Both the position numbers and the translations under genes were made by a program. 64,000 nucleotides of DNA, taken from contig CAZXTR010000002.1 in the NCBI GenBank assembly GCA_964643615.1, positions 937 through 64,936 on the forward strand. The letters are read 5' to 3'. The stretch's first letter is position 1. Every line of letters starts with the position of its first letter. Positions 1 through 64,000 of this stretch are shown one piece after another. Source of the stretch: an uncultured Lactobacillales bacterium (GTDB lineage: Bacteria > Pseudomonadota > Alphaproteobacteria > CAAHEQ01 > UBA3637). The notes beneath the pieces are model-generated. The model had not been told where the DNA came from and did no database searches. It saw nothing but the letters and a program-made list of their open reading frames with translations.

Positions 1-941
1 GAATCGACTCTACAAGATTGTCCTATTTGCAATCTTTTCAAATGCCATATATTGCACCATATGGTGTTGTTTTTAATTCACAAGCAAGCGTTCGATTTGA
101 TGCTTATTCTGTTCAAACAGAACAAGATGAAACGAAAAATACTTCGCGAGTTTATCCCAACATATCAGTTGAAATGCGTTATCCATTTATTCAACGTGGA
201 GAAAAATACAGTCAAATTTTAGAACCTATTTTAATGGGGGTCTGGACACCTAATTTGTCATTAAATGATGCTATTCCCAACGAAGATAGTTTGGATTATA
301 TTTTTGATGATATTACTTTGTTTTCGAAAAATCGATATTTTGGTTATGATCGAGTGGAAACGGGCTCGCGCTTGAATTATGGGCTTCAATGGACTTTGTT
401 TGGGCAAAAGTCAATGTCTGTTTCTGGCTTGTTTGGGCAGTCTTATCGTTTCAGAGATAACGCTCATCTTTTGCATGATTCTGGTCTTGAGGATAAGTTT
501 TCTTCTTATGTTGGTCGGTTTGAAATTAATTTATCAGACGTTTCTTTGAATTACCGATTTAGGATTAATCAAGATACTTTTGAACAAGAAATGTCAGAAG
601 TTTCTGTCGGGGTTGGGAGAGATCCGCTCCGTATCGGTGTCAGTTATTTATATTTGACAACACCAGAAGAAAACTTAGCAACGAACACTTTAAAAGACAG
701 AGAAGAAATTACATTATCTGCATCGTCTAAATTAACGAGAGCATGGTCTATTTCTGGGTATTATCAATATAATTTAGCTAAAGAGGGGGGACCAATTCAG
801 GGTGGCGGTGCGTTGCAATATGAAAATGAATGCCTTATTTTAACGTTTTCAACGGAAAAAGAATTTACACATGATCGTGATTATGAAGGAGATACTTCCT
901 TCTTTTTCAGGGTTGTTTTAAAAACTATAGGAGGCGTCTAA
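1..941 (+). CDS. lptD: LPS-assembly protein LptD (OstA/Imp), C-terminal beta-barrel portion. It is 5'-partial because the frame is open to the window edge.
   Basis: The frame is open from position 3. The protein has a beta-barrel-like composition and ends ...FFFRVVL. The conserved lptD-surA-ksgA synteny follows. Confidence 0.7.
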   Translation, partial: IDSTRLSYLQSFQMPYIAPYGVVFNSQASVRFDAYSVQTEQDETKNTSRVYPNISVEMRYPFIQRGEKYSQILEPILMGVWTPNLSLNDAIPNEDSLDYIFDDITLFSKNRYFGYDRVETGSRLNYGLQWTLFGQKSMSVSGLFGQSYRFRDNAHLLHDSGLEDKFSSYVGRFEINLSDVSLNYRFRINQDTFEQEMSEVSVGVGRDPLRIGVSYLYLTTPEENLATNTLKDREEITLSASSKLTRAWSISGYYQYNLAKEGGPIQGGGALQYENECLILTFSTEKEFTHDRDYEGDTSFFFRVVLKTIGGV

Positions 942-2150
942 ATGAAAATTTTAAATTGCATTATTTGGTTGATTTTATTGAATATTTTTTCTTTCCCCGC
1001 TTATGCCTATCGGGTTGTAGCAACAGTGAATGATGAGCCTATTTCAGATTGTGATGTATCGTCACGCGTATCGTTGTTGCGTTTTTTGTTGAAAATGCCG
1101 GATGAAGTCGCTCAATCCGAAAACTTTCAAAGTAAGATTTTAGATGCCTTGATTGAAGAAAAATTAAAAGTACAAGAGGCTAAATCTTTAGGGCTTTCTT
1201 TAAGCGCTGCTGAAATTCAAAATGGAATAGCTTTTTTAGAACAACAAAATCAATTTAAAAAAGACGAACTTATCCAAAAAATTCGAAAAGAAGGAATTGA
1301 TATTGCTAGTTTAGAAAATCAAGTCAAATCCGAATTGTTATGGTTGAAAGTAATTAAAAAGAAACATGAAAATCCTCCTGTTGTAACCAAACAAGAAATT
1401 CGAAAAGCTTTAGATAAAATAAAAATTGAGGCACAAAAATCAGCATATTTATTGGCTGAAATCTATATCCCTTTTGCTTTGGATAGCGAAAAAGCACGTG
1501 CACAAATAGAAGACGTTTTTAATAAAATTGTGAAGGGGGCTAGCTTCCCCGAATTAGCGGCACAATATTCCAAAAATGAAACGGCTTCTTTGGGTGGAGA
1601 TTTGGGCTGGGTGCACTCGGGAGAAATGGAAAAAGTGGTTGATGATTTGCTTCCCTTTATTAATAAGGGGCAACTTTCGAGACCGATAAAAGGAGAAAAG
1701 GGATACTACCTTATTTTAATGCGTGATAAACATGAAGGGACAAAGGTCACCGAAAAAAAAGTGTGGCGTGTGAGCCAATTAGTTGTCGCTCAAAATATGG
1801 TTCGGTCTATTTTATCAGAAATGTCTAGCGGTTTAACGTGTTCGGAATTTGATGCTCTTGCAGTTAGGACGAAAATGAAAGAATCTGGCAGTTTAGGAGA
1901 AATTGTTGTGGATGAAGCACCTTCATATATTCGTGATTTATTGAAAGATGCGGGGGTCGGACATGTTAGAGGTCCAATTAAAAGTGGACAGAATAATTTG
2001 TTTTTAATGAAATGTGACGAAAAAACAATTTCTTTATTGCCCTCGACAGATGAAATCAAGATGCAATTAGAAATGAAAAAAATTGAAGAAAGTGCGCGGA
2101 GTTTAATTCAATTTTTGCATCGTCAATCAATTATTGAAAAAAAAGGTTAA
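942..2150 (+). CDS. surA: Periplasmic chaperone / peptidyl-prolyl cis-trans isomerase SurA
   Basis: Signal peptide, SurA N-domain, and a parvulin PPIase motif (GGDLGWV). It sits between lptD and ksgA. Confidence 0.85.
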   Translation: MKILNCIIWLILLNIFSFPAYAYRVVATVNDEPISDCDVSSRVSLLRFLLKMPDEVAQSENFQSKILDALIEEKLKVQEAKSLGLSLSAAEIQNGIAFLEQQNQFKKDELIQKIRKEGIDIASLENQVKSELLWLKVIKKKHENPPVVTKQEIRKALDKIKIEAQKSAYLLAEIYIPFALDSEKARAQIEDVFNKIVKGASFPELAAQYSKNETASLGGDLGWVHSGEMEKVVDDLLPFINKGQLSRPIKGEKGYYLILMRDKHEGTKVTEKKVWRVSQLVVAQNMVRSILSEMSSGLTCSEFDALAVRTKMKESGSLGEIVVDEAPSYIRDLLKDAGVGHVRGPIKSGQNNLFLMKCDEKTISLLPSTDEIKMQLEMKKIEESARSLIQFLHRQSIIEKKG

Positions 2151-2970
2151 CATGTATGTTTTAAAAGATATTTTACAACGTTATAATTTGTACACCAAAA
2201 AATCTTTGGGGCAAAACTTTATTTTAGATACTAATATCTTGAACAAAATTGCAAAGATTGCATTGTCTGGTGTCCATCCTGCGTGTGTTTTAGAAGTTGG
2301 TCCTGGTCCAGGTGGTTTAACAAAAGCTTTGCTAGAACAAAACGTTCCTTCTTTAATTGCGGTCGAAAAAGATGATCGGTGTGTTAACGCATTGACAGAA
2401 TTGCAACAAGAATATCCACAAATGACGATTTGTCATGAAGATGCCTTGGATTTTTGTGAAGAAAAATGTTTATCGCCGATTTGCGTTGTAGCGAATCTCC
2501 CCTATAATATTTCCACAGTGTTATTGGTGAAATGGTTGAAGAAAATTCATCTTTTTTCGCAAATGACGTTAATGTTTCAAAAGGAAGTGGCGGATCGACT
2601 TTGTGCGAAAGTCGGAGATTCTCAATATGGAAGATTGTCTGTTTTAACGCAGTGGCTTTGCGATGTTTCTGAGGAAATGGTTTTGCCTCCAACTGTTTTT
2701 ATCCCGCGTCCAAAAGTGACATCGGCTTTGGTTCGGATTGTGCCCAAAAAGAATTATCCAAAAGGTGTTCAATTCCATACGATGGAACGTTTGACAATGT
2801 CTGCTTTTGGCCAACGGCGAAAGATGATTAGATCAAGTTTAAAATCTGTTGGGGATCCTTTGCAGTTGTGTGCAGTAGCTAATATTTCGCCAGCTTTACG
2901 AGCTGAAGACGTTTCTGTTGAGGCTTATTGTCAAATGGCATTATTTATTCAGGAGCAAGAAAAAAAATGA
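2134..2970 (+). CDS. rsmA: 16S rRNA (adenine1518/1519-N6)-dimethyltransferase RsmA/KsgA
   Basis: LGQNFILD and VLEVGPGPGGLT SAM-binding motifs, plus the NLPYNIS motif. It overlaps the surA stop. Confidence 0.92.
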   Translation: MKKKVNMYVLKDILQRYNLYTKKSLGQNFILDTNILNKIAKIALSGVHPACVLEVGPGPGGLTKALLEQNVPSLIAVEKDDRCVNALTELQQEYPQMTICHEDALDFCEEKCLSPICVVANLPYNISTVLLVKWLKKIHLFSQMTLMFQKEVADRLCAKVGDSQYGRLSVLTQWLCDVSEEMVLPPTVFIPRPKVTSALVRIVPKKNYPKGVQFHTMERLTMSAFGQRRKMIRSSLKSVGDPLQLCAVANISPALRAEDVSVEAYCQMALFIQEQEKK

Positions 2971-3257
2971 TAATGGCTTTTTTGATACGATTGATTATTT
3001 CATTGATAGATGTTTATACATTTGTGATTTTTGCGAGCGTTATCATAAGTTGGATTCGTGCTTTTGGCGGTTTAAATATGACGGTTTCGTGGGTTTGCAA
3101 ATTGGTTAACGGCGTGGAAAGTTTGACAATTCCTCTGTTTGATTTTATTCGTAAAAGAATTCCATCCACAGGCGGATTGGATTTTTCACCGTTAATTGTG
3201 TTGTTAATTTTATATTGCTTGCAAAGGTTTTTATGGGACATATTGATCAAATTGTAA
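2928..3257 (+). CDS. YggT family inner-membrane protein. The true start is probably the internal Met near 2968.
   Basis: Two TM segments and the conserved ISW...PLFDFIRKRIP...GGLDFSPL signature of YggT/Ycf19. It pairs with a DUF167 gene downstream. Confidence 0.7.
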   Translation: MSNGIIYSGARKKMIMAFLIRLIISLIDVYTFVIFASVIISWIRAFGGLNMTVSWVCKLVNGVESLTIPLFDFIRKRIPSTGGLDFSPLIVLLILYCLQRFLWDILIKL

Positions 3258-3562
3258 AAGTGCAACCTTTGTCGGTGACTTTGAATGTTCGCGTTCAGCC
3301 GAGTGCACAAAAAGAAGCTGTAAAAGGTCTTTGGAACCAGAATTTTATTAAAATTGCGTTGAATGCTCCTGCGGTGGATGGAAAAGCAAATGAGGCTTTA
3401 ATTTCTTGGCTATCTCAATTTTTCGAAATTAAAAAATCTTCAATTTTTATAATGACAGGAATAACTTCTCGGAGTAAAGTTGTTTCTATTCAATGCTCAA
3501 TTGCACAAAAGGAAAAAATTTTAGAATGGGTCAGATTATTGATGGAAAGGAGCTCGCCGTAA
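3215..3562 (+). CDS. DUF167 (YggU) family protein
   Basis: The pattern L.V.V.P.A.KEAV.G......LKI.L.APAVDGKAN.ALI..L.....I.KS.I.I..G..SR.K.V.I is typical of DUF167. The yggT-yggU pairing supports it. Confidence 0.65.
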   Translation: MLAKVFMGHIDQIVKVQPLSVTLNVRVQPSAQKEAVKGLWNQNFIKIALNAPAVDGKANEALISWLSQFFEIKKSSIFIMTGITSRSKVVSIQCSIAQKEKILEWVRLLMERSSP

Positions 3563-4365
3563 AATTTCGAGCTCAATTGTCCGAAGAAATCAAGCAAAAA
3601 GGAGTGCAGCCTTGTTTGGCTGTAGTGCTTGTGGGTGAAGATCCTGCTAGTTTGATTTATGTTAAAAATAAAGAAAAATACGCCAAAAAAGTTGGCATAT
3701 CTTCAATTGTTTATCGCTTTCCTGTTGATACGACAGAAAGGGAAGTGCTTTGTTTAATACAAAAGTTGAACAGGGATGATAACGTTCATGGTATTTTATT
3801 ACAGTTGCCGGTGCCATCGCATATTTGTGCACAACATTTGATTGAATCAATCAATCCAATAAAAGATGTAGATGGGTTGTCTCCGATTAATGTAGGACAC
3901 TTGGTTTCTGGTAAGCCAGCGCTAATCCCTTGTACGCCCTTAGGTTGTATGTACCTTATCCATCATGTGAAAAAAAAGTTGCAAGGATTGCATGCTGTGG
4001 TTGTTGGGCGTTCTTCGTTGGTTGGCCGTCCTTTGGCGACGTTGTTGTTGAACGAAGATTGTACTGTGACACAGGCGCATTCGAGAACGAAAAATTTGGA
4101 AGCTGTTTGTAATCAAGCCGATATTTTGATTTCAGCAACAGGTGTCCCTGGTTTAATTACAGCAAAAAATGTCAAAAAAGGTGCAATTGTTATTGATGTA
4201 GGAATTAATCGCCAAGATGATGGTTGTATTGTTGGGGATGTTGTTTTTGATGAAGTTTTAAAGCAAGCCTCTTTTGTTACGCCTGTGCCAGGTGGTGTTG
4301 GTCCTATGACGATTGCTATGCTTTTGTTTAATACAATGCAAGCGTTTGAAAAACAAAGAAAATAA
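3493..4365 (+). CDS. folD: Bifunctional methylenetetrahydrofolate dehydrogenase/cyclohydrolase FolD. The likely start is the Met at 3526 (MGQIIDGK).
   Basis: IIDGKELA...LAVVLVGEDPASLIYVKNKEK and a C-terminal NAD(P) Rossmann domain; full-length FolD architecture. Confidence 0.92.
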   Translation: MLNCTKGKNFRMGQIIDGKELAVKFRAQLSEEIKQKGVQPCLAVVLVGEDPASLIYVKNKEKYAKKVGISSIVYRFPVDTTEREVLCLIQKLNRDDNVHGILLQLPVPSHICAQHLIESINPIKDVDGLSPINVGHLVSGKPALIPCTPLGCMYLIHHVKKKLQGLHAVVVGRSSLVGRPLATLLLNEDCTVTQAHSRTKNLEAVCNQADILISATGVPGLITAKNVKKGAIVIDVGINRQDDGCIVGDVVFDEVLKQASFVTPVPGGVGPMTIAMLLFNTMQAFEKQRK

Positions 4366-4411
4366 ATTTAAATTTAAGCTTTTAAATCTTTTTTAGGGTG
4401 CGATTCTTTCC

Positions 4412-4440
4412 TTTACAAGCTTGTTTATTTTAGATATAAT
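4412..4440 (+). promoter_or_regulatory. Near-consensus sigma70 promoter (TTTACA-17 nt-TATAAT) driving the T4SS-associated operon
   Basis: TTTACA at 4412-4417, a 17-nt spacer, TATAAT at 4435-4440, then an AAGGAGGGG RBS and the ATG at 4472. Confidence 0.6.
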
Positions 4441-4471
4441 GTTAGAAATCGTTTAAAAAAGGAGGGGAGAT

Positions 4472-5197
4472 ATGCCTTTGACACAAAAACGGATAACAAA
4501 AGGACTTTTGGTTGTTTTAGGGATGATTTTGGGGGTATCTTCTGTTCGGGCAGCTCATCCGATTACCGATATTACGCAAGATGCTTTGGCTGTAGTTGAA
4601 AATTCAAATGTTTTAAAACAATCAATTCAATTATTTGAATCGGGCGCGGTTGCTCGGTCTATTTATACAGCACAAGGAGATTTTAGAACCTTGGGCAATA
4701 ATTGGAGTTCTATTTTGACCTTTGATTGGGCGATGGATTCGGGATTAAGGCAAGCCTTTGCACCTGTTTTAGATGATGAGGATTTGACGGTTGCCCTTTC
4801 TGGGGATTTAGGTGTTGTTGGTGCTGCAAGAGGCTTCAATGTTACAAATTTAAGACGGAAAGTTGAAAAAACGTTAATGTTGCCGATAAATATTTCAGAT
4901 ATAACAGCACGGGAATTGCAAGCGATAAAACTTGAACAGCGGCGAAAGACAAGAGCTGCAACATTAGACAATTATTCGTTGGGTTTATCTGTTCAAGTGG
5001 ATGCAACGAATTTTGAAAAGGAAAAAATACCAGCGATTCGTCAAATGGCTCAAAAAACAGAAAATTTGACGGAAGCTGTTGTAGTTCAAAGTGAGGGTTT
5101 GAATTTGATTGCATCCCAAATCAATATAAATAATTTGTTAAAAGCGGCAGCGTTGGAATTACAATCCATTGAAGTGATGAAAATGGTTGATGGATAA
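4472..5197 (+). CDS. Secreted (signal-peptide) alpha-helical protein of unknown function. It may be VirB5/TrbJ-like.
   Basis: N-terminal signal peptide (LLVVLGMILGVSSVRA), then hydrophilic heptad-rich sequence. It is the first gene after the promoter and is translationally coupled to the next ORF. Confidence 0.5.
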   Translation: MPLTQKRITKGLLVVLGMILGVSSVRAAHPITDITQDALAVVENSNVLKQSIQLFESGAVARSIYTAQGDFRTLGNNWSSILTFDWAMDSGLRQAFAPVLDDEDLTVALSGDLGVVGAARGFNVTNLRRKVEKTLMLPINISDITARELQAIKLEQRRKTRAATLDNYSLGLSVQVDATNFEKEKIPAIRQMAQKTENLTEAVVVQSEGLNLIASQININNLLKAAALELQSIEVMKMVDG

Positions 5198-5924
5198 GGA
5201 GCGTGTGATGAAGGGAAGAGCCCTTGTTTTATCTTTGCTTGTGTTTGCATTTATTTCTTCAAGTGCTTTTGCGACGGTGGATGTTGTTATGGTGACTTTT
5301 AGAACGTCTCATGTTTTTCAACAAGTGAAAGAATATTTACAGGTTGCGGAACAAATTAAAAAGGATATTGAAAGATTGAAAAGCTTTGGCGATATTAATC
5401 AATTGGCAAAGTTTTTGCAGGTTCATTTGTCTGTGGATGGGAAATCTTTAGGTGTTTCTATTGATGCCGATGTCGCACGCCCGGCTGTTTTACAAGATTT
5501 GCAACCCTTTGTTCAGAGGGGTGGACGTGATCGTCTTAGGCTTCGTCAGCAAGTGGACACTCTATTGACGGTGGATTTAACAAATGCTGATGCGGTGCAA
5601 TATCAAAAAGTTAAAGATACAGCAAACGCTATATCTCATGTGACAACTTCGGATGCCTATGGAAAGGCTTTGGAGATAAAGGCGAAATCGAATAATGAAG
5701 GGATTGAAGTTTTGGTAGATCAAGCTGAAAAAGCAGAAAATTTTCAAGAGAAAGCAACGGCGTTTACGCTTTTTTACGAACCTATTGCGTTGAAGCTTAA
5801 CACTATTAATCAATTAGATGCTATGCTCAATACTTTGGAAAGTGCTCGTAAAATGCCAACGTTGGTTGGTGAGGCTATAAATGATGGGAATAATTCTTCT
5901 GATGCAAAAACAGGAGGGAAGTGA
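5187..5924 (+). CDS. Secreted alpha-helical protein of unknown function. It may be VirB5/TrbJ-like.
   Basis: Signal peptide (ALVLSLLVFAFISSSAFA); Q/K/E-rich helical N-region reminiscent of TrbJ/VirB5. It overlaps its neighbours by 11 and 4 nt. Confidence 0.5.
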   Translation: MMDKERVMKGRALVLSLLVFAFISSSAFATVDVVMVTFRTSHVFQQVKEYLQVAEQIKKDIERLKSFGDINQLAKFLQVHLSVDGKSLGVSIDADVARPAVLQDLQPFVQRGGRDRLRLRQQVDTLLTVDLTNADAVQYQKVKDTANAISHVTTSDAYGKALEIKAKSNNEGIEVLVDQAEKAENFQEKATAFTLFYEPIALKLNTINQLDAMLNTLESARKMPTLVGEAINDGNNSSDAKTGGK

Positions 5925-6865
5925 TGAGGGGGGCGGGGGTCGTCGGTTTTGGAATGGTTGTAACTGCCTTGATTTTGTCGCAACCTGTTTGTGCACAACG
6001 GGCTCAAGCAATTACGGCTGTTATTAAAACGGCGGAAGGATTAAAGTCGGGATCTTTTATTGGAGGGATGATGGGTGGGGGTGTCCCCGTTAAGGATAGT
6101 CTACGTGAAATCCAATCTAATTTAATTAATTTGAACGAGTTCGAAAAATTAAAGGGTATTGATTTTAATATTCAAGAAATTTATGTAAACATTGAGAGCA
6201 CTGCTAAGCAAGGTGTGAATGCGACACAACAAGCTTTGAGGAGTCTTCCTACGTCATCCGATTATACTCAGTTGTTGTCAGGGGATACAGGGAATCGAGG
6301 TATAGATGATGCATTTGTGGAAGATATTCTTGCTAAAAATGGCCCTGGTTCTGATGCAACGACCATACGGGAAGAAGCGGCAGATATGGATGACGTGCGT
6401 TATGATAAGTCTTTTCTAGACAGAGAATCGGCACTAGATTACGTTAAAAAGACCTTTTTCGTTGATATGGATGCTATTAATGCCAAAGGTGCGCAAGCAC
6501 TTCAAACTGTTCAATTTGAACAAACAAAAAAACGCCGTCAATTATTGTTGCGAGATGTAACAGTAGATGCATTGACTTATTCGCAACTGTTTAAGGGAAA
6601 CGGAAAAAAAGATTTTGAAGAAAGACTTGCGAGGATTAAAGAAAAACAAAAAGCGGTGAAAACGGAAACCGAAGGGATTGCAACAACAACAATGGCGTTA
6701 AAAAGTGTTCTTCAAGAAGTTATGATCCAAATTGTATTAGAGCAAAAGCAATTAAAATTAGAAGCAGCGAAGGTTTTAAAAATGCAAGAAATTCCTTTAG
6801 CAAAAAAGTCCGATGTTAAAAGTGAAAGTTCAGCTGATGAAATTGAGGGGGAGCCATTAAGATGA
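5921..6865 (+). CDS. Secreted protein of unknown function with a Gly-rich N-region
   Basis: Signal peptide; a GGMMGGGVPV segment; coiled-coil-like C-terminus. It has an ATGA overlap with the upstream ORF and is coupled downstream. Confidence 0.5.
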   Translation: MMRGAGVVGFGMVVTALILSQPVCAQRAQAITAVIKTAEGLKSGSFIGGMMGGGVPVKDSLREIQSNLINLNEFEKLKGIDFNIQEIYVNIESTAKQGVNATQQALRSLPTSSDYTQLLSGDTGNRGIDDAFVEDILAKNGPGSDATTIREEAADMDDVRYDKSFLDRESALDYVKKTFFVDMDAINAKGAQALQTVQFEQTKKRRQLLLRDVTVDALTYSQLFKGNGKKDFEERLARIKEKQKAVKTETEGIATTTMALKSVLQEVMIQIVLEQKQLKLEAAKVLKMQEIPLAKKSDVKSESSADEIEGEPLR

Positions 6866-7587
6866 AGAAAAAAATATTTATTTTATTTTTTATTTTATCT
6901 TGCTTTTTCCCTTTTAATCAAGTGAAGGCAATTTCTTTTCCAAAAATGGATGCCCTTATTACTCCTTTGGCTGTCGGAGACGGTTCTTCTATTTTGATGC
7001 TGGGTGGAATGACGGGGCAGCAAATTTTGACGGCGATTGTTTCAATCACCGATTTTATTAATCGCCAACAGTTGGAATTAGCGATGTCTTTGAATGGATT
7101 TCCTTTTGACAAGCGTGTGGCTGGTCTACGATATCTTATTCCGCAAATAGAACCATGGCGTGGCTCGGATGTGGGAATCTCGGTATTGTTTTCCAAAGGC
7201 GTAACAGTTGAAGATTCTCATGCCGTTTCTCGTGCTGTTGAGCAGGAAGTTATGGTCGCTAGAGAAACAAGTGCCGCAGGTGTTCAATTGGAACAAAAAA
7301 AGCGAAATTTATTTTCCCAAGAAAATGTTATTATTGCGATGGCAGATGCTCTTTACTATGAATCGTTGATTCAAGAATTACAAAAAACGTTGGATGAACT
7401 TTCACAAAGTGCAGATGTTAAAGAAGACAAGAATGGTGCAGTAACTGCAAATTATAAATATATGGAAGCTTGGTATCGTTTGTTGACTTTGTTAGAACAA
7501 ATTAAGGCTGAACGAGTTATGTTAAAGGCCTCTCAGGGAATTGTAGATGGGCAACCCATTTTGGATAGTGTCCTAACTTCGGGTTAA
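6862..7587 (+). CDS. Secreted protein of unknown function
   Basis: Signal peptide (MKKKIFILFFILSCFFPFNQVKA). It has an ATGA overlap with the upstream ORF. No recognisable domain. Confidence 0.5.
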   Translation: MKKKIFILFFILSCFFPFNQVKAISFPKMDALITPLAVGDGSSILMLGGMTGQQILTAIVSITDFINRQQLELAMSLNGFPFDKRVAGLRYLIPQIEPWRGSDVGISVLFSKGVTVEDSHAVSRAVEQEVMVARETSAAGVQLEQKKRNLFSQENVIIAMADALYYESLIQELQKTLDELSQSADVKEDKNGAVTANYKYMEAWYRLLTLLEQIKAERVMLKASQGIVDGQPILDSVLTSG

Positions 7588-7603
7588 ATGGAGGGAAGTT
7601 TTA

Positions 7604-9445
7604 ATGAAATATACTTTTAAAATAGGAATGTTTTTTGCTTTGTTTTTTTTGTTAGGTATGACTGTCGTTGGTCAAACAGAGGAAATAAAAAAAACTAAAG
7701 ATGTGATCTCCGACGATATGTGGAGCCCTTCGGTGGTGCGTGTAAATGCACAAGAAACACCTGTTATTCTTGGCAATATTGAAAATTTTGGATATCAAAA
7801 AGCTTTAATACAAGCGATGAGTTTGCATAACTATGCGAATTCGTTGCAAAATCAAATTCTTCAGGCTGATGATTATAAATATGCGGTTGTGAATGTCGCT
7901 TTAGCTGAACGTCGACTGACAGATTTGACTACGTGCAATATTAAGTTACTTCAGGATCATTTTATTGATGCGAAAAGTGTTTGGGATAAAATGAAATCCG
8001 AAGCCGATAGAATGTATCAAGAGGTTTCTATAAGTGAAACAATAGAACTTAATGAAATGAGTGAAAAAGATTTAGAAATTTTGGCTGGGATTACAAACGA
8101 TGGTGGTTCTTCAAGTGCTTTGTTGAATGAGATAAAAATTAATCTTTGTGAAGAGGCAATAGAATGGACTATCGGCCATTCTATTTTGACAGATTTATAT
8201 TACGATCAAGATGCTCAATTAAATGACGGGTCATTTAAATGGGGAGAAAGAAAAACCCCAACAACACCTTCATTCTCTTTGTGGCAAGACCAAAAGTTTT
8301 TATATGATAAGCAAATTTGGGACCCTAAATATATTGCGATTAATACCTTTTTTAAGGAACCTTTAGAGAGAAGACCCAAAATTTTGGGAGATAACCAAAA
8401 TCAAAAAAGGTTTGATTATTATTTTTATAATGACGTTGTCAAAGCGCACGAGGCTTATTTGAAACAATTAAAGATTGAAAATTTTCAGAAACCTGCGCGA
8501 GTTGTTTGGGAAGCTCTGCCCGCCGAATTAAAAGAGCCACCAAAGGTTGCTCCGCGTCCGTTGCCTCCTCGTTCAGAAATTGTTCTTTTCGACATGGATG
8601 ACGAAGATGCTAATGGAAATCTAATTCAATCGTTTAATGGAGTTTGTTTGGGGTATCCTCAACCGTGGCAAACTTTTATTGATAATCAATTCCGAATCTA
8701 TAATGCACGTGGAGAAATGGCATTTTTGTTTGATGTTAATCGCGGGGCGAAAACAATAACGCCTCGATGGAATGAAAGGGAAGTAATTGATTCAATGTTG
8801 CCAAAGCCCAATCGAATTAGCCGTTATTTGACCACGCAATATGAATTGAAAAAGAGAACGGCAGCGTTAGAAGAACAACGTGTTCGTGTGGCCGAGTTGA
8901 AATTACGGTATGAAGATATTGCTAGTAAGAATGGAGTCAAATTACCTGATAATTTGCATTATGGGAAAAAAGAAGATTTACAAAAAGTAAAAGATGCTTT
9001 TTTAAAGGAGAGAGACGAGCTACTTGCTTTGATAAAAAAAGAATATCCGTCTTTTGCATCAAAATTAGATTCTTCGGATATGCCCTTGCCTAGTGAAGAA
9101 GAACAAAAACGCTTAGACTCGTTGGCTCAACCCCAAGTTAAGGGAACAGACGAGACAAATACTTCTTGGGAAGAGGGTTTACTACCTAATTATGTTGCTT
9201 TAGCAAAAGCTATGAATTATGACTCCAGAGCAGAGGTGACGCTTTACTTTTCTAATGTTGAAAATATTGCTGAAGAAATGGCAACTGAACGTGCGAATAC
9301 GGCGTTGGCCGTTTTATCTCGTGAACAACTTGCTGAAGCTAGAAATGAACAAATAAAAAATGAAACACGAGATATTTATGAAGTTCCCTATTGTGTTAAC
9401 GGTGGAATCATAGGAGAGTTTGTTTTCGATGAAAGCCAAATTTGA
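7604..9445 (+). CDS. Large secreted protein of unknown function (613 aa) with a Pro-rich segment
   Basis: Signal peptide; a PPKVAPRPLPPRSE proline-rich linker; acidic stretch. It sits directly upstream of, and overlaps, the first virB8-like gene. Confidence 0.5.
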   Translation: MKYTFKIGMFFALFFLLGMTVVGQTEEIKKTKDVISDDMWSPSVVRVNAQETPVILGNIENFGYQKALIQAMSLHNYANSLQNQILQADDYKYAVVNVALAERRLTDLTTCNIKLLQDHFIDAKSVWDKMKSEADRMYQEVSISETIELNEMSEKDLEILAGITNDGGSSSALLNEIKINLCEEAIEWTIGHSILTDLYYDQDAQLNDGSFKWGERKTPTTPSFSLWQDQKFLYDKQIWDPKYIAINTFFKEPLERRPKILGDNQNQKRFDYYFYNDVVKAHEAYLKQLKIENFQKPARVVWEALPAELKEPPKVAPRPLPPRSEIVLFDMDDEDANGNLIQSFNGVCLGYPQPWQTFIDNQFRIYNARGEMAFLFDVNRGAKTITPRWNEREVIDSMLPKPNRISRYLTTQYELKKRTAALEEQRVRVAELKLRYEDIASKNGVKLPDNLHYGKKEDLQKVKDAFLKERDELLALIKKEYPSFASKLDSSDMPLPSEEEQKRLDSLAQPQVKGTDETNTSWEEGLLPNYVALAKAMNYDSRAEVTLYFSNVENIAEEMATERANTALAVLSREQLAEARNEQIKNETRDIYEVPYCVNGGIIGEFVFDESQI

Positions 9446-10112
9446 ACAATCTTTTACTGTCGATGAAAAAAAGAACACTTTAAAAAGTGTCGAAAGTCGC
9501 GTGAGTATGGGGCGCATTTCATCTTTGTTTTTTACGGGACTTGGATTTTTGTTAGTTAGTATTACATTTTTCCTTGTTTTAACTTTGTTTCAAGTGGGGC
9601 AACGATTGACTGTTTTGGCGCAACCTTTGCAAAAAGTATTGCAATCTTCTCAGTCGTTGGTTGTTAACGAAGATTTTAATAAAAACCTATCTTCTTTAAA
9701 ACTAGTTCATGAAACGTTGGTACGCAATTATGTTATTAAAAGGAATATGGTTATTCCAGATAAAATAGAGATGATGAAGCGATGGAGTGGTGGTGGTGAT
9801 ATCTTTTTGATGTCTTCTCCTAGCGTTTTTTATACGTTTGTCGGCAAAGATTTAAAAGGCAAAGTTTCTAGAGCTTTGAACAATGGAAGTGTCTTTGTCG
9901 ATATTCAAAAAGTTGAACAGATTATTCCTCGAACGCTGTCAGGTGTTGAGAATTGGTCAGTTGTTTTTAATTTGATTTATGCCAACGGTTTTGTTGCACG
10001 GCATACTGCTTCTTTAGTTTTGGTAAATACGCCTTCTCGTGTTCTTTTTCGGCCTCATTTTAATAACCCTGTTGGGGCTTTGGTAATAAAGTATGAAGAT
10101 TATCCCTCATAA
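9420..10112 (+). CDS. virB8: VirB8-like T4SS protein, divergent paralog 1
   Basis: Short cytoplasmic N-terminus, one TM helix, then a periplasmic NTF2-like domain ending NNPVGALVIKYEDY (compare the VirB8 NPLGF.V..Y motif). Confidence 0.6.
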   Translation: MFSMKAKFEQSFTVDEKKNTLKSVESRVSMGRISSLFFTGLGFLLVSITFFLVLTLFQVGQRLTVLAQPLQKVLQSSQSLVVNEDFNKNLSSLKLVHETLVRNYVIKRNMVIPDKIEMMKRWSGGGDIFLMSSPSVFYTFVGKDLKGKVSRALNNGSVFVDIQKVEQIIPRTLSGVENWSVVFNLIYANGFVARHTASLVLVNTPSRVLFRPHFNNPVGALVIKYEDYPS

Positions 10113-10201
10113 ATTTTAAAATTCTTGTGTTAAGTAAAAATTAATATTGTTTTTTTAAGATAAACTTGTTATGGTGAAAAGAACGCTAAAAAGAAAGGGG
10201 A

Positions 10202-10384
10202 TTGTCGATGAAAAAAATTCTTGTTTTAGGAACGGTTATTTTTACAACCTTACTTGTCTCTTGTGGTTCTTTGTATGAAAAAGAACCTGTGGGGATTGGT
10301 ACGGATTACTCTGAATTGAAAAAATCCCCATGTGCTTGTTTGGAAGTGAAATTATTACCCGGCTTGCCTGAATGGTTTTCATAA
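10202..10384 (+). CDS. virB7: VirB7-like small lipoprotein. The probable start is the ATG at 10208.
   Basis: Lipobox LLVSC with a Cys right after the signal. It is 58-60 aa and sits between the two virB8 paralogs, as in Rickettsiales rvh loci. Confidence 0.5.
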   Translation: MSMKKILVLGTVIFTTLLVSCGSLYEKEPVGIGTDYSELKKSPCACLEVKLLPGLPEWFS

Positions 10385-10399
10385 AAAAGAGGGATTGAT

Positions 10400-11134
10400 A
10401 TGTTCGCTCGTCGTGCAGATGTGTCGAGGACAAATGCGAGTGTTGAAGAAGATGCATCGTTTGTGTTTTCTGATCAGTTGGACGAGGAAAATTTAAGAGA
10501 GCGTAGGTATTTATGGACAGCTCGAGCTTTTGCTGTTGTGTCCGCCGTTAGTATAGTTGCAAATATTGTGTTGGTTTTTGCGTTGTCGTCGTTGGTTCCG
10601 TTGACACGAATACAGCCTTTTTTCTTAACATTTGAAGATAAAAATGACCAAATTGTACGTGTTTCTCCGACAAATGTTAGTGCAGAACACTTAACCGAAA
10701 TTACTGAATCTTTTGTTCGTCAATATGTTGTTTTGCGTAATGCAGTTGTTTTTGATATTGATGAAATGAGATCTCGTTGGGGTGATTTTGGTCCCATTCG
10801 TTGGATGTCTGAAACGGAGCTTTATAAAAAATTTCTGACTGAAGAATTTGCAAAAACATTTGCTCGCATAGAAAAAGAAGGGTTTACAAGACGCGTGGAT
10901 ATTTCTTCTGTTTATCGCCAAATAGATAATTCAGATGTGGAACGGTGGGTTGTAGAAATTGAGGAATTGGAAATGGCGTCAGGGGCAAGTGAGCCTCAAA
11001 AAAAGTATTATACAGTGACAATGGATGTTGCTTATGAACCAAGGGATGCAAAGTGGGCTTTTCGTCGTAAAAATCCGATGGGCTTTATAGTAAAAAATTA
11101 TGGCAAAGTAGAAAAGGGGATCCAAGAGCTTTGA
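10400..11134 (+). CDS. virB8: T4SS protein VirB8
   Basis: N-terminal cytoplasmic segment, one TM helix, and a periplasmic domain with the VRQYVVLRN...NPMGFIVKNY C-terminal signature of the VirB8 family. Confidence 0.85.
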   Translation: MFARRADVSRTNASVEEDASFVFSDQLDEENLRERRYLWTARAFAVVSAVSIVANIVLVFALSSLVPLTRIQPFFLTFEDKNDQIVRVSPTNVSAEHLTEITESFVRQYVVLRNAVVFDIDEMRSRWGDFGPIRWMSETELYKKFLTEEFAKTFARIEKEGFTRRVDISSVYRQIDNSDVERWVVEIEELEMASGASEPQKKYYTVTMDVAYEPRDAKWAFRRKNPMGFIVKNYGKVEKGIQEL

Positions 11135-11398
11135 CGTTCTTTAATGGTGTTGTTTTTTTGTTGAATGTGGGATGGAAGAAAGTTGAAGGTATTTACCGGT
11201 ACGTAGGATATAAAGATAGAAAATGTATTTGCATTATTATGTATTTTAGTGGGATTTGTTGCTAGAGTTATTATTGGATTGGGTGATTTGTAAGAAAATA
11301 TTAATTTTTAAAAATTATATTACTTTTTAGTAGACTTTTATAGAGGATTTGATTTATTTTGTAACTTAGGTGTTAACCATGATAGAAAGAGTACGCAG

Positions 11399-13033
11399 AT
11401 GTTAAAACATGAAATAAGAAAAAAAATTTTGATGATGACCGTAGCAACTCTAGTTGTTTTGAGCCCGTTTGTTGTCGTTGCACAACAGGTTCAGCCTGGG
11501 GATGTGGAGGCTGCTCAAATTAGTGATGCTATAGCACAAACAGCGGGGAGCTTTGATGCGATTAATCTCAGCTATTTAACATCTTTAGGAATGCAACAAA
11601 AAGCGTGGAATGACCCAATGCAACATTTGGGGGAAGGGCAATTAAAGCCTGGATATTCTCGTTATGTGTGGACGCCGGATGTGGTTTTGCCGGTTCGTTT
11701 GCGTGAAGGAATGATGACTCTTATCAATTTGCCTGCGTGGGAATTGATTGAAAAAGTGCATATCGGATCGCCAGAGTCTTTTGGCGGAGAAATTGCGGCG
11801 CCTAATTCATTGTTGTTGTATGCTGATCCGACTTATATAGGAGTTGACAGTAATTTGATTGTTTTTGGACGTTCTGGGAATCGGTATGTTTTTTATTTAA
11901 GGAGCGAGACTTACAATACGGATAGAATTACAAGTGCGGTTGTTGATGTATTGGTTGGTCCTAAATATACCCCTGAAAGTGTGGGCGGAAGCTTGAATTC
12001 AAATGATGGTGTTTCTGTGACAGCTTCAACTACAGGGAAGAAAGGAGGCGCTCCTGGTTGGAGCGGCGTTGGCAATAATAGTTTAACTCCAGGTGGAATG
12101 CAATCGCCAAATGTTGGTTTGAATACAGCGGGAAATGCTCCCCAAAATTGGTTAGGATCTGTTAACTCTAATCCAGAAAATTTACGCTTCGATATCGAAA
12201 TGTTTATCCCTAATCCTCAAGATATTGATATTGCTCCAGAGCGCGTATGGCGTGATGAGATTTTTACTTATATTGATTTTGGTGACAAAGCTTTGACCAT
12301 GACGCAACGTCCTGTGGTTAATTTGATCGTTCAAGGTGTGGAAGCTCCCGTTGGATCACGTGCGCGTGGCCCGAATAGTCGATTATTGGTTGTCGAAGGA
12401 ATTGGCGATATGGTTTTGCGTAACGGACAAAAGATTATTTGTTTGAAATTGAGACGTGATCCTGCCTTTGGGTTGGATAGAGCCGATTATTCTGCTTCTA
12501 ATGCAAGGACTTGGAATGCTGATCAACCATCTAATGTTTCTGAGCAAGACATAGGTGGCGTTTCCCAACAAATGAAAAGTCCGGGGATACCTTTGCCTGT
12601 GACAAATGGTGGCAATCAATATTCTGATCCGTATGCAACGGCACTAGATGCATATCAGAATAATTTATCTCCTTTGCCCAATGGGGTGCTTTCTTCTCAA
12701 TCAGCTACTTCTGGCATCGCGAATGTGATGAATGGTGTGACGGTTGGTGGCGGTTCGTTTGGCGTGCCGATGGCGGATAATATTGCTATCGAGTTAGGTC
12801 AAGCAAATACAATTGGTGAGTTGGAAAACAAGTGGGATTCTGTTCTGGGGAGAAATAAAGATTTATTACATGGTTACAGTCCTTATTTTTCTATTGATGC
12901 TATGGCCGAAGGTGGTGCTCCAGAATTGTTTCGTTTGCGTATAGGGCCTTTGGACACAGTGAAAACAGGGGATTCTTTATGTGAAAAGCTTAGTCGTCGT
13001 GGTTTCGTGTGTTCCGTGATTAGAACGCAATAG
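11399..13033 (+). CDS. virB9: T4SS protein VirB9 (CagX/TrbG family). It is extended by a low-complexity G/S/N-rich insert and a C-terminal SPOR-like domain.
   Basis: Signal peptide; N-domain (YVWTPDVVLPVRLREGMMTLINL...); C-terminal beta-domain (FTYIDFGDK...VVNLIVQGVE...ICLKLRRD). An extra C-terminal tail of about 170 aa ends LFRLRIGPLDTVKTGDSLCEKLSRRGFVCSVI (SPOR-like). Confidence 0.8.
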   Translation: MLKHEIRKKILMMTVATLVVLSPFVVVAQQVQPGDVEAAQISDAIAQTAGSFDAINLSYLTSLGMQQKAWNDPMQHLGEGQLKPGYSRYVWTPDVVLPVRLREGMMTLINLPAWELIEKVHIGSPESFGGEIAAPNSLLLYADPTYIGVDSNLIVFGRSGNRYVFYLRSETYNTDRITSAVVDVLVGPKYTPESVGGSLNSNDGVSVTASTTGKKGGAPGWSGVGNNSLTPGGMQSPNVGLNTAGNAPQNWLGSVNSNPENLRFDIEMFIPNPQDIDIAPERVWRDEIFTYIDFGDKALTMTQRPVVNLIVQGVEAPVGSRARGPNSRLLVVEGIGDMVLRNGQKIICLKLRRDPAFGLDRADYSASNARTWNADQPSNVSEQDIGGVSQQMKSPGIPLPVTNGGNQYSDPYATALDAYQNNLSPLPNGVLSSQSATSGIANVMNGVTVGGGSFGVPMADNIAIELGQANTIGELENKWDSVLGRNKDLLHGYSPYFSIDAMAEGGAPELFRLRIGPLDTVKTGDSLCEKLSRRGFVCSVIRTQ

Positions 13034-13057
13034 TTGTTATACTCAAATTTAAAATAA

Positions 13058-16000
13058 ATGTTGGGAAGAATGGAAGACAAAACATTAAACAACTCGTCTT
13101 TAAGTGAGCAATATGTAAAAAAGTCGAATCGGCTTTTGTTTGCTGGTGGAATTATTGGGACTGTTATTTTTTTGGTCCTGGTGTTGTTTTCCGCAGTTTC
13201 TTCTCCTCCTGAAGAGACCCCACTTCCTCCAATAGAATCTGGAGAAATTGGTCTTGGGATGGTTAATTCTGAGGAATTAAGAGGTGATGCATTGTTGGTT
13301 GCAAGCCCCGATTCGTTGGATTTAGATCGGATTATTGTAGGGGGATCTTCTGAATCTATTGTGACTTTGACGGCAAAAGGGAATGCAGTTCGTATTCATT
13401 CTATATCGTTGGCTGAAATCCAACAAGATGGTTTTATTATTGAAAGTGATTGTCCTCTAAAAGATCAGGAAATGCGCGTAGATAGTTCGTGCAATATCAA
13501 AGTATTGTGGAGCCCTGTTTCTGTACGACGTTTGCAAAATAATTTAATTATTCAATGGTCGGCTTCTGACGAAGTAACCGCATCCAAATTCCAAAAATTG
13601 ATGATTACGTTGGTTGGGCAATCAACAGATTCTAAAGATTGTATCATTTGCGAAGATAGTGCGGCTTCTGCTTTGGCTGCCGAAAAGGGGACGTTAGATC
13701 CGGAAACGGGTATTTATTTGTCCGACACAGGGGAAGTGTTGGGCATTATTGAGCCAGAATTAGTTCCTATTAGTTTGCGTGGTGTTTCTATGGGAACAGT
13801 GAAAATTGCTACTCGGGAAGTTGTTGATTCTTCGGGGCAAGTGATTGGTCGGTTGTTAGCGGATAATACAATTGTTACGCCTGAATTAAAAGTTTTGGGT
13901 GCGGCGTTGCCTGTGACTTCTGTTTTGGACGAAAAAGGCATTGTTATTGGTGAATTGTTGAATGATGGAACCGTTATTAATGGTGTAAAAGATGTTATCG
14001 GTGTTCCTATGCCTGATGGGACGATTTTAAGTAATGGCAAAATTATCGGTTCTGTTATGCCGTGGTCCGTCGTTTTGAATTTATCGTCGAATGCTGTGGG
14101 TGTTACAAGAAAAGATGGGACGGTTATTAATCCTCAAAAACAAACAATTGGTCGGGTTTTACCTGGTGGGCTTGTTGTGGATGTTGAAGGAACTATTGTC
14201 GGAGGAGTTGTCCCAAAAGGATTGGCGATTGGTGCGGGACGTAAATTGTTGGGTACTGTTTTACAAAGTGGTAAGGTTTTTAATGCAGGACAACAAGTTG
14301 CGACTGTGACAATGGATGGAATCGTTTTGGATATGTCTAATGTTCCCATTGGTAATGTTGTTCGTGAAGGTTTGGTAATTGATCCTAAGGGGACTGTTGT
14401 TGCTTTTATTAATTCTGCGGGAAGAGCAATTGATAGAGAGGGAAAATCATTGGGGGCTTTAAATCCAGATGGTAGTGTGGGTGCTGGAAAAAATATGATA
14501 GGGGCTTTATTGCCTCAGGGTCGTGTGATTGGCTATGATTTAAAAATTCAAGGATTGGGTTTGTCCGATGGTTCTGTTGTTCGATTGAATGGCGATTTGA
14601 TAGGAAAACTTCTTTCAACGGGTTATTCTGTTGACTTGGATAATAAAGTATTGGGCGCGGTTGTTCCTAAAGGAACCGCGATTGCTGAAGGTTGTGTGTT
14701 GTTAGGCATTATTAATTTGGATGGTCAAGTGTTGGGAGAAACATCTGAATTGGTGGGAACTGTTAACCCAGATAAAAAAATAATTGGTTCAAAGGGTGAT
14801 ATCATAGGAAGCGTTACACCTATCGGAGCTGTGGTTAACCCTGCAGGTGTGTTTGTCGGATTTGTTCGTATGGATGGTAAAGTTGTTGATAAATCAGGGC
14901 AAGTGATAGGATGTGTTAATCCCGCTGGAACTGTTGTAGATGAACATGGCGTCATGATAGGTCAAGTTGTGAAGGTTGGTACTGTTTTGGATGCAAATGG
15001 TAATCCGACGTCGATGACTGTAGTAGGAACGGATGTATTTGATGAAACTGTACGACGTATTGGGGCTTTAATTAACAATCAAGTTGTTAACGATGCTGGA
15101 AAGATTTTTGGTTTTGTGGCTCCTGACGGCGTTGTAATGTCTCCGAAAGGAACATTTTTAGGTCGTTTTTCAAATTCTGTTGGCTATGCTCTTAGCCCTG
15201 AAGGCGTACGCTTTGGGCGTGTTTTACCCGATTTGACAGTTGTTGGTATAGAGAAAAATGATATTCTCGGCGCTTTGATTGCCGATGGCAGCCAATTATT
15301 GAATATTAAAAATGAACGTATAGGATTTGTCCGTGCAGATGGTGTGCCTGTGACGTCGGATCAAGCGCCTCTTGGTGTTATTCGTGCGGATGGTAGTGTT
15401 GTTAGTGCCGAAGGATTGATTCTTGGTGGTTTGATGCCAAAAGGATTGGTTGTGGATTGGAATGGTTCGGTGATTGGATCCGTTGGGGATATGGCGAAAG
15501 TAGTGTCTGCTTCTGGGGATGAAGTTGGCGTTGTTAATTTAAATGGAACAGTTGTTCGTCAAGGAGCTATTGTTGGAATGGTTTTCCCTGAACCTTCTAT
15601 TCCTTTGGGGGCCGACGGCTCTGTGTTGGGCTTTTTGACAATTAATGGTTCGGTAAATAAAGATGGCAAGCCTATTGGTCACATAACTGCGGGCGGAAAT
15701 ATTTTTGATAATCGAGGAAAAATTATAGGTTCTTTGGTTCGTTTGGGCGCTGTTGTTGGTTCTGGCTTGGAAGTAAATGGCTATTTAGAATTTGATGGTT
15801 CGTTGAAAAGTCAAGCTAATACGGTGATTGGCCATATGATGCCTAATGGTTATGTTGTCGATGATAACGGAGCTGAAGTTGGTCATTTGATTGCACGTCA
15901 AACAGTTGTTGATTTAACGGGGGGCTTTATCGGTATTGCGTCCGTTGATGGCCGTGTTTTTGGGAAAGATGGTGAATTTATTGGAGCTTTCCCTTATGGT

Positions 16001-19000
16001 GATTCATTATGGAATTCTAAAGATATTTTAATAGGTCGTATTTTAAAGGCTGGCGTTGCTGTTGACCCATCTGGACAATTGTTAGGGTGGGCACGTTATG
16101 ATGGGACAGTTGTTAATATCTCAGGTCAAGTGCTTGGGATTGTTCAATCAGATGGTCGTGTTATCGGGGCTAAAAAAACAGTTATTGGTGCGTATATACC
16201 TTTCGGAACGTTGGCGTTTGATGAAAAAGGAATTACAATAGGGGCTGTGGACTTTAATGGTGTTGTGAAAGATGGTAAAAATTCTTCATTAGGAACTGTT
16301 ATCGATTCACTTGTTATCAACAAGCAATCAGGAGTTGTCGGTTCAATATTGCCTGAAGGTTTCGCAACAAATGAACAGGGTAAGGTTTTTGGGACTGTTG
16401 CTCCAAATGCGACGGTTGTTCCGGGCATTGAAATAGAGAGTTTAAATGGCTATTTAAATCCGAATTTGCGTATGATTAATCAAGACAAAAAGGTTATTGG
16501 AGGCAGTGTTCCTTTTGGGGTTGCTCTGGGATTGGATTTGTCTATTGTGGGAAATGTGACGCCAGATGCGCGTGTTATTTTTAATCGTTCTCCAGTTGCA
16601 GTTGCTTTGCCAGATATGACTATGTATGATTCTGTTGGTAAAATGTGGGGAGGTATTATTCCATTAAACGTTGTTATAGGACGTGATGGACATGTGGTTG
16701 GGCGAACATCGGTTTCGAATGCCGTTTTGGATTTTGACGCAAAGAAATTAGGATCGTTGATGCCATTTGGTACCGTGTTTGGTGCAAATAACAAATTGCT
16801 TGGAATTGGAATGATGAATGGTGTAGCGGTTAATGACGATGCTAAGCCTTTGGGGTTTGTTGGTGTTGATGGTGCGGTTGTTGATAGTAGTGGTGTGGTT
16901 GTTGGTCGTGTGATGCAGGATGGCACGATTATTGAAACACTGAACCGAGATGTTTACGGTGTTATGCCGGATGTTGGAGATGTCGTCGCTTCTGGGGTTG
17001 CTATAAACTTGAAGTCAGAATTGTTGGGGCGTTCAATGCCGTCGGGACATGTACTTGATGCGAAAGATGATATTGTTGCATGGGTTTTGGATGATGCTAC
17101 TTTGTTTGGAACGAATGGAGATTTGGCAGGCGCTTTAGTCCCTTATAGAACAGCGATTGATTATCAAGCCAATGTTTTGGGAAATACGACTGGTAACGGT
17201 GAACTTGTAAGTGTTCAAGGGGCTGTTATTGGGACTTTGGCCACGAATGGTGCCGTTAAAGGAAGTCACGTGTTAAAAACTTTAGGTGCTATCGTTCCAA
17301 AAGAGCTGGTTTCTCACGAATGTAAAATCGTTGGGCAACCACGTTTAGATGGTCGTATCATTGATGCAAAAGGAGTTGTTGTTGGTGTGTTGAATTTAGA
17401 TGGCTCTGCCCAAAATTTAAAAGGAGAACCTTTGGGTGGTGTTGTCGTTAAAGGGTCTGTGATTGCTCAAGATGGAACATTGTTAGGTCGCACTTTACCA
17501 GATGCAGATGTGGTCGATTTATCAGGGGCGTCTATCGGTTGTTCTTTGTCCGATGGATCTGTGATTGACAAAAATGGTAACGTTATTGGTAAAGTTCTAA
17601 AACGGGGACTTGTTCTCGATAAAGACGGAAATGTTGTTGGTCGTGTAAAGCGCAATGGAAGCGTTGTTGATGCTTCTGGAAATGTTGTTGGTCGTGTTTT
17701 GGGCAATGGTGATGTTGTGAATACTTCTGGCAATGTCATCGGCCGTGTTGTTGATGTGAAAAAAGATCAATTACTTTATGGTGATGATGGTAAAATTTTG
17801 GGTTCTATGGACAAGGTGGGGCGTGTTTTCGATAATAAAGGAAGGCATTTGTTTGCGGTTGCTCCAGATGGCAAATTATATGATCCTGCGGGTAATTTAA
17901 TAGGTTCTGTTGATGATGAAGGAAATATCCGTAATTTGGCCGGAGAGATTGTTGGCAAAGTTGGGAAAAATTCTGTTTCTGAATCGCCTAAGTATTTATA
18001 CGGTGATAATGGACGTATTATTGGACGAGTTAAAGGGAATAAAATTTATGATTTGAACGGTAAAGAGATGGGGGCTGTTTTGCCCGATGGTACGGTAATG
18101 TTGCATGGCAAAAAGTTGGGAAAATTAGATGCAAATGGTAACATTATCAAAGATGCAGAGAAGGGAAAAGGTGTCGGCAGTATTCGAGATGGTAAGTTGT
18201 ATGATGAAAATGGCAATGTAGTAAGCTATATTCGAGGGAACAAGATTTACGATTCTGATGGTAATTTGATTGGCGAAATCTTACCCGATGGCACGGTGAT
18301 GTTGCATGGTGAAAAATTGGGTAAATTGGATGCAAATGGTAATATTATTGCTGACGGTACGGGGGGATTTATCTCTGGGAAAATAGAAGATATTTTAGGT
18401 AAATCTGAAATTGCAACGGAAGGTGCGCGTCAAATTGATATGGGAGGGCGCTCCCTCTTGATTTTGCCAGATAAAACGATTATTGATCCCTTGACAAACT
18501 CTATTGTTGGATATTTGGGAGCTGATAGTATACCGTATTCGACAAGTGGGAATCGGTTGTCGGATGATATGGATGGTTCTAAACCATTTATGCAAGAAGC
18601 GGTTAAGTTTACCCCTGAACAAGCACAACAAATGCAACAGATGTTGGCAAATCGCCGTCAACAGATGAAATCAAAAATATCTTCGAACAACGAATCTGGG
18701 GAGAGCCAATTATCAAAGTTGATTCCTGATGCACGTATTTTGGCGCGGTCCAATCCAAAAATTGCTAAGGATTTTGGGTCGAAGACAGTTTCTTCATGGC
18801 CTGTTCCAATGGATAGGATGATTTTAAAAGACAAGTCTATTCCTGCGGTTTTGTCGCGGTCAATTGACTCGCGTTATATGAGCGTTCCTGCTTCGGCGGT
18901 TGTTGAACGTCATGTTTATGCCGAAGATGGTCGGAATATTTTGATTCCTGCGGGCAGTAAATTAATTGGTAAGGTGAGTGGTAGTCCTGGCAAAAATCGT

Positions 19001-26204: not shown

Positions 26205-27874
26205 GAATGCAATCCATCTTTTGACTTGTCTTCGCCTTCTTGCTTTTGTTGAGTTGCGGGTGTAAGTGTCGGTAAGACTGTTGATGGAGTTGCATCTACA
26301 TATGGTGGGTTTTTATTTTTATTGTTTTGCCCGTAAATGCTGACTTGGTTTCGGCCGTTTTCTTTCGATGCATATAACGCTGAATCGGCGTATTTCGTTA
26401 ATTCTTCCAAATCATTAGATGTTGATGATTCTACAATTCCAAGGCTAATGGTAAAACGCACCTCTTGCGTATCAGTTTGAACTCGTAAATTGCTTGCCGC
26501 TTGACGAATCCTTTCTGCTATAGCAAACCCCTTTTGAATAGTTGTTTTGGGAAGGAAAATAATGAATTCTTCCCCGCCATATCGCGCAAAAATATCGCAT
26601 GAACGAAGATTTTGTTGGCAGGTGTTGGCTAAAGCCTTTAATACTTCATCACCGCAGGCGTGACCATAAGTATCATTGACTTTTTTAAAAAAGTCAATGT
26701 CAAACATAATTACACAACTTGGCGCATGTATTTGCCAAGATTGGGTTAATTCTTTTTTCGCTAAAGTTTGGAATTGACGGCGATTGTAACAACCAGTTAA
26801 AGGATCTTTGACGGCCTTTTCAAATAAATCTTGTTCGTGTTGTTTTTGATTCGTAACATCTTTAAATGCTGTGTACAAAGCAACTTCGTTGTCCCAATCA
26901 ATAACCCGAGCAGACATTTCTAACCAAAAGTTTTCTTGCGTCCCTGGCTTTCTGAGCAAAGCTTGAAAGTTTTCAACAATTGGTGTCTTTGATAATTGGC
27001 TCAACAATTTTTTCCGGGCGTTTGGGTCGACAAAATATTCCTCTGTTTTGAATTTTCTTGGGTCACGCATGTTGATATTAAATAGAATGCTGGCCTTTTC
27101 ATTAACAAGCATTAAACTGTCATCTTTTAATTGAGAAATAATAATTGGGAAGGGGGAAGCTTGGATAATCTGAGGGGTTCTTTCTTTACTTGTTCGTAGT
27201 TCTTTTTGCAAAGCAAGGTTCTTTTCTTTTAATAACGAAAGTGAGGATAAAATAATGCAAAAAACAAGTAAGAAATACAGAAGAGTTTCTATCTCCCATG
27301 CCCGAATCTCTGTAGCTATTCCAAATGGGGTGACAATAATAAGGTAATAAAGTGCAAGTGTTAAAATCGCAAGTCCTGGTCCCTTTAGAAATTGCTTTGT
27401 GCGGTTTATTGGTAAAATAAAACAGCCGCCTAAAAAAACAAGGCCAGATACAAGATAAATGGATGGTAAAATATTTTGCCACGAAGAGTCAACGTGTAAT
27501 GCAGTGACGGCAGAACCTACCATCGCAATTAAACAAACGAATAAAACCCATCCGGTCCCAATGAATTTGAATTTTTTTAACGATTGTAATCCACCTACAA
27601 TCATTAAAACGACAGCTGTTGATTGAATAAAAATAGTAACTGTTCTGGTAAGATCATCGGGTAATGTTACGAAGCCCTTCTCCTTGAAAGTAAAAACAAA
27701 GATAGAAAATAAATTTTTAATGGCTAAAAACGTAAAGCCTAATGAAGCGCATGTTAAATCGTTTTTACTCTTTTCTTCATCATTACCTAGGAAAAATAAA
27801 GCAAAAGCTACAACGATTCCGCCGAATAATTCTGGAAAATAAAGACTCATCATCGTAAAAAACTTCTCTGGCAT
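26201..27874 (-). CDS. Membrane-anchored PAS-GGDEF diguanylate cyclase
   Basis: Multi-TM N-terminal region, a PAS-like segment, a canonical RYGGEEF active site and an RSCD (RxxD) I-site. Confidence 0.8.
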   Translation of the reverse strand: MPEKFFTMMSLYFPELFGGIVVAFALFFLGNDEEKSKNDLTCASLGFTFLAIKNLFSIFVFTFKEKGFVTLPDDLTRTVTIFIQSTAVVLMIVGGLQSLKKFKFIGTGWVLFVCLIAMVGSAVTALHVDSSWQNILPSIYLVSGLVFLGGCFILPINRTKQFLKGPGLAILTLALYYLIIVTPFGIATEIRAWEIETLLYFLLVFCIILSSLSLLKEKNLALQKELRTSKERTPQIIQASPFPIIISQLKDDSLMLVNEKASILFNINMRDPRKFKTEEYFVDPNARKKLLSQLSKTPIVENFQALLRKPGTQENFWLEMSARVIDWDNEVALYTAFKDVTNQKQHEQDLFEKAVKDPLTGCYNRRQFQTLAKKELTQSWQIHAPSCVIMFDIDFFKKVNDTYGHACGDEVLKALANTCQQNLRSCDIFARYGGEEFIIFLPKTTIQKGFAIAERIRQAASNLRVQTDTQEVRFTISLGIVESSTSNDLEELTKYADSALYASKENGRNQVSIYGQNNKNKNPPYVDATPSTVLPTLTPATQQKQEGEDKSKDGLHS

Positions 27875-27956
27875 TTTTTGTCCTTTGGGTGGAAATTTAA
27901 AATTTTCTCCATTGTAAAGTCTTTTATTAAAAAATCAAAGTTTTTTTATATCAACT

Positions 27957-27985
27957 CTTGCAAAATACAGTGGTGCGCATTATAT
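27957..27985 (+). promoter_or_regulatory. Putative RpoH (sigma32)-type heat-shock promoter upstream of dnaK
   Basis: CTTG-N17-CATTATAT resembles the alphaproteobacterial sigma32 consensus CTTG-N17-CYTATNT. It lies about 35 nt upstream of the dnaK start. Confidence 0.35.
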
Positions 27986-28019
27986 TTTTTCAAAACTTGG
28001 CAGAAAAGGAGAAAAGAAA

Positions 28020-29960
28020 ATGAGCAAAGTAATAGGTATTGATTTAGGAACAACAAACTCTTGTGTCGCTATTATGGAAGGAAAAGACGAAAAAGTTTTG
28101 GAAAATCGTGAAGGTTCAAGAACAACCCCGTCTATGGTCGCTTTTACAAAAAAAGAAGAACGCTTGGTAGGACAACCTGCAAAACGTCAAGCGGTGACTA
28201 ATCCGGAAGGAACGCTGTTTGCAATTAAAAGATTAATGGGTCGGCGTTATAATGATAAAGTTGTGGCCAAAGATAAAAACCTGGTTCCTTATCATATTGT
28301 ATCTGGGGATAATGGTGATGCTTGGGTAGAAGTAGGTAACAAAAAATATGCTCCTTCACAAATTTCAGCTTTTATTTTGCAAAAGCTGAAAGAAGATGCT
28401 GAAGCTTATTTGGGTGAGCCTGTAACACAGGCCGTGATTACAGTTCCTGCCTATTTTGATGATTCGCAACGTCAAGCAACAAAGGATGCTGGTAAAATTG
28501 CAGGCTTGGAAGTGTTGCGTATTATTAACGAACCTACGGCTGCTGCGTTGGCGTATGGTTTAGAAAAGAAAAATTCTGGCACAATTGTGGTTTATGATTT
28601 GGGGGGTGGGACGTTTGATGTGTCTGTATTGGAAATTGGCGATGGTGTCTTTGAAGTGAAATCTACAAATGGAGATACGTTCCTTGGTGGTGAAGATTTT
28701 GACATGCGTATTATCTCATATTTAGCTGACGAGTTTAAAAAAGAACAGGGCATTGACTTGCGCCAAGATAAACTTGCTTTGCAACGCTTGAAAGAAGCTG
28801 CTGAAAAAGCCAAAATCGAATTGTCTAGTACTGAACAAACAGAGGTCAATTTGCCTTTTATTACCGCGGATGCTTCGGGACCAAAGCATTTGAATGTTAC
28901 AATGACGCGGGCAAAGTTAGAAAGTTTGGTTTTCGATTTGTTGGAAAAGACGAAAAAGCCAATTGATAATGCGTTGAAAGATGCTGGTGTGTCACCAAAA
29001 GACATTAATGAAGTCGTTTTGGTGGGAGGTATGACTCGTATGCCTGCTGTACAACAATTGGTTAAAGATTATTTTGGAAAAGAGCCGCACAAAGGTGTGA
29101 ACCCAGATGAAGTGGTTGCTGTTGGAGCGGCCATTCAAGGGGGTGTTTTAAAGGGTGATGTGAAAGATGTTTTGTTGTTAGATGTTACGCCGTTGTCTCT
29201 TGGAATTGAAACGTTGGGTGGAGTCTTTACACGCTTAATTGATCGCAATACGACTATTCCAACACGCAAATCGCAGGTTTTTTCGACAGCTGAAGATGGA
29301 CAAACGGCTGTGACCATTCGTATTTTCCAAGGTGAACGAGAAATGACAGTAGATAATAAATTATTGGGGCAATTTGATTTGGTCGGAATTCCTCCTGCAC
29401 CACGAGGCATGCCACAAATTGAAGTTACTTTCGATATTGATGCTAACGGTATTGTGAACGTGTCGGCTAAAGATAAAGCTACAGGAAAAGAACAAGCTAT
29501 TCGAGTGCAAGCGTCGGGTGGATTGAAAGATTCTGATATCGAGAAAATGGTGAAAGATGCTGAACAACATGCTGATGAAGATAAAAAGAAACGTGAGTTA
29601 ATTGAAGCTAAAAACAAAGCTGAATCTATGATTCACCAAACCGAAAAAACGTTGAAGGATTTAGGGGATAAGGTTTCTTCTTCCGACAAAGAAAATATCG
29701 AAAAGGCGATGAAAGAATTAAAATCTGTTTCTGAATCGGATAACTTGGATGATATCAATAATAAAACGGAAGAATTAATGAATGTTTCAATGAAATTGGG
29801 GGAAGCTTTGTATAAACAAGAACAAGCACAAGCACAAGCTCAACCTCAGCCTCAAGGAGAAACTGGAAGTGCTGAACAACATCAACAAGACCAGACTTCT
29901 GGAGATAATAAACAAGGCGAAGAAACAATTGACGCAGACTTCGAAGAGGTTAAAAAGTAA
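28020..29960 (+). CDS. dnaK: Molecular chaperone DnaK (Hsp70)
   Basis: [21 protein letters not shown], and full Hsp70 architecture. Confidence 0.97.
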
Positions 29961-29987
29961 AGATTTTTCCCTTTTGTTTTTATTTTT

Positions 29988-30017
29988 AAGCCCCGTATTT
30001 TGCGGGGCTTATTTCAT
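29988..30017 (+). terminator. Stem-loop (attenuator or terminator) between dnaK and dnaJ
   Basis: AAGCCCCG-tattttg-CGGGGCTT, a perfect 8-bp GC-rich stem, followed by a T-rich tail. Confidence 0.5.
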
Positions 30018-30082
30018 AAAATATTTATTAAAGAGGCTTTTTTATTGCAAGTAATACCTATCTATGTTAGAAGGACGTCACT

Positions 30083-31204
30083 ATGGGAACAAAAAAAGAT
30101 TATTATGAAGTTTTAGGCGTATCACGTTTAGCTTCTTTTACCGAAATCAAATCGGCATATAGGAATATGGCGAAGCAGTGTCATCCTGATTTACACCAAG
30201 GAGATAGTACGGCAGAATTACGGTTTAAAGAAATTAGTGAAGCTTATGAAGTCTTAGGAGATGAACAAAAAAAGTCGGCTTATGACCGCTTTGGGCATTC
30301 GGCTTTTGAACAAAACGCAGGTCATGGATTCGGTGGTTTTAATTTTTCTGGAGGTGGCTTTTCTGATTTCTTTGAAGATGTTTTTAATGGTTTTATGGGG
30401 GGGCAAACAACATCTTCAAATGCCGAGGAAGGTTTACGTGGCGCAGATATTCGTTATGATTTAGAAGTTTCTTTAAAAGAAGCTTTTACTGGAGTTAAAA
30501 AGAAAATCGAATTTTCGACTTTAGGTGTTTGTCAAGAATGTCAAGGGCAAGGTGGTTTTGGGGTTGAGGCTTGTTCGACTTGTGGTGGTTGTGGGCGTGT
30601 TCGACGCCAAAAAGGTTTCTTTTTAATGGAAACGATATGTTCTTTTTGTGGTGGCACAGGGAAAACGGTGAAAAAGGTTTGCTCTAACTGTAAGGGGGTT
30701 GGGCGAATTAAAGCATCAAAAACTTTGGAAATTTCTGTCCCCGCAGGAGTGGAAACTGGTGTTCGTATGCGTCTTGCAGGGGAAGGAGAAGCGGGGAAAA
30801 AGGGTGGTGCATCTGGAGATCTTTATGTTTTCATTACTGTGAAAGAACATAACTTTTTTCGGCGTGATGGCAAAAATCTTTTTTGTTCCGTCCCTATCCC
30901 TATGGTGATCGCGGCTCTTGGTGGCACTATTGAAATACCAACCATTGGTGGCGAAAAAGAAACAATTAAAATTCCAACGGGGATGCAACAGGGGTATGAA
31001 GTGAAATTACGTAATCGTGGAATGCCTGTGCTCCGTAGTTCTTTCTTTGGTGATTTGTTTGTGCGTGTTGATGTTGAAACTCCAGTTAATTTGAATAAAC
31101 GACAAAGAGAATTATTACAAGAATTCGAAAAAGAAGGACAAAATAGCCCGACATCCAATGATTTTTGGAATGGGATTAAAAAGTTTTTTGAAGATTTATC
31201 TTGA
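30083..31204 (+). CDS. dnaJ: Co-chaperone DnaJ (Hsp40)
   Basis: J-domain with HPD, a G/F-rich region, and four CxxCxGxG zinc-finger repeats. Confidence 0.96.
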   Translation: MGTKKDYYEVLGVSRLASFTEIKSAYRNMAKQCHPDLHQGDSTAELRFKEISEAYEVLGDEQKKSAYDRFGHSAFEQNAGHGFGGFNFSGGGFSDFFEDVFNGFMGGQTTSSNAEEGLRGADIRYDLEVSLKEAFTGVKKKIEFSTLGVCQECQGQGGFGVEACSTCGGCGRVRRQKGFFLMETICSFCGGTGKTVKKVCSNCKGVGRIKASKTLEISVPAGVETGVRMRLAGEGEAGKKGGASGDLYVFITVKEHNFFRRDGKNLFCSVPIPMVIAALGGTIEIPTIGGEKETIKIPTGMQQGYEVKLRNRGMPVLRSSFFGDLFVRVDVETPVNLNKRQRELLQEFEKEGQNSPTSNDFWNGIKKFFEDLS

Positions 31205-31271
31205 TCTGAGTTTAAAAATAATTGTTCTGTTGTTTTGTCGCCAACGTTTGTGTTTTCTGTTATTAAAAATA

Positions 31272-31302
31272 ATCCCCCATCAAAATGGCGGGGGATTTTT
31301 TA
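31272..31302. terminator. Rho-independent terminator in the gap between the convergent dnaJ and dsbA-like genes
   Basis: ATCCCCC...GGGGGAT stem followed by TTTTTT. Confidence 0.55.
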
Positions 31303-31327
31303 TGTATTTATAGCACAATCAATTATA

Positions 31328-32134
31328 CTATTTTTGATTTGCAATTTCTTCTAATTTTTCGATTGGGAATGCACCTGGTTGAACTTGCCCATTGATGATG
31401 AACATTGGAACTCCACCCATTTGCATTTTCTTTGTATAAGTTGCATTTTTTGCTAACTTTGCAGAGATTTCTTCGGAATTAGCATCTTTCTTTAACTTTT
31501 TAGTATCCAATCCTAATTTTTGACCAATAGCAACCAAACCCTCTTCATTTACTTTTGCTCCTGGAGCCCCAACAGCTTCATGGAATTCTTTGAATTTCCC
31601 TTGTTTGTTTGCAGCATAGGCATATTTAGAAATGATAGAGGATTGATCTCCAAAGATAGGCGTATCAACCAAAATCCAGCGAATGTCTTTATTCTTTTTC
31701 ACAGCTTCTGCCATAGACGCATTCATACGTTTGCAATATCCACAGTTGTAATCAAAAAATTCAATAACAACGAGTTTCCCTTTTGGATTGCCTAAGACTG
31801 TATTGCTTTTATCATTAACGATTTCATTAACGACTTCCTTTGGCGCTATAGGTTTTGGGCGGTTGGCTTCTTGTTTCTTTTGAAAAGCATCAAGACTTTG
31901 AATCAAAACTTCAGGATTGTCTATGATGAATTTTTTCAATTGCTCGTTTTGATTCTCATCGACAACTGTACCAGGAGTCTTTTTCCCACAACAATGAGAA
32001 AATGCCCCAAACAATAGCGGAGATATAATAACCGCTACGGCGATAATAATGGCGGAAATAAAGAGAGTCTTCGCAATTTCTGCCATGCAATTGCAATCGC
32101 ATTTGCAATCTTTGTTTTCTTTAGAATGAACCAT
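31328..32134 (-). CDS. DsbA-family thiol:disulfide oxidoreductase (Com1-like 27-kDa outer-membrane protein family)
   Basis: Thioredoxin fold with a CGYC active site (FDYNCGYCKRM), and an N-terminal membrane anchor. Confidence 0.8.
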   Translation of the reverse strand: MVHSKENKDCKCDCNCMAEIAKTLFISAIIIAVAVIISPLLFGAFSHCCGKKTPGTVVDENQNEQLKKFIIDNPEVLIQSLDAFQKKQEANRPKPIAPKEVVNEIVNDKSNTVLGNPKGKLVVIEFFDYNCGYCKRMNASMAEAVKKNKDIRWILVDTPIFGDQSSIISKYAYAANKQGKFKEFHEAVGAPGAKVNEEGLVAIGQKLGLDTKKLKKDANSEEISAKLAKNATYTKKMQMGGVPMFIINGQVQPGAFPIEKLEEIANQK

Positions 32135-32332
32135 TTTTTTCTCCTTTATTAAAAATGTTTAGCAAGGACACATTTTGCATGAAAAAAAAAAAGAATCAAG
32201 ACCCTTTTTTATTTTTTATAAGTCAATATTGTGACAAATTGCAAAAATAAACACCAAAATCTTGTGCTCCTAAAGGATTTTACCTAAAACGGTATCTGGG
32301 TATTTATTATAGAGAAAAAGGAGTGTTTTTCC

Positions 32333-33571
32333 ATGTGTTTAAAGAGATTTAAAAAATTAATTTTTATGCTTTGTGCTTGGTGTTTTATCCAACCTGTTTT
32401 GGGAGCAGGGTTTCAATTGTCAGAATACAGTGTGACTCATTTAGGGCGTGCATTTTCTGGCGCGGGTGTTGTTGGAGATGATTATTCCTCCATCGCTTTT
32501 AATCCTGCGGGGATGGGATTGAAAAATTCCGGAGCGCAAATGGGCGCGACTCTTATTGCTATTAAAGCGAGCGTAAAAGGAGAAACCGTTAATGGTTTAA
32601 TTACGTCGGGCAAGGAAGGAAGTATTCGACTATACAGTTTTATTCCACATGCTTTTACGCAGTATCGCTTTAATGAAAAATGGGTTGTTGGATTGGGGAT
32701 TTATGCTCCTTTTGGCCTATCAACAAATTATAATAATGATTGGTTTGGACGTACACATGCGCTTAAATCGTATGTTAGTGCAATGGATATTGCTCCTAGT
32801 TTTTCTTATCAAGTCACGGATCAGTTTTTTGTAGGCAGTTCTTTTGTTTTAGAAAGAGCTAATGCCGAGTTGACGAATCGGTTACCCTCAGCTTGGGACG
32901 GTGAAAACAAAGTACGAGGAGATGATTGGACAATGGGATATCAAGTCGGTGTTATGTATCGTCCTCAAAAAGATACACGATTTGGTTTAGACTATCGTTC
33001 TAAATTCGTGCACGATCTGCGAGGAAAGCACAAAGTTACAGGATCTAAGGAATTTGGGGGTATGTTTAAAAATGGATATACTGCCGGTTCTGCCAAATTG
33101 ACGTTGCCTGAACATGTTTTATTTTCTACCTATCACAAAGTTAACAAATTTGGGTTGTCTGCGTCGGCAAAATGGACTCGATGGAGTCGTTTTAAAAATT
33201 TAGACGTTTATTCTTCTAATTTTGTTGGCGGATATTCAAGGACAACAGAAAATTGGGAAGATGTGTGGATGTTGAGCGTTGGGTTGGATTATCATTACAA
33301 TAATAATTGGACTTTTAGATGTGGTTTTGCGTTTGATGAATCTCCAGTCAAAAATCCAACTTACAGAACCGCACGTATCCCAGATAATGACCATTGGCTG
33401 ACCTCTGTTGGATTAAGTTATTATCGTGAAAATGTCCAAATTGATGCTGGCTATACACATATTTATATTCCCCCTTCTAGAACATATAATGTTGCATCGG
33501 GTTCAACGTTGGATGCGAAGTATAATATGCAAGCGAATTTGTTAGGGGTTCAAATGCAATATCACTTTTGA
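32333..33571 (+). CDS. fadL: FadL/OmpP1/TodX-family outer-membrane transporter of hydrophobic compounds
   Basis: Signal peptide, an N-terminal AGFQLSEYS...NPAGM hatch motif, and a beta-barrel with an aromatic C-terminus (QYHF). Confidence 0.8.
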   Translation: MCLKRFKKLIFMLCAWCFIQPVLGAGFQLSEYSVTHLGRAFSGAGVVGDDYSSIAFNPAGMGLKNSGAQMGATLIAIKASVKGETVNGLITSGKEGSIRLYSFIPHAFTQYRFNEKWVVGLGIYAPFGLSTNYNNDWFGRTHALKSYVSAMDIAPSFSYQVTDQFFVGSSFVLERANAELTNRLPSAWDGENKVRGDDWTMGYQVGVMYRPQKDTRFGLDYRSKFVHDLRGKHKVTGSKEFGGMFKNGYTAGSAKLTLPEHVLFSTYHKVNKFGLSASAKWTRWSRFKNLDVYSSNFVGGYSRTTENWEDVWMLSVGLDYHYNNNWTFRCGFAFDESPVKNPTYRTARIPDNDHWLTSVGLSYYRENVQIDAGYTHIYIPPSRTYNVASGSTLDAKYNMQANLLGVQMQYHF

Positions 33572-33634
33572 TAAGTGACGCTTTGTCTTTCTTTGTAAGA
33601 AAAATTCGTTTTTTTACGTTTAAATAAAAAAACT

Positions 33635-33662
33635 TTGCAATTTTTTGGAATTTGTTTATAGT
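33635..33662 (+). promoter_or_regulatory. Candidate sigma70 promoter for yajC-secDF (TTGCAA-16 nt-TATAGT)
   Basis: The hexamers are spaced 16 nt apart and sit about 35 nt upstream of the yajC start. Confidence 0.4.
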
Positions 33663-33692
33663 AGGGCCGTCGTTAATGATTAGTTAAGAGGT

Positions 33693-34058
33693 TTGAAAAT
33701 GTTTATTACTTCTGCGATGGCCCAGGTTGCAAACCAACCTGAAACAGTGGATGCGGCTACGTCTAATTCAGGGATGCGCATTCTTTTACAGTTGTTGGTT
33801 ATCTTTTTTATTTTTTATTTGTTTTTGATTCGCCCTCAACAAAAAAGGGCTAAAGAACATAACAGAATGTTGAATTCTATTACCAAGGGCACTCAAGTTG
33901 TTTTTGGGGGGGTGGTTGGCAAGGTTATGCAAGTTTTGAACGAACAAGAAGTTTTAGTTGAAATTTCTACGGGAGTTCAAGTCAAAGTCCTGCGTTCCTT
34001 TATTTCTCAAGTTGTGCAGGATATGGACGTTATTCAAGATAAATCGAAGGCGTCCTAA
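33693..34058 (+). CDS. yajC: Preprotein translocase subunit YajC. The probable start is the ATG at 33699.
   Basis: A single TM helix and the ...IRPQQKR..E...M...L..G..V.T.GG..G.V YajC signature. It lies upstream of secD. Confidence 0.85.
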   Translation: MKMFITSAMAQVANQPETVDAATSNSGMRILLQLLVIFFIFYLFLIRPQQKRAKEHNRMLNSITKGTQVVFGGVVGKVMQVLNEQEVLVEISTGVQVKVLRSFISQVVQDMDVIQDKSKAS

Positions 34059-34084
34059 AAGTAATAATGGAAGGGTTTTAAAAT

Positions 34085-35644
34085 ATGTTTGGTTATCCTA
34101 AATGGTCAGCGTGGATTGTTACAGTTATTTCTTGTTTTGGATTGTTTTTTGCAATTCCTAATATGTTACCAAAGTCTGTGTATGATAAAGTTCCCACATT
34201 TATGCAATCGTGGTGGCATCCTATGATGCTAGGATTGGATTTACAAGGTGGTTCTCATTTGTTGTTGGAAGTACAAATGAATTCTTTGGTGGATGAACGA
34301 TTGAATTCTTTGGCGGATTCTGTTCGGACTTCTTTTCGCCAAAAAAGAATTAAATTTTCGGGATTAAGTGTAGAAAATGGTGCGATGAAGGTTAAAATTT
34401 TAAATGCCGATGATTTATACAATGCAAAAGCTTTGATACAAGAACAAGAAAAAAATATTTTTGAAGTGAACTCCCAAAATAATGAATTAAATGTTACTTA
34501 TACAGATGTTGCTTTGACCGCTTTAAAGGCGCGCGCCATTGATCAATCTATTGAAATTGTGCGTAAGAGGGTAGATGAGCTGGGAACAAAAGAACCCTCT
34601 ATTCAAAGACAAGGTTCGGATAGAATAGTTTTACAATTGCCGGGGATCCAAGATCCTGCAGAAGTCAAAGCTTTGTTGGGAAAAACAGCAAAAATGGCCT
34701 TCCATTTGGTTGATGAAGAAACTTCTTTGCAGGATGCTCGACGTGGAAAGATCCCTTCTGATTCAATGTTAATGTCCGGCGACGAATCGTTGGTTTTAAA
34801 GCGTGCTGTCGTTGTTGGTGGAGATCGATTGGAAGATGCTTCTGCAACTTATGGTGAAGGAAATCGTCCTGTTGTTCACTTTTCTTTTGATTCTGTGGGT
34901 ACAAAGGCTTTTGGGAAAGCGACTCGCGACAATGTTGGTCGTCGTTTGGCCATTGTTTTGGATGGACAAATTATTTCTGCCCCCGTTATTGAAAGCGCAA
35001 TTATAGGTGGAGACGGTATTATTTCCGGGAATTTTACTATTGAATCGGCGAATGGTTTAGCTCTGATGTTGCGTTCTGGGGCTTTGCCTGCTCCGTTAGA
35101 AGTTGTCGAGGAAAGAACTGTTGGCGCAGGATTAGGGACGGATTCAATTCAAGCAGGAAGCATTGCTTGCTTTATTGGTGCAATTCTTGTCTTTGTTTTT
35201 ATGTTCCTTGTTTATGGTCGTTTTGGATTGTTTGCAAATCTGGCTTTAGTAGTGAATGTTTTATTGTTAGTTGGATTATTGAGTGGTTTGGGGGCTACCT
35301 TAACCTTGCCAGGTTTAGCTGGTATTGTTTTGACAATAGGTATGGCTGTCGATTCGAATATTTTGATTTATGCTAGAATGAGGGATGAAATTAAACTAGG
35401 TCGCTCACCATTGCAAGTTATTAATGCTGGATTTGAAAATTCATTTTCGGCGATTTTTGATGCTCAGATTACGACTTTTTTTGCAGCCGCGGTTTTATTC
35501 TTTATGGGCTCTGGACCTATTAAAGGGTTTAGCGTTACTTTAGGTTTAGGAGTTATCACGTCTTTATTTACAGCTGTGATGATTACAAAATTTTTGATCA
35601 TGATTTGGTACACAGTTAAAAAACCAAAAACAATTGAAGTATAG
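34085..35644 (+). CDS. secD: Protein translocase subunit SecD
   Basis: Large periplasmic domain and a C-terminal 6-TM bundle. Full-length SecD in a yajC-secD-secF operon. Confidence 0.93.
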   Translation: MFGYPKWSAWIVTVISCFGLFFAIPNMLPKSVYDKVPTFMQSWWHPMMLGLDLQGGSHLLLEVQMNSLVDERLNSLADSVRTSFRQKRIKFSGLSVENGAMKVKILNADDLYNAKALIQEQEKNIFEVNSQNNELNVTYTDVALTALKARAIDQSIEIVRKRVDELGTKEPSIQRQGSDRIVLQLPGIQDPAEVKALLGKTAKMAFHLVDEETSLQDARRGKIPSDSMLMSGDESLVLKRAVVVGGDRLEDASATYGEGNRPVVHFSFDSVGTKAFGKATRDNVGRRLAIVLDGQIISAPVIESAIIGGDGIISGNFTIESANGLALMLRSGALPAPLEVVEERTVGAGLGTDSIQAGSIACFIGAILVFVFMFLVYGRFGLFANLALVVNVLLLVGLLSGLGATLTLPGLAGIVLTIGMAVDSNILIYARMRDEIKLGRSPLQVINAGFENSFSAIFDAQITTFFAAAVLFFMGSGPIKGFSVTLGLGVITSLFTAVMITKFLIMIWYTVKKPKTIEV

Positions 35645-35646
35645 GA

Positions 35647-36636
35647 ATGAATATGAAAAATATTTTTAAGTTTCAACCTTCTCGGTTTATTAATTTTGTT
35701 GGACAAAGCAAGTATGCTTTTATTGTCGCGCTTATTTTAATTTTTGTCACAATTACGTCATTAGTGAAAAATGGTTTGAACTATGGAATTGACTTTTTAG
35801 GGGGTGTTTTAATCGAAGTGGAAAATACCGAAGTTATTGACATGGCGGACATGCGTGCAAAGACAGATCAATTGAATATAGGCGAAGTTAATTTGCAATC
35901 TTTAGGAATTTCCGGCAAAGAGATGATTATTAATGTTTCTGCAAATCCAAATGATGAAGGGGCTCAAGCTAGAGTCGTTTCTCAATTGAAAGAAACTTTG
36001 GGGCCAAATGTTGAATATCGTCGCGTTGAAGTCGTTGGACCAAAAGTAGGCGACGAATTGTTTAAGAAAAGTTTTTGGGCGTCCGTGTTCGCTTTGTTGG
36101 CAATTTCTATTTACATTTGGATTCGTTTTGAGTGGCAATTTTCTTTTGTTTGTTTGCTTGCTTTAGGATTTGATTTGTTTATTACTGTAGGACTTTTTTC
36201 GTTAACCGGTTTGGACTTTAACATGACTGTTATTGCTGGATTGCTATCTTTGGCTGGGTATACAACAAATGATAAAGTTGTCAATTTTGACCGTGTTCGT
36301 GAAAATTTAAAACTTTATCGTAAAATGCCCACTCCAGATTTATTGAACAAAAGTTTGAACGACACGTTATCCAGAACTTTATTAACTTCTATTACGACGA
36401 TGTTGGTTTTGGTTGTGTTGTTGCTTTTAGGGGGGTCAACGTTGGCTTGTTTTTCAATTTGTCTTTTGTTTGGTATTGTTGTGGGGACGCTTTCTTCCAT
36501 TTATCTTGCGGTTCCATTACTTCGGTTCTTTAATATTCGTACTATTGGAGCAAGGGCGACAGAAATTGGGCCCTATGCTGAAGCCGCGCAGTTCGAATTA
36601 AAAGCAAAAGAAGAGGGTGTGAAAAATAATCTTTGA
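35647..36636 (+). CDS. secF: Protein translocase subunit SecF
   Basis: SecF architecture, immediately after secD. Confidence 0.92.
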   Translation: MNMKNIFKFQPSRFINFVGQSKYAFIVALILIFVTITSLVKNGLNYGIDFLGGVLIEVENTEVIDMADMRAKTDQLNIGEVNLQSLGISGKEMIINVSANPNDEGAQARVVSQLKETLGPNVEYRRVEVVGPKVGDELFKKSFWASVFALLAISIYIWIRFEWQFSFVCLLALGFDLFITVGLFSLTGLDFNMTVIAGLLSLAGYTTNDKVVNFDRVRENLKLYRKMPTPDLLNKSLNDTLSRTLLTSITTMLVLVVLLLLGGSTLACFSICLLFGIVVGTLSSIYLAVPLLRFFNIRTIGARATEIGPYAEAAQFELKAKEEGVKNNL

Positions 36637-36691
36637 TTTTTCTTTGAAATGAATTAGTATCAAAGTTGCTTCTTTTTTATAAGGTGATGAT

Positions 36692-37003
36692 ATGGTGGAA
36701 GTCATAGTTGAACAGATAAGTGGATACGATGTTTTGCAAAATGCAGAAGGCGAGCTTTTGATTGCTATTCGTGCTCGTATGGAAAACGCTGAGAATCCGC
36801 GTGTTTTATATGATGGGAAAAAACAGGCCGTTTTTTATCGTAATTCGAAACAGACAATTGTATTGGACAAAATTCCAGAGAAATTTTCACACGCATTGAT
36901 GCAAGTTCCTCAAGTTTTATTTGTTGAAGTTCAAGATGAGACAGTTATTCGGGAATATGTCGCTCCTGTTTTAAGTGTCCCTGTTATTCCCCGCGTTGGA
37001 TAA
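36692..37003 (+). CDS. Small hypothetical protein (103 aa)
   Basis: Intact ORF downstream of secF with no recognisable motif. Confidence 0.35.
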   Translation: MVEVIVEQISGYDVLQNAEGELLIAIRARMENAENPRVLYDGKKQAVFYRNSKQTIVLDKIPEKFSHALMQVPQVLFVEVQDETVIREYVAPVLSVPVIPRVG

Positions 37004-37036
37004 AAATTGCACACCGCGCTCTATTCCCTTTTTTTG

Positions 37037-39238
37037 TTATCCCTTTGAGGCAAGTACTTCGCGTACTTTTTGGATGAGTTGTGATAACCCAAATGGCTTT
37101 GGTAAGAACGAGAACATTTGGGAATCGTCCTTGCCATGACGCGTAAAATCTTCTGAATAGCCGCTCATTAAAATAATTTTTATGTCTGGTTTTTTTTCTT
37201 TGACGATTTTTGCTAAAGTTTCTCCATCCATGCCAGGCATAACCATGTCGGTCAATAATAAATTAAAAGATTTTCCGCTTTCTATTGTTTTTAGTGCCGT
37301 TTCGCCATCATTGCATTCTGTTACGGTAAAGCCTTTGTTACGGAGAACGCAAGAAGAAAATGTGCGGACGGCATCTTCGTCTTCAACAAGTAAAATGTTA
37401 GCGCTACTTGTGGGAACAGTATGTGTCATTTCTAGGGGCTTATTGGAGGATTCTTCTTTTTGTGTAAAACGGGGAAGGTAAATTGTAAATGTTGTCCCTT
37501 CTCCTACAACGCTAGACACATGAATGTATCCATCTGTTTGTGTGATAATGCCATAAACGGTTGATAATCCCAATCCTGTTCCTGAGCCAGCGATACCTTC
37601 TTTTGTGGAAAAAAACGGCTCAAAAATACGATTTAAGTTTTCTTGTTCTATCCCGCATCCTGTGTCCGAAACGGTAATTACGACATATGTTCCAGGAATA
37701 ATGATATCTGAACCAATGGAGCGTGCTTTTTTGACGGTTTCAAGAGAACTTTTAATCGTAAATGTGCCTCCGTTTGGCATAGCGTCGCGGGAATTAACAG
37801 CAAGGTTTAAAAAAACTTGAGTTAATTGAGTGGGGTCAACTTTGACATAGCCTAAATCGGGGGCATGTTTTGCTTTTAAAGCAACCTTTGGCCCAATGCT
37901 TCTGTGAAGCAAAGAAGTGAGGTCCGAAAAGGCGTCGGCAATATCAATCAATTGCGGTTTTAGGGGTTGTTTTTTTGAAAAGGCTAACAATTGCCGGACA
38001 ACTCCTGCAGCTCTGTTTGCATTGTTTTTTATCTGCATAATATTAGCAAAAGAAGGGTCTCCCATTCCGTGTTTTTGAAGAAGTAAATCTGAAAATCCCA
38101 TGATTGCAGTTAACAAGTTGTTGAAATCATGTGCGACTCCACCAGCTAGTTGCCCCATCGCTTGCATTTTTTGAGCATGTGCCATTTGCATTTCTAATTC
38201 TTTGCGCTCATTGGAATCTGTTAAATATAAAACAAAAGAAGACACATCACCTTCTTGGGCTCCATTCAAATATGATTTTAAAGGTGCAATGAATGCAATG
38301 GCGTTTCTGTTTTGTCCTTTTGGGAGAGGAAATGTGAGTTCACATTTTTCAAATTTTTGTGTGCGCATTAAAAGTTTGGATAATTTTAAAGGAAGATTTT
38401 CCTTGCTTTCTACATCAACTAAACTTAAAAAAGATTCGTCCTTTAATTCTTTAAAAGGTTTTAACACCATTCTTTGAAACATGATATTGGTATCCAAAAT
38501 AGATAAATCAATCGCATCAATAATCACGACACCTAAAGGAGCTTGTAGAAGAAATTCATTTTGATTAACCAAGGAAGATTCTGTTGATTGGTGATTGTCC
38601 TCTTGTTTAATGACAATGCTTTGAAACATAGTTGTTCCATCTTGGTCAAAAGAGGTTTGATATACGCGCATGGGAAGCGTTTTTTTCCCCATTTTGAATA
38701 ACACGTCACCGTTCCATGCCCCATTCATATCAGGCAAAGAACCTTTGATGATTTCTTGTAGATGATGCCCTTTGAGTTCATCTTTTTCAACGTTAATCCA
38801 ATGACATAATACATCATTCATAAATTGAAGACATCCTTCGGAATCAACAATGTAAAGACCGACAGGCAACGAATCGATGGATTCTTGTAAAACAGCTTGC
38901 TCTTGATGAATTAAATTTAACATTTCTACTTCATCCGAAATGTCTTGAGCAATTAAAATTAAATCTGTGCCCATTCTTTTTAAGAATATGTGGAATGTTT
39001 TGTCTTCAAGTTCTATTTGAGCGTCAATAGGGCAACGTTTTGCGTAAGCATCTTTTAATTTTTCTAAAACGCTTTGTTGAAGCGTTTCTTTTAAAAATGC
39101 AAAAGGATCTGATTGTTTAAAAAGATGTTCACCTTTTTTATTACTGGCGACGATTCGCCCTTTTTTATCGCGGATCTGACGTGCATCTTTTTCTATATCT
39201 AATAAATCTCGCAACGCTTTGTTTTTAAACTTTAACAT
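37037..39238 (-). CDS. Hybrid sensor histidine kinase (PAS/PAC-HisKA-HATPase-REC). It may be CckA-like.
   Basis: H-box GGVAHDFNNLLTAIMG, an HATPase_c G-boxes, and a C-terminal receiver domain (ILLVEDEDAVR...LTDMVMPGMDG...KIILMSGY). Confidence 0.8.
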   Translation of the reverse strand: MLKFKNKALRDLLDIEKDARQIRDKKGRIVASNKKGEHLFKQSDPFAFLKETLQQSVLEKLKDAYAKRCPIDAQIELEDKTFHIFLKRMGTDLILIAQDISDEVEMLNLIHQEQAVLQESIDSLPVGLYIVDSEGCLQFMNDVLCHWINVEKDELKGHHLQEIIKGSLPDMNGAWNGDVLFKMGKKTLPMRVYQTSFDQDGTTMFQSIVIKQEDNHQSTESSLVNQNEFLLQAPLGVVIIDAIDLSILDTNIMFQRMVLKPFKELKDESFLSLVDVESKENLPLKLSKLLMRTQKFEKCELTFPLPKGQNRNAIAFIAPLKSYLNGAQEGDVSSFVLYLTDSNERKELEMQMAHAQKMQAMGQLAGGVAHDFNNLLTAIMGFSDLLLQKHGMGDPSFANIMQIKNNANRAAGVVRQLLAFSKKQPLKPQLIDIADAFSDLTSLLHRSIGPKVALKAKHAPDLGYVKVDPTQLTQVFLNLAVNSRDAMPNGGTFTIKSSLETVKKARSIGSDIIIPGTYVVITVSDTGCGIEQENLNRIFEPFFSTKEGIAGSGTGLGLSTVYGIITQTDGYIHVSSVVGEGTTFTIYLPRFTQKEESSNKPLEMTHTVPTSSANILLVEDEDAVRTFSSCVLRNKGFTVTECNDGETALKTIESGKSFNLLLTDMVMPGMDGETLAKIVKEKKPDIKIILMSGYSEDFTRHGKDDSQMFSFLPKPFGLSQLIQKVREVLASKG

Positions 39239-39584
39239 ATCGCTTCCTTTTATTTTTTAATCTAGCAAATATCCAAAAAAGAATCGAGTGTTTTTTGAAA
39301 AGGACTCTATTTGCTAAAAAATCAAATTTTTTTTCTTTATAAAACAAAGTGTTGTTCGTTTTTGTTTCTTTTTAATTTAAAGATTCTAGGAAAATAGCTG
39401 TTTTTAGGACTATTTTTTATTTTGTTCTTTTAAAACAAAAAGTTACTTATAAAATCGTTTTTTGGGGTATGTTTTTGACTTTAAAAAAAGAAAGAATTTA
39501 TTAATAAAAGTTAATACAATTATCTTTGTTTTTCATATAGTTATTTTTATTTTCAAAAAATTATAATTTTATAAAAAAAATGAG

Positions 39585-39613
39585 TTGACTCTTCTTTTTC
39601 GAATCCGTATCGT
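39585..39613 (+). promoter_or_regulatory. Candidate sigma70 promoter for nrdD (TTGACT-17 nt-TATCGT)
   Basis: The hexamers lie in a 435-bp AT-rich leader upstream of nrdD. Confidence 0.4.
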
Positions 39614-39674
39614 GAAGACCACAGCACTTTAAAGTAACTATACGTTGTATGTTTAATAATTTAAAGGATACCAA

Positions 39675-41741
39675 ATGTTGGAAGTGGTAAAAACAAAAGA
39701 ACCGGAGCAACACTATCAAATTGATATAGGGCCACTGCAGAACGTTATTACGCGTGAAGGGCAAACTATTTCGTTTGATGCAAATAAAATTTCTAAAGCT
39801 ATTGAACGTGCGGGGCAAGCGACAGGGGAATTTGGAATGGATGAAGCTTGGTTGATTGCTGAGCAAGTCGTCAAAGTTTTAAAGCATCGCTTTGCGCATG
39901 GGACTGCGCCTGAAATAGAACAGATACAAGATGTCGTCGAACAATCATTGATTTCTTCAAACTATTACAAAACAGCACGTGCCTATATTGTTTACCGTGA
40001 ACAACGAGAAAGAGCGCGCCAAGATAAAAAGGCTGTTGTTGATGTGATTTCTTCGGTTAATGAGTACTTGGATCAATCTGATTGGCGTGTGAAGGCAAAT
40101 TCCAACCAAGGCTATTCTTTAGGCGGCTTAATTTTGAACATATCGGGGAAGATGATTGCTAATTATTGGTTGAACCATGTTTATCCAAAAGAGGTTGGTA
40201 TCGCCCATAAACAAGGAGATTGTCATATTCACGATTTAGATATGTTGTCCGGATATTGTGCAGGATGGTCTTTGCGCATGTTGATAGAAGAAGGCTTTAA
40301 TGGCGTTCCGAATAAAACGGAATCAAAACCCCCAAGACATTTGGTTTCGGCATTTTCTCAAATGATTAATTTTTTGGGTACGCTTCAAAATGAATGGGCT
40401 GGGGCTCAAGCATTTTCTTCTTCTGATACGTATTTGGCTCCGTTTGTTCGTTTTGAAAATTTGAACTATTCGCAGGTTAAACAAGCTATGCAATCGTTTA
40501 TTTTTAATTTGAACGTGCCTTCTCGATGGGGGACTCAGACGCCGTTTACGAATTTGACATTTGATTGGACTTGTCCACAAGATTTGAAAGAAAAGCACCC
40601 GATTATTGGTGGTAAAGAACAAGATTTTACTTTCGGTGATTTGCAAGTAGAAATGAATATGATTAATAGGGCTTTCTTAGAAGTGATGTCTGAAGGAGAT
40701 GCAAAGGGGCGTCCTTTTACTTTCCCAATTCCGACTTATAACATTACGAATGATTTCCCCTGGGATTCAGAAAATATTGATTTGTTGTTTGAAATGACGG
40801 CGAAGTATGGGTTACCTTATTTTTCGAATTATTTAAGTTCGGATATGAAGCCATCGGACGTGCGGTCGATGTGTTGTCGGTTGCGTTTGGATTTGACGGA
40901 GTTAAAACGTCGTGGTGGTGGTTTGTTCGGATCTGCTGAGCAAACGGGCTCTATTGGTGTCGTGACTTTAAATTGTGCTCGATTAGGATATTTGTACAAA
41001 GATGATAAAGACGCATTGTACAAGCGCTTGGATGAACTGTTGATTTTGGCCAAAACGTCGTTAGAGTTAAAACGGAAAACAATTACAGACCTTATGAGCC
41101 AAGGGCTTTATCCATTTACAAAGCGTTATTTAGGAACTTTTAGAAACCATTTTTCTACAATCGGCGTTAATGGCATTAATGAGATGATTCGCAATTTTAC
41201 GGACGATGCTCATAATATTGCAGATGAGTATGGGATTAAAATGGCCGGTGATTTTTTGGATTATATCCGCCAAAAGATGATTGAGTTTCAAGAAGAAACT
41301 GGGAATATGTATAATTTGGAGGCAACTCCTGCCGAAGGCGCTACCTATCGTTTTGCTCGTGAAGATCAAAAACGTTTCCCAGATATTTTACAAGCAGGAA
41401 CGCATGATGCTCCATATTATACAAATTCTTCTCAATTGCCTTCTGGTTATACGGATGATCCTTTTGAAGCATTAAACTTGCAAGATGAATTACAAACAAA
41501 ATATACAGGAGGTACAGTCTTACACCTTTATATGAACGAACGTATGTCTGATTGTAAGACTTGCCAAGCTTTTATTCGTCGCGTTCTTGAAAATTATCAT
41601 TTGCCGTATGTGACAATTACCCCGGTGTATTCGATTTGTCCAAAACATGGGTATATTTCTGGCGCGCATAAATTTTGTCCGACTTGTGATGAAGAATTAA
41701 TTGCCGAAAAAATGAAGCAACTTCAAGTTTCGGCATCTTGA
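39675..41741 (+). CDS. nrdD: Anaerobic ribonucleoside-triphosphate reductase NrdD (class III RNR). The body is complete, but the glycyl-radical tail is in a different frame.
   Basis: N-terminal ATP-cone, catalytic barrel, and a C-terminal Zn ribbon (CKTC...CPKHG...CPTC). The ORF stops before the expected RV.GY glycyl-radical motif. Confidence 0.85.
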   Translation: MLEVVKTKEPEQHYQIDIGPLQNVITREGQTISFDANKISKAIERAGQATGEFGMDEAWLIAEQVVKVLKHRFAHGTAPEIEQIQDVVEQSLISSNYYKTARAYIVYREQRERARQDKKAVVDVISSVNEYLDQSDWRVKANSNQGYSLGGLILNISGKMIANYWLNHVYPKEVGIAHKQGDCHIHDLDMLSGYCAGWSLRMLIEEGFNGVPNKTESKPPRHLVSAFSQMINFLGTLQNEWAGAQAFSSSDTYLAPFVRFENLNYSQVKQAMQSFIFNLNVPSRWGTQTPFTNLTFDWTCPQDLKEKHPIIGGKEQDFTFGDLQVEMNMINRAFLEVMSEGDAKGRPFTFPIPTYNITNDFPWDSENIDLLFEMTAKYGLPYFSNYLSSDMKPSDVRSMCCRLRLDLTELKRRGGGLFGSAEQTGSIGVVTLNCARLGYLYKDDKDALYKRLDELLILAKTSLELKRKTITDLMSQGLYPFTKRYLGTFRNHFSTIGVNGINEMIRNFTDDAHNIADEYGIKMAGDFLDYIRQKMIEFQEETGNMYNLEATPAEGATYRFAREDQKRFPDILQAGTHDAPYYTNSSQLPSGYTDDPFEALNLQDELQTKYTGGTVLHLYMNERMSDCKTCQAFIRRVLENYHLPYVTITPVYSICPKHGYISGAHKFCPTCDEELIAEKMKQLQVSAS

Positions 41742-41755
41742 AAAAAGGAGAAAAA

Positions 41756-41953
41756 ATGAATTCAAATATAGAACAATTATTGTTAGATTCGGAACGTCAA
41801 CCTGTTGAATGTTGGACTCGTGTGATGGGATATTTTAGACCTGTGAGCCAATTTAATCGTGGTAAGCAAAGTGAATATGCTGAACGAGTTTGGTTCACTC
41901 AAGAAAAGGCAATAAAAAAGGATTCTTGTTCGCGCCAAGTTGTGAATGGTTGA
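41756..41953 (+). CDS. NrdD C-terminal glycyl-radical domain as a separate or frameshifted ORF
   Basis: ECWTRVMGYFRPVSQFNRGKQSEYAERV matches the class III RNR glycyl-radical consensus R..GY......N.GK..E...R. The ORF overlaps the nrdD stop, and an AGGAG sits 8 nt upstream of its ATG. Confidence 0.55.
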   Translation: MNSNIEQLLLDSERQPVECWTRVMGYFRPVSQFNRGKQSEYAERVWFTQEKAIKKDSCSRQVVNG

Positions 41954-41997
41954 TTTTAAAAGGACTGCTTTAGCGGTCCTTTTTTAAGAGAGATATA

Positions 41998-42705
41998 ATG
42001 TTAAAAATTGCTGGGTTCGTTCCTTTTACGACAATAGATTTCCCTAAAAAATTATCGGCTGTTATTTTTTGTCAAGGATGTCCTTTAAAGTGTCCTTATT
42101 GTCATAATCCTCAAATGCATGAAAGCGTAGAACAATCGGATGTTTTATGGACGGATGTATTAGATTTTTTAAAAACGAGAAAAGGTTTGTTGGATGGCGT
42201 TGTTATAAGTGGTGGAGAACCTTTATTACAGAAAAATTTGTTTGATGCTATCGTCCAATTAAAAGAAATAGGCATGCAAGTAGCATTACATACTTCGGGT
42301 GTGTTGCCGTTGCCATTAAAGGAAGTTTTATCTTTACTTTCATGGATTGGACTAGATATTAAATCCCCATTTGATAAGTATGCACGAGCGACGGGAACTT
42401 TGGAAGCGCAAAAGGTTGGAGAGGCGGTTTGTACCTCTTTGGATATGATTTTAAAGTCGGGCATTCCTTTTGAAACAAGAACAACAACGGATCCTCGCGT
42501 TGTGACAAAAGATTATATTTTGATTATTGCACAACTGTTAAAAGAAAAAGGTGTAACAGATTATGCTTTGCAAGAGTATCGTCCTGCCAACAATGGGCGT
42601 ATGCTAGAACCAACAGAATCTGAAGTGCAATCGTTTTATGTGGATGTTGATTTTTTAAATCGAGTGAAGGCCCTTTTCCCGAATGTAACTATTCGTCGTG
42701 CCTGA
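41998..42705 (+). CDS. nrdG: Anaerobic RNR activating enzyme NrdG (radical SAM)
   Basis: FCQGCPLKCPYCHNP radical-SAM CxxxCxxC cluster. It is adjacent to nrdD. Confidence 0.85.
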   Translation: MLKIAGFVPFTTIDFPKKLSAVIFCQGCPLKCPYCHNPQMHESVEQSDVLWTDVLDFLKTRKGLLDGVVISGGEPLLQKNLFDAIVQLKEIGMQVALHTSGVLPLPLKEVLSLLSWIGLDIKSPFDKYARATGTLEAQKVGEAVCTSLDMILKSGIPFETRTTTDPRVVTKDYILIIAQLLKEKGVTDYALQEYRPANNGRMLEPTESEVQSFYVDVDFLNRVKALFPNVTIRRA

Positions 42706-43179
42706 TTGTTTTTTTAAATAAGGCGAGAATTCTAAAAGAACTTGTTTGTAAACGTGCTTTTTAAAGTCAATAACGTGAACAGGCAAAGTTTCTGGTTTTA
42801 CCCATTTAAAATTATATAATTCTTTATCTTTTCTATTTTTTAAATCTTGAGAAAGACTTTTTCCTGTATATAAAAATAAAAACCATTTTTGGGTTTGTCC
42901 TTTGAACGGCTTTTTTATCTCTTTTACCACCCATTGTGGGAAATCATAAGTATACCAATGTTGGCTTTGCGCAATAAGGCGGACATCCTTTATTCCCGTT
43001 TCTTCAAAAAGTTCTCGATAGGCAGATTCAATGGGTGTTTCGTTGGAGTCAATTCCTCCTTGTGGCATTTGCCATGTTCTTTTGTTCGTATCTTTTGCAC
43101 GCTGCCCTACCAAAACTTCTATTTTGTCGTTTATAATCATTATGCCCGCATTGGGACGATAGGTTTCTAGTGCCATCAT
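42655..43179 (-). CDS. rppH: RNA pyrophosphohydrolase RppH (Nudix)
   Basis: Nudix box GGIDSNETPIESAYRELFEETG. Confidence 0.8.
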   Translation of the reverse strand: MMALETYRPNAGIMIINDKIEVLVGQRAKDTNKRTWQMPQGGIDSNETPIESAYRELFEETGIKDVRLIAQSQHWYTYDFPQWVVKEIKKPFKGQTQKWFLFLYTGKSLSQDLKNRKDKELYNFKWVKPETLPVHVIDFKKHVYKQVLLEFSPYLKKQSGTTNSYIREKGLHSI

Positions 43180-43190
43180 TTTTTCCTTTT

Positions 43191-44165
43191 TTAAAATAGA
43201 GCAGAAACGGGGACAAATTGAAAATCGCTATTTTTATTTTCTTGTATCCATTTTGAAATCGAATTCAATACAATAGGGACAAAAGGGAAAATTAAAATTG
43301 TTGAACCATTTTGTTTCGCAATTTCTTTTGCTTGTGCAAAATAACTATCCAAAGCTTCTGGATATATATTGTCTTTAATATTCATGTCTATAGTTCGCGT
43401 TGATGGTAAATCCAGTGGCGTAGTTGATAGAAAAATTAATCCTTTTTCCAAAATCATTTCCTGTATTAAAGGCAAAAAAAACGGCATATTTTCAAGAACT
43501 GCAGAATCTTTTGATAAAAATCCAGAGATGGGAATAGGCTGATTTAATATTTTTATTAACACCTCTTTGTTTTGTTCTGGCGTTTGAAAAGAATAAATAG
43601 CATTCTTCCCCGCATCGTTATTTGGGAAATTGTCTGTTTCTGTCGGTAAAACGAGCATTGTTTCAAAACCGTTTTGTCGCGCGGCTTCCAATAATTCTTT
43701 CAAGTTTCGGGTGTCTGTTGAAAAAGCAAGAGTTAGATTTTCTGGAAGTGAGGTAAAAGCATCTAAAGTCTTTTTTTCGTGTAGCCCCAAGTCAGACACA
43801 ATTAAAGCAATCTTCTTTTTTGACGGGTCTAAAGGAAAATTTTTTTTATATTTTTCTTTTGCGTTTGTTTGCATTATTAGTGGGGTGTCGGCTTTAATAG
43901 TGTTGAGTGCTGTGTTTGAAAAAATATATTTTAGTTCTTTTCCGGATAAATCAGCTTCTTTTTTTGGCATAGGGGCTGGAATATTCGAAGAATCGTTTAC
44001 TAAACGAGAAGAAATATTTTGTTTGGAATACAAAAATTCAGGAACATAAAACGATATTTTCGGATGCCATTTTTTTTCATGCTCTATAATTTGTGTGGTC
44101 AAAAAGATAGATCTTCCCATCAAATAGAATATTAAACATAAAACAAAGATATGAATAAAGCGCAT
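43191..44165 (-). CDS. Divergent polysaccharide deacetylase family protein (YibQ-like)
   Basis: N-terminal TM helix and the conserved IALIVSDLG...LAFST... core of the DUF610/YibQ family. It sits in the gpmI-envC-ctpA-yibQ cluster. Confidence 0.65.
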   Translation of the reverse strand: MRFIHIFVLCLIFYLMGRSIFLTTQIIEHEKKWHPKISFYVPEFLYSKQNISSRLVNDSSNIPAPMPKKEADLSGKELKYIFSNTALNTIKADTPLIMQTNAKEKYKKNFPLDPSKKKIALIVSDLGLHEKKTLDAFTSLPENLTLAFSTDTRNLKELLEAARQNGFETMLVLPTETDNFPNNDAGKNAIYSFQTPEQNKEVLIKILNQPIPISGFLSKDSAVLENMPFFLPLIQEMILEKGLIFLSTTPLDLPSTRTIDMNIKDNIYPEALDSYFAQAKEIAKQNGSTILIFPFVPIVLNSISKWIQENKNSDFQFVPVSALF

Positions 44166-44166
44166 T

Positions 44167-45492
44167 TTATTCCTTTTGATTTTGTTGATAAATAGAAATA
44201 GATGTCAAAATATCCATAGCTCTATCCAGTTGATAATCTGATTTTTCGTCTTTGTCTATCCCGTTTTTTTCTTTTTTATTGTTGTCGGGTTTGCTTTTTT
44301 CGCCTTCTTCTTGTCCTAATGCTTTAGGTAAGCTTGATTCGCTGTATCCTTCAATGATGGGTAACTCTTTGATTTCTGCCCGTGGAATAAGGACATCAGG
44401 CTCAATGCCTTTGGCTTGAATAGAACGGCCAGATGGCGTATAATATCGAGCGGTAGTCAATTTTAAAGCGCCATATCCAGGGATAGCTTTAACGCTTTGA
44501 ACAGATCCTTTTCCAAACGAAGGTGTTCCGATCAGAACAGCACGTTTGTGGTCTTGTAAGGCCCCTGCAACAATTTCGGATGCTGAAGCAGATCCTTCGT
44601 TAATTAATACAACAATAGGTAGTCCGCCAGTTAAATCCCCAGCTGTAGCGGATAAACGGGATGTTTCTTCTGGCTTTCTGGAGCGTGTCGAAACAATTTC
44701 CCCTGTGTCCAAAAATACATCAGCAACGCCAACAGCTTGTTCTAACAATCCACCGGGGTTGTTACGTAAGTCTAAAATAAATCCTTTGAATTTCTTTTTA
44801 TCGGAAGAGGACATTATTTCCTTGATTGCCTTTTTGACGTTATCTGTTGTCATGTCGCTGAACGTGATAATGCGGATATAACCTATGTCCTTTTTTGCGC
44901 TGAATTTAACAGATTCGATTTTGATAATGTCTCGAGTTAAAGTAACGTCAAACGATTCTTGACTTTTTCTAGAAATGGTTAATTTTAATTTAGTTTTTGG
45001 TTTCCCTCTCATTTTATCAACGGCGTCTGTTAAATTTAAACCCATAACGGCCATTCCATCAATGTGTGTGATCAAATCGCCTGGTTGTAATCCCGCTTTG
45101 AAAGCCGGTGTATCATCCAATGGAGAAACAACTCGGACAAGGCCATTTTCCATAGATACTTCAATACCAATGCCTCCGAATTCACCTTTTGTTTGAACTT
45201 GCATGTCGTCAAAAGAGCGATCATTTAAAAAGCCAGAATGTGGATCCAAAGATGATAACATACCGTCAATTGCGGCTTCGATTAATTTTCTGTCCGAAGT
45301 TTCGTCAACGTAATCTTCCCGAGCCATTTGGAATGCTTCACCGAATAAATCCAATAATAAATAAGGGTCATCTTTGATGGTTTTCGGTTGTGTAGAAAAG
45401 CTTTGCGTTGATAGTAGTAATAAAGCAATGCATGAAATAAAATTTTTTTTTGTCATTTTCTTCCCTTTTTTTGTTGATAAGCGAAGAACCAT
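44167..45492 (-). CDS. ctpA: Carboxyl-terminal processing protease (S41 family)
   Basis: PDZ domain and the S41 catalytic region (LINEGSASASEIVAGALQDHKRAVLIGTPSFGKGSVQ). Confidence 0.88.
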   Translation of the reverse strand: MVLRLSTKKGKKMTKKNFISCIALLLLSTQSFSTQPKTIKDDPYLLLDLFGEAFQMAREDYVDETSDRKLIEAAIDGMLSSLDPHSGFLNDRSFDDMQVQTKGEFGGIGIEVSMENGLVRVVSPLDDTPAFKAGLQPGDLITHIDGMAVMGLNLTDAVDKMRGKPKTKLKLTISRKSQESFDVTLTRDIIKIESVKFSAKKDIGYIRIITFSDMTTDNVKKAIKEIMSSSDKKKFKGFILDLRNNPGGLLEQAVGVADVFLDTGEIVSTRSRKPEETSRLSATAGDLTGGLPIVVLINEGSASASEIVAGALQDHKRAVLIGTPSFGKGSVQSVKAIPGYGALKLTTARYYTPSGRSIQAKGIEPDVLIPRAEIKELPIIEGYSESSLPKALGQEEGEKSKPDNNKKEKNGIDKDEKSDYQLDRAMDILTSISIYQQNQKE

Positions 45493-46649
45493 TCTGATGG
45501 ATTTAGAGGTTCCCCCTCTTGTCGAATTTCAATATATAACTTTTGAGGTTCTGTTGTCGACATATTTCCGATAGGCTCTCCCGTTAAAATGGTTTGACCT
45601 ACTGTTGCGTTGATTTGTCCAAGTCCAGCAAGCAAGGATACAAAGCCTTCACCATGTTCAATAATCAATAAGTTACCATAACTTTTAAAAATGCCTGCAA
45701 ATAAAATAGTGCCGTCAAATGGAGAAACAACTTGCGCCGTTGGGCGTGTTTGCATCGTTATGCCTTTTGCTTTTAAGCCAGATTCTAAAATATCTCCGTA
45801 ACTTTGTATGATTTTCCCTCGTGCTGGCAATGGAATATTTCCTTTTGATTTCATAAATGCCAAACTTTGCCGAGATATTGTGGGGATATCCTTGATAGGA
45901 ACAGGTTTATGTCGTTTTGCTAGTTGGGATAATTGTTGCCGTTCTTTTTGTAACTGATTGAGTAAATCTTTTAAATCTTTAGCCTGCTTTCCAAGAATTT
46001 CACTTTTTTGTTTGGCTTGATTGCTTTCTGTTTCAAAATGCGTTTGCAAAACGAATTTTTGCTTCATGAGTTTTTCCATGTTTTCTTTTTCAGTTTCTAA
46101 TCGTGCTGAAGCCACTTTAATTTGTAAAGTTTGGCTGCGCATCGCTGCCTGTAAAGAAGTAAGCATGTCTAAATCTTTTTGTAATTGTTCTGTGCCTGCT
46201 TGCAAAGAATAACAGCTTTCTTTTAATAAAATCGCAGAGCGGAGTGTTTGAACGGGCGTTTGTGTTTGAAATATCAATATTTCAGGGGGGTTAATTGCGA
46301 TTTTTTGTAATCCACTTAATAATTTCATTAATTGACTTTGCTTAATCGCGAATTGTTGTTTTAAAGAAGTTTCTTGAAGTTTTAATTCATTCAATTTTTG
46401 TTCTAATTTATTTAGAGTTTCTTCAAAATCTTGAACAGAGGAAGCCGCTTTTACCATCTTTTTTTGTACTAAAGAAACTTCGGATGCAACGCTTTTGGCT
46501 TTTTCCTGTAATTGTTGATGTGATTTTTGTTCTTCTTTTATTTTTTGTTGTATTTTTTGCAAATCTGCATTCGATGGAATGGCCTGTACCACCGTTCCAT
46601 GTCCTATGGCTAGACACAAAAAGGAAAGGACAAATATCTTTTTTTTCAT
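45453..46649 (-). CDS. Murein hydrolase activator / M23 peptidase-domain protein (EnvC/NlpD-like)
   Basis: Signal peptide, a long coiled coil, and a C-terminal LytM/M23 domain. Confidence 0.8.
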   Translation of the reverse strand: MKKKIFVLSFLCLAIGHGTVVQAIPSNADLQKIQQKIKEEQKSHQQLQEKAKSVASEVSLVQKKMVKAASSVQDFEETLNKLEQKLNELKLQETSLKQQFAIKQSQLMKLLSGLQKIAINPPEILIFQTQTPVQTLRSAILLKESCYSLQAGTEQLQKDLDMLTSLQAAMRSQTLQIKVASARLETEKENMEKLMKQKFVLQTHFETESNQAKQKSEILGKQAKDLKDLLNQLQKERQQLSQLAKRHKPVPIKDIPTISRQSLAFMKSKGNIPLPARGKIIQSYGDILESGLKAKGITMQTRPTAQVVSPFDGTILFAGIFKSYGNLLIIEHGEGFVSLLAGLGQINATVGQTILTGEPIGNMSTTEPQKLYIEIRQEGEPLNPSEWFFAYQQKKGRK

Positions 46650-48193
46650 TTTTCTTTTTTTATCAATAAAGAATTCCCCGTCATTTCTATTGGCTTAAAA
46701 AGGTGCATTAAATCTAACAATGTTGGCGCGATATCAGCTAATTTTCCTTCCTTAAGCCCTTTGATGTTTTGGGGCGGATTGACCAATACAGCTTTTACAG
46801 GAAAAATCGTATGTGCGGTATAAGGAGCTTTTGTTTCGGGATCTTGCATCAATTCAGCATTTCCATGGTCAGCTGTGACGAACATTGTTCCACCAACCTC
46901 TTGCAACACTTTTTCCAGCCTCCCCAAACAAGAATCAACGGATTCAATAGCTTTAATTGTAGCGTTTAAAATTCCAGTATGTCCTACCATATCACCGTTA
47001 GCATAATTGACAATGATGGCATCAAATTTTTTGGATAAAATCGCATCCACTAGTTTATCCGTGACTTCACAAGCAGACATTTCAGGTTTTAAATCGTATG
47101 TTGTAACTTTCGGACTAGGAACAAGGATTCTTTCTTCTCCCTTGAACATTTTTTCTTCGCCTCCGTTAAAAAAGAAAGTGACATGAGCATACTTTTCTGT
47201 TTCGGCAATACGAAGTTGTTTTTTCCCATAATCTTCTATGACTTGTCCGAAAATGTTTTTCAAATCTTCAGGAGGGAAAAGAGAAGTTAACCATTTTGTG
47301 TGTTCTTTTGAATATTCAGTCATGCCTGTGGCAACTTTGAAATGAATAACCCTTGAACGGATGGCTTTTGTAAAATCGGGGGCTAAAAGCATTTCTAAAA
47401 TTTCCCGAGCTCTATCAGAACGATAATTAACCATTAATACGCCATCTCCGTCACACATTCCTTGATAATCTCCGATAATGGTGGGAAGAATAAATTCGTC
47501 CGTTTTCTCGTTTTGATAAGACGCACTAATGGCTTCATTTGCTGAGGCAAACCGAGGCCCTTTTGCTTCGACTAAAGCATCGTATGCTAATGTAATGCGT
47601 TCCCAACGATTATCTCTGTCCATTGCATAAAAACGTCCGCTGATGACGCAAATTTTTGTGTTTTTTAAATTTTGGGTTCTTTTTTCAAAGTCTGCGATAA
47701 AACCTTTCCCCGAATCGGGTGGAGTATCACGACCGTCTAAATACGCGTCAACACATACAGGGATGCCCGCATCATCTAATATCTTTGCTAAAGTGACAAA
47801 GTGGTTGATGTGTGAATGGACACCACCAGAGGACATAAGTCCCATTAAATGGCATCGTCCGTTTGTTTCTTTTAATTGTTGTATGAAATCTATTAATGTC
47901 GGATTTCGAGAAAGAGCCCCAGAAGCAATAGCTTTGTCAATCCTTGGTAAATCTTGCATTACAATACGACCTGCTCCCAGATTCGTATGTCCTACTTCGG
48001 AATTGCCCATTTGTCCGTTTGGCAAGCCAACGTCTAGTCCAGATGTTTTCATCATGGTTGATGGATAGGTGTCAACCCATCTATTCCAATTGGGCGTATT
48101 GCCCATTGCAATTGCGTTATTTTCTTTTTCTTTTCTGTATCCCCAACCATCTAAGATGCACAAGATAACAGGGCGTGGTATTTGTTGAATCAT
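46646..48193 (-). CDS. gpmI: 2,3-bisphosphoglycerate-independent phosphoglycerate mutase
   Basis: iPGM signature (NSEVGHTNLGAGRIV...), 515 aa. Confidence 0.93.
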   Translation of the reverse strand: MIQQIPRPVILCILDGWGYRKEKENNAIAMGNTPNWNRWVDTYPSTMMKTSGLDVGLPNGQMGNSEVGHTNLGAGRIVMQDLPRIDKAIASGALSRNPTLIDFIQQLKETNGRCHLMGLMSSGGVHSHINHFVTLAKILDDAGIPVCVDAYLDGRDTPPDSGKGFIADFEKRTQNLKNTKICVISGRFYAMDRDNRWERITLAYDALVEAKGPRFASANEAISASYQNEKTDEFILPTIIGDYQGMCDGDGVLMVNYRSDRAREILEMLLAPDFTKAIRSRVIHFKVATGMTEYSKEHTKWLTSLFPPEDLKNIFGQVIEDYGKKQLRIAETEKYAHVTFFFNGGEEKMFKGEERILVPSPKVTTYDLKPEMSACEVTDKLVDAILSKKFDAIIVNYANGDMVGHTGILNATIKAIESVDSCLGRLEKVLQEVGGTMFVTADHGNAELMQDPETKAPYTAHTIFPVKAVLVNPPQNIKGLKEGKLADIAPTLLDLMHLFKPIEMTGNSLLIKKEK

Positions 48194-48343
48194 CTTTTTT
48201 ACCTTTCTCTATTTTTTTCCTATAATATAAGAGAGAATCAGAAAAAAAGGGAGTCTTTTTTAAAGATTTTAAATGTTGTGTTGCATTTGATTGCAAAAAC
48301 AAGTAAGAATAACAGCAGAAGAACTGTATAGTATTTTATTGAT

Positions 48344-49060
48344 GTGGTGGTGGGGAAGGTAATGATTTCATTGTATTTTGCTTTTTTATTTGGTTTGTGT
48401 ATTCCTTTGATTGCAGGGCGATTTGGAAAGTTTTGGGCAGCAGACTTAGGGAGTGCTTTTTTCTTTTTGTGGCACAAACCCCATTTACCTAAAGGCATAA
48501 ATTTTTCCAGGCAAGTATATTTAAGAGCAAAATGGGTTAAGTTATTTTTGTTTAGTCTGATGTGGGGGGGGACTATGTTTTTTTTATTTTGTTCCTTAAA
48601 AGTGTTTTTCCCGCCACAAGCATATGTTTGGTTGGCTAGTTTTTTTTGTTTGTTAGCGTTGCTTGCTGTAATTGATGCTCAATATTTTTTATTGCCTGAT
48701 GTTTTTACTATTCCTTTGTTGCTTTTAGGATTTGGTTATGCTATTTGGGGGGGACAGGTTTCCATTGAAATGAGTTTTATCGGGGCTGTTTATAGTTATT
48801 TATTGACATCTGTTTGTGTCCTTATTGTGCATCCTTTTTTGAAGGATTGTTTTGGCGCAGGAGATGTTAAAATGTTGACGGGTCTTGGAGCTTGGTTCGG
48901 CATTGATGGCATTAGTATTGTGTTAATTGTTTCTGTTTTTTCCTTTTCTATTTTTGCATTTTTGGAAAGGAAAAAAACTGGGGCTTATGGTCCACACTTG
49001 GCAATAGGTGCTTTTGTCGCCTTATTTGCTCTGCGATTTTATGCTCTTGAATTTTTTTAA
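48344..49060 (+). CDS. Prepilin (type IV/Tad) leader peptidase, A24 family
   Basis: Polytopic membrane protein with the catalytic Asp motifs (IDAQYFLLPD and FGAGDVKML). It has no N-terminal Zn-finger or methyltransferase domain. Confidence 0.75.
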   Translation: MVVGKVMISLYFAFLFGLCIPLIAGRFGKFWAADLGSAFFFLWHKPHLPKGINFSRQVYLRAKWVKLFLFSLMWGGTMFFLFCSLKVFFPPQAYVWLASFFCLLALLAVIDAQYFLLPDVFTIPLLLLGFGYAIWGGQVSIEMSFIGAVYSYLLTSVCVLIVHPFLKDCFGAGDVKMLTGLGAWFGIDGISIVLIVSVFSFSIFAFLERKKTGAYGPHLAIGAFVALFALRFYALEFF

Positions 49061-49130
49061 AAAAGAGTTGATTATTTTTTCTAAATGTTTAAAATAAACA
49101 GCATTACTTTTAAAGTTTTTAAGAAAGTCT

Positions 49131-49943
49131 ATGCAGATGAGCAAAAAAGAACCCATTGAAATAGAAAAAGAAATTGAAAATGAAACTATAGAAAACGCCC
49201 CTTTGACGGTTGGTGATACTTTGCTTAAGGCGCGATTGAGAAAGAAAGTTGAAATCGACAAGATATCGAGTCTTTTATGCATTCGAGCTATTTTTTTGCG
49301 AGCGCTAGAGAATGGTGATTACAAGGCTTTCCCAGGTCAGGTTTATGCATTTGGATTCTTGAAAAGTTATGCTCTGTATTTGAACCTTGATGCTGAAGCA
49401 TTGTTGACAAAATATCGTCAAGAAACGAATTTTATTGAACCTAAAAGTGTTGACATTCCCGTTCCAGAGAAACAAAGTTTAATGCCAGCATTTAGCTATA
49501 TTCTTGTTGGGCTTTTGTTTGTGTTGATAGTCGCGAGTGTGTGGTATTTTACGTCTTATGTTAATTTGCCAAAGGAAGTTGTTTTACCTCCTATTGTGGA
49601 AGAGGAAGAAGTAGCGTTGCCTAATCCAATAATGATTATGGATGCGCCAGTGATTGACATGGGAACGGCTGTTGTTGAAACATCTTCTTTGATTAAAATT
49701 GTTGCTAAAAAAGATGTATGGGTCGAAATTCAAGATGGAGATACGTTTATTTTAAACCGTGTTTTAAAGTCTGGAGAAACCTTTGAGGTTCCTCCTGAAA
49801 ATAGCGAAACAATGAAATTGAAAACGGATAATGCGGGCGCTATTGATATCTTTGTTGGGAATCAACTTGTGACGGCGTTGGGTCCAGAGGGCGCTGTGCG
49901 TTCGCGAATTTCTTTAGCTGTGGATTCTTTGAAAAATCGTTAG
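49131..49943 (+). CDS. rodZ: RodZ-like HTH (XRE) membrane protein with a C-terminal DUF4115
   Basis: N-terminal HTH (TVGDTLLKARLRKKV...), a single TM helix, and a C-terminal beta domain. Confidence 0.6.
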   Translation: MQMSKKEPIEIEKEIENETIENAPLTVGDTLLKARLRKKVEIDKISSLLCIRAIFLRALENGDYKAFPGQVYAFGFLKSYALYLNLDAEALLTKYRQETNFIEPKSVDIPVPEKQSLMPAFSYILVGLLFVLIVASVWYFTSYVNLPKEVVLPPIVEEEEVALPNPIMIMDAPVIDMGTAVVETSSLIKIVAKKDVWVEIQDGDTFILNRVLKSGETFEVPPENSETMKLKTDNAGAIDIFVGNQLVTALGPEGAVRSRISLAVDSLKNR

Positions 49944-50018
49944 TGGGATTATATCCTTCTACAGAAGGGGCTGTTGTAATAACCCCCTTTTTTCTTTGCG
50001 TAATAAAAAGAGGAAAAT

Positions 50019-51095
50019 ATGAGTTTTGAATCAAAATTAGAAACAGTTATTGAAAGATTTACAGAAATAGAGGCGTTGCTATCTCAAGCTACAGATGGTG
50101 CAAGCATTGTGAAACTTTCAAAAGAACAAAGCCAATTGCAAGATGTTGTTCAGTCTGGTTTGAAATGGAAAAAAGCCGTGCAAGATATGCAAGAATATGA
50201 ACAATTGATGCAATCTTCTGATGATGCTGATTTAAAAATGCTAGCAGAAGAAGAATATTATACTCTAAAAGAACAATTGCCTAAATTGGAATATGCCGTT
50301 AAGCTTTTGTTGTTGCCAAAAGATGAAGCTGATGAAAAAAATGCTATTTTGGAAGTTCGTGCAGGAACGGGAGGAGAAGAGGCTGCTTTATTTGCTGCTA
50401 ATTTGTTTCGTATGTACGAGCGTTATGCAGTCCTTAAAGGATGGCGATTTGAGGTTTTGGAATTGAATGAAACAGGGCTCGGAGGATATAAAGAGGCTAT
50501 AGCTAAGATTGCGGGGAATAGTGTTTTTGCTCTATTGAAATTCGAATCCGGAGCTCATCGAGTTCAGCGTGTGCCAGAAACAGAAGCAAATGGACGTGTC
50601 CATACTTCGGCTGCAACGGTTGCTATTTTGCCAGAAGCAGAAGAAATTGATGTCCAAATTGATGTGGAACGAGATATTAAAATGGATGTGTTTCGCGCTT
50701 CAGGGGCTGGTGGACAACATGTGAACAAAACATCTAGCGCTGTGCGTTTAACGCATATTCCAACAGGGGTTGTTGTTGAATGTCAAGAGGAACGTTCTCA
50801 ATTCAAAAACAGAGATAAAGCTATGGCTAGATTGCGTTCTAAATTGTATGATATGCAACGCAGTAAAATTGATATGGAACAATCTTCGTCAAGAAAAGAA
50901 CAGGTGGGTTCAGGTGATCGTTCAGAGCGTATTCGTACGTATAATTACCCTCAAAGTCGTGTGACAGATCATCGCATTAATTTAACGCTTTATCAATTAG
51001 AAGAAGTTATGGCAGGGTCTGGATTAGATGTGTTTATTAAGGCTCTTGTTGAAAATGATCAGTTAACTAAATTGTCTGAATTTGAAAATGGATAA
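50019..51095 (+). CDS. prfA: Peptide chain release factor 1
   Basis: GGQHVNKT motif and the RF1-type PET tripeptide ([18 protein letters not shown]). Confidence 0.93.
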
Positions 51096-51786
51096 AGTTA
51101 TTTTGAACATTGTTCAACAATTAAATGGATTTTCGGATTCGCCCTTTTTGGATGCGCGTTTTTTTGTCCAAGAAACACGGGACATGGTTGTATTACAAAG
51201 TTATATTGAACGACGTAAAAAGGGTGAGCCTGTTTCGAAAATTATTGGACACAAAGGTTTTTGGTCTTTGGATTTAAAAGTGACAACAGAAACTTTGGAT
51301 CCTCGCCCAGATTCGGAAACGTTGATTGATGCCGTATTAAAACATTTCCCAGACAAAAAAAAGCCTTTTCGAATATTGGATATTGGGACTGGAAGTGGAT
51401 GCCTTTTACTTGCTTTGTTAAGTGAATATCCGAATGCGAAAGGAATAGGGATAGATATTTCTATTCATGCTTTGGATGTGGCTAAAACAAATGCATGTGG
51501 ATTTTCTGCAACTTTTCAACAGTTGGATTGGACTTCTCTAACATGGGCAGATTCTTTGGGACAATTTGATGTGATTGTTTCGAATCCCCCCTATATCCGC
51601 ACGGCGGATATACAGACTTTGGATGCAGAAGTAAAAAAATATGATCCTTTAACGGCTTTGGATGGTGGCGTGGACGGTTTGAATGCATATCGAGCCATTG
51701 GTAAAAATATTGCAAAATTATTATATCCATATGGAAAAGTTTTTTTCGAAATAGGTCAAGGGCAAGAACGAGATGTAAAAAAATAA
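51082..51786 (+). CDS. prmC: Release factor glutamine methyltransferase PrmC (HemK). It is somewhat short at the C-terminus.
   Basis: SAM motif ILDIGTGSG and NPPY. It overlaps the prfA stop. Confidence 0.85.
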
Positions 51787-51859
51787 CACCCCTGTCTTTT
51801 GTGGAGCAATATTTCGATTTAGGTCATATTGTGCGGTGTTTAGTGTTTGAAAAAAAATA

Positions 51860-51891
51860 AAAAGCGGGAAATTACTCCCGCTTTTCTTTTT
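51860..51891 (+). terminator. Rho-independent terminator after prmC
   Basis: AAAAGCGGGA-aattac-TCCCGCTTTT, a 10-bp stem, followed by CTTTTT. Confidence 0.7.
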
Positions 51892-52113
51892 GAGTTATAT
51901 TTTGATAATGCCTCTTGCGAAAGCATATATTCCCAAAAAGCAAATCCAACAATAATGGCCAGGCCAACTTCATGTCAAGTGAATATAGGTTGGCCGTATG
52001 TAATTGGTGTGATTAATGCTGTTGTGAATAAAGATAAAGTTTTTATTTTTGTGAAAGATATTGTTTTTAATTCAAATAGGGCCTATCTTCTTTTAAGAAA
52101 AAAGGAGATTCTT

Positions 52114-53286
52114 ATGTCGATAAAAAAAGTTGTTAATGGTGTTTATGCGGTTGGTTCAAAAGACCCTTATCGTCCGTTGTTTGATCAATTGATGCCCCTG
52201 CCAGAAGGCACTAGTTACAATGCTTTTTTAATCAAAGGTGAAAATAAAATAGCGTTAATTGATACGGTGTATGCTCCATTTGAACAAGAATTAGAATTGC
52301 GATTAAAGGAAAACGACATTACTCAAATTGATTATATTATTGCTAATCATGGGGAACAGGATCATTCAGGAGCTTTGCCTAACTTATTGAAAAGATTCCC
52401 GATGGTAAAAATTGTAACAAACCAAAAATGCAAAGACATTATGGTTGGATTTTTGCCGTTAAAAGACGATTCGTTTATGATTGTTAAAGATGATGATGTG
52501 TTGGATTTAGGAAGGAAATCTTTAAGATTTATGTTGATGCCATGGGTACATTGGCCCGATACGATGTTCGTTTATTTGCCCGAGGATAATATTTTGTTTA
52601 CGACTGATTTTTTTGGAGCTCATGCAACGGGGTTTGATTTATTTTGGGATGATGATGTTTCTTTAATTCCTTTAATAAAATCTTATTATGCCGAAATTAT
52701 GATGCCTTTTGCTAGTATTTTTAAAAAATATTTATCGAAGGTAGAATTGTTGCATCCTCGTATGATTGCTCCAGCACACGGGCCTCTTTATAAGAATCCT
52801 TCTTTCGTGATTGATTTATATAAAAAATGGAGTTCGGACGAAAAAAAGAAACAAGTAATTTTGATGGGCGTTTCTATGTATGGTTCAACCCAAAAGATGA
52901 TTGATTATGTTGTCCTAAAAATACAAGAAAAAGGCATCGAAGTTAAAGTATATGATGCCGTGCATTTCAATACAACTGATTTGACTTGCGATTTAATAGA
53001 AAGCTCTGGATTAATTATTGCAACGCCAACGGTGCTTACGGGGGTTCATCCAACGGTGATAATGCCATTATACCTGATCAATATTTTAAAGCCTTCTTTA
53101 AGGTTTTTATCTCTTATTGGTTCTTACAGTTGGGGGACGACAATTGATAAACAAGTGGTGACTTTGGTGTCTAGTTTAAAGAGTACACAAATACTTGCAC
53201 CTGTATTGGCTAAAGGAACACCTAAAGAAAACGATTTCAAAGCGATGGACGAATTAGTCGAACAAATTGCCAAGTTGTCGTCATAG
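52114..53286 (+). CDS. Flavodiiron protein (A-type flavoprotein; O2/NO reductase)
   Basis: Metallo-beta-lactamase di-iron motif (HGEQDHSGA), then a C-terminal flavodoxin domain. An AGGAG RBS precedes the Met at 52114; the upstream in-frame extension of the ORF is probably non-coding. Confidence 0.8.
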   Translation: MSIKKVVNGVYAVGSKDPYRPLFDQLMPLPEGTSYNAFLIKGENKIALIDTVYAPFEQELELRLKENDITQIDYIIANHGEQDHSGALPNLLKRFPMVKIVTNQKCKDIMVGFLPLKDDSFMIVKDDDVLDLGRKSLRFMLMPWVHWPDTMFVYLPEDNILFTTDFFGAHATGFDLFWDDDVSLIPLIKSYYAEIMMPFASIFKKYLSKVELLHPRMIAPAHGPLYKNPSFVIDLYKKWSSDEKKKQVILMGVSMYGSTQKMIDYVVLKIQEKGIEVKVYDAVHFNTTDLTCDLIESSGLIIATPTVLTGVHPTVIMPLYLINILKPSLRFLSLIGSYSWGTTIDKQVVTLVSSLKSTQILAPVLAKGTPKENDFKAMDELVEQIAKLSS

Positions 53287-53796
53287 CTATTTGCGTATGT
53301 AGTGGACTTGAATATATTTGTCAATGATATTGGCTTCTTTTAACTGCAAATTTACAGTTGGATTGTCGTCATAAAAAAGGCGTGTTCCTTGCCCTAAAAT
53401 AATGGGGGCAATCGTGATTATGTATTCATCAATCAAGTTTTCTTTGATAAAAATATTAGTGATTTCAGAACCTCCTAAAAGCCAAATCATCTTGCCTTGT
53501 TCTTTTTTCAATTTCATGATTAATTCTATAATCCCGTCATGAACAAAAGTTACGTGCTTTTCTTTTTGTTTTAAATAATGTGTAATAACGTATACTCTTT
53601 TGCCCTCATAGGGCCATATTGGCAAGGTTTTAATTTTGTCGTAAGCCTTTCTGCCCATAACGATTACATCAACATCTTTGTAAAATGTTTCCTTACATAA
53701 TTCTTGTGTCAACTGCAAAAAATTAAAGCGATTATTTACGTCTGCGATAAAGCCGTCTAAAGACGTTGTGATATACGAAACACATTTTCTTTGCAT
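53287..53796 (-). CDS. Dihydrofolate reductase-like (RibD C-terminal domain) family protein
   Basis: YITTSLDGFIAD...VDVIVMGRKAY...LLGGSEI...LGQGTRLF pattern of the RibD_C/DHFR-like family. Confidence 0.7.
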   Translation of the reverse strand: MQRKCVSYITTSLDGFIADVNNRFNFLQLTQELCKETFYKDVDVIVMGRKAYDKIKTLPIWPYEGKRVYVITHYLKQKEKHVTFVHDGIIELIMKLKKEQGKMIWLLGGSEITNIFIKENLIDEYIITIAPIILGQGTRLFYDDNPTVNLQLKEANIIDKYIQVHYIRK

Positions 53797-53939
53797 AATA
53801 AAATCTCCCCTTTGATTTTTTTATTATCGCGTTTCTTATAAAAATAGCAAGGACTTTTTAAAAAAACGAAAGAAAAAGGACGATTAAGAGAATCGAATGA
53901 TTGAAAAAAATAAAGCCTCCTAATAGGGGGAGGCTTTTA

Positions 53940-54015
53940 TGGTGCCCAGAGGCGGAATTGAACCACCGACACGAAGATTTTCAGTCTTCTGCTCTACCAA
54001 CTGAGCTATCTGGGC
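53940..54015 (-). tRNA. tRNA-Phe (anticodon GAA), with CCA encoded
   Basis: The reverse complement GCCCAGATAGCTCAGTTGGTAGAGCAGAAGACTGAAAATCTTCGTGTCGGTGGTTCAATTCCGCCTCTGGGCACCA folds as a cloverleaf with a CTGAAAA anticodon loop. Confidence 0.9.
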
Positions 54016-54055
54016 AAAGAACGGAAATCTTTATAAACGATTCTTTTTGTTTTGT

Positions 54056-55489
54056 CTACCTCTTTTTTTTGTTTTTATTAATTGTTAAAATATGAATCAA
54101 ATTTGTGTTCCCTTTTGTCGCGAAAGGAATTCCCGCAGTGATGATCAATTGTTCCCCCGCTTTTGCAAAGCCAAACTTTTGGCTATAATGAATAGCCGCC
54201 GGGAAAATATCGTCAATTTTTTTGACATTTTTGGTTAATGCCGAAGTTACCCCCCAAACCAATGTACAACGTCGCATGACTTGTTCTGAACATGTTAAGT
54301 TTAAAATAGGAATATTTGTCCGTTCACGAGCCACGCGTAAAGTCGTTGATCCCGAAACAGAATAAGTGACAACGCATGCAGGTTTTTCCAGAACATGTGC
54401 TACGTTGGGGATAGACGATGTAATCGCACTTGCTATGAGGTGATCTGGAGGAATAGTCAATATTTCCATTTGCTTTTTGTAAAAAGGGTCTTCTTCTGTT
54501 TTTGCGATGATTTTATGCATTATTGTAGCAGCGTTTATTGGATATGTTCCAATTGCGGTTTCTCCCGATAGCATTACACAATCTGCTCCATCATACACGG
54601 CAGTAGCAACATCAGATACTTCGGCACGTGTCGGAGTCGGGTTTTGTATCATGCTTTCCAACATTTGTGTCGCAATAACAACGGGTTTCCCTTGTTTCCT
54701 ACATAAAGAAACGATGTGTTTTTGTAATTTAGGCAAGTTTTCTAGTGGGCATTCAACCCCTAAATCTCCACGTGCAACCATGATGGCATCAGAGGATTGA
54801 ATAATTTCTTCAAGATGGTTTAAAGCAGCGGGCTTTTCAATTTTTGCAATAATCCATGCTCTGTCTTTGATTTTTTCTTTAGCTTTCAATATATCTTCGG
54901 GTCTTTGCACAAAAGATAAGGCAATCCAATCTGCTCCGATTTTTAGTGCGTTTTCTAAATCTGACAGATCTTTTGACGTGAGAGCGTTTAATGGTAGTGT
55001 TACATTAGGGACATTAACACCTTTGTGATCTGATAAAGGGCCTCCATTGACGACTATGGTATCTGCATAATGTGCTCCAACTTTTTTCACCTCTAATATA
55101 ATATTTCCGTCGTTTAATAAAAGAATTGCACCCTTTTTTAAAACATCAAAAATTTCTTGGTGTGGCAGACAAACTCGATTAACAGAGCCCAATTTGGATT
55201 CCATATCCAATTTAAAGTGTGCACCTTTTTTTAAAGTGATTTGTCCTTCTTTAAATTGACCAATACGCAGTTTAGGACCTTGCATATCACAAATAACACC
55301 GATAGGACGCTTTATTTCTTTTTCTATTTGGCGGATAAAAGTCATATTTTGAAGATGTGTTTTCTTCGTCCCATGACTGTAATTCAAACGAAAAAGAGAT
55401 ACCCCCGCATAAATTAAGTCTTTAATCTTTTCTTTTGAAGATGTCTCAGGTCCTAAAGTAGCAATAATTTTTGTAAATGTACAATCCAT
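54056..55489 (-). CDS. pyk: Pyruvate kinase
   Basis: Barrel, B and C domains; 477 aa. Confidence 0.93.
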   Translation of the reverse strand: MDCTFTKIIATLGPETSSKEKIKDLIYAGVSLFRLNYSHGTKKTHLQNMTFIRQIEKEIKRPIGVICDMQGPKLRIGQFKEGQITLKKGAHFKLDMESKLGSVNRVCLPHQEIFDVLKKGAILLLNDGNIILEVKKVGAHYADTIVVNGGPLSDHKGVNVPNVTLPLNALTSKDLSDLENALKIGADWIALSFVQRPEDILKAKEKIKDRAWIIAKIEKPAALNHLEEIIQSSDAIMVARGDLGVECPLENLPKLQKHIVSLCRKQGKPVVIATQMLESMIQNPTPTRAEVSDVATAVYDGADCVMLSGETAIGTYPINAATIMHKIIAKTEEDPFYKKQMEILTIPPDHLIASAITSSIPNVAHVLEKPACVVTYSVSGSTTLRVARERTNIPILNLTCSEQVMRRCTLVWGVTSALTKNVKKIDDIFPAAIHYSQKFGFAKAGEQLIITAGIPFATKGNTNLIHILTINKNKKKR

Positions 55490-56385
55490 TATAAATCCCT
55501 TGTTTCCAAACGAATTCTGCCCACTAAAGTTTCGTGTGGGCCAATACTTTGGATGCCTGTTCCTAATAAGCCATTTGCGGCTAAATTAAATCCGTTGTTT
55601 GCCATTGTCGTTGGTTCTAAACAAATAAAGCCTTTCCTTGGAGGTGAAAATAAAACTGTATGGCGAAATTTTTCGTCCGTTGTCATAATGATACTTTTTT
55701 TTACCTTTGGCCAAACGATTTGTGCTTCTCCATCAAAGCCACCAAAGCAAGTATCAAATTCCATATTTTTTATTTTCTTTAATTCTTTAAAGGACCAAGA
55801 TTCTGAAGTTGGATAGGGCTTGTCTATAGGATCTGATAAATGTGACCAAACGTTTTTGTTGTTGAATCGTAACATCATATCAGGAGTCTTGTTGAAAAAG
55901 GGGTGTATCCCCATCCCAACAGGCATAGGCAAACTGGAATCGTTTTTAATGGATATCTCTGTCTTCAATGAAGATGCTTCTAAAGAATATTGAATTTTTG
56001 CCGTATAGGAAAAAGGGTATCCTTTTTTTTCTTTACTATGTGAAAAGGTAAGAACTACAGAAGATGGCGTCTTTTCCAAAACTGACCATATGGCCTTCCA
56101 TCCATCTCCGTGGATAGGATCTGAACTTTTTGAAAAGTTTAAGGGGACTTTTCTTAATATTCCCCAATAAATAAAACGTCCTCCTTTTATGCGGTGCGTA
56201 AATGGTAACATTGGGAACATACCCATACTGTTGGCGTCCCTTTTTTCTAAAGAAGATGCACTGCCATGGCGCAAAAATTCAAAGGGGGTTCCCCTTATCG
56301 ATTGCATGTAAACAATGCTTGCCCCACAGCTAGGGGCAATCCCTACTTCTAAGTCATCATTTTTTAATATAATAACTTCAGACAT
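55489..56385 (-). CDS. Aldose 1-epimerase (mutarotase) family protein
   Basis: Galactose-mutarotase-like fold motifs (GMGIHPFF..., FICLEP). Confidence 0.6.
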   Translation of the reverse strand: MSEVIILKNDDLEVGIAPSCGASIVYMQSIRGTPFEFLRHGSASSLEKRDANSMGMFPMLPFTHRIKGGRFIYWGILRKVPLNFSKSSDPIHGDGWKAIWSVLEKTPSSVVLTFSHSKEKKGYPFSYTAKIQYSLEASSLKTEISIKNDSSLPMPVGMGIHPFFNKTPDMMLRFNNKNVWSHLSDPIDKPYPTSESWSFKELKKIKNMEFDTCFGGFDGEAQIVWPKVKKSIIMTTDEKFRHTVLFSPPRKGFICLEPTTMANNGFNLAANGLLGTGIQSIGPHETLVGRIRLETRDL

Positions 56386-56396
56386 TTATTATCCTT

Positions 56397-57425
56397 TTAT
56401 TTTGATTTTTGTGCGGCTTCTTTTAAATTTTTTAACGCGCGGATGATCATTTCATCGATTGAATCTTTTTCGTCTTGTCTTGCCGAATGACCAAAAGATG
56501 TTGTAATAAAAGTATTCCCTTTTTCTATTTTTAAATTTTGTTCTTGAATTTTTAACCGTAATCGTTCTTCCAAAAATCTGATATTTTCTAATGGTGTTTC
56601 GGGAAGCAATAAAGCAAACTCAACATCGCCAATTCTGCCAAGGTAATCAGAATCTCTTAAGCAATCTTTACAAATTTGTACGGTTTTCTTTAATGCTTCG
56701 TCACCAAAGCTATAGCCGAATTCTTGCCCCAACAATCGAAAGTGATCTAATTTTAAAACGATTAGAGAAACCGATCTGTTGTAACGGTTTGATCGCTTGA
56801 TTTCCTTTGCGGCTATATCTAGAAAAGCTTGTCGGCTTAAAACACCTGTTAAAGGATCGATAGACGTTAAGTATTTTAATTTTTCTTCCAACTTTTTTCG
56901 TTTCGTAATGTCAAAACCAACCGATCGGACTTCGATTGGTTTGCTTTTATCATCATAGACGACACGATTCGTCCAAGAAATCCAAACGGACTCTTTCGAT
57001 TTTGTCAAATTTTGAGTTTCTATATCGACATAAAGTTGCGGATTAAGAAATATTTTTTCAACTATATCTTTTTGTTTTTGGATAAGAATTGTTTCAGAGG
57101 CTTTTTGCTTTAATAATTCGCCTTTATTATAACCAAAGAATTCCTCCGCGTATTCATTCGTATAAGTAATGATTCCTTTTTTATCAAAAGCGACGATAAT
57201 ACTTTTTGATGTTTCCGGTTTTTCAATTTCTGTGATGCTACTTTTTGCCTTTTTAAGGGTGTCTAATTCTTTTGCTTGTGCGGCAAAAGATTTGCTCGCC
57301 GTTTGTAAATTTTGGCAAATGCGGTTGTGTCTTATGTGCAATCGGATGTGTAGAAAAATCAAGAAGCAAGCTATGATTGCTAAAATTATCGTTATAGCCC
57401 ATGGATTTAAGTTAATGAATGACAT
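56397..57425 (-). CDS. PAS-GGDEF protein with a degenerate active site (GDVEF) and an intact I-site
   Basis: N-terminal TM helix and a PAS domain. The GGDEF domain has RIGDVEF in place of RxGG(D/E)EF. An RDSD RxxD motif lies 5 residues upstream. Confidence 0.75.
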   Translation of the reverse strand: MSFINLNPWAITIILAIIACFLIFLHIRLHIRHNRICQNLQTASKSFAAQAKELDTLKKAKSSITEIEKPETSKSIIVAFDKKGIITYTNEYAEEFFGYNKGELLKQKASETILIQKQKDIVEKIFLNPQLYVDIETQNLTKSKESVWISWTNRVVYDDKSKPIEVRSVGFDITKRKKLEEKLKYLTSIDPLTGVLSRQAFLDIAAKEIKRSNRYNRSVSLIVLKLDHFRLLGQEFGYSFGDEALKKTVQICKDCLRDSDYLGRIGDVEFALLLPETPLENIRFLEERLRLKIQEQNLKIEKGNTFITTSFGHSARQDEKDSIDEMIIRALKNLKEAAQKSK

Positions 57426-57562
57426 TTTTCTCCCTCTTTATTTTAAAATACATCTCCTTTTAGAGTAATAGATAAAAAAAATTTGTGCAACCAAAATTAG
57501 TAAAGATTGACATTTTTCCTTTTTTCATTCAGACTATAACAGTTTTTAAGTAAGGATTATTA

Positions 57563-59002
57563 ATGATAACAAAGGAAATAAAAGAATATACAAACCGTTC
57601 CTATCGGTATGGCTTTGAAACGGATGTAGTTGCGCATTTAGCTCCAAAGGGGTTGAATGAAGCAGTGATTCGCTTTATTTCTGAACAGAAACAAGAGCCA
57701 AAATGGTTGCTTGATTTTCGCTTAAAAGCATATCATCATTGGTTGACTTTGAAAGAACCTCATTGGGGAAAAATAACTTATCCCCCGATTGATTATCAAG
57801 ATTTTTTTTATTATGCCGATCCTTTAGATCAGAAAAAAATAAATCGGTTGGAAGATGTTGATCCCGAAGTGTTGAAAACATATGAAAAATTGGGAATTCC
57901 ATTAAAAGAACAAGAGGCTTTGGCAGGTGTTGTTGCTGTTGATGCTGTATTTGATAGCGTTTCTGTAGCAACAACATATCGGGCTAAATTGGCCGATAAG
58001 GGTATCTTATTTTGTTCTTTTTCAGAAGCTGTTCGAAATTATCCTGATTTAGTGCAAAAATATTTAGGAAGTGTTGTTCCGTATACGGATAATTTTTTTG
58101 CGTGTTTAAATAGTGCTGTGTTTTCGGACGGGTCTTTTGTTTTTATTCCCAAATGTGTTAAAAGTCCTATGGAATTGTCTAGTTACTTTCGTATTAATGC
58201 TAAAAATGCAGGACAGTTTGAGCGTACATTGATTGTTGCGGAAGAAGATTCTTTTGTCAGTTATTTAGAAGGTTGCACTGCTCCACAACGAGATGAAAAT
58301 CAATTACATGCAGCTGTTGTTGAAATTGTTGTTTTGGATAGAGCCGAAGTAAAATATTCTACAGTTCAAAATTGGTATCCTGGAGATAAAGAAGGTAAAG
58401 GTGGAATTTATAACTTTGTGACAAAGCGTGGTATTTGTTATGAAAAAGCAAAACTTTCATGGACGCAAGTTGAAACGGGTTCAGCGATTACTTGGAAATA
58501 TCCTTCTTGTGTTTTGGTTGGAGATGATTCGGTTGGTTCTTTTTATTCTGTGGCGTTAACGAACAATTATCAACAAGCTGACACTGGCACAAAGATGATT
58601 CATGTGGGTAAAAATACAACGTCCACAATTATTTCGAAGGGCATTTCTGCAGGACATTCAAACCAAACGTATCGAGGATTTGTAAAAATGAGTAAAAATG
58701 CTTTCAATGCGCGAAATTTTTCTAAATGTGATAGTTTGCTTATAGGGGGATTTTGTGGTGCTCATACTGTGCCCGTGATGGAAAGTCAGAACCTTTCGTC
58801 GCGGATAGAGCATGAAGCAACAACATCAAAAATTAGTGAAGAACAGCTTTTTTATTGCCAGCAAAGGGGATTAAATCTGGAAGAGGCTGTATCTTTAATT
58901 GTGAACGGATTTTGCCGGGAGGTTATGCAGCACTTGCCAATGGAATTTGCTATTGAAGCTGGCCGTTTGATTGGTATTAATTTGGAAGGAAGTGTCGGAT
59001 AA
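57563..59002 (+). CDS. sufB: Fe-S cluster assembly scaffold SufB
   Basis: Full-length SufB (479 aa). Confidence 0.95.
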
Positions 59003-59268
59003 TGAAGTGGACAATAGAAAAAGAAGAAAGGAAAATTCTTCAATGAGCAATTGATACTTGGGGTGCAAAGGCGCAATTATTGGTAGTTTTAGAAGAAATA
59101 TCTGAACTGTAAAAAGAAATTTTGAAAAATATAAATTGAGGCAAAGAAAATCTGGATGATATTGTGGGTGAAGTGGTGGATGTTGAAATTATGTTGGCTC
59201 AATTAAAAATGATTTACAATATTGAACGAGATGTTGAAAAAATGGGGCAAGAGCGTTGGCAAAAATAA
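59002..59268 (+). pseudogene. MazG-like nucleotide pyrophosphohydrolase pseudogene, with three in-frame stops
   Basis: Single-frame translation [85 protein letters not shown]. This matches the MazG EE.gEL / eElgDv..l..la signatures but is interrupted by TGA, TAA and TGA. Confidence 0.5.
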
Positions 59269-59289
59269 CGCGTTTGTTGGAGGAATAAA

Positions 59290-60033
59290 ATGGCTTTAAT
59301 AGAAATTAAAAATTTATATGCATCTGTGAATGGGAAAGAAATCATTAAAGGATTGTCCTTATCTATTGAAAAAGGAACTGTCCACGCAATTATGGGGCCG
59401 AATGGTTCTGGGAAGAGCACGCTTTCAAACGTGATTGCGGGAAATCCGACGTATGTTGTGACGCATGGAAAAATCTTATTTAAAGGTAAAGATTTGTTAC
59501 AATTAAGGCCTGATGAACGGGCAAATGAGGGGATTTTTTTAGGGTTCCAAAATCCTGTTGAAATCCCTGGTGTTTCCTATGCCTCTTTTTTAAAGCAAGC
59601 ATTGATTTCAAAAAAACATTACTTAAAAGAAGAGCCGTTAGATGCTGTCGCATTTATCAAAAGATTAAAAGTACGGGCTCAGGCTTTGGGCGTTACTGAT
59701 GAAATGTTAAAAAGACCTGTGAATGTTGGCTTTTCAGGTGGAGAAAGAAAGCGTCTTGAAACATTGCAAATGGGGTTTTTAGAACCTGAATTTTGTATTT
59801 TAGATGAAATGGATTCAGGGCTTGATATTGATGCTTTGCGTGTTGTTGGAGAAGGTATGTCTGTTATGCGTGAGGCTCATCGTTCTTTTTTATTGATTAC
59901 ACACCATCAACGGTTGTTGGATTATATTGTGCCAGATGTGATTCATGTTATGATGGACGGATGTATTGTTGAAAGTGGAGATAAAAAATTGGCTTTGAAA
60001 TTGGAAGAAACAGGTTATGCCAGTTATAAATAA
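59290..60033 (+). CDS. sufC: Fe-S cluster assembly ATPase SufC
   Basis: Walker A GPNGSGKST, ABC signature and Walker B. Confidence 0.95.
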   Translation: MALIEIKNLYASVNGKEIIKGLSLSIEKGTVHAIMGPNGSGKSTLSNVIAGNPTYVVTHGKILFKGKDLLQLRPDERANEGIFLGFQNPVEIPGVSYASFLKQALISKKHYLKEEPLDAVAFIKRLKVRAQALGVTDEMLKRPVNVGFSGGERKRLETLQMGFLEPEFCILDEMDSGLDIDALRVVGEGMSVMREAHRSFLLITHHQRLLDYIVPDVIHVMMDGCIVESGDKKLALKLEETGYASYK

Positions 60034-60634
60034 ACATTTAGAGGCGGGACAAATTTTATATGACTCTTTTCAAAAAGAAGAGGCTGTTTTAAATATCTAT
60101 GTTCCTCAAAATGCAATGTATGAAGCCTCTTTTTTATTAGAGGGTCAACGTGTTGATGTGAATGTTTATTTGCAAGGCAAAGGAGCAAGTTGCAATTTGA
60201 AAGCAACTTATCTATCTTCAACAAAACAAGATAACAATCTTGTGTGGCACGTTTATCACGAATGTGGGTTAACGCAATCTAGACAACAAGTAAAAGGTGT
60301 TTTGGTGGGCAAAGGTAGAGCAAATTATCAAGGAGCAGTTCATATTCCTTCGGGGTGCCGAAAGTGTGACGGAGACCAAAATCATCGGGCTATTTTATTG
60401 TCTGATGATGCCGGTGTGTCTTGCACACCTGAGTTGGAAATTTATGCTGATGATGTTAAGTGTTCCCACGGTTCTGCGATGGGGAGTGTTGATGAAAATC
60501 AATTGTTTTATTTGCTAGCTAGAGGTATTTGTCAAAAGGAGGCTACGCGTATTATTGTACAAGGATTCCTTTCCAAAGATATGCCTAAAAATTTTGTTCG
60601 TGCGATAAATGAATGGATGGTCGCTTATGTATAA
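60017..60634 (+). CDS. sufD: SufD-like Fe-S assembly protein. It is short, carrying only the core beta-helix/C-terminal domain.
   Basis: SufB/SufD family C-terminal core between sufC and sufS. It overlaps the sufC stop. Confidence 0.75.
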   Translation: MPVINKHLEAGQILYDSFQKEEAVLNIYVPQNAMYEASFLLEGQRVDVNVYLQGKGASCNLKATYLSSTKQDNNLVWHVYHECGLTQSRQQVKGVLVGKGRANYQGAVHIPSGCRKCDGDQNHRAILLSDDAGVSCTPELEIYADDVKCSHGSAMGSVDENQLFYLLARGICQKEATRIIVQGFLSKDMPKNFVRAINEWMVAYV

Positions 60635-61820
60635 AAAAGATTTTCCGATTTTTAAAGTTCCTGTTTATGGTCGTTCTTTGGTTTTTTTGGATACGGCGGC
60701 TTCCTCTCAAAAGCCAGAAAAGGTTTTGAATGCGATGTATGAAATGGCTTCTAAAAAATATGCAAATATTCACCGAGGCGTTTATTTTTTGTCTGAACAG
60801 GCAACAAGTGAATTTGAAAAAGCTAGAGAAATTGTAGCTGATTTTGTTCACGCTTCAACGAAAGACATTATCTTTACTAGAGGAGCGACAGATTCTATTA
60901 ATCTTGTTGCTGGAACGTATGGTCGCACTTTATGTGAGGGGGATGAAATCGTCTTATCTGTTGCCGAGCATCATTCAAACCTTGTTCCTTGGCAATTGTT
61001 GCAAAAAGAGAAGGGTATTGTCTTAAAGTTTGTTGATGTTACAGATGATGGTTTATTTGATTTGGATGCCTATCAGAAAAGTTTGACTGATAAAACAAAA
61101 TTAGTTGCGATGACGCATGTGTCAAACGTTTTAGGCACAATTTTTCCTGTCGATGAAGTTTGTCGATTAGGACATGCTATGGGTGCAAAGGTATTGATTG
61201 ATGGGTGTCAGGGGATTGCGCATGAAGAGGTCGATGTTAAAAAAATAGATTGTGATTTTTATGCTTTTTCTGGGCATAAAATCTATGGGCCAACTGGTAT
61301 TGGTGTTTTATATGCACGCCATGATATTATGCAAGAACTACCTCCATTACAAGGTGGAGGTGATATGGTGAAAACAGTCACATTGAAGAAAAGTGTTTAT
61401 GCGGACACTCCAGCGAGATTTGAAGCGGGAACCCCTGCGATTGTTGAAGCAATTGGGTTGGGGATTGCTTTGCAATATGTGACATTTGTTGGTATAGATA
61501 GAATTAAAGAGCATGAAAAATATTTGATGCAATTATTAATGCCCGAATTACTTGATATGAAGGGTGTTGATCTTTTGGGGACAAAAGATAAAGTGGGACT
61601 TGTTTCGTTTAATATGCAAGGAGCTCATTCCCAGGATGTTGCTTTATTGTTAGATCAACAAGCTATCGCTGTTCGTACGGGCCATCATTGTGCGATGCCC
61701 ATCCATAAGCGGTTTGGTGTGACGGGTAGTATTCGTGTATCTCTAGGATTGTACAATGATGAACAAGATATTCAATCTTTTATTCAAGGGTTATACAAAG
61801 CAAGGGAGTTATTACTTTAA
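60609..61820 (+). CDS. sufS: Cysteine desulfurase SufS
   Basis: Class V aminotransferase with the PLP Lys motif (SGHKIYGPTGIGVLY) and an active-site Cys near the C-terminus. Confidence 0.93.
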   Translation: MNGWSLMYKKDFPIFKVPVYGRSLVFLDTAASSQKPEKVLNAMYEMASKKYANIHRGVYFLSEQATSEFEKAREIVADFVHASTKDIIFTRGATDSINLVAGTYGRTLCEGDEIVLSVAEHHSNLVPWQLLQKEKGIVLKFVDVTDDGLFDLDAYQKSLTDKTKLVAMTHVSNVLGTIFPVDEVCRLGHAMGAKVLIDGCQGIAHEEVDVKKIDCDFYAFSGHKIYGPTGIGVLYARHDIMQELPPLQGGGDMVKTVTLKKSVYADTPARFEAGTPAIVEAIGLGIALQYVTFVGIDRIKEHEKYLMQLLMPELLDMKGVDLLGTKDKVGLVSFNMQGAHSQDVALLLDQQAIAVRTGHHCAMPIHKRFGVTGSIRVSLGLYNDEQDIQSFIQGLYKARELLL

Positions 61821-62180
61821 ATGGAAGAGATAATTGATTTTCATGCAACGGCTGGGGCTCCTTTGAAAGATGAAAGTATCGTTGCAGATGAGCCTTCGGT
61901 GATAGACGCTATTAAAACCGTACAAGATCCAGAAATAATGTTGGATGTGTATAGTTTGGGATTGATTTATAAAATTGACATTCACAAAAACGGAAACGTT
62001 TTCATTGATATGACATTAACTTCGCCTTCGTGTCCGTTAGCTGGAGAAATGCCGCAAATGGTTGCTAATGCAGTCGCTTTAGTTATAGGTGTAGGTGTTG
62101 TAGATGTTCGCCTTGTTTGGGAGCCTTTGTGGACGCTTGACTGTATGAGCGATGAAATAAAACTAGCACTTGGAATATAA
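61821..62180 (+). CDS. sufT: SUF-system Fe-S assembly protein (DUF59 / SufT-like)
   Basis: DUF59 motif (VYSLGLIY...TLTSPSCP). It follows sufS. Confidence 0.8.
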   Translation: MEEIIDFHATAGAPLKDESIVADEPSVIDAIKTVQDPEIMLDVYSLGLIYKIDIHKNGNVFIDMTLTSPSCPLAGEMPQMVANAVALVIGVGVVDVRLVWEPLWTLDCMSDEIKLALGI

Positions 62181-62184
62181 TTAT

Positions 62185-63099
62185 TTATTCAATGCGGTTG
62201 AGCAACGCTCTTGCAAAAGCGATGTGTTCGTCTTTATCTTTAGACAGAACGAATAAAGACAAAAGCAGAGCGTGTTCGTAAAGAGGCAAAGTTCCTGTAT
62301 CCATATAGAGCGCATCATCATCATTTAAAAACATTTTTAATTCGTGCGGATGCATTTTTTCATGTTCGTCCAAAAAGGCATTGATGCCGTCTGTATAAAC
62401 CCATTCGCCTCCAGACATGGGTGAATCGTATTTCCCCTTTTCTAATGCCGAAACTTTATCGGACATGTAATCCAACACTATTTTAGGAATGATAATTGGC
62501 GAAAATCCGCCAATATGGTTTGTGGGGGTTTTTGGTTTTTCGATTAAACGACCATTATCAACTATTGAGTTATTGCTGACGTCTTCTCGATATAAACCCA
62601 TTAATAAAATTTGCTTTTCGTTTTTTAAAAAAGCGTCAACGATTTTCTTTAAGTGAGAATTCATTGGATCTTTATTTAGGTAAATATCATCGGGGAAAAT
62701 CATGCAACCATGTCTATTTTTTGATGTTTTGTGTGCTAGCCCCAGTACATGAGCTGTTCCCAAAGGTTTACTTTGAATGACATATTGAATATGTGCATCA
62801 TTAGGGATAACTGTTAATTTCAAAGCGTCGGCAATTGATTTTAATCCTTTTGCCCGTAATTTTTCTTCAATCTCAGGAGATGGGTCTAATACTTCTTTGA
62901 AAGAATCAATCGTTGATTGGTTCGAACAAACGATTGTGATATTTCTGCCCCCGATATCAAAGATTTGCTTTAAAATATAGTCAATTAAGTGCATGGAGCC
63001 AAAAGGCAAAAGGGATTTATGTGGTAATCCTTTTGAATGGGGATAGTTGCGCGTACTTTTCCCCGCGCAGGGGATAATGAACTCGATATGGTCTAACAT
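62185..63099 (-). CDS. galU: Sugar-phosphate nucleotidyltransferase, likely UTP-glucose-1-phosphate uridylyltransferase (GalU-like)
   Basis: N-terminal IIPCAGKSTR...P..KGLPHKSLLP nucleotide-binding motif of the NTP_transferase family. Confidence 0.65.
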   Translation of the reverse strand: MLDHIEFIIPCAGKSTRNYPHSKGLPHKSLLPFGSMHLIDYILKQIFDIGGRNITIVCSNQSTIDSFKEVLDPSPEIEEKLRAKGLKSIADALKLTVIPNDAHIQYVIQSKPLGTAHVLGLAHKTSKNRHGCMIFPDDIYLNKDPMNSHLKKIVDAFLKNEKQILLMGLYREDVSNNSIVDNGRLIEKPKTPTNHIGGFSPIIIPKIVLDYMSDKVSALEKGKYDSPMSGGEWVYTDGINAFLDEHEKMHPHELKMFLNDDDALYMDTGTLPLYEHALLLSLFVLSKDKDEHIAFARALLNRIE

Positions 63100-63201
63100 A
63101 ATTTTCTCCCTTGAATTTCTTCTATAAGCGTTATCGTAAAGAATTTTTTTAAAAAAATCTAGCCTTCTTTCGAAAATATTTTACTTTTCGTTACTATCCC
63201 A

Positions 63202-63231
63202 CTTGACGAAATCAGAAAGCCGTACTATTTG
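63202..63231 (+). promoter_or_regulatory. Putative RpoH-type heat-shock promoter upstream of groES (CTTG-N19-CTATTT). No CIRCE element is present.
   Basis: CTTGACG...CTATTTG lies about 60 nt upstream of groES. No TTAGCACTC-N9-GAGTGCTAA inverted repeat was found. Confidence 0.3.
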
Positions 63232-63292
63232 ATAGATACAGCCTTTGGAATATAAGGCGTGTGTTTTAATTATGTAATGAAAGGGTAGTAAA

Positions 63293-63583
63293 ATGAAATT
63301 TAAACCATTACTTGACCGGGTTGTGATTCAAAGAGTTGAAGATGAAAATAAAACAGCCGGTGGGATTATTATTCCAGATACAGCAAAGGAAAAGCCATCT
63401 CAAGGTATCGTTGTTGCTGTAGGACCTGGAGGTCGTGATGAAGATGGAAAAGTTGTTCAAATGACTTTAAAAGCTGGTGATCGTGTTTTGTTCGGCAAAT
63501 GGTCTGGAACGGAAATTAAAGTTGATGGCGAACAATTGTTAATTATGCGAGAAACTGATGTTTTAGGTGTGTTAGAAAATTAA
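63293..63583 (+). CDS. groES: Co-chaperonin GroES
   Basis: [16 protein letters not shown]... and 96 aa. Confidence 0.96.
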
Positions 63584-63588
63584 TATAA

Positions 63589-64000
<412 letters not shown>

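What the first reader, a model, noticed from the sequence alone, without database searches (positions are those of the whole stretch)
4472..9445. Operon of five translationally coupled secreted proteins of unknown function heading the T4SS cluster
All five ORFs (241, 245, 314, 241 and 613 aa) have clear Sec signal peptides and hydrophilic, helix-rich mature regions. They overlap each other by 4-11 nt (ATGA junctions) and run directly into virB8. Three are VirB5/TrbJ-sized, and their N-mature regions (for example HPITDIT…Q…Q, VDVVMV…QQVKEYLQVAEQIKK) loosely recall TrbJ/VirB5. Rickettsiales rvh systems are thought to lack VirB5 and VirB1. They could be novel pilus-tip or minor-pilin analogs, periplasmic components, or co-transcribed effectors.
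Basis: inference. Interest (0 to 1): 0.65.

Follow-up and report, generated by a model that had tools for sequence, protein, structure and literature searches.

The report
Tandem VirB5-like genes heading a T4SS operon
Four of the five secreted proteins are fast-evolving, very distant copies of VirB5, the tip/stalk protein of type IV secretion machines. The fifth belongs to an undescribed protein family that always sits just before virB8 in a lineage of uncultured gut Alphaproteobacteria.

Summary
The five ORFs are real genes. All five are present in the same order, between housekeeping genes (lptD-surA-rsmA, with folD in this window) and virB8-virB7-virB8-virB9-giant virB10, in the closer relatives (L004/L006/L010, L020-L024, L008). 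More distant relatives keep the last two genes plus a variable set of 4-6 related secreted proteins. All relatives are uncultured gut/rumen Alphaproteobacteria.

O1-O4 (241, 238, 313 and 241 aa) match no curated model. After signal-peptide trimming they form one paralogue superfamily. Their joint profile matches the proteins in the VirB5 slot of Microvirga, Erythrobacter and Sphingosinicella plasmids at 27-42 bits (shuffles reach 11.4 at most) and 94.9% by hhalign. The Erythrobacter protein passes Pfam's VirB5 threshold, and that plasmid group links to canonical VirB5, including TrwJ, at 95.9%. O1-O4 are therefore best read as an array of divergent VirB5-like proteins.

O5 (613 aa) is not VirB5-like. 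It has no Pfam, NCBIfam or PDB match and no significant Foldseek match. It defines a family of 194 clusters that lies immediately upstream of virB8 in every locus examined.

The Rickettsiales/rvh framing is not supported. The "4-11 nt overlaps" hold for only some junctions. This is a new variant of a known kind.

The parts
4412..4440 (+). Sigma-70-like promoter candidate (TTTACA-17-TATAAT) in the folD-O1 spacer, about 30 nt before the O1 start
   Evidence: It is the best + strand consensus match in 3400-13100, at 11 of 12 positions. This is a consensus match only; the total number of sites in the region is no higher than in shuffles.
4472..5197 (+). O1, 241 aa, a Sec-type secreted VirB5-like paralogue. 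The mature N-terminus is AHPITD.
   Evidence: ORF. Orthologues at 38-42% identity. It joins the O3/O4 cluster at phmmer 1e-5. The plasmid VirB5 profile scores 9.1 bits, with 0 of 400 shuffles reaching that. P-I-T-D motif at residue 30. The AF2 model is unusable (pLDDT 39, all helical).
5208..5924 (+). O2, 238 aa (245 aa if the TTG at 5187 is used), a secreted VirB5-like paralogue
   Evidence: Start and Shine-Dalgarno site. TIGR02780 TrbJ hit at E=0.0043, far below the cut-off. Canonical VirB5 profile 6.4 bits, reached by 3 of 400 shuffles. The family profile scores 12.6 bits (z=5.4) on the Sphingosinicella VirB5-like protein. This is the weakest individual link of the four.
5924..6865 (+). O3, 313 aa (314 aa from the GTG at 5921), a secreted VirB5-like paralogue with a Gly-rich N-terminal stretch followed by GVPVKD
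   Evidence: hhalign O1 versus O3 gives 75%. O3 and O4 are in the same cluster at phmmer 1e-8. Plasmid VirB5 profile 11.9 bits, 0 of 400 shuffles.
6862..7587 (+). O4, 241 aa, a secreted VirB5-like paralogue. The mature N-terminus is ISFPKMD. An O4-like gene lies immediately upstream of O5 in most relatives with upstream sequence.
   Evidence: An ORF matching the O4 profile (HMM 9-376 bits) ends just before O5 in most loci that carry upstream sequence, though not in L037. The Erythrobacter VirB5 hits W O4 at E=4.4e-4 by phmmer, signal peptides included. Plasmid VirB5 profile 11.5 bits, 0 of 400 shuffles. Cys14 is not conserved, so O4 is not a lipoprotein.
7604..9445 (+). O5, 613 aa, a secreted helical protein that founds an undescribed family always found directly upstream of virB8
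   Evidence: No Pfam or NCBIfam hit. No PDB sequence hit. AF2 pLDDT 68 and pTM 0.65, with no Foldseek PDB hit better than E=0.48. There are 194 representative clusters at E<=1e-3. It is adjacent to virB8a in every locus that has downstream sequence. Conserved residues include C111/C597, W227-x-DQK, PxxLPPxxE, PxPW, GE and NR.
9429..10112 (+). virB8a, a divergent VirB8 paralogue (227 aa)
   Evidence: blastp 1.7e-10 to virB8b. Orthologues hit PF04335.
10208..10384 (+). virB7-like 58-aa lipoprotein (lipobox LVSC)
   Evidence: Translation. Conserved at 76-81% identity to the window copy. Present between the two virB8 genes in most related loci that extend that far.
10400..11134 (+). virB8b
   Evidence: PF04335 at E=4.4e-17.
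11399..13033 (+). virB9 (544 aa)
   Evidence: PF03524 CagX at 7e-13 and TIGR02781.
13058..19801 (+). Giant virB10 (2247 aa) made of beta-flower repeats plus a TrbI domain
   Evidence: PF21785 at 2e-85 and PF03743 at 4e-34.
19814..20803 (+). virB11 ATPase
   Evidence: TIGR02788 at 1.2e-40.

Best explanation
Genes 4472-9445 are the promoter-proximal part of one long T4SS operon: O1-O5, virB8a, virB7, virB8b, virB9, virB10, virB11.

O1-O4 are four tandem, rapidly diverging paralogues of the VirB5/TrbJ superfamily. They are exported by Sec and lose a signal peptide. By inference from what VirB5 does in characterised systems, they assemble on the periplasmic stalk or the distal tip of the machine. 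There VirB5 nucleates pilus growth and makes target-cell contact. Several divergent copies would give either a mixed stalk or alternative tips and adhesins.

O5 is a separate, lineage-specific soluble exported subunit. Its fixed position directly before virB8 argues that it is a structural or assembly component of this T4SS lineage. In a locus where the array follows virB4, the array plus O5 fills the usual virB5-virB6 interval.

Shown: the genes, their conservation and synteny, their paralogy, and profile-level homology of O1-O4 to VirB5-slot proteins. Inferred: export, location in the machine, and function.
For: Operon structure. The genes are tightly packed, each preceded by a Shine-Dalgarno site, and the best promoter-like site in the region lies just upstream of O1.

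Conservation. Synteny is conserved in 27 species-level loci plus further contigs.

One superfamily. Of 100 upstream proteins with the hydrophobic leader trimmed, 90 form one phmmer component at 1e-3 and 75 at 1e-5. The 1e-5 component includes window O1, O3 and O4.

Link to VirB5-slot proteins.
- The signal-peptide-trimmed joint O1-O4 HMM scores Sphingosinicella 42.0, Microvirga Mv273 41.8 and Erythrobacter 27.4 bits. The 600 shuffles per protein reach at most 11.4 bits and reversed sequences at most 7.2.
- The alignment covers the C-terminal 100-190 residues.
- Among 393 background ORFs, the top non-self hits of the trimmed profile are two of these proteins and their larger paralogue Mv428. 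With signal peptides kept, TrwJ ranks next.
- hhalign of the joint profile against the plasmid group gives 94.9% (E=4.7e-8), with controls at 0.1%.

Link from the plasmid group to VirB5.
- The Microvirga and Erythrobacter proteins lie immediately after VirB4.
- The Erythrobacter protein hits PF07996 at 30.3 bits, above the 24.7 cut-off.
- The plasmid group against nine canonical VirB5 proteins, including TrwJ, gives 95.9% by hhalign.

Further hints.
- The best PDB sequence hit of the untrimmed joint profile is TrwJ (7o3v) at E=1.4e-3.
- One of the 100 upstream proteins hits PF07996 at 2.5e-6.
- A P-x-x-D motif at residues 16-45 occurs in 16 of 100 upstream proteins against 5 of 393 background ORFs.
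- In L056 the array begins with a protein starting ...AVIPTFD right after a VirB4 C-terminus.

Evolutionary rate. O1-O5 are 37-49% identical between genomes whose VirB9 is 73% and VirB7 81% identical. This is as expected for exposed components.
Against: - No window protein reaches any curated VirB5/TrbJ threshold.
- The link to canonical VirB5 is transitive and uses different regions: C-terminal for O1-O4 to the plasmid group, N-terminal for the plasmid group to canonical VirB5.
- Direct comparison of the joint profile with canonical VirB5 gives only 3.9% by hhalign.
- TrwJ drops to noise once signal peptides are removed.
- Single-family profiles are individually weak, and the O1 family profile alone gives nothing.
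- The only structure model of an O1-O4 protein is unusable (pLDDT 39), so the fold is untested.
- No virB2, virB3, virB4 or virB6 lies in the 64-kb window, so a pilus cannot be asserted.
- I could not identify which relative's protein gave the PF07996 hit.
- For O5 there is no functional evidence beyond position and conservation.
Confidence: 0.62

Rival explanations
1. O1-O5 are lineage-specific periplasmic or outer-membrane accessory subunits of an expanded core complex, analogous to CagM, Cag3 and CagT around CagX/CagY in Helicobacter. On this view they do not play a VirB5 role, and the similarity to VirB5-slot proteins reflects very old common ancestry or convergent helical architecture.
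For: The system has a giant repeat-rich VirB10 of 2247 aa and an enlarged VirB9 of 544 aa, as Cag does. This parallel with Cag rests on my own knowledge. O4 and O5 are conserved strictly with virB8/7/8/9. No curated VirB5 model is met. O5 has no known fold.
Against: Profile homology of O1-O4 to proteins sitting in the VirB5 slot is well above the shuffle and reverse controls. The N-terminal P-x-x-D motif is shared. In L056 the array directly follows VirB4.
Confidence: 0.2
2. Some or all of the five are Sec-exported surface adhesins or secreted effectors that are merely co-transcribed with the T4SS and are not parts of the machine.
For: They evolve faster than the core T4SS genes. Copy number and sizes vary among species, from 4 to 6 genes of about 170-820 aa. 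Some relatives carry long repeat-containing extensions, for example L011:281-1477.
Against: T4SS effectors are normally recruited from the cytoplasm and lack Sec signal peptides (established knowledge). O4 and O5 keep a fixed position across very divergent species. O1-O4 are homologous to VirB5-slot proteins.
Confidence: 0.1
3. This rival concerns O5 only. O5 would be the missing cell-wall-remodelling or channel component: a VirB1-type peptidoglycan hydrolase analogue, or a soluble substitute for VirB6.
For: No VirB1 or VirB6 gene is present in the cluster. O5 occupies the slot just before virB7/virB8, where virB6 normally sits. Its invariant acidic, aromatic and His residues and a conserved Cys pair could form an active site.
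Against: O5 has no transmembrane segments apart from the leader. It has no match to lytic transglycosylase or TrbL/VirB6 models, to PDB sequences or to PDB folds.
Confidence: 0.12

Closest known systems
VirB5/TrbJ family (Pfam PF07996; for example TrwJ of R388, PDB 7o3v; TraC of pKM101)
   Same: The size is similar (about 220-310 aa). Both have a Sec signal peptide. Secondary structure is predicted to be all helical, from a low-confidence model. O1, O4 and O3 carry a P-x-x-D motif near the mature N-terminus. The conserved C-terminal helical half aligns with VirB5-slot proteins. The genes are encoded inside a virB-type operon.
   Different: No curated model threshold is met. The relation to canonical VirB5 is only transitive. 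There are four copies instead of one. In this window the genes are not flanked by virB4 and virB6. The fold is not verified.
VirB5-slot proteins of a plasmid T4SS lineage: Microvirga pMVF16-3 (WP_203447093), an Erythrobacter aureus plasmid (WP_115418094) and Sphingosinicella p1 (WP_129392756)
   Same: These are the closest detectable relatives of O1-O4 (27-42 bits; hhalign 94.9%). The Microvirga plasmid carries by far the best plasmid VirB11 match (40% identity), a 58-aa VirB7 and a long VirB9 (550 aa). The Microvirga and Erythrobacter plasmids also carry a second, larger VirB5-like paralogue, Mv428 and Ery453.
   Different: They are plasmid-borne, and the Microvirga and Erythrobacter systems are complete with virB2/3/4 and virD4. 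They have a single virB8, no O5 homologue and a normal-sized VirB10.
Bartonella Trw T4SS with amplified trwJ (VirB5) and trwL genes
   Same: Both show tandem multiplication and divergence of the VirB5 component within a T4SS locus. In Bartonella this is interpreted as a set of variant surface adhesins (PMC10936683).
   Different: In Trw, trwJ is co-amplified with trwI/trwH (VirB6/VirB7) and the pilin gene is also amplified. Here only VirB5-like genes are multiplied and the paralogues are far more divergent, at 10-25% identity.
Rickettsiales vir homolog (rvh) T4SS
   Same: The cluster is chromosomal. VirB8 is duplicated with virB7 between the copies, followed by virB9-virB10-virB11. The virB2/3/4/6 genes are not in the same cluster.
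   Different: The published rvh hallmarks include no VirB5 analogue and duplication of VirB9 and VirB4 (PMC11077975). Here VirB5-like genes are present and only one VirB9 is seen. No virD4 follows virB11. The relatives are gut Alphaproteobacteria MAGs. Neither window VirB8 found any solved VirB8 chain in the PDB by phmmer.

Membership tests
VirB5/TrbJ (PF07996, TIGR02780) | Score above the curated threshold of the family model | tested here: not met
   No PF07996 hit for O1-O4. TIGR02780 scores 16.5 bits for O2 against a cut-off of 100.55. One unidentified protein among the 100 relatives hits PF07996 at 2.5e-6.
VirB5/TrbJ (PF07996, TIGR02780) | Detectable homology to bona fide family members | tested here: met
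   The link is transitive. The joint O1-O4 profile matches the plasmid VirB5-slot group at 27-42 bits (shuffles at most 11.4) and hhalign 94.9%. That group matches canonical VirB5 at hhalign 95.9%, and its Erythrobacter member passes the PF07996 threshold. The direct comparison with canonical VirB5 is not significant, at 3.9%.
VirB5/TrbJ (PF07996, TIGR02780) | Sec signal peptide and a small soluble mature protein of about 200-300 aa | tested here: met
   Each has one N-terminal hydrophobic segment and an AxA-type site conserved in orthologues. This is a heuristic, not a trained predictor.
VirB5/TrbJ (PF07996, TIGR02780) | Helical-bundle-plus-appendage fold, as in TraC and TrwJ | tested here: inconclusive
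   The AF2 model of O1 has pLDDT 39. It is predicted all helical, with long N-terminal and two long C-terminal helices, but is too poor for a fold search.
VirB5/TrbJ (PF07996, TIGR02780) | (I/V)-P-x-x-D motif at the mature N-terminus | tested here: met
   O1 has PITD at residue 30, O4 has PKMD at 27 and O3 has PVKD at 56. O2 lacks the motif. It occurs in 7 of 12 VirB5 references, 16 of 100 upstream proteins and 5 of 393 background ORFs.
VirB5/TrbJ (PF07996, TIGR02780) | Gene located between virB4 and virB6 | tested here: not met
   In the window the array follows folD, and no virB4 or virB6 was found in 64 kb. In the related locus L056 the array does follow a VirB4 C-terminus.
VirB5/TrbJ (PF07996, TIGR02780) | Location at the stalk or pilus tip, and requirement for pilus biogenesis | not testable with these tools
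   This needs cryo-EM or cryo-ET, fractionation or genetics.
Rickettsiales rvh T4SS | Duplicated VirB8 | tested here: met
   Two VirB8 paralogues at 9429-10112 and 10400-11134.
Rickettsiales rvh T4SS | Duplicated VirB9 | tested here: not met
   The region has only one CagX/VirB9 ORF. O5 sits directly upstream of the first virB8 and shows no similarity to VirB9.
Rickettsiales rvh T4SS | No VirB5 analogue | tested here: not met
   Four VirB5-like genes are present. The hallmark list is taken from PMC11077975.
Rickettsiales rvh T4SS | Duplicated VirB4 and multicopy VirB6 | not testable with these tools
   None is seen among the window ORFs scanned. The rest of the genome is not available.
Rickettsiales rvh T4SS | The host is a member of Rickettsiales | tested here: inconclusive
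   All titled relatives are 'uncultured Alphaproteobacteria bacterium' MAGs from human, rumen and rabbit gut, plus a few evidently mis-binned contigs. An anaerobic RNR is present. No phylogeny was made.
Any described family, for O5 | Match to Pfam, NCBIfam, a PDB sequence or a PDB fold | tested here: not met

The most novel reading that the evidence does not exclude
This cluster would represent an undescribed T4SS subtype, found in gut and rumen Alphaproteobacteria and in some unnamed metagenomic lineages. In it the virB5-virB6 interval has been replaced by an array of 4-6 hyper-divergent VirB5-like proteins plus a soluble O5-family protein of 500-1850 aa. O5 would take over a stalk or channel role normally played by membrane-embedded VirB6. 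Together with a 2250-aa beta-flower VirB10, this would build an unusually large, variable extracellular contact apparatus.
Probability: 0.25. Interest if true: 0.7.

Novelty: new variant of a known kind. Interest (0 to 1): 0.5.

Why it matters
VirB5 sits at the stalk and tip of type IV secretion machines and is thought to mediate target contact. An operon with four to six highly diverged copies offers a natural experiment on how tip and adhesin diversity evolves, comparable to the Bartonella Trw system. The carriers are abundant but uncultured gut and rumen Alphaproteobacteria.

The work also assigns a probable role to about 100 'hypothetical' proteins. It defines a new conserved T4SS-linked family (O5, 194 clusters) that no database currently recognises. 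Finally, it warns against reading a duplicated virB8 as proof of a Rickettsiales rvh system.

Tried and rejected
Searches that found nothing:
- Single-sequence searches of O2 found only itself in 5.8 billion proteins. They found nothing in the PDB or in plasmids.
- Pfam and NCBIfam scans of all five proteins gave noise only. The same was true for 23 orthologues and for 100 upstream proteins, apart from one PF07996 hit.
- Three further Pfam calls on 30 candidates failed to identify which protein gave that PF07996 hit.
- A genome-contig scan with O5 as a single query found nothing. The alignment query worked.

Structure:
- AF2 of O1 with a 7-sequence alignment failed (pLDDT 39), so no fold search was possible for O1-O4.
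- The O5 model searched against the PDB with Foldseek gave only spurious coiled-coil hits such as SMC and MukB.

Results I discounted:
- The TrwJ PDB hit is largely driven by the signal peptide and N-terminus. It disappears after trimming, so I do not count it as independent proof.
- O4 as a VirB7-like lipoprotein: rejected, because Cys14 is not conserved.
- O5 as a VirB9 paralogue (a second VirB9 copy, as rvh systems have), as VirB6 or as VirB5: rejected.
- The 1125-aa ORF after virB11 as VirD4: rejected, because it has no P-loop or T4CP domains, is Cys-rich and has a pilin-like leader.
- Pfam on seven large O5 homologues gave nothing.

Full report
**1. What is in the sequence**

The + strand of 4472-9445 carries five consecutive ORFs of 241, 245, 314, 241 and 613 aa, at exactly the coordinates given.

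Upstream lie housekeeping genes: the lptD 3' end, surA, rsmA/ksgA, two small genes and folD.

Downstream, on the same strand, lie:
- a divergent VirB8 paralogue (9429-10112);
- a 58-aa lipoprotein with an LVSC lipobox (10208-10384, VirB7-like);
- VirB8 (PF04335);
- VirB9 (PF03524, 544 aa);
- a 2247-aa VirB10 made of about 1500 aa of beta-flower repeats plus a TrbI domain;
- VirB11;
- a 1125-aa Cys-rich ORF that is not VirD4.

The rest of the window is housekeeping: dnaK/J, secDF, a hybrid histidine kinase and an anaerobic ribonucleotide reductase. It contains no virB2, virB3, virB4 or virB6.

**2. Checking the details of the observation**

Each of the five proteins has one N-terminal hydrophobic segment and nothing else that looks membrane-spanning. 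Each has an AxA-type cleavage site that is kept in the orthologues.

The junctions are tight, but not all are overlaps.
- O1/O2 most likely has a 10-nt spacer, with AAGGAG 6 nt before an ATG at 5208. Independent gene calls agree on 238 aa.
- O2/O3 is TGATG.
- O3/O4 is ATGA.
- O4/O5 has a 16-nt spacer containing GGAGGG.
- O5 overlaps virB8a by 17 nt.

The best sigma-70-like site of the region (TTTACA-17-TATAAT, 4412-4440) lies in the folD-O1 spacer. This is a consensus match only.

**3. The genes are conserved and always travel with the virB genes**

O5 has homologues at 38% down to 25% identity. Contigs encoding them show the same order: lptD-surA-rsmA-(yggT-DUF167-folD)-O1-O2-O3-O4-O5-virB8a-virB7-virB8b-virB9-giant virB10.

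A scan of one genome per species with the O5 alignment returned 27 loci. Nearly all are titled uncultured Alphaproteobacteria from human, ruminant or rabbit gut.

In every locus that extends far enough, O5 is immediately followed by virB8a, and in nearly all of them by virB7-virB8b-virB9. In most it is immediately preceded by an O4-like gene. Further upstream lie three to five more leader-bearing proteins, placed directly after rsmA or folD.

Between this genome and its nearest relatives, O1-O5 are 37-49% identical. VirB9 is 73%, VirB7 81%, VirB8b 62% and FolD 64%. The five genes therefore evolve faster than the core of the machine.

**4. O1-O4 form one superfamily**

The first pairwise comparisons were only suggestive.

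With 100 upstream proteins from all loci, and the hydrophobic leader trimmed, phmmer single linkage gives:
- 90 proteins in one component at 1e-3;
- 75 at 1e-5, including window O1, O3 and O4;
- O3 and O4 still in the same 44-member cluster at 1e-8;
- O2 joining at 1e-3.

**5. Relation to VirB5**

No window protein reaches a curated threshold. The only hint was TIGR02780 (TrbJ) at E=0.004 for O2.

The closest plasmid VirB11, at 40% identity, is on Microvirga pMVF16-3. Its T4SS has an unannotated 273-aa gene right after VirB4, a 58-aa VirB7 and a 550-aa VirB9.

Mv273 has homologues on an Erythrobacter aureus plasmid and, more distantly, on a Sphingosinicella plasmid. The Erythrobacter protein passes Pfam's VirB5 model, PF07996, at 30.3 bits against a cut-off of 24.7.

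A leader-trimmed HMM of 23 O1-O4 sequences scores these three proteins at 41.8, 27.4 and 42.0 bits. For each protein, 600 shuffles reach at most 11.4 bits and the reversed sequences at most 7.2.

The alignment spans the C-terminal helical half and extends towards the N-terminus in Mv273. Among 393 background ORFs, these proteins and their larger paralogue Mv428 are the top non-self hits.

Profile-profile results:
- O1-O4 against the plasmid group: 94.9% (E=4.7e-8).
- The plasmid group against nine canonical VirB5 proteins, including TrwJ of R388: 95.9%.
- Controls (VirB9, VirB8a): 0.1%.

Individually, the plasmid-group profile scores O1 at 9.1, O3 at 11.9 and O4 at 11.5 bits, with 0 of 400 shuffles reaching these values. 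O2 scores 4.9 bits, reached by 8 of 400 shuffles. O5, VirB9, SurA and VirB8a are indistinguishable from shuffles.

A P-x-x-D motif just after the leader, the counterpart of the VirB5 'IPVxD' start, is present in O1 and O4 and occurs internally in O3. It is enriched in the upstream proteins, 16 of 100 against 5 of 393.

One of the 100 proteins hits PF07996 directly at 2.5e-6. I could not find which one.

**6. Limits of that evidence**

- The link to canonical VirB5 is transitive. The direct profile comparison gives only 3.9%.
- The best PDB sequence hit, TrwJ at E=1.4e-3, vanishes when leaders are removed.
- The AF2 model of O1 is unusable (pLDDT 39), although it is all helical with long terminal helices. 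The fold therefore remains untested.
- I rate 'O1-O4 are VirB5-superfamily proteins' at about 0.75. I rate the full mechanistic statement at about 0.6.

**7. O5**

O5 is not related to VirB5, VirB6, VirB8 or VirB9. It matches nothing in Pfam, NCBIfam or PDB sequences.

Its AF2 model is moderately confident (pLDDT 68, pTM 0.65) and mostly helical. It has no meaningful Foldseek hit in the PDB. Other structure libraries were unavailable.

A full HMMER search finds 194 representative clusters. These include soluble proteins of 1050-1855 aa that carry O5 segments and also have no Pfam domain.

Three of these large homologues were looked up. All three lie directly upstream of virB8-virB7-virB8-virB9. 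In one locus the whole array is preceded by a VirB4 C-terminus and starts with a protein beginning ...AVIPTFD. There the array plus O5 fills the place where virB5 and virB6 normally sit.

Conserved O5 residues include a Cys pair (C111/C597) and the motifs W-x-DQK, PxxLPPxxE, PxPW, GE and NR.

**8. Interpretation**

The most economical reading is one operon that encodes, first, an array of divergent VirB5-like exported proteins and a lineage-specific exported partner (O5), and then the envelope-spanning core.

By analogy with characterised systems, the VirB5-like proteins would sit on the stalk or tip and mediate contact. Their multiplicity and fast divergence recall the amplified trwJ genes of the Bartonella Trw system (PMC10936683).

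The main rival readings are Cag-like accessory core subunits, co-transcribed adhesins or effectors, or a cell-wall or channel role for O5. They cannot be excluded without structures or experiments.

**9.

The published rvh hallmarks are duplication of VirB8, VirB9 and VirB4, multicopy VirB6, and no VirB5 analogue (PMC11077975). Only the VirB8 duplication is seen here, and VirB5-like genes are present.

The relatives are gut Alphaproteobacteria of unresolved order. The finding therefore does not bear directly on the question of the 'missing VirB5' in Rickettsiales.

**10. Verdict**

The VirB5-like interpretation is supported for four of the five genes. This is a new variant of a known kind of system, plus one genuinely uncharacterised T4SS-linked family. 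Interest is moderate (0.5).

Noticed in passing
window 13058-19801: VirB10 is 2247 aa. It has an N-terminal TM segment, about 1500 aa of beta-flower repeats (PF21785 at 2e-85; PF21784) and a C-terminal TrbI domain. The giant size (2250-2333 aa) is conserved in relatives.
   Followed up: partly
window 20880-24257: A 1125-aa ORF sits directly after virB11, where virD4 would be expected. It has no Pfam hit. Its N-terminus (…GHGMVEMLAVLALVGVLSVGG…) resembles a prepilin/pseudopilin leader, and the rest is Cys-rich and repetitive.
   Followed up: partly
window 10208-10384: A 58-aa lipoprotein gene (lipobox LVSC) lies between the two virB8 genes. It is VirB7-like and is the best-conserved gene of the cluster, at 76-81% identity to the closest relatives. 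It falls below the 60-aa ORF listing when started at its ATG.
   Followed up: yes
window 11399-13033: VirB9 is unusually long (544 aa), with a large insert and a weak SPOR-like C-terminus (PF05036, E=0.19). The Microvirga plasmid VirB9 is equally long (550 aa).
   Followed up: no
L001:129-3338, L006:126-3359 (gene whose 3' end is window 18-941): The lptD gene upstream encodes about 1070 aa and carries precomputed hits to both LptF_LptG (PF03739) and LptD (PF04453). This may be an inner-membrane permease fused to outer-membrane LptD.
   Followed up: no
window 39675-42705: The genes nrdD and nrdG, for anaerobic ribonucleotide reductase and its activase, indicate an anaerobic lifestyle. This fits the gut and rumen origin of all relatives.
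   Followed up: no
L013:14044-15330 and L018:9802-11163: In the Microvirga and Erythrobacter plasmids, the 428- and 453-aa 'hypothetical' genes that lie between VirB5 and VirB7 are themselves VirB5-like paralogues (HMM 36.8 and 18 bits; hhalign 93.6%). Neither has several TM segments, so neither is a canonical VirB6.
   Followed up: partly
L056:4562-8470, L057:5167-10734, L058:1516-6174: O5-family proteins of 1302-1855 aa come from unnamed metagenomic contigs. They are soluble and have no Pfam domain. All lie directly upstream of virB8-virB7-virB8. The N-terminal region of the L056 protein also weakly matches the O4 profile and carries a TPTFD motif.
   Followed up: partly
L033, L037, L038: Three loci with the same Alphaproteobacteria-type T4SS synteny are deposited under 'uncultured Lactobacillales' or 'Holdemanella biformis'. 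They are probably mis-binned contigs.
   Followed up: no

What the first reader, a model, noticed from the sequence alone, without database searches (positions are those of the whole stretch)
11399..13033. VirB9 doubled in length by a low-complexity insert and a SPOR-like peptidoglycan-binding C-terminus
The N- and C-terminal VirB9 domains are separated by a G/S/N/T-rich low-complexity linker at about 11960-12190. After the canonical C-terminus (…ICLKLRRD) comes a tail of about 170 aa. Its last 40 residues (ELFRLRIGPLDTVKTGDSLCEKLSRRGFVCSVI) closely resemble the second half of SPOR domains (compare RlpA/DamX ...YRVRVGPF.S...A......L...G....V). A SPOR domain would tether the outer-membrane core complex to septal or denuded peptidoglycan, a role usually served by separate proteins.
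Basis: partly seen in the sequence, partly recalled or inferred. Interest (0 to 1): 0.55.

Follow-up and report, generated by a model that had tools for sequence, protein, structure and literature searches.

The report
VirB9 fused to SPOR-like wall-binding domain
A core outer-membrane subunit (VirB9) of a type IV secretion machine in uncultured gut Alphaproteobacteria carries, on a long flexible tether, a conserved SPOR-type domain. The domain probably holds or positions the machine on the cell wall, but its key sugar-binding glutamine is replaced by glutamate.

Summary
ORF 11399-13033 encodes a 544-aa secreted VirB9 (Pfam CagX, 49 bits, above threshold). It has a 65-aa G/S/N/T-rich linker between its two VirB9 domains. 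After "ICLKLRRD" comes a 190-aa tail: a roughly 100-aa variable linker, then a fixed 86-aa domain.

The window's own domain scores below the Pfam SPOR threshold (12.5-16.6 bits against 21). Three lines of evidence still support SPOR:
- All 38 orthologous tails hit SPOR, several above threshold and over nearly the whole profile.
- AlphaFold gives a confident β-α-β-β-α-β fold (pLDDT 87).
- The best PDB fold matches are SPOR domains: CwlC, RlpA (TM 0.67/0.76) and DedD.

The tail is present in 79 of 80 related species-level genomes. A divergent form occurs in a wider alphaproteobacterial VirB9 branch, including plasmids of cultured Erythrobacter and Microvirga.

The RlpA-type L-x-R-x-R glycan-contact motif is conserved. 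The hallmark Gln is an invariant Glu, and the Q251E change weakens glycan binding in FtsN. Peptidoglycan tethering or septal targeting is therefore plausible but unproven, and the ligand may differ.

I found no paper describing this fusion. I rate it a new variant of a known kind, of moderate interest.

The parts
11399..11485 (+). Signal peptide of VirB9 (residues 1-29, ...VVVA/QQ)
   Evidence: Read from the sequence: basic n-region, hydrophobic core, AxA-like site. AlphaFold helix 2-21. A28 and Q29 are at least 90% conserved, and invariant in the 24-sequence alignment. The cleavage site is inferred.
11486..11968 (+). Conserved N-terminal extension (residues 30-86) plus VirB9 N-terminal domain (residues 87-190)
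   Evidence: The Pfam CagX match starts at residue 87. TIGR02781 VirB9 matches residues 90-172 on profile positions 34-112. Mean column identity is 0.80 and 0.93 over 56 homologues.
11969..12163 (+). Linker 1: G/S/N/T-rich insert between the two VirB9 domains (residues 191-255)
   Evidence: 57% G/S/N/T, 57-68 aa long, 66% column identity. G196, G197 and W251 are invariant; W221 and GLNTA are at least 90% conserved. It accounts for the roughly 70 extra residues within the CagX match.
12164..12466 (+). VirB9 C-terminal domain (residues 256-356), ending ...ICLKLRRD
   Evidence: The CagX match runs to residue 349, profile position 195 of 198. Column identity is 87% and the length is fixed at 101 aa.
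12467..12772 (+). Linker 2: variable, probably disordered tether (residues 357-458)
   Evidence: 40% column identity. Length is 79-172 aa in 56 homologues. pLDDT is below 55 in the full-length model.
12773..13033 (+). SPOR-like domain (residues 459-544) and stop codon. Secondary structure: β1 461-469, α1 472-485, β2 495-500, β3 510-518, α2 521-533, β4 539-543. Key residues: E465 at the conserved-Gln site, the L510/R512/R514 motif, and the Cys pair C528/C538.
   Evidence: Pfam SPOR: 12.5 bits in the whole protein, 16.6 bits for the tail alone. Orthologues score 27-30 bits over profile positions 6/7-76. AlphaFold pLDDT is 86.8 for the tail alone and above 90 within the full-length model. Foldseek matches: CwlC E 8.9e-4; RlpA SPOR TM 0.67/0.76, rmsd 2.5.
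9420..10112 (+). Context: second, divergent VirB8-like paralogue
   Evidence: 29% identity to the VirB8 ORF, E 2e-11. No Pfam hit.
10202..10384 (+). Context: 60-aa lipoprotein in the VirB7 position (lipobox LLVSC)
   Evidence: Read from the sequence. A 58-aa gene is called at the same place on a contig that carries the identical VirB9 protein. The VirB7 role is inferred from position only.
10400..11134 (+). Context: VirB8
   Evidence: Pfam VirB8, E 4.4e-17.
13058..19801 (+). Context: giant VirB10 (2247 aa): TM segment, about 1850 aa of beta-flower repeats, then a TrbI domain
   Evidence: Pfam Bflower_2, 16 stretches, E 2e-85. TrbI, E 4e-34, at residues 1922-2115. An ORF of more than 2000 aa follows VirB9 in nearly all related loci that have room for it.
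19814..20803 (+). Context: VirB11-type ATPase
   Evidence: Pfam T2SSE, E 1.5e-20.

Best explanation
The gene encodes the VirB9 outer-membrane core subunit of a chromosomal P-type type IV secretion system in an uncultured gut alphaproteobacterium.

Shown:
- It is a secreted VirB9 with both VirB9 domains.
- A roughly 100-aa variable linker follows the C-terminal domain, then an 86-aa domain homologous to SPOR domains (RNP-like β-α-β-β-α-β fold).
- The domain is under strong constraint throughout the clade.

Inferred:
- VirB9's C-terminal domain sits under the outer membrane. In solved core complexes VirB9 is present in 14 copies (established knowledge).
- The flexible tether would let a ring of SPOR-like domains reach the peptidoglycan layer and bind glycan strands through the open face of the β-sheet. 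Invariant E465, S498, R512 and R514 lie on that face.
- Multivalent binding would fix the core complex in the wall.
- If the ligand is the amidase-made 'denuded' glycan of division sites, binding would deposit machines at septa and hence at new poles.
- The conserved Cys pair (C528 in α2, C538 before β4) probably forms a periplasmic disulfide that stabilises the domain.
For: VirB9 identity:
- CagX scores 49.3 bits against a cutoff of 34.2.
- The gene order is VirB8-like, lipoprotein, VirB8, VirB9, VirB10, VirB11.

SPOR homology:
- 38 of 38 orthologous tails hit PF05036, best E 1.9e-8.
- P0013, P0024 and P0104 score 27-30 bits against a cutoff of 21, over profile positions 6/7-76.
- The AlphaFold tail model has pLDDT 86.8 and β-α-β-β-α-β topology.
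- The best PDB fold matches are SPOR domains: CwlC 1x60 (E 8.9e-4), RlpA 6i05/6i09 (TM 0.66-0.76, rmsd 2.5-2.7) and DedD 6ztg. Generic ferredoxin-like folds score only TM 0.3-0.45.

Binding-site residues:
- In RlpA, L307, R309 and R311 contact the glycan or form the basic patch, and FtsN R285 is equivalent to R309 (PMC6895207).
- The window has L510-F-R512-L-R514. R512 and R514 are invariant in 56 homologues.

Constraint:
- The domain has a fixed length of 86 aa and 71% column identity. The preceding linker has 40% identity and varies from 79 to 172 aa.
- The tail is present in 79 of 80 species-level genomes.
- The Cys pair is invariant even in the most divergent tails.

Independence from the giant VirB10: an Erythrobacter aureus conjugative plasmid has the same tail next to a normal 529-aa VirB10.

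Precedent for a wall-binding subunit positioning a T4SS: Legionella DotK binds peptidoglycan and is needed for polar Dot/Icm localisation (PMC10266036).
Against: - The window's own copy is below Pfam's SPOR threshold (12.5 and 16.6 bits against 21).
- PDB sequence searches give nothing significant.
- The hallmark Gln (RlpA Q270, FtsN Q251, HMM position 8) is Glu in 79 of 79 genomes. It is Asp or Glu in most divergent relatives and Gln in only one. FtsN Q251E reduces denuded-glycan binding and septal localisation.
- The aromatic residue equivalent to RlpA F274 is absent; the window has A469.
- The mapping of E465 to the Gln site rests on Pfam match coordinates in three orthologues and on the x-Q-x-G motif. 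It is not a residue-level structural superposition.
- No binding or localisation data exist.
- The full-length model is poor (pLDDT 49), so the geometry of the tether is inferred.
Confidence: 0.55

Rival explanations
1. The domain has a SPOR fold but a changed ligand. The invariant Glu (Asp in some relatives) at the Gln site retunes it to a different cell-wall feature. Candidates are a modified glycan, such as one carrying de-N-acetylated sugars with a free amine, or glycan ends made by the system's own wall-cutting step. The machine would then be placed, or released, according to wall chemistry rather than simply at septa.
For: - Glu is found in 79 of 79 genomes, and Asp or Glu in most divergent tails.
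- Q251E weakens canonical binding in FtsN.
- In RlpA simulations the Gln hydrogen-bonds the GlcNAc N-acetyl group, and de-N-acetylated glycan is not bound.
- A T4SS wall-binding subunit sensitive to the acetylation state is known: DotK.
- The rest of the open β-sheet face is invariant (E465, S498, R512, R514). This argues for a real, specific site.
Against: This is pure inference about chemistry, with no ligand data. One relative (P0125) has Gln at the site, so the position tolerates the canonical residue. The frequency of Glu at this position among SPOR domains in general was not measured here.
Confidence: 0.22
2. The SPOR-fold domain no longer binds peptidoglycan. It is a protein-protein module, for example docking onto another periplasmic T4SS part or onto neighbouring VirB9 tails, and adds a ring to the core complex.
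For: - Two sequence hallmarks of glycan binding are lost: Gln to Glu, and Phe to Ala.
- Helix α1 carries invariant L475, E476 and W479, away from the canonical glycan face.
- DotK and Lpg0657 were first judged not to bind peptidoglycan because key residues were absent, although DotK was later shown to bind it.
Against: - A long, length-variable, poorly conserved tether (79-172 aa) suits reaching a distant layer better than docking at a fixed site.
- The basic L-x-R-x-R motif of the glycan pocket is retained.
- The tail occurs with both giant and normal VirB10, so it is not a partner of the beta-flower repeats.
Confidence: 0.15
3. The SPOR resemblance is a chance match to a generic ferredoxin-like fold, and the tail is an unimportant appendage.
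For: The window's Pfam score is sub-threshold. No PDB sequence hit is significant. Many ferredoxin-like folds appear in the Foldseek list.
Against: - Orthologues pass Pfam's curated threshold over the full profile.
- SPOR structures are the best-superposing fold matches (TM 0.63-0.67 against 0.3-0.45 for the other listed matches; DedD 0.49), and CwlC has the lowest E-value.
- The domain is retained at fixed length in 79 of 80 species-level genomes and in a wider VirB9 clade.
Confidence: 0.03

Closest known systems
SPOR domains (Pfam PF05036) of RlpA, FtsN, DamX, DedD and CwlC
   Same: - Size of about 75-86 aa and a β-α-β-β-α-β RNP-like fold; these are the best PDB fold matches.
- Periplasmic location, at the C-terminus after a disordered low-complexity linker. 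This is the usual SPOR arrangement according to PMC6895207.
- An L-x-R-x-R motif in β3, like RlpA L307/R309/R311.
   Different: - The conserved Gln of β1 is Glu, and the Phe four residues later is Ala.
- The window copy is below the Pfam threshold.
- There is an invariant α2-β4 Cys pair.
- The domain is attached to a secretion-system subunit, not to a division protein or wall hydrolase.
- Binding to denuded glycan is untested.
Canonical VirB9/TraO/TrwF-type subunits (Pfam CagX PF03524; TIGR02781)
   Same: Both VirB9 domains are present, and the CagX match is above threshold. The gene sits between VirB8 and VirB10. The protein has a signal peptide.
   Different: - It is about twice the usual length. 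The CagX and TIGR02781 models are 198 and 248 positions long, and plasmid relatives align only to about residue 350.
- It has an extra roughly 55-aa conserved N-terminal stretch, a roughly 65-aa G/S/N/T-rich inter-domain insert, and the 190-aa tail.
- It scores far below the TIGR02781 equivalog cutoff (33 against 218 bits).
- A family profile finds no solved VirB9 by sequence.
Legionella Dot/Icm DotK (OmpA-like lipoprotein of the outer-membrane core complex)
   Same: A wall-binding fold is built into a T4SS outer-membrane complex. DotK binds peptidoglycan and is needed for polar localisation of the machine. This is the closest functional analogue.
   Different: DotK is a separate lipoprotein with an OmpA-like fold that recognises the peptide stem region. 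It belongs to a type IVB system. Here the domain is SPOR-type, which recognises glycan, and is covalently fused to VirB9 in a P-type (IVA) system.
Peptidoglycan-binding accessory parts of other envelope machines (T6SS TagL-type OmpA domains, T2SS GspA/ExeA, type IV pilus TsaP/FimV LysM). Cited from my own knowledge and from the statement in PMC10266036.
   Same: The general principle is the same: a trans-envelope machine is anchored to the wall by a dedicated binding domain.
   Different: The folds differ (OmpA-like, PF01471, LysM) and so do the carrier proteins. I know of none that is a SPOR domain on a core ring subunit.

Membership tests
VirB9 / CagX (PF03524) | Match to the family HMM above the curated gathering score | tested here: met
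   49.3 bits against a cutoff of 34.2, E 7e-13, residues 87-349 on profile positions 4-195 of 198.
VirB9 / CagX (PF03524) | Equivalog-level match to P-type VirB9 (TIGR02781) | tested here: not met
   33.2 bits against a cutoff of 217.7. It is a divergent VirB9, not an equivalog of the model family.
VirB9 / CagX (PF03524) | Position in a T4SS operon between VirB8 and VirB10, followed by VirB11 | tested here: met
   VirB8 at 10400-11134, VirB10/TrbI at 13058-19801, VirB11-type ATPase at 19814-20803. The same order is found in the Erythrobacter plasmid.
VirB9 / CagX (PF03524) | Two β-sandwich domains that assemble into a 14-mer core complex with VirB7 and VirB10 | tested here: inconclusive
   The full-length AlphaFold model is poor in the VirB9 part (pLDDT 30-50). 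Assembly is not testable with these tools.
SPOR domain (PF05036) | Match to the family HMM above the gathering score (21 bits) | tested here: inconclusive
   The window copy scores 12.5 bits (whole protein) and 16.6 bits (tail alone), so the feature is not met. Orthologues 53-75% identical in the tail score 25-30 bits, some over profile positions 6/7-76. 38 of 38 tails hit SPOR at E of 1 or less.
SPOR domain (PF05036) | RNP-like fold: a four-stranded antiparallel sheet with two helices on one side | tested here: met
   The AlphaFold model has pLDDT 86.8 and β-α-β-β-α-β topology. The best PDB fold matches include CwlC, RlpA and DedD SPOR structures, with TM up to 0.67/0.76.
SPOR domain (PF05036) | Conserved Gln in β1 (RlpA Q270, FtsN Q251, HMM position 8) that hydrogen-bonds the glycan | tested here: not met
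   The residue is Glu at E465, and Glu in 79 of 79 related genomes. The mapping comes from Pfam match coordinates in P0013, P0024 and P0104. FtsN Q251E is binding-defective.
SPOR domain (PF05036) | Basic patch on the β-sheet face that binds the MurNAc lactyl carboxylate (RlpA R309/R311, FtsN R285) | tested here: met
   R512 and R514 are invariant in 56 homologues, within an L-F-R-L-R motif that parallels RlpA L307-x-R309-x-R311. In very divergent tails R514 is nearly invariant and R512 is R, H or Y.
SPOR domain (PF05036) | Binds peptidoglycan glycan strands lacking stem peptides, and localises to division septa | not testable with these tools
   This needs sacculus pull-down or ITC and fluorescence localisation.

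The most novel reading that the evidence does not exclude
The Glu-for-Gln SPOR variant on VirB9 is a retuned wall sensor. It recognises a chemically distinct peptidoglycan state, for example de-N-acetylated or otherwise edited glycan, or the cut edges of the hole made for the machine. It thereby decides where, or whether, this subfamily of type IV secretion systems assembles. That would be a built-in link between wall editing and secretion-machine placement, and it defines a previously unrecognised VirB9 subfamily across Alphaproteobacteria.
Probability: 0.2. Interest if true: 0.7.

Novelty: new variant of a known kind. Interest (0 to 1): 0.5.

Why it matters
How P-type type IV secretion systems are fixed in, and positioned relative to, the peptidoglycan layer is poorly understood. 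The best evidence so far comes from the unrelated OmpA-like DotK of Legionella.

A SPOR-type domain fused to the 14-copy core subunit VirB9 offers a direct, testable mechanism for wall anchoring. It could also deposit machines at septa and so at cell poles.

- The fusion is conserved in a whole clade of gut Alphaproteobacteria, found in human, ruminant, rabbit and horse MAGs.
- In divergent form it occurs on plasmids of cultured Erythrobacter and Microvirga, so experiments are feasible.
- The invariant Glu at the position where Q-to-E cripples FtsN's SPOR domain makes this family a natural experiment on SPOR ligand specificity.

Tried and rejected
- PDB sequence searches gave nothing significant. 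I tried the tail alone, a tail profile (CwlC only, at E 0.11), a broadened tail profile and a full-length family profile (no solved VirB9 found). The link to SPOR therefore rests on Pfam and on fold.
- hhalign of the tail profile against the E. coli FtsN SPOR domain aligned only the second half, at low probability (14%). It could not be used to map β1.
- Full-length AlphaFold with 56 sequences was poor (pLDDT 49) outside the SPOR domain. It gives no statement about VirB9 domain packing or tether geometry.
- Literature searches found nothing relevant: 'VirB9' with 'SPOR domain' gave 0 papers; 'type IV secretion' with 'SPOR domain' gave 16 papers, none on such a fusion judging by the 14 titles and abstract openings listed; the RF32 and gut Alphaproteobacteria T4SS queries gave 0.
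- I rejected the idea that the tail is a partner of the giant beta-flower VirB10. The Erythrobacter plasmid has the tail with a normal 529-aa VirB10.
- I rejected the idea that the feature is specific to this gene or is an assembly artefact. The identical protein is on record on three public contigs, two of them read here, and orthologues occur in 79 of 80 related genomes.
- Pfam did not detect SPOR in the most divergent long VirB9s: Microvirga-type 'group B' and Erythrobacter. Their link to the window's tail is by iterated HMM, tblastn and hhalign only (84% probability, E 7e-6).
Full report
**Observation**

The ORF at 11399-13033 (+) is real: ATG start, 544 aa. It follows a VirB8-like paralogue (9420-10112; 29% identical to VirB8, E 2e-11), a 60-aa lipoprotein in the VirB7 position (10202-10384) and VirB8 (10400-11134; Pfam VirB8, E 4e-17). 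It precedes a TrbI/VirB10 protein (13058-19801) and a VirB11-type ATPase (19814-20803). The neighbours are housekeeping genes: SurA, FolD, DnaK, DnaJ and SecD. The system is therefore chromosomal.

The protein matches Pfam CagX/VirB9 above threshold (49.3 bits against 34.2; residues 87-349 on profile positions 4-195). It is far below the TIGR02781 equivalog cutoff. A family profile finds no solved VirB9 by sequence. It is a divergent VirB9.

**Anatomy**

I aligned 56 homologues and computed statistics per region.

| Region | Residues | Column identity | Notes |
|---|---|---|---|
| Signal peptide | 1-29 | – | |
| Conserved N-terminal extension | 30-86 | 80% | |
| VirB9 N-domain | 87-190 | 93% | |
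| Linker 1 | 191-255 | 66% | 57% G/S/N/T against 30% protein-wide; 57-68 aa; G196, G197, W251 invariant |
| VirB9 C-domain | 256-356 | 87% | ends ICLKLRRD |
| Linker 2 | 357-458 | 40% | 79-172 aa long |
| Terminal domain | 459-544 | 71% | fixed at 86 aa |

The tail is 190 aa rather than about 170, and the whole 86-aa terminal unit is the domain, not only its last 40 residues.

**Is the tail a SPOR domain?**

- The window's own copy is sub-threshold for PF05036: 12.5 bits in the whole protein, and 16.6 bits with E 0.01 for the tail alone, against a cutoff of 21. Only the second half of the profile is matched.
- All 38 diverse orthologous tails hit SPOR (best E 1.9e-8). Several orthologues pass the curated threshold at 25-30 bits, three of them over profile positions 6/7-76 of 76.
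- AlphaFold on the tail alignment gives a confident model (pLDDT 86.8) with β1-α1-β2-β3-α2-β4 topology. The same domain is the only confident part (pLDDT above 90) of the full-length model.
- Foldseek against the PDB returns SPOR structures among the best matches: CwlC 1x60 (E 8.9e-4, TM 0.63/0.70), RlpA SPOR 6i05/6i09 (TM 0.66-0.67/0.74-0.76, rmsd 2.5-2.7 Å) and DedD 6ztg. Generic ferredoxin-like proteins reach only TM 0.3-0.45.
- Sequence searches of the PDB are not significant.

I conclude that the domain is a divergent member of the SPOR fold family. The case is strong for the orthologous group and weaker by score for this one sequence.

**Binding-site residues**

The RlpA-glycan crystal structure paper (PMC6895207) gives the reference points:
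- The side chains of Q270, R302 and R309, together with R311, make the polar contacts and the basic patch.
- L307 and F274 make hydrophobic contacts.
- FtsN Q251 and R285 are the equivalents of Q270 and R309.
- Only the Gln is highly conserved across SPOR domains (HMM position 8).

In the window, β3 reads L510-F-R512-L-R514, which reproduces RlpA's L307-x-R309-x-R311. R512 and R514 are invariant in 56 homologues.

The β1 motif is I-E465-L-G instead of V-Q-V-G. The Pfam match coordinates of three orthologues put this Glu at profile position 8. It is Glu in 79 of 79 related genomes. In more distant tails it is Glu or Asp, and Gln in only one. The Phe equivalent is Ala.

A 2024 preprint states that the Q251E substitution reduces septal localisation and denuded-glycan binding of the FtsN SPOR domain. 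Canonical binding therefore cannot be assumed.

Against that, E465, S498, R512 and R514 are invariant. By strand periodicity they face the open side of the sheet, where SPOR domains bind glycan (inference). This points to a conserved ligand site.

Two cysteines, C528 in α2 and C538 just before β4, are the most conserved positions of all. I infer a periplasmic disulfide.

**Distribution**

- At least 1665 homologues were found. The 120 best are 510-617 aa long and nearly all cover 94-100% of the query.
- In a one-genome-per-species collection, 80 loci were recovered. Most are titled uncultured Alphaproteobacteria MAGs, from human, ruminant, rabbit and horse gut. 79 of them carry the tail with Glu, the Cys pair and the FRLR motif.
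- A search of 50%-identity cluster representatives found 556 relatives.
- An iterated tail HMM detects the domain in 30 of 149 representatives.
- A further group of long VirB9s, including cultured Microvirga, ends in a domain with the same terminal Cys pair. It aligns to the tail profile over 79 columns (hhalign probability 84%, E 7e-6), although Pfam does not call SPOR there.
- A tblastn search of plasmids shows a 432-aa VirB9 on an Erythrobacter aureus plasmid that aligns through residue 541. It sits in a full conjugative set: relaxase, VirB2, VirB4, VirB8-11 and VirD4, with a normal 529-aa VirB10.
- Other alphaproteobacterial plasmid VirB9s (Roseibium, Thalassospira, Magnetospirillum, Paracaedimonas) align only to about residue 350.
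- In a rough neighbour-joining tree of 119 VirB9 cores, all tail-bearing sequences fall in one half and none in the other. The tree has no support values, so it is indicative only. It suggests a single origin that defines a VirB9 subfamily.

**Mechanism**

Shown: this is a secreted VirB9 with a long variable tether and a constrained SPOR-fold domain.

Inferred from established T4SS architecture: the VirB9 C-domain lies in the outer layer of a 14-fold core complex. A roughly 100-aa disordered tether can span the distance to the peptidoglycan layer. Fourteen weak binders would give strong avidity; the SPOR domains measured so far have Kd of about 1-10 µM.

The most likely role is wall anchoring or positioning of the core complex. 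If denuded glycans are the ligand, that means septal and then polar placement. The closest functional precedent is Legionella DotK, a separate OmpA-like lipoprotein of the Dot/Icm core complex. [quoted passage not shown]

The Glu substitution leaves two rivals open: a retuned ligand, or loss of wall binding in favour of protein contacts. The length-variable tether, and the tail's occurrence with both giant and normal VirB10, argue against a fixed protein partner.

**Novelty**

Both parts are known families. Automated Pfam annotation already marks CagX plus SPOR on some homologues. NCBI names these proteins only 'TrbG/VirB9 family'. Full-text searches found no paper describing a VirB9-SPOR fusion or a SPOR domain in a T4SS. 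I rate it a new variant of a known kind, of moderate interest. It is made more testable by the cultured plasmid-borne relatives and by the natural Q-to-E variant.

Noticed in passing
window 13058-19801 (+): Giant VirB10 of 2247 aa. An N-terminal TM segment is followed by about 1850 aa containing 16 matches to PF21785 '5-fold beta-flower' (E 2e-85), plus PF21784 and DUF3659, and only then the TrbI domain (residues 1922-2115). By VirB10 topology this mass would be periplasmic, multiplied by the ring stoichiometry. An ORF of 2037-2684 aa follows VirB9 in nearly all related loci that have room for it. The Erythrobacter plasmid relative has a normal 529-aa VirB10.
   Followed up: partly
window 20880-24257 (+): A 1125-aa ORF sits directly after the VirB11-type ATPase, where virD4 usually lies. 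It has no Pfam family; the only hit is a sub-threshold teneurin-EGF match.
   Followed up: partly
window 4472-9445 (+): Five consecutive same-strand ORFs (241, 245, 314, 241 and 613 aa) lie immediately upstream of the T4SS genes. None has a Pfam match above its curated cutoff; the best is a sub-cutoff lysine-methyltransferase hit on 6862-7587. The 613-aa ORF has a signal-peptide-like N-terminus. They may be unrecognised T4SS components or effectors.
   Followed up: partly
window 9420-10112 and 10202-10384 (+): A second, very divergent VirB8-like paralogue (29% identical to VirB8, E 2e-11, no Pfam hit) and a 60-aa lipoprotein (lipobox LLVSC) in the VirB7 position. From memory, a duplicated VirB8 is reminiscent of the Rickettsiales vir homologue arrangement; I did not test this.
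   Followed up: partly
L017, L023, L081 (related loci): Contigs carrying this alphaproteobacterial T4SS are filed under bins named Lactobacillales, Holdemanella biformis and Limosilactobacillus gorillae. They are probably mis-binned contigs in public MAGs.
   Followed up: no
window residues 30-86 of the VirB9 ORF (nt 11486-11656): A roughly 55-aa stretch between the signal peptide and the start of the CagX match is highly conserved (80% column identity; the invariant motif GMQQKAWN lies here). It has no counterpart in the Pfam VirB9 model.
   Followed up: no
window 26201-27874 (-) and 37037-39238 (-): A GGDEF diguanylate cyclase and a hybrid PAS-histidine kinase/response regulator lie within 20 kb downstream of the T4SS. 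I tested no link to it.
   Followed up: no
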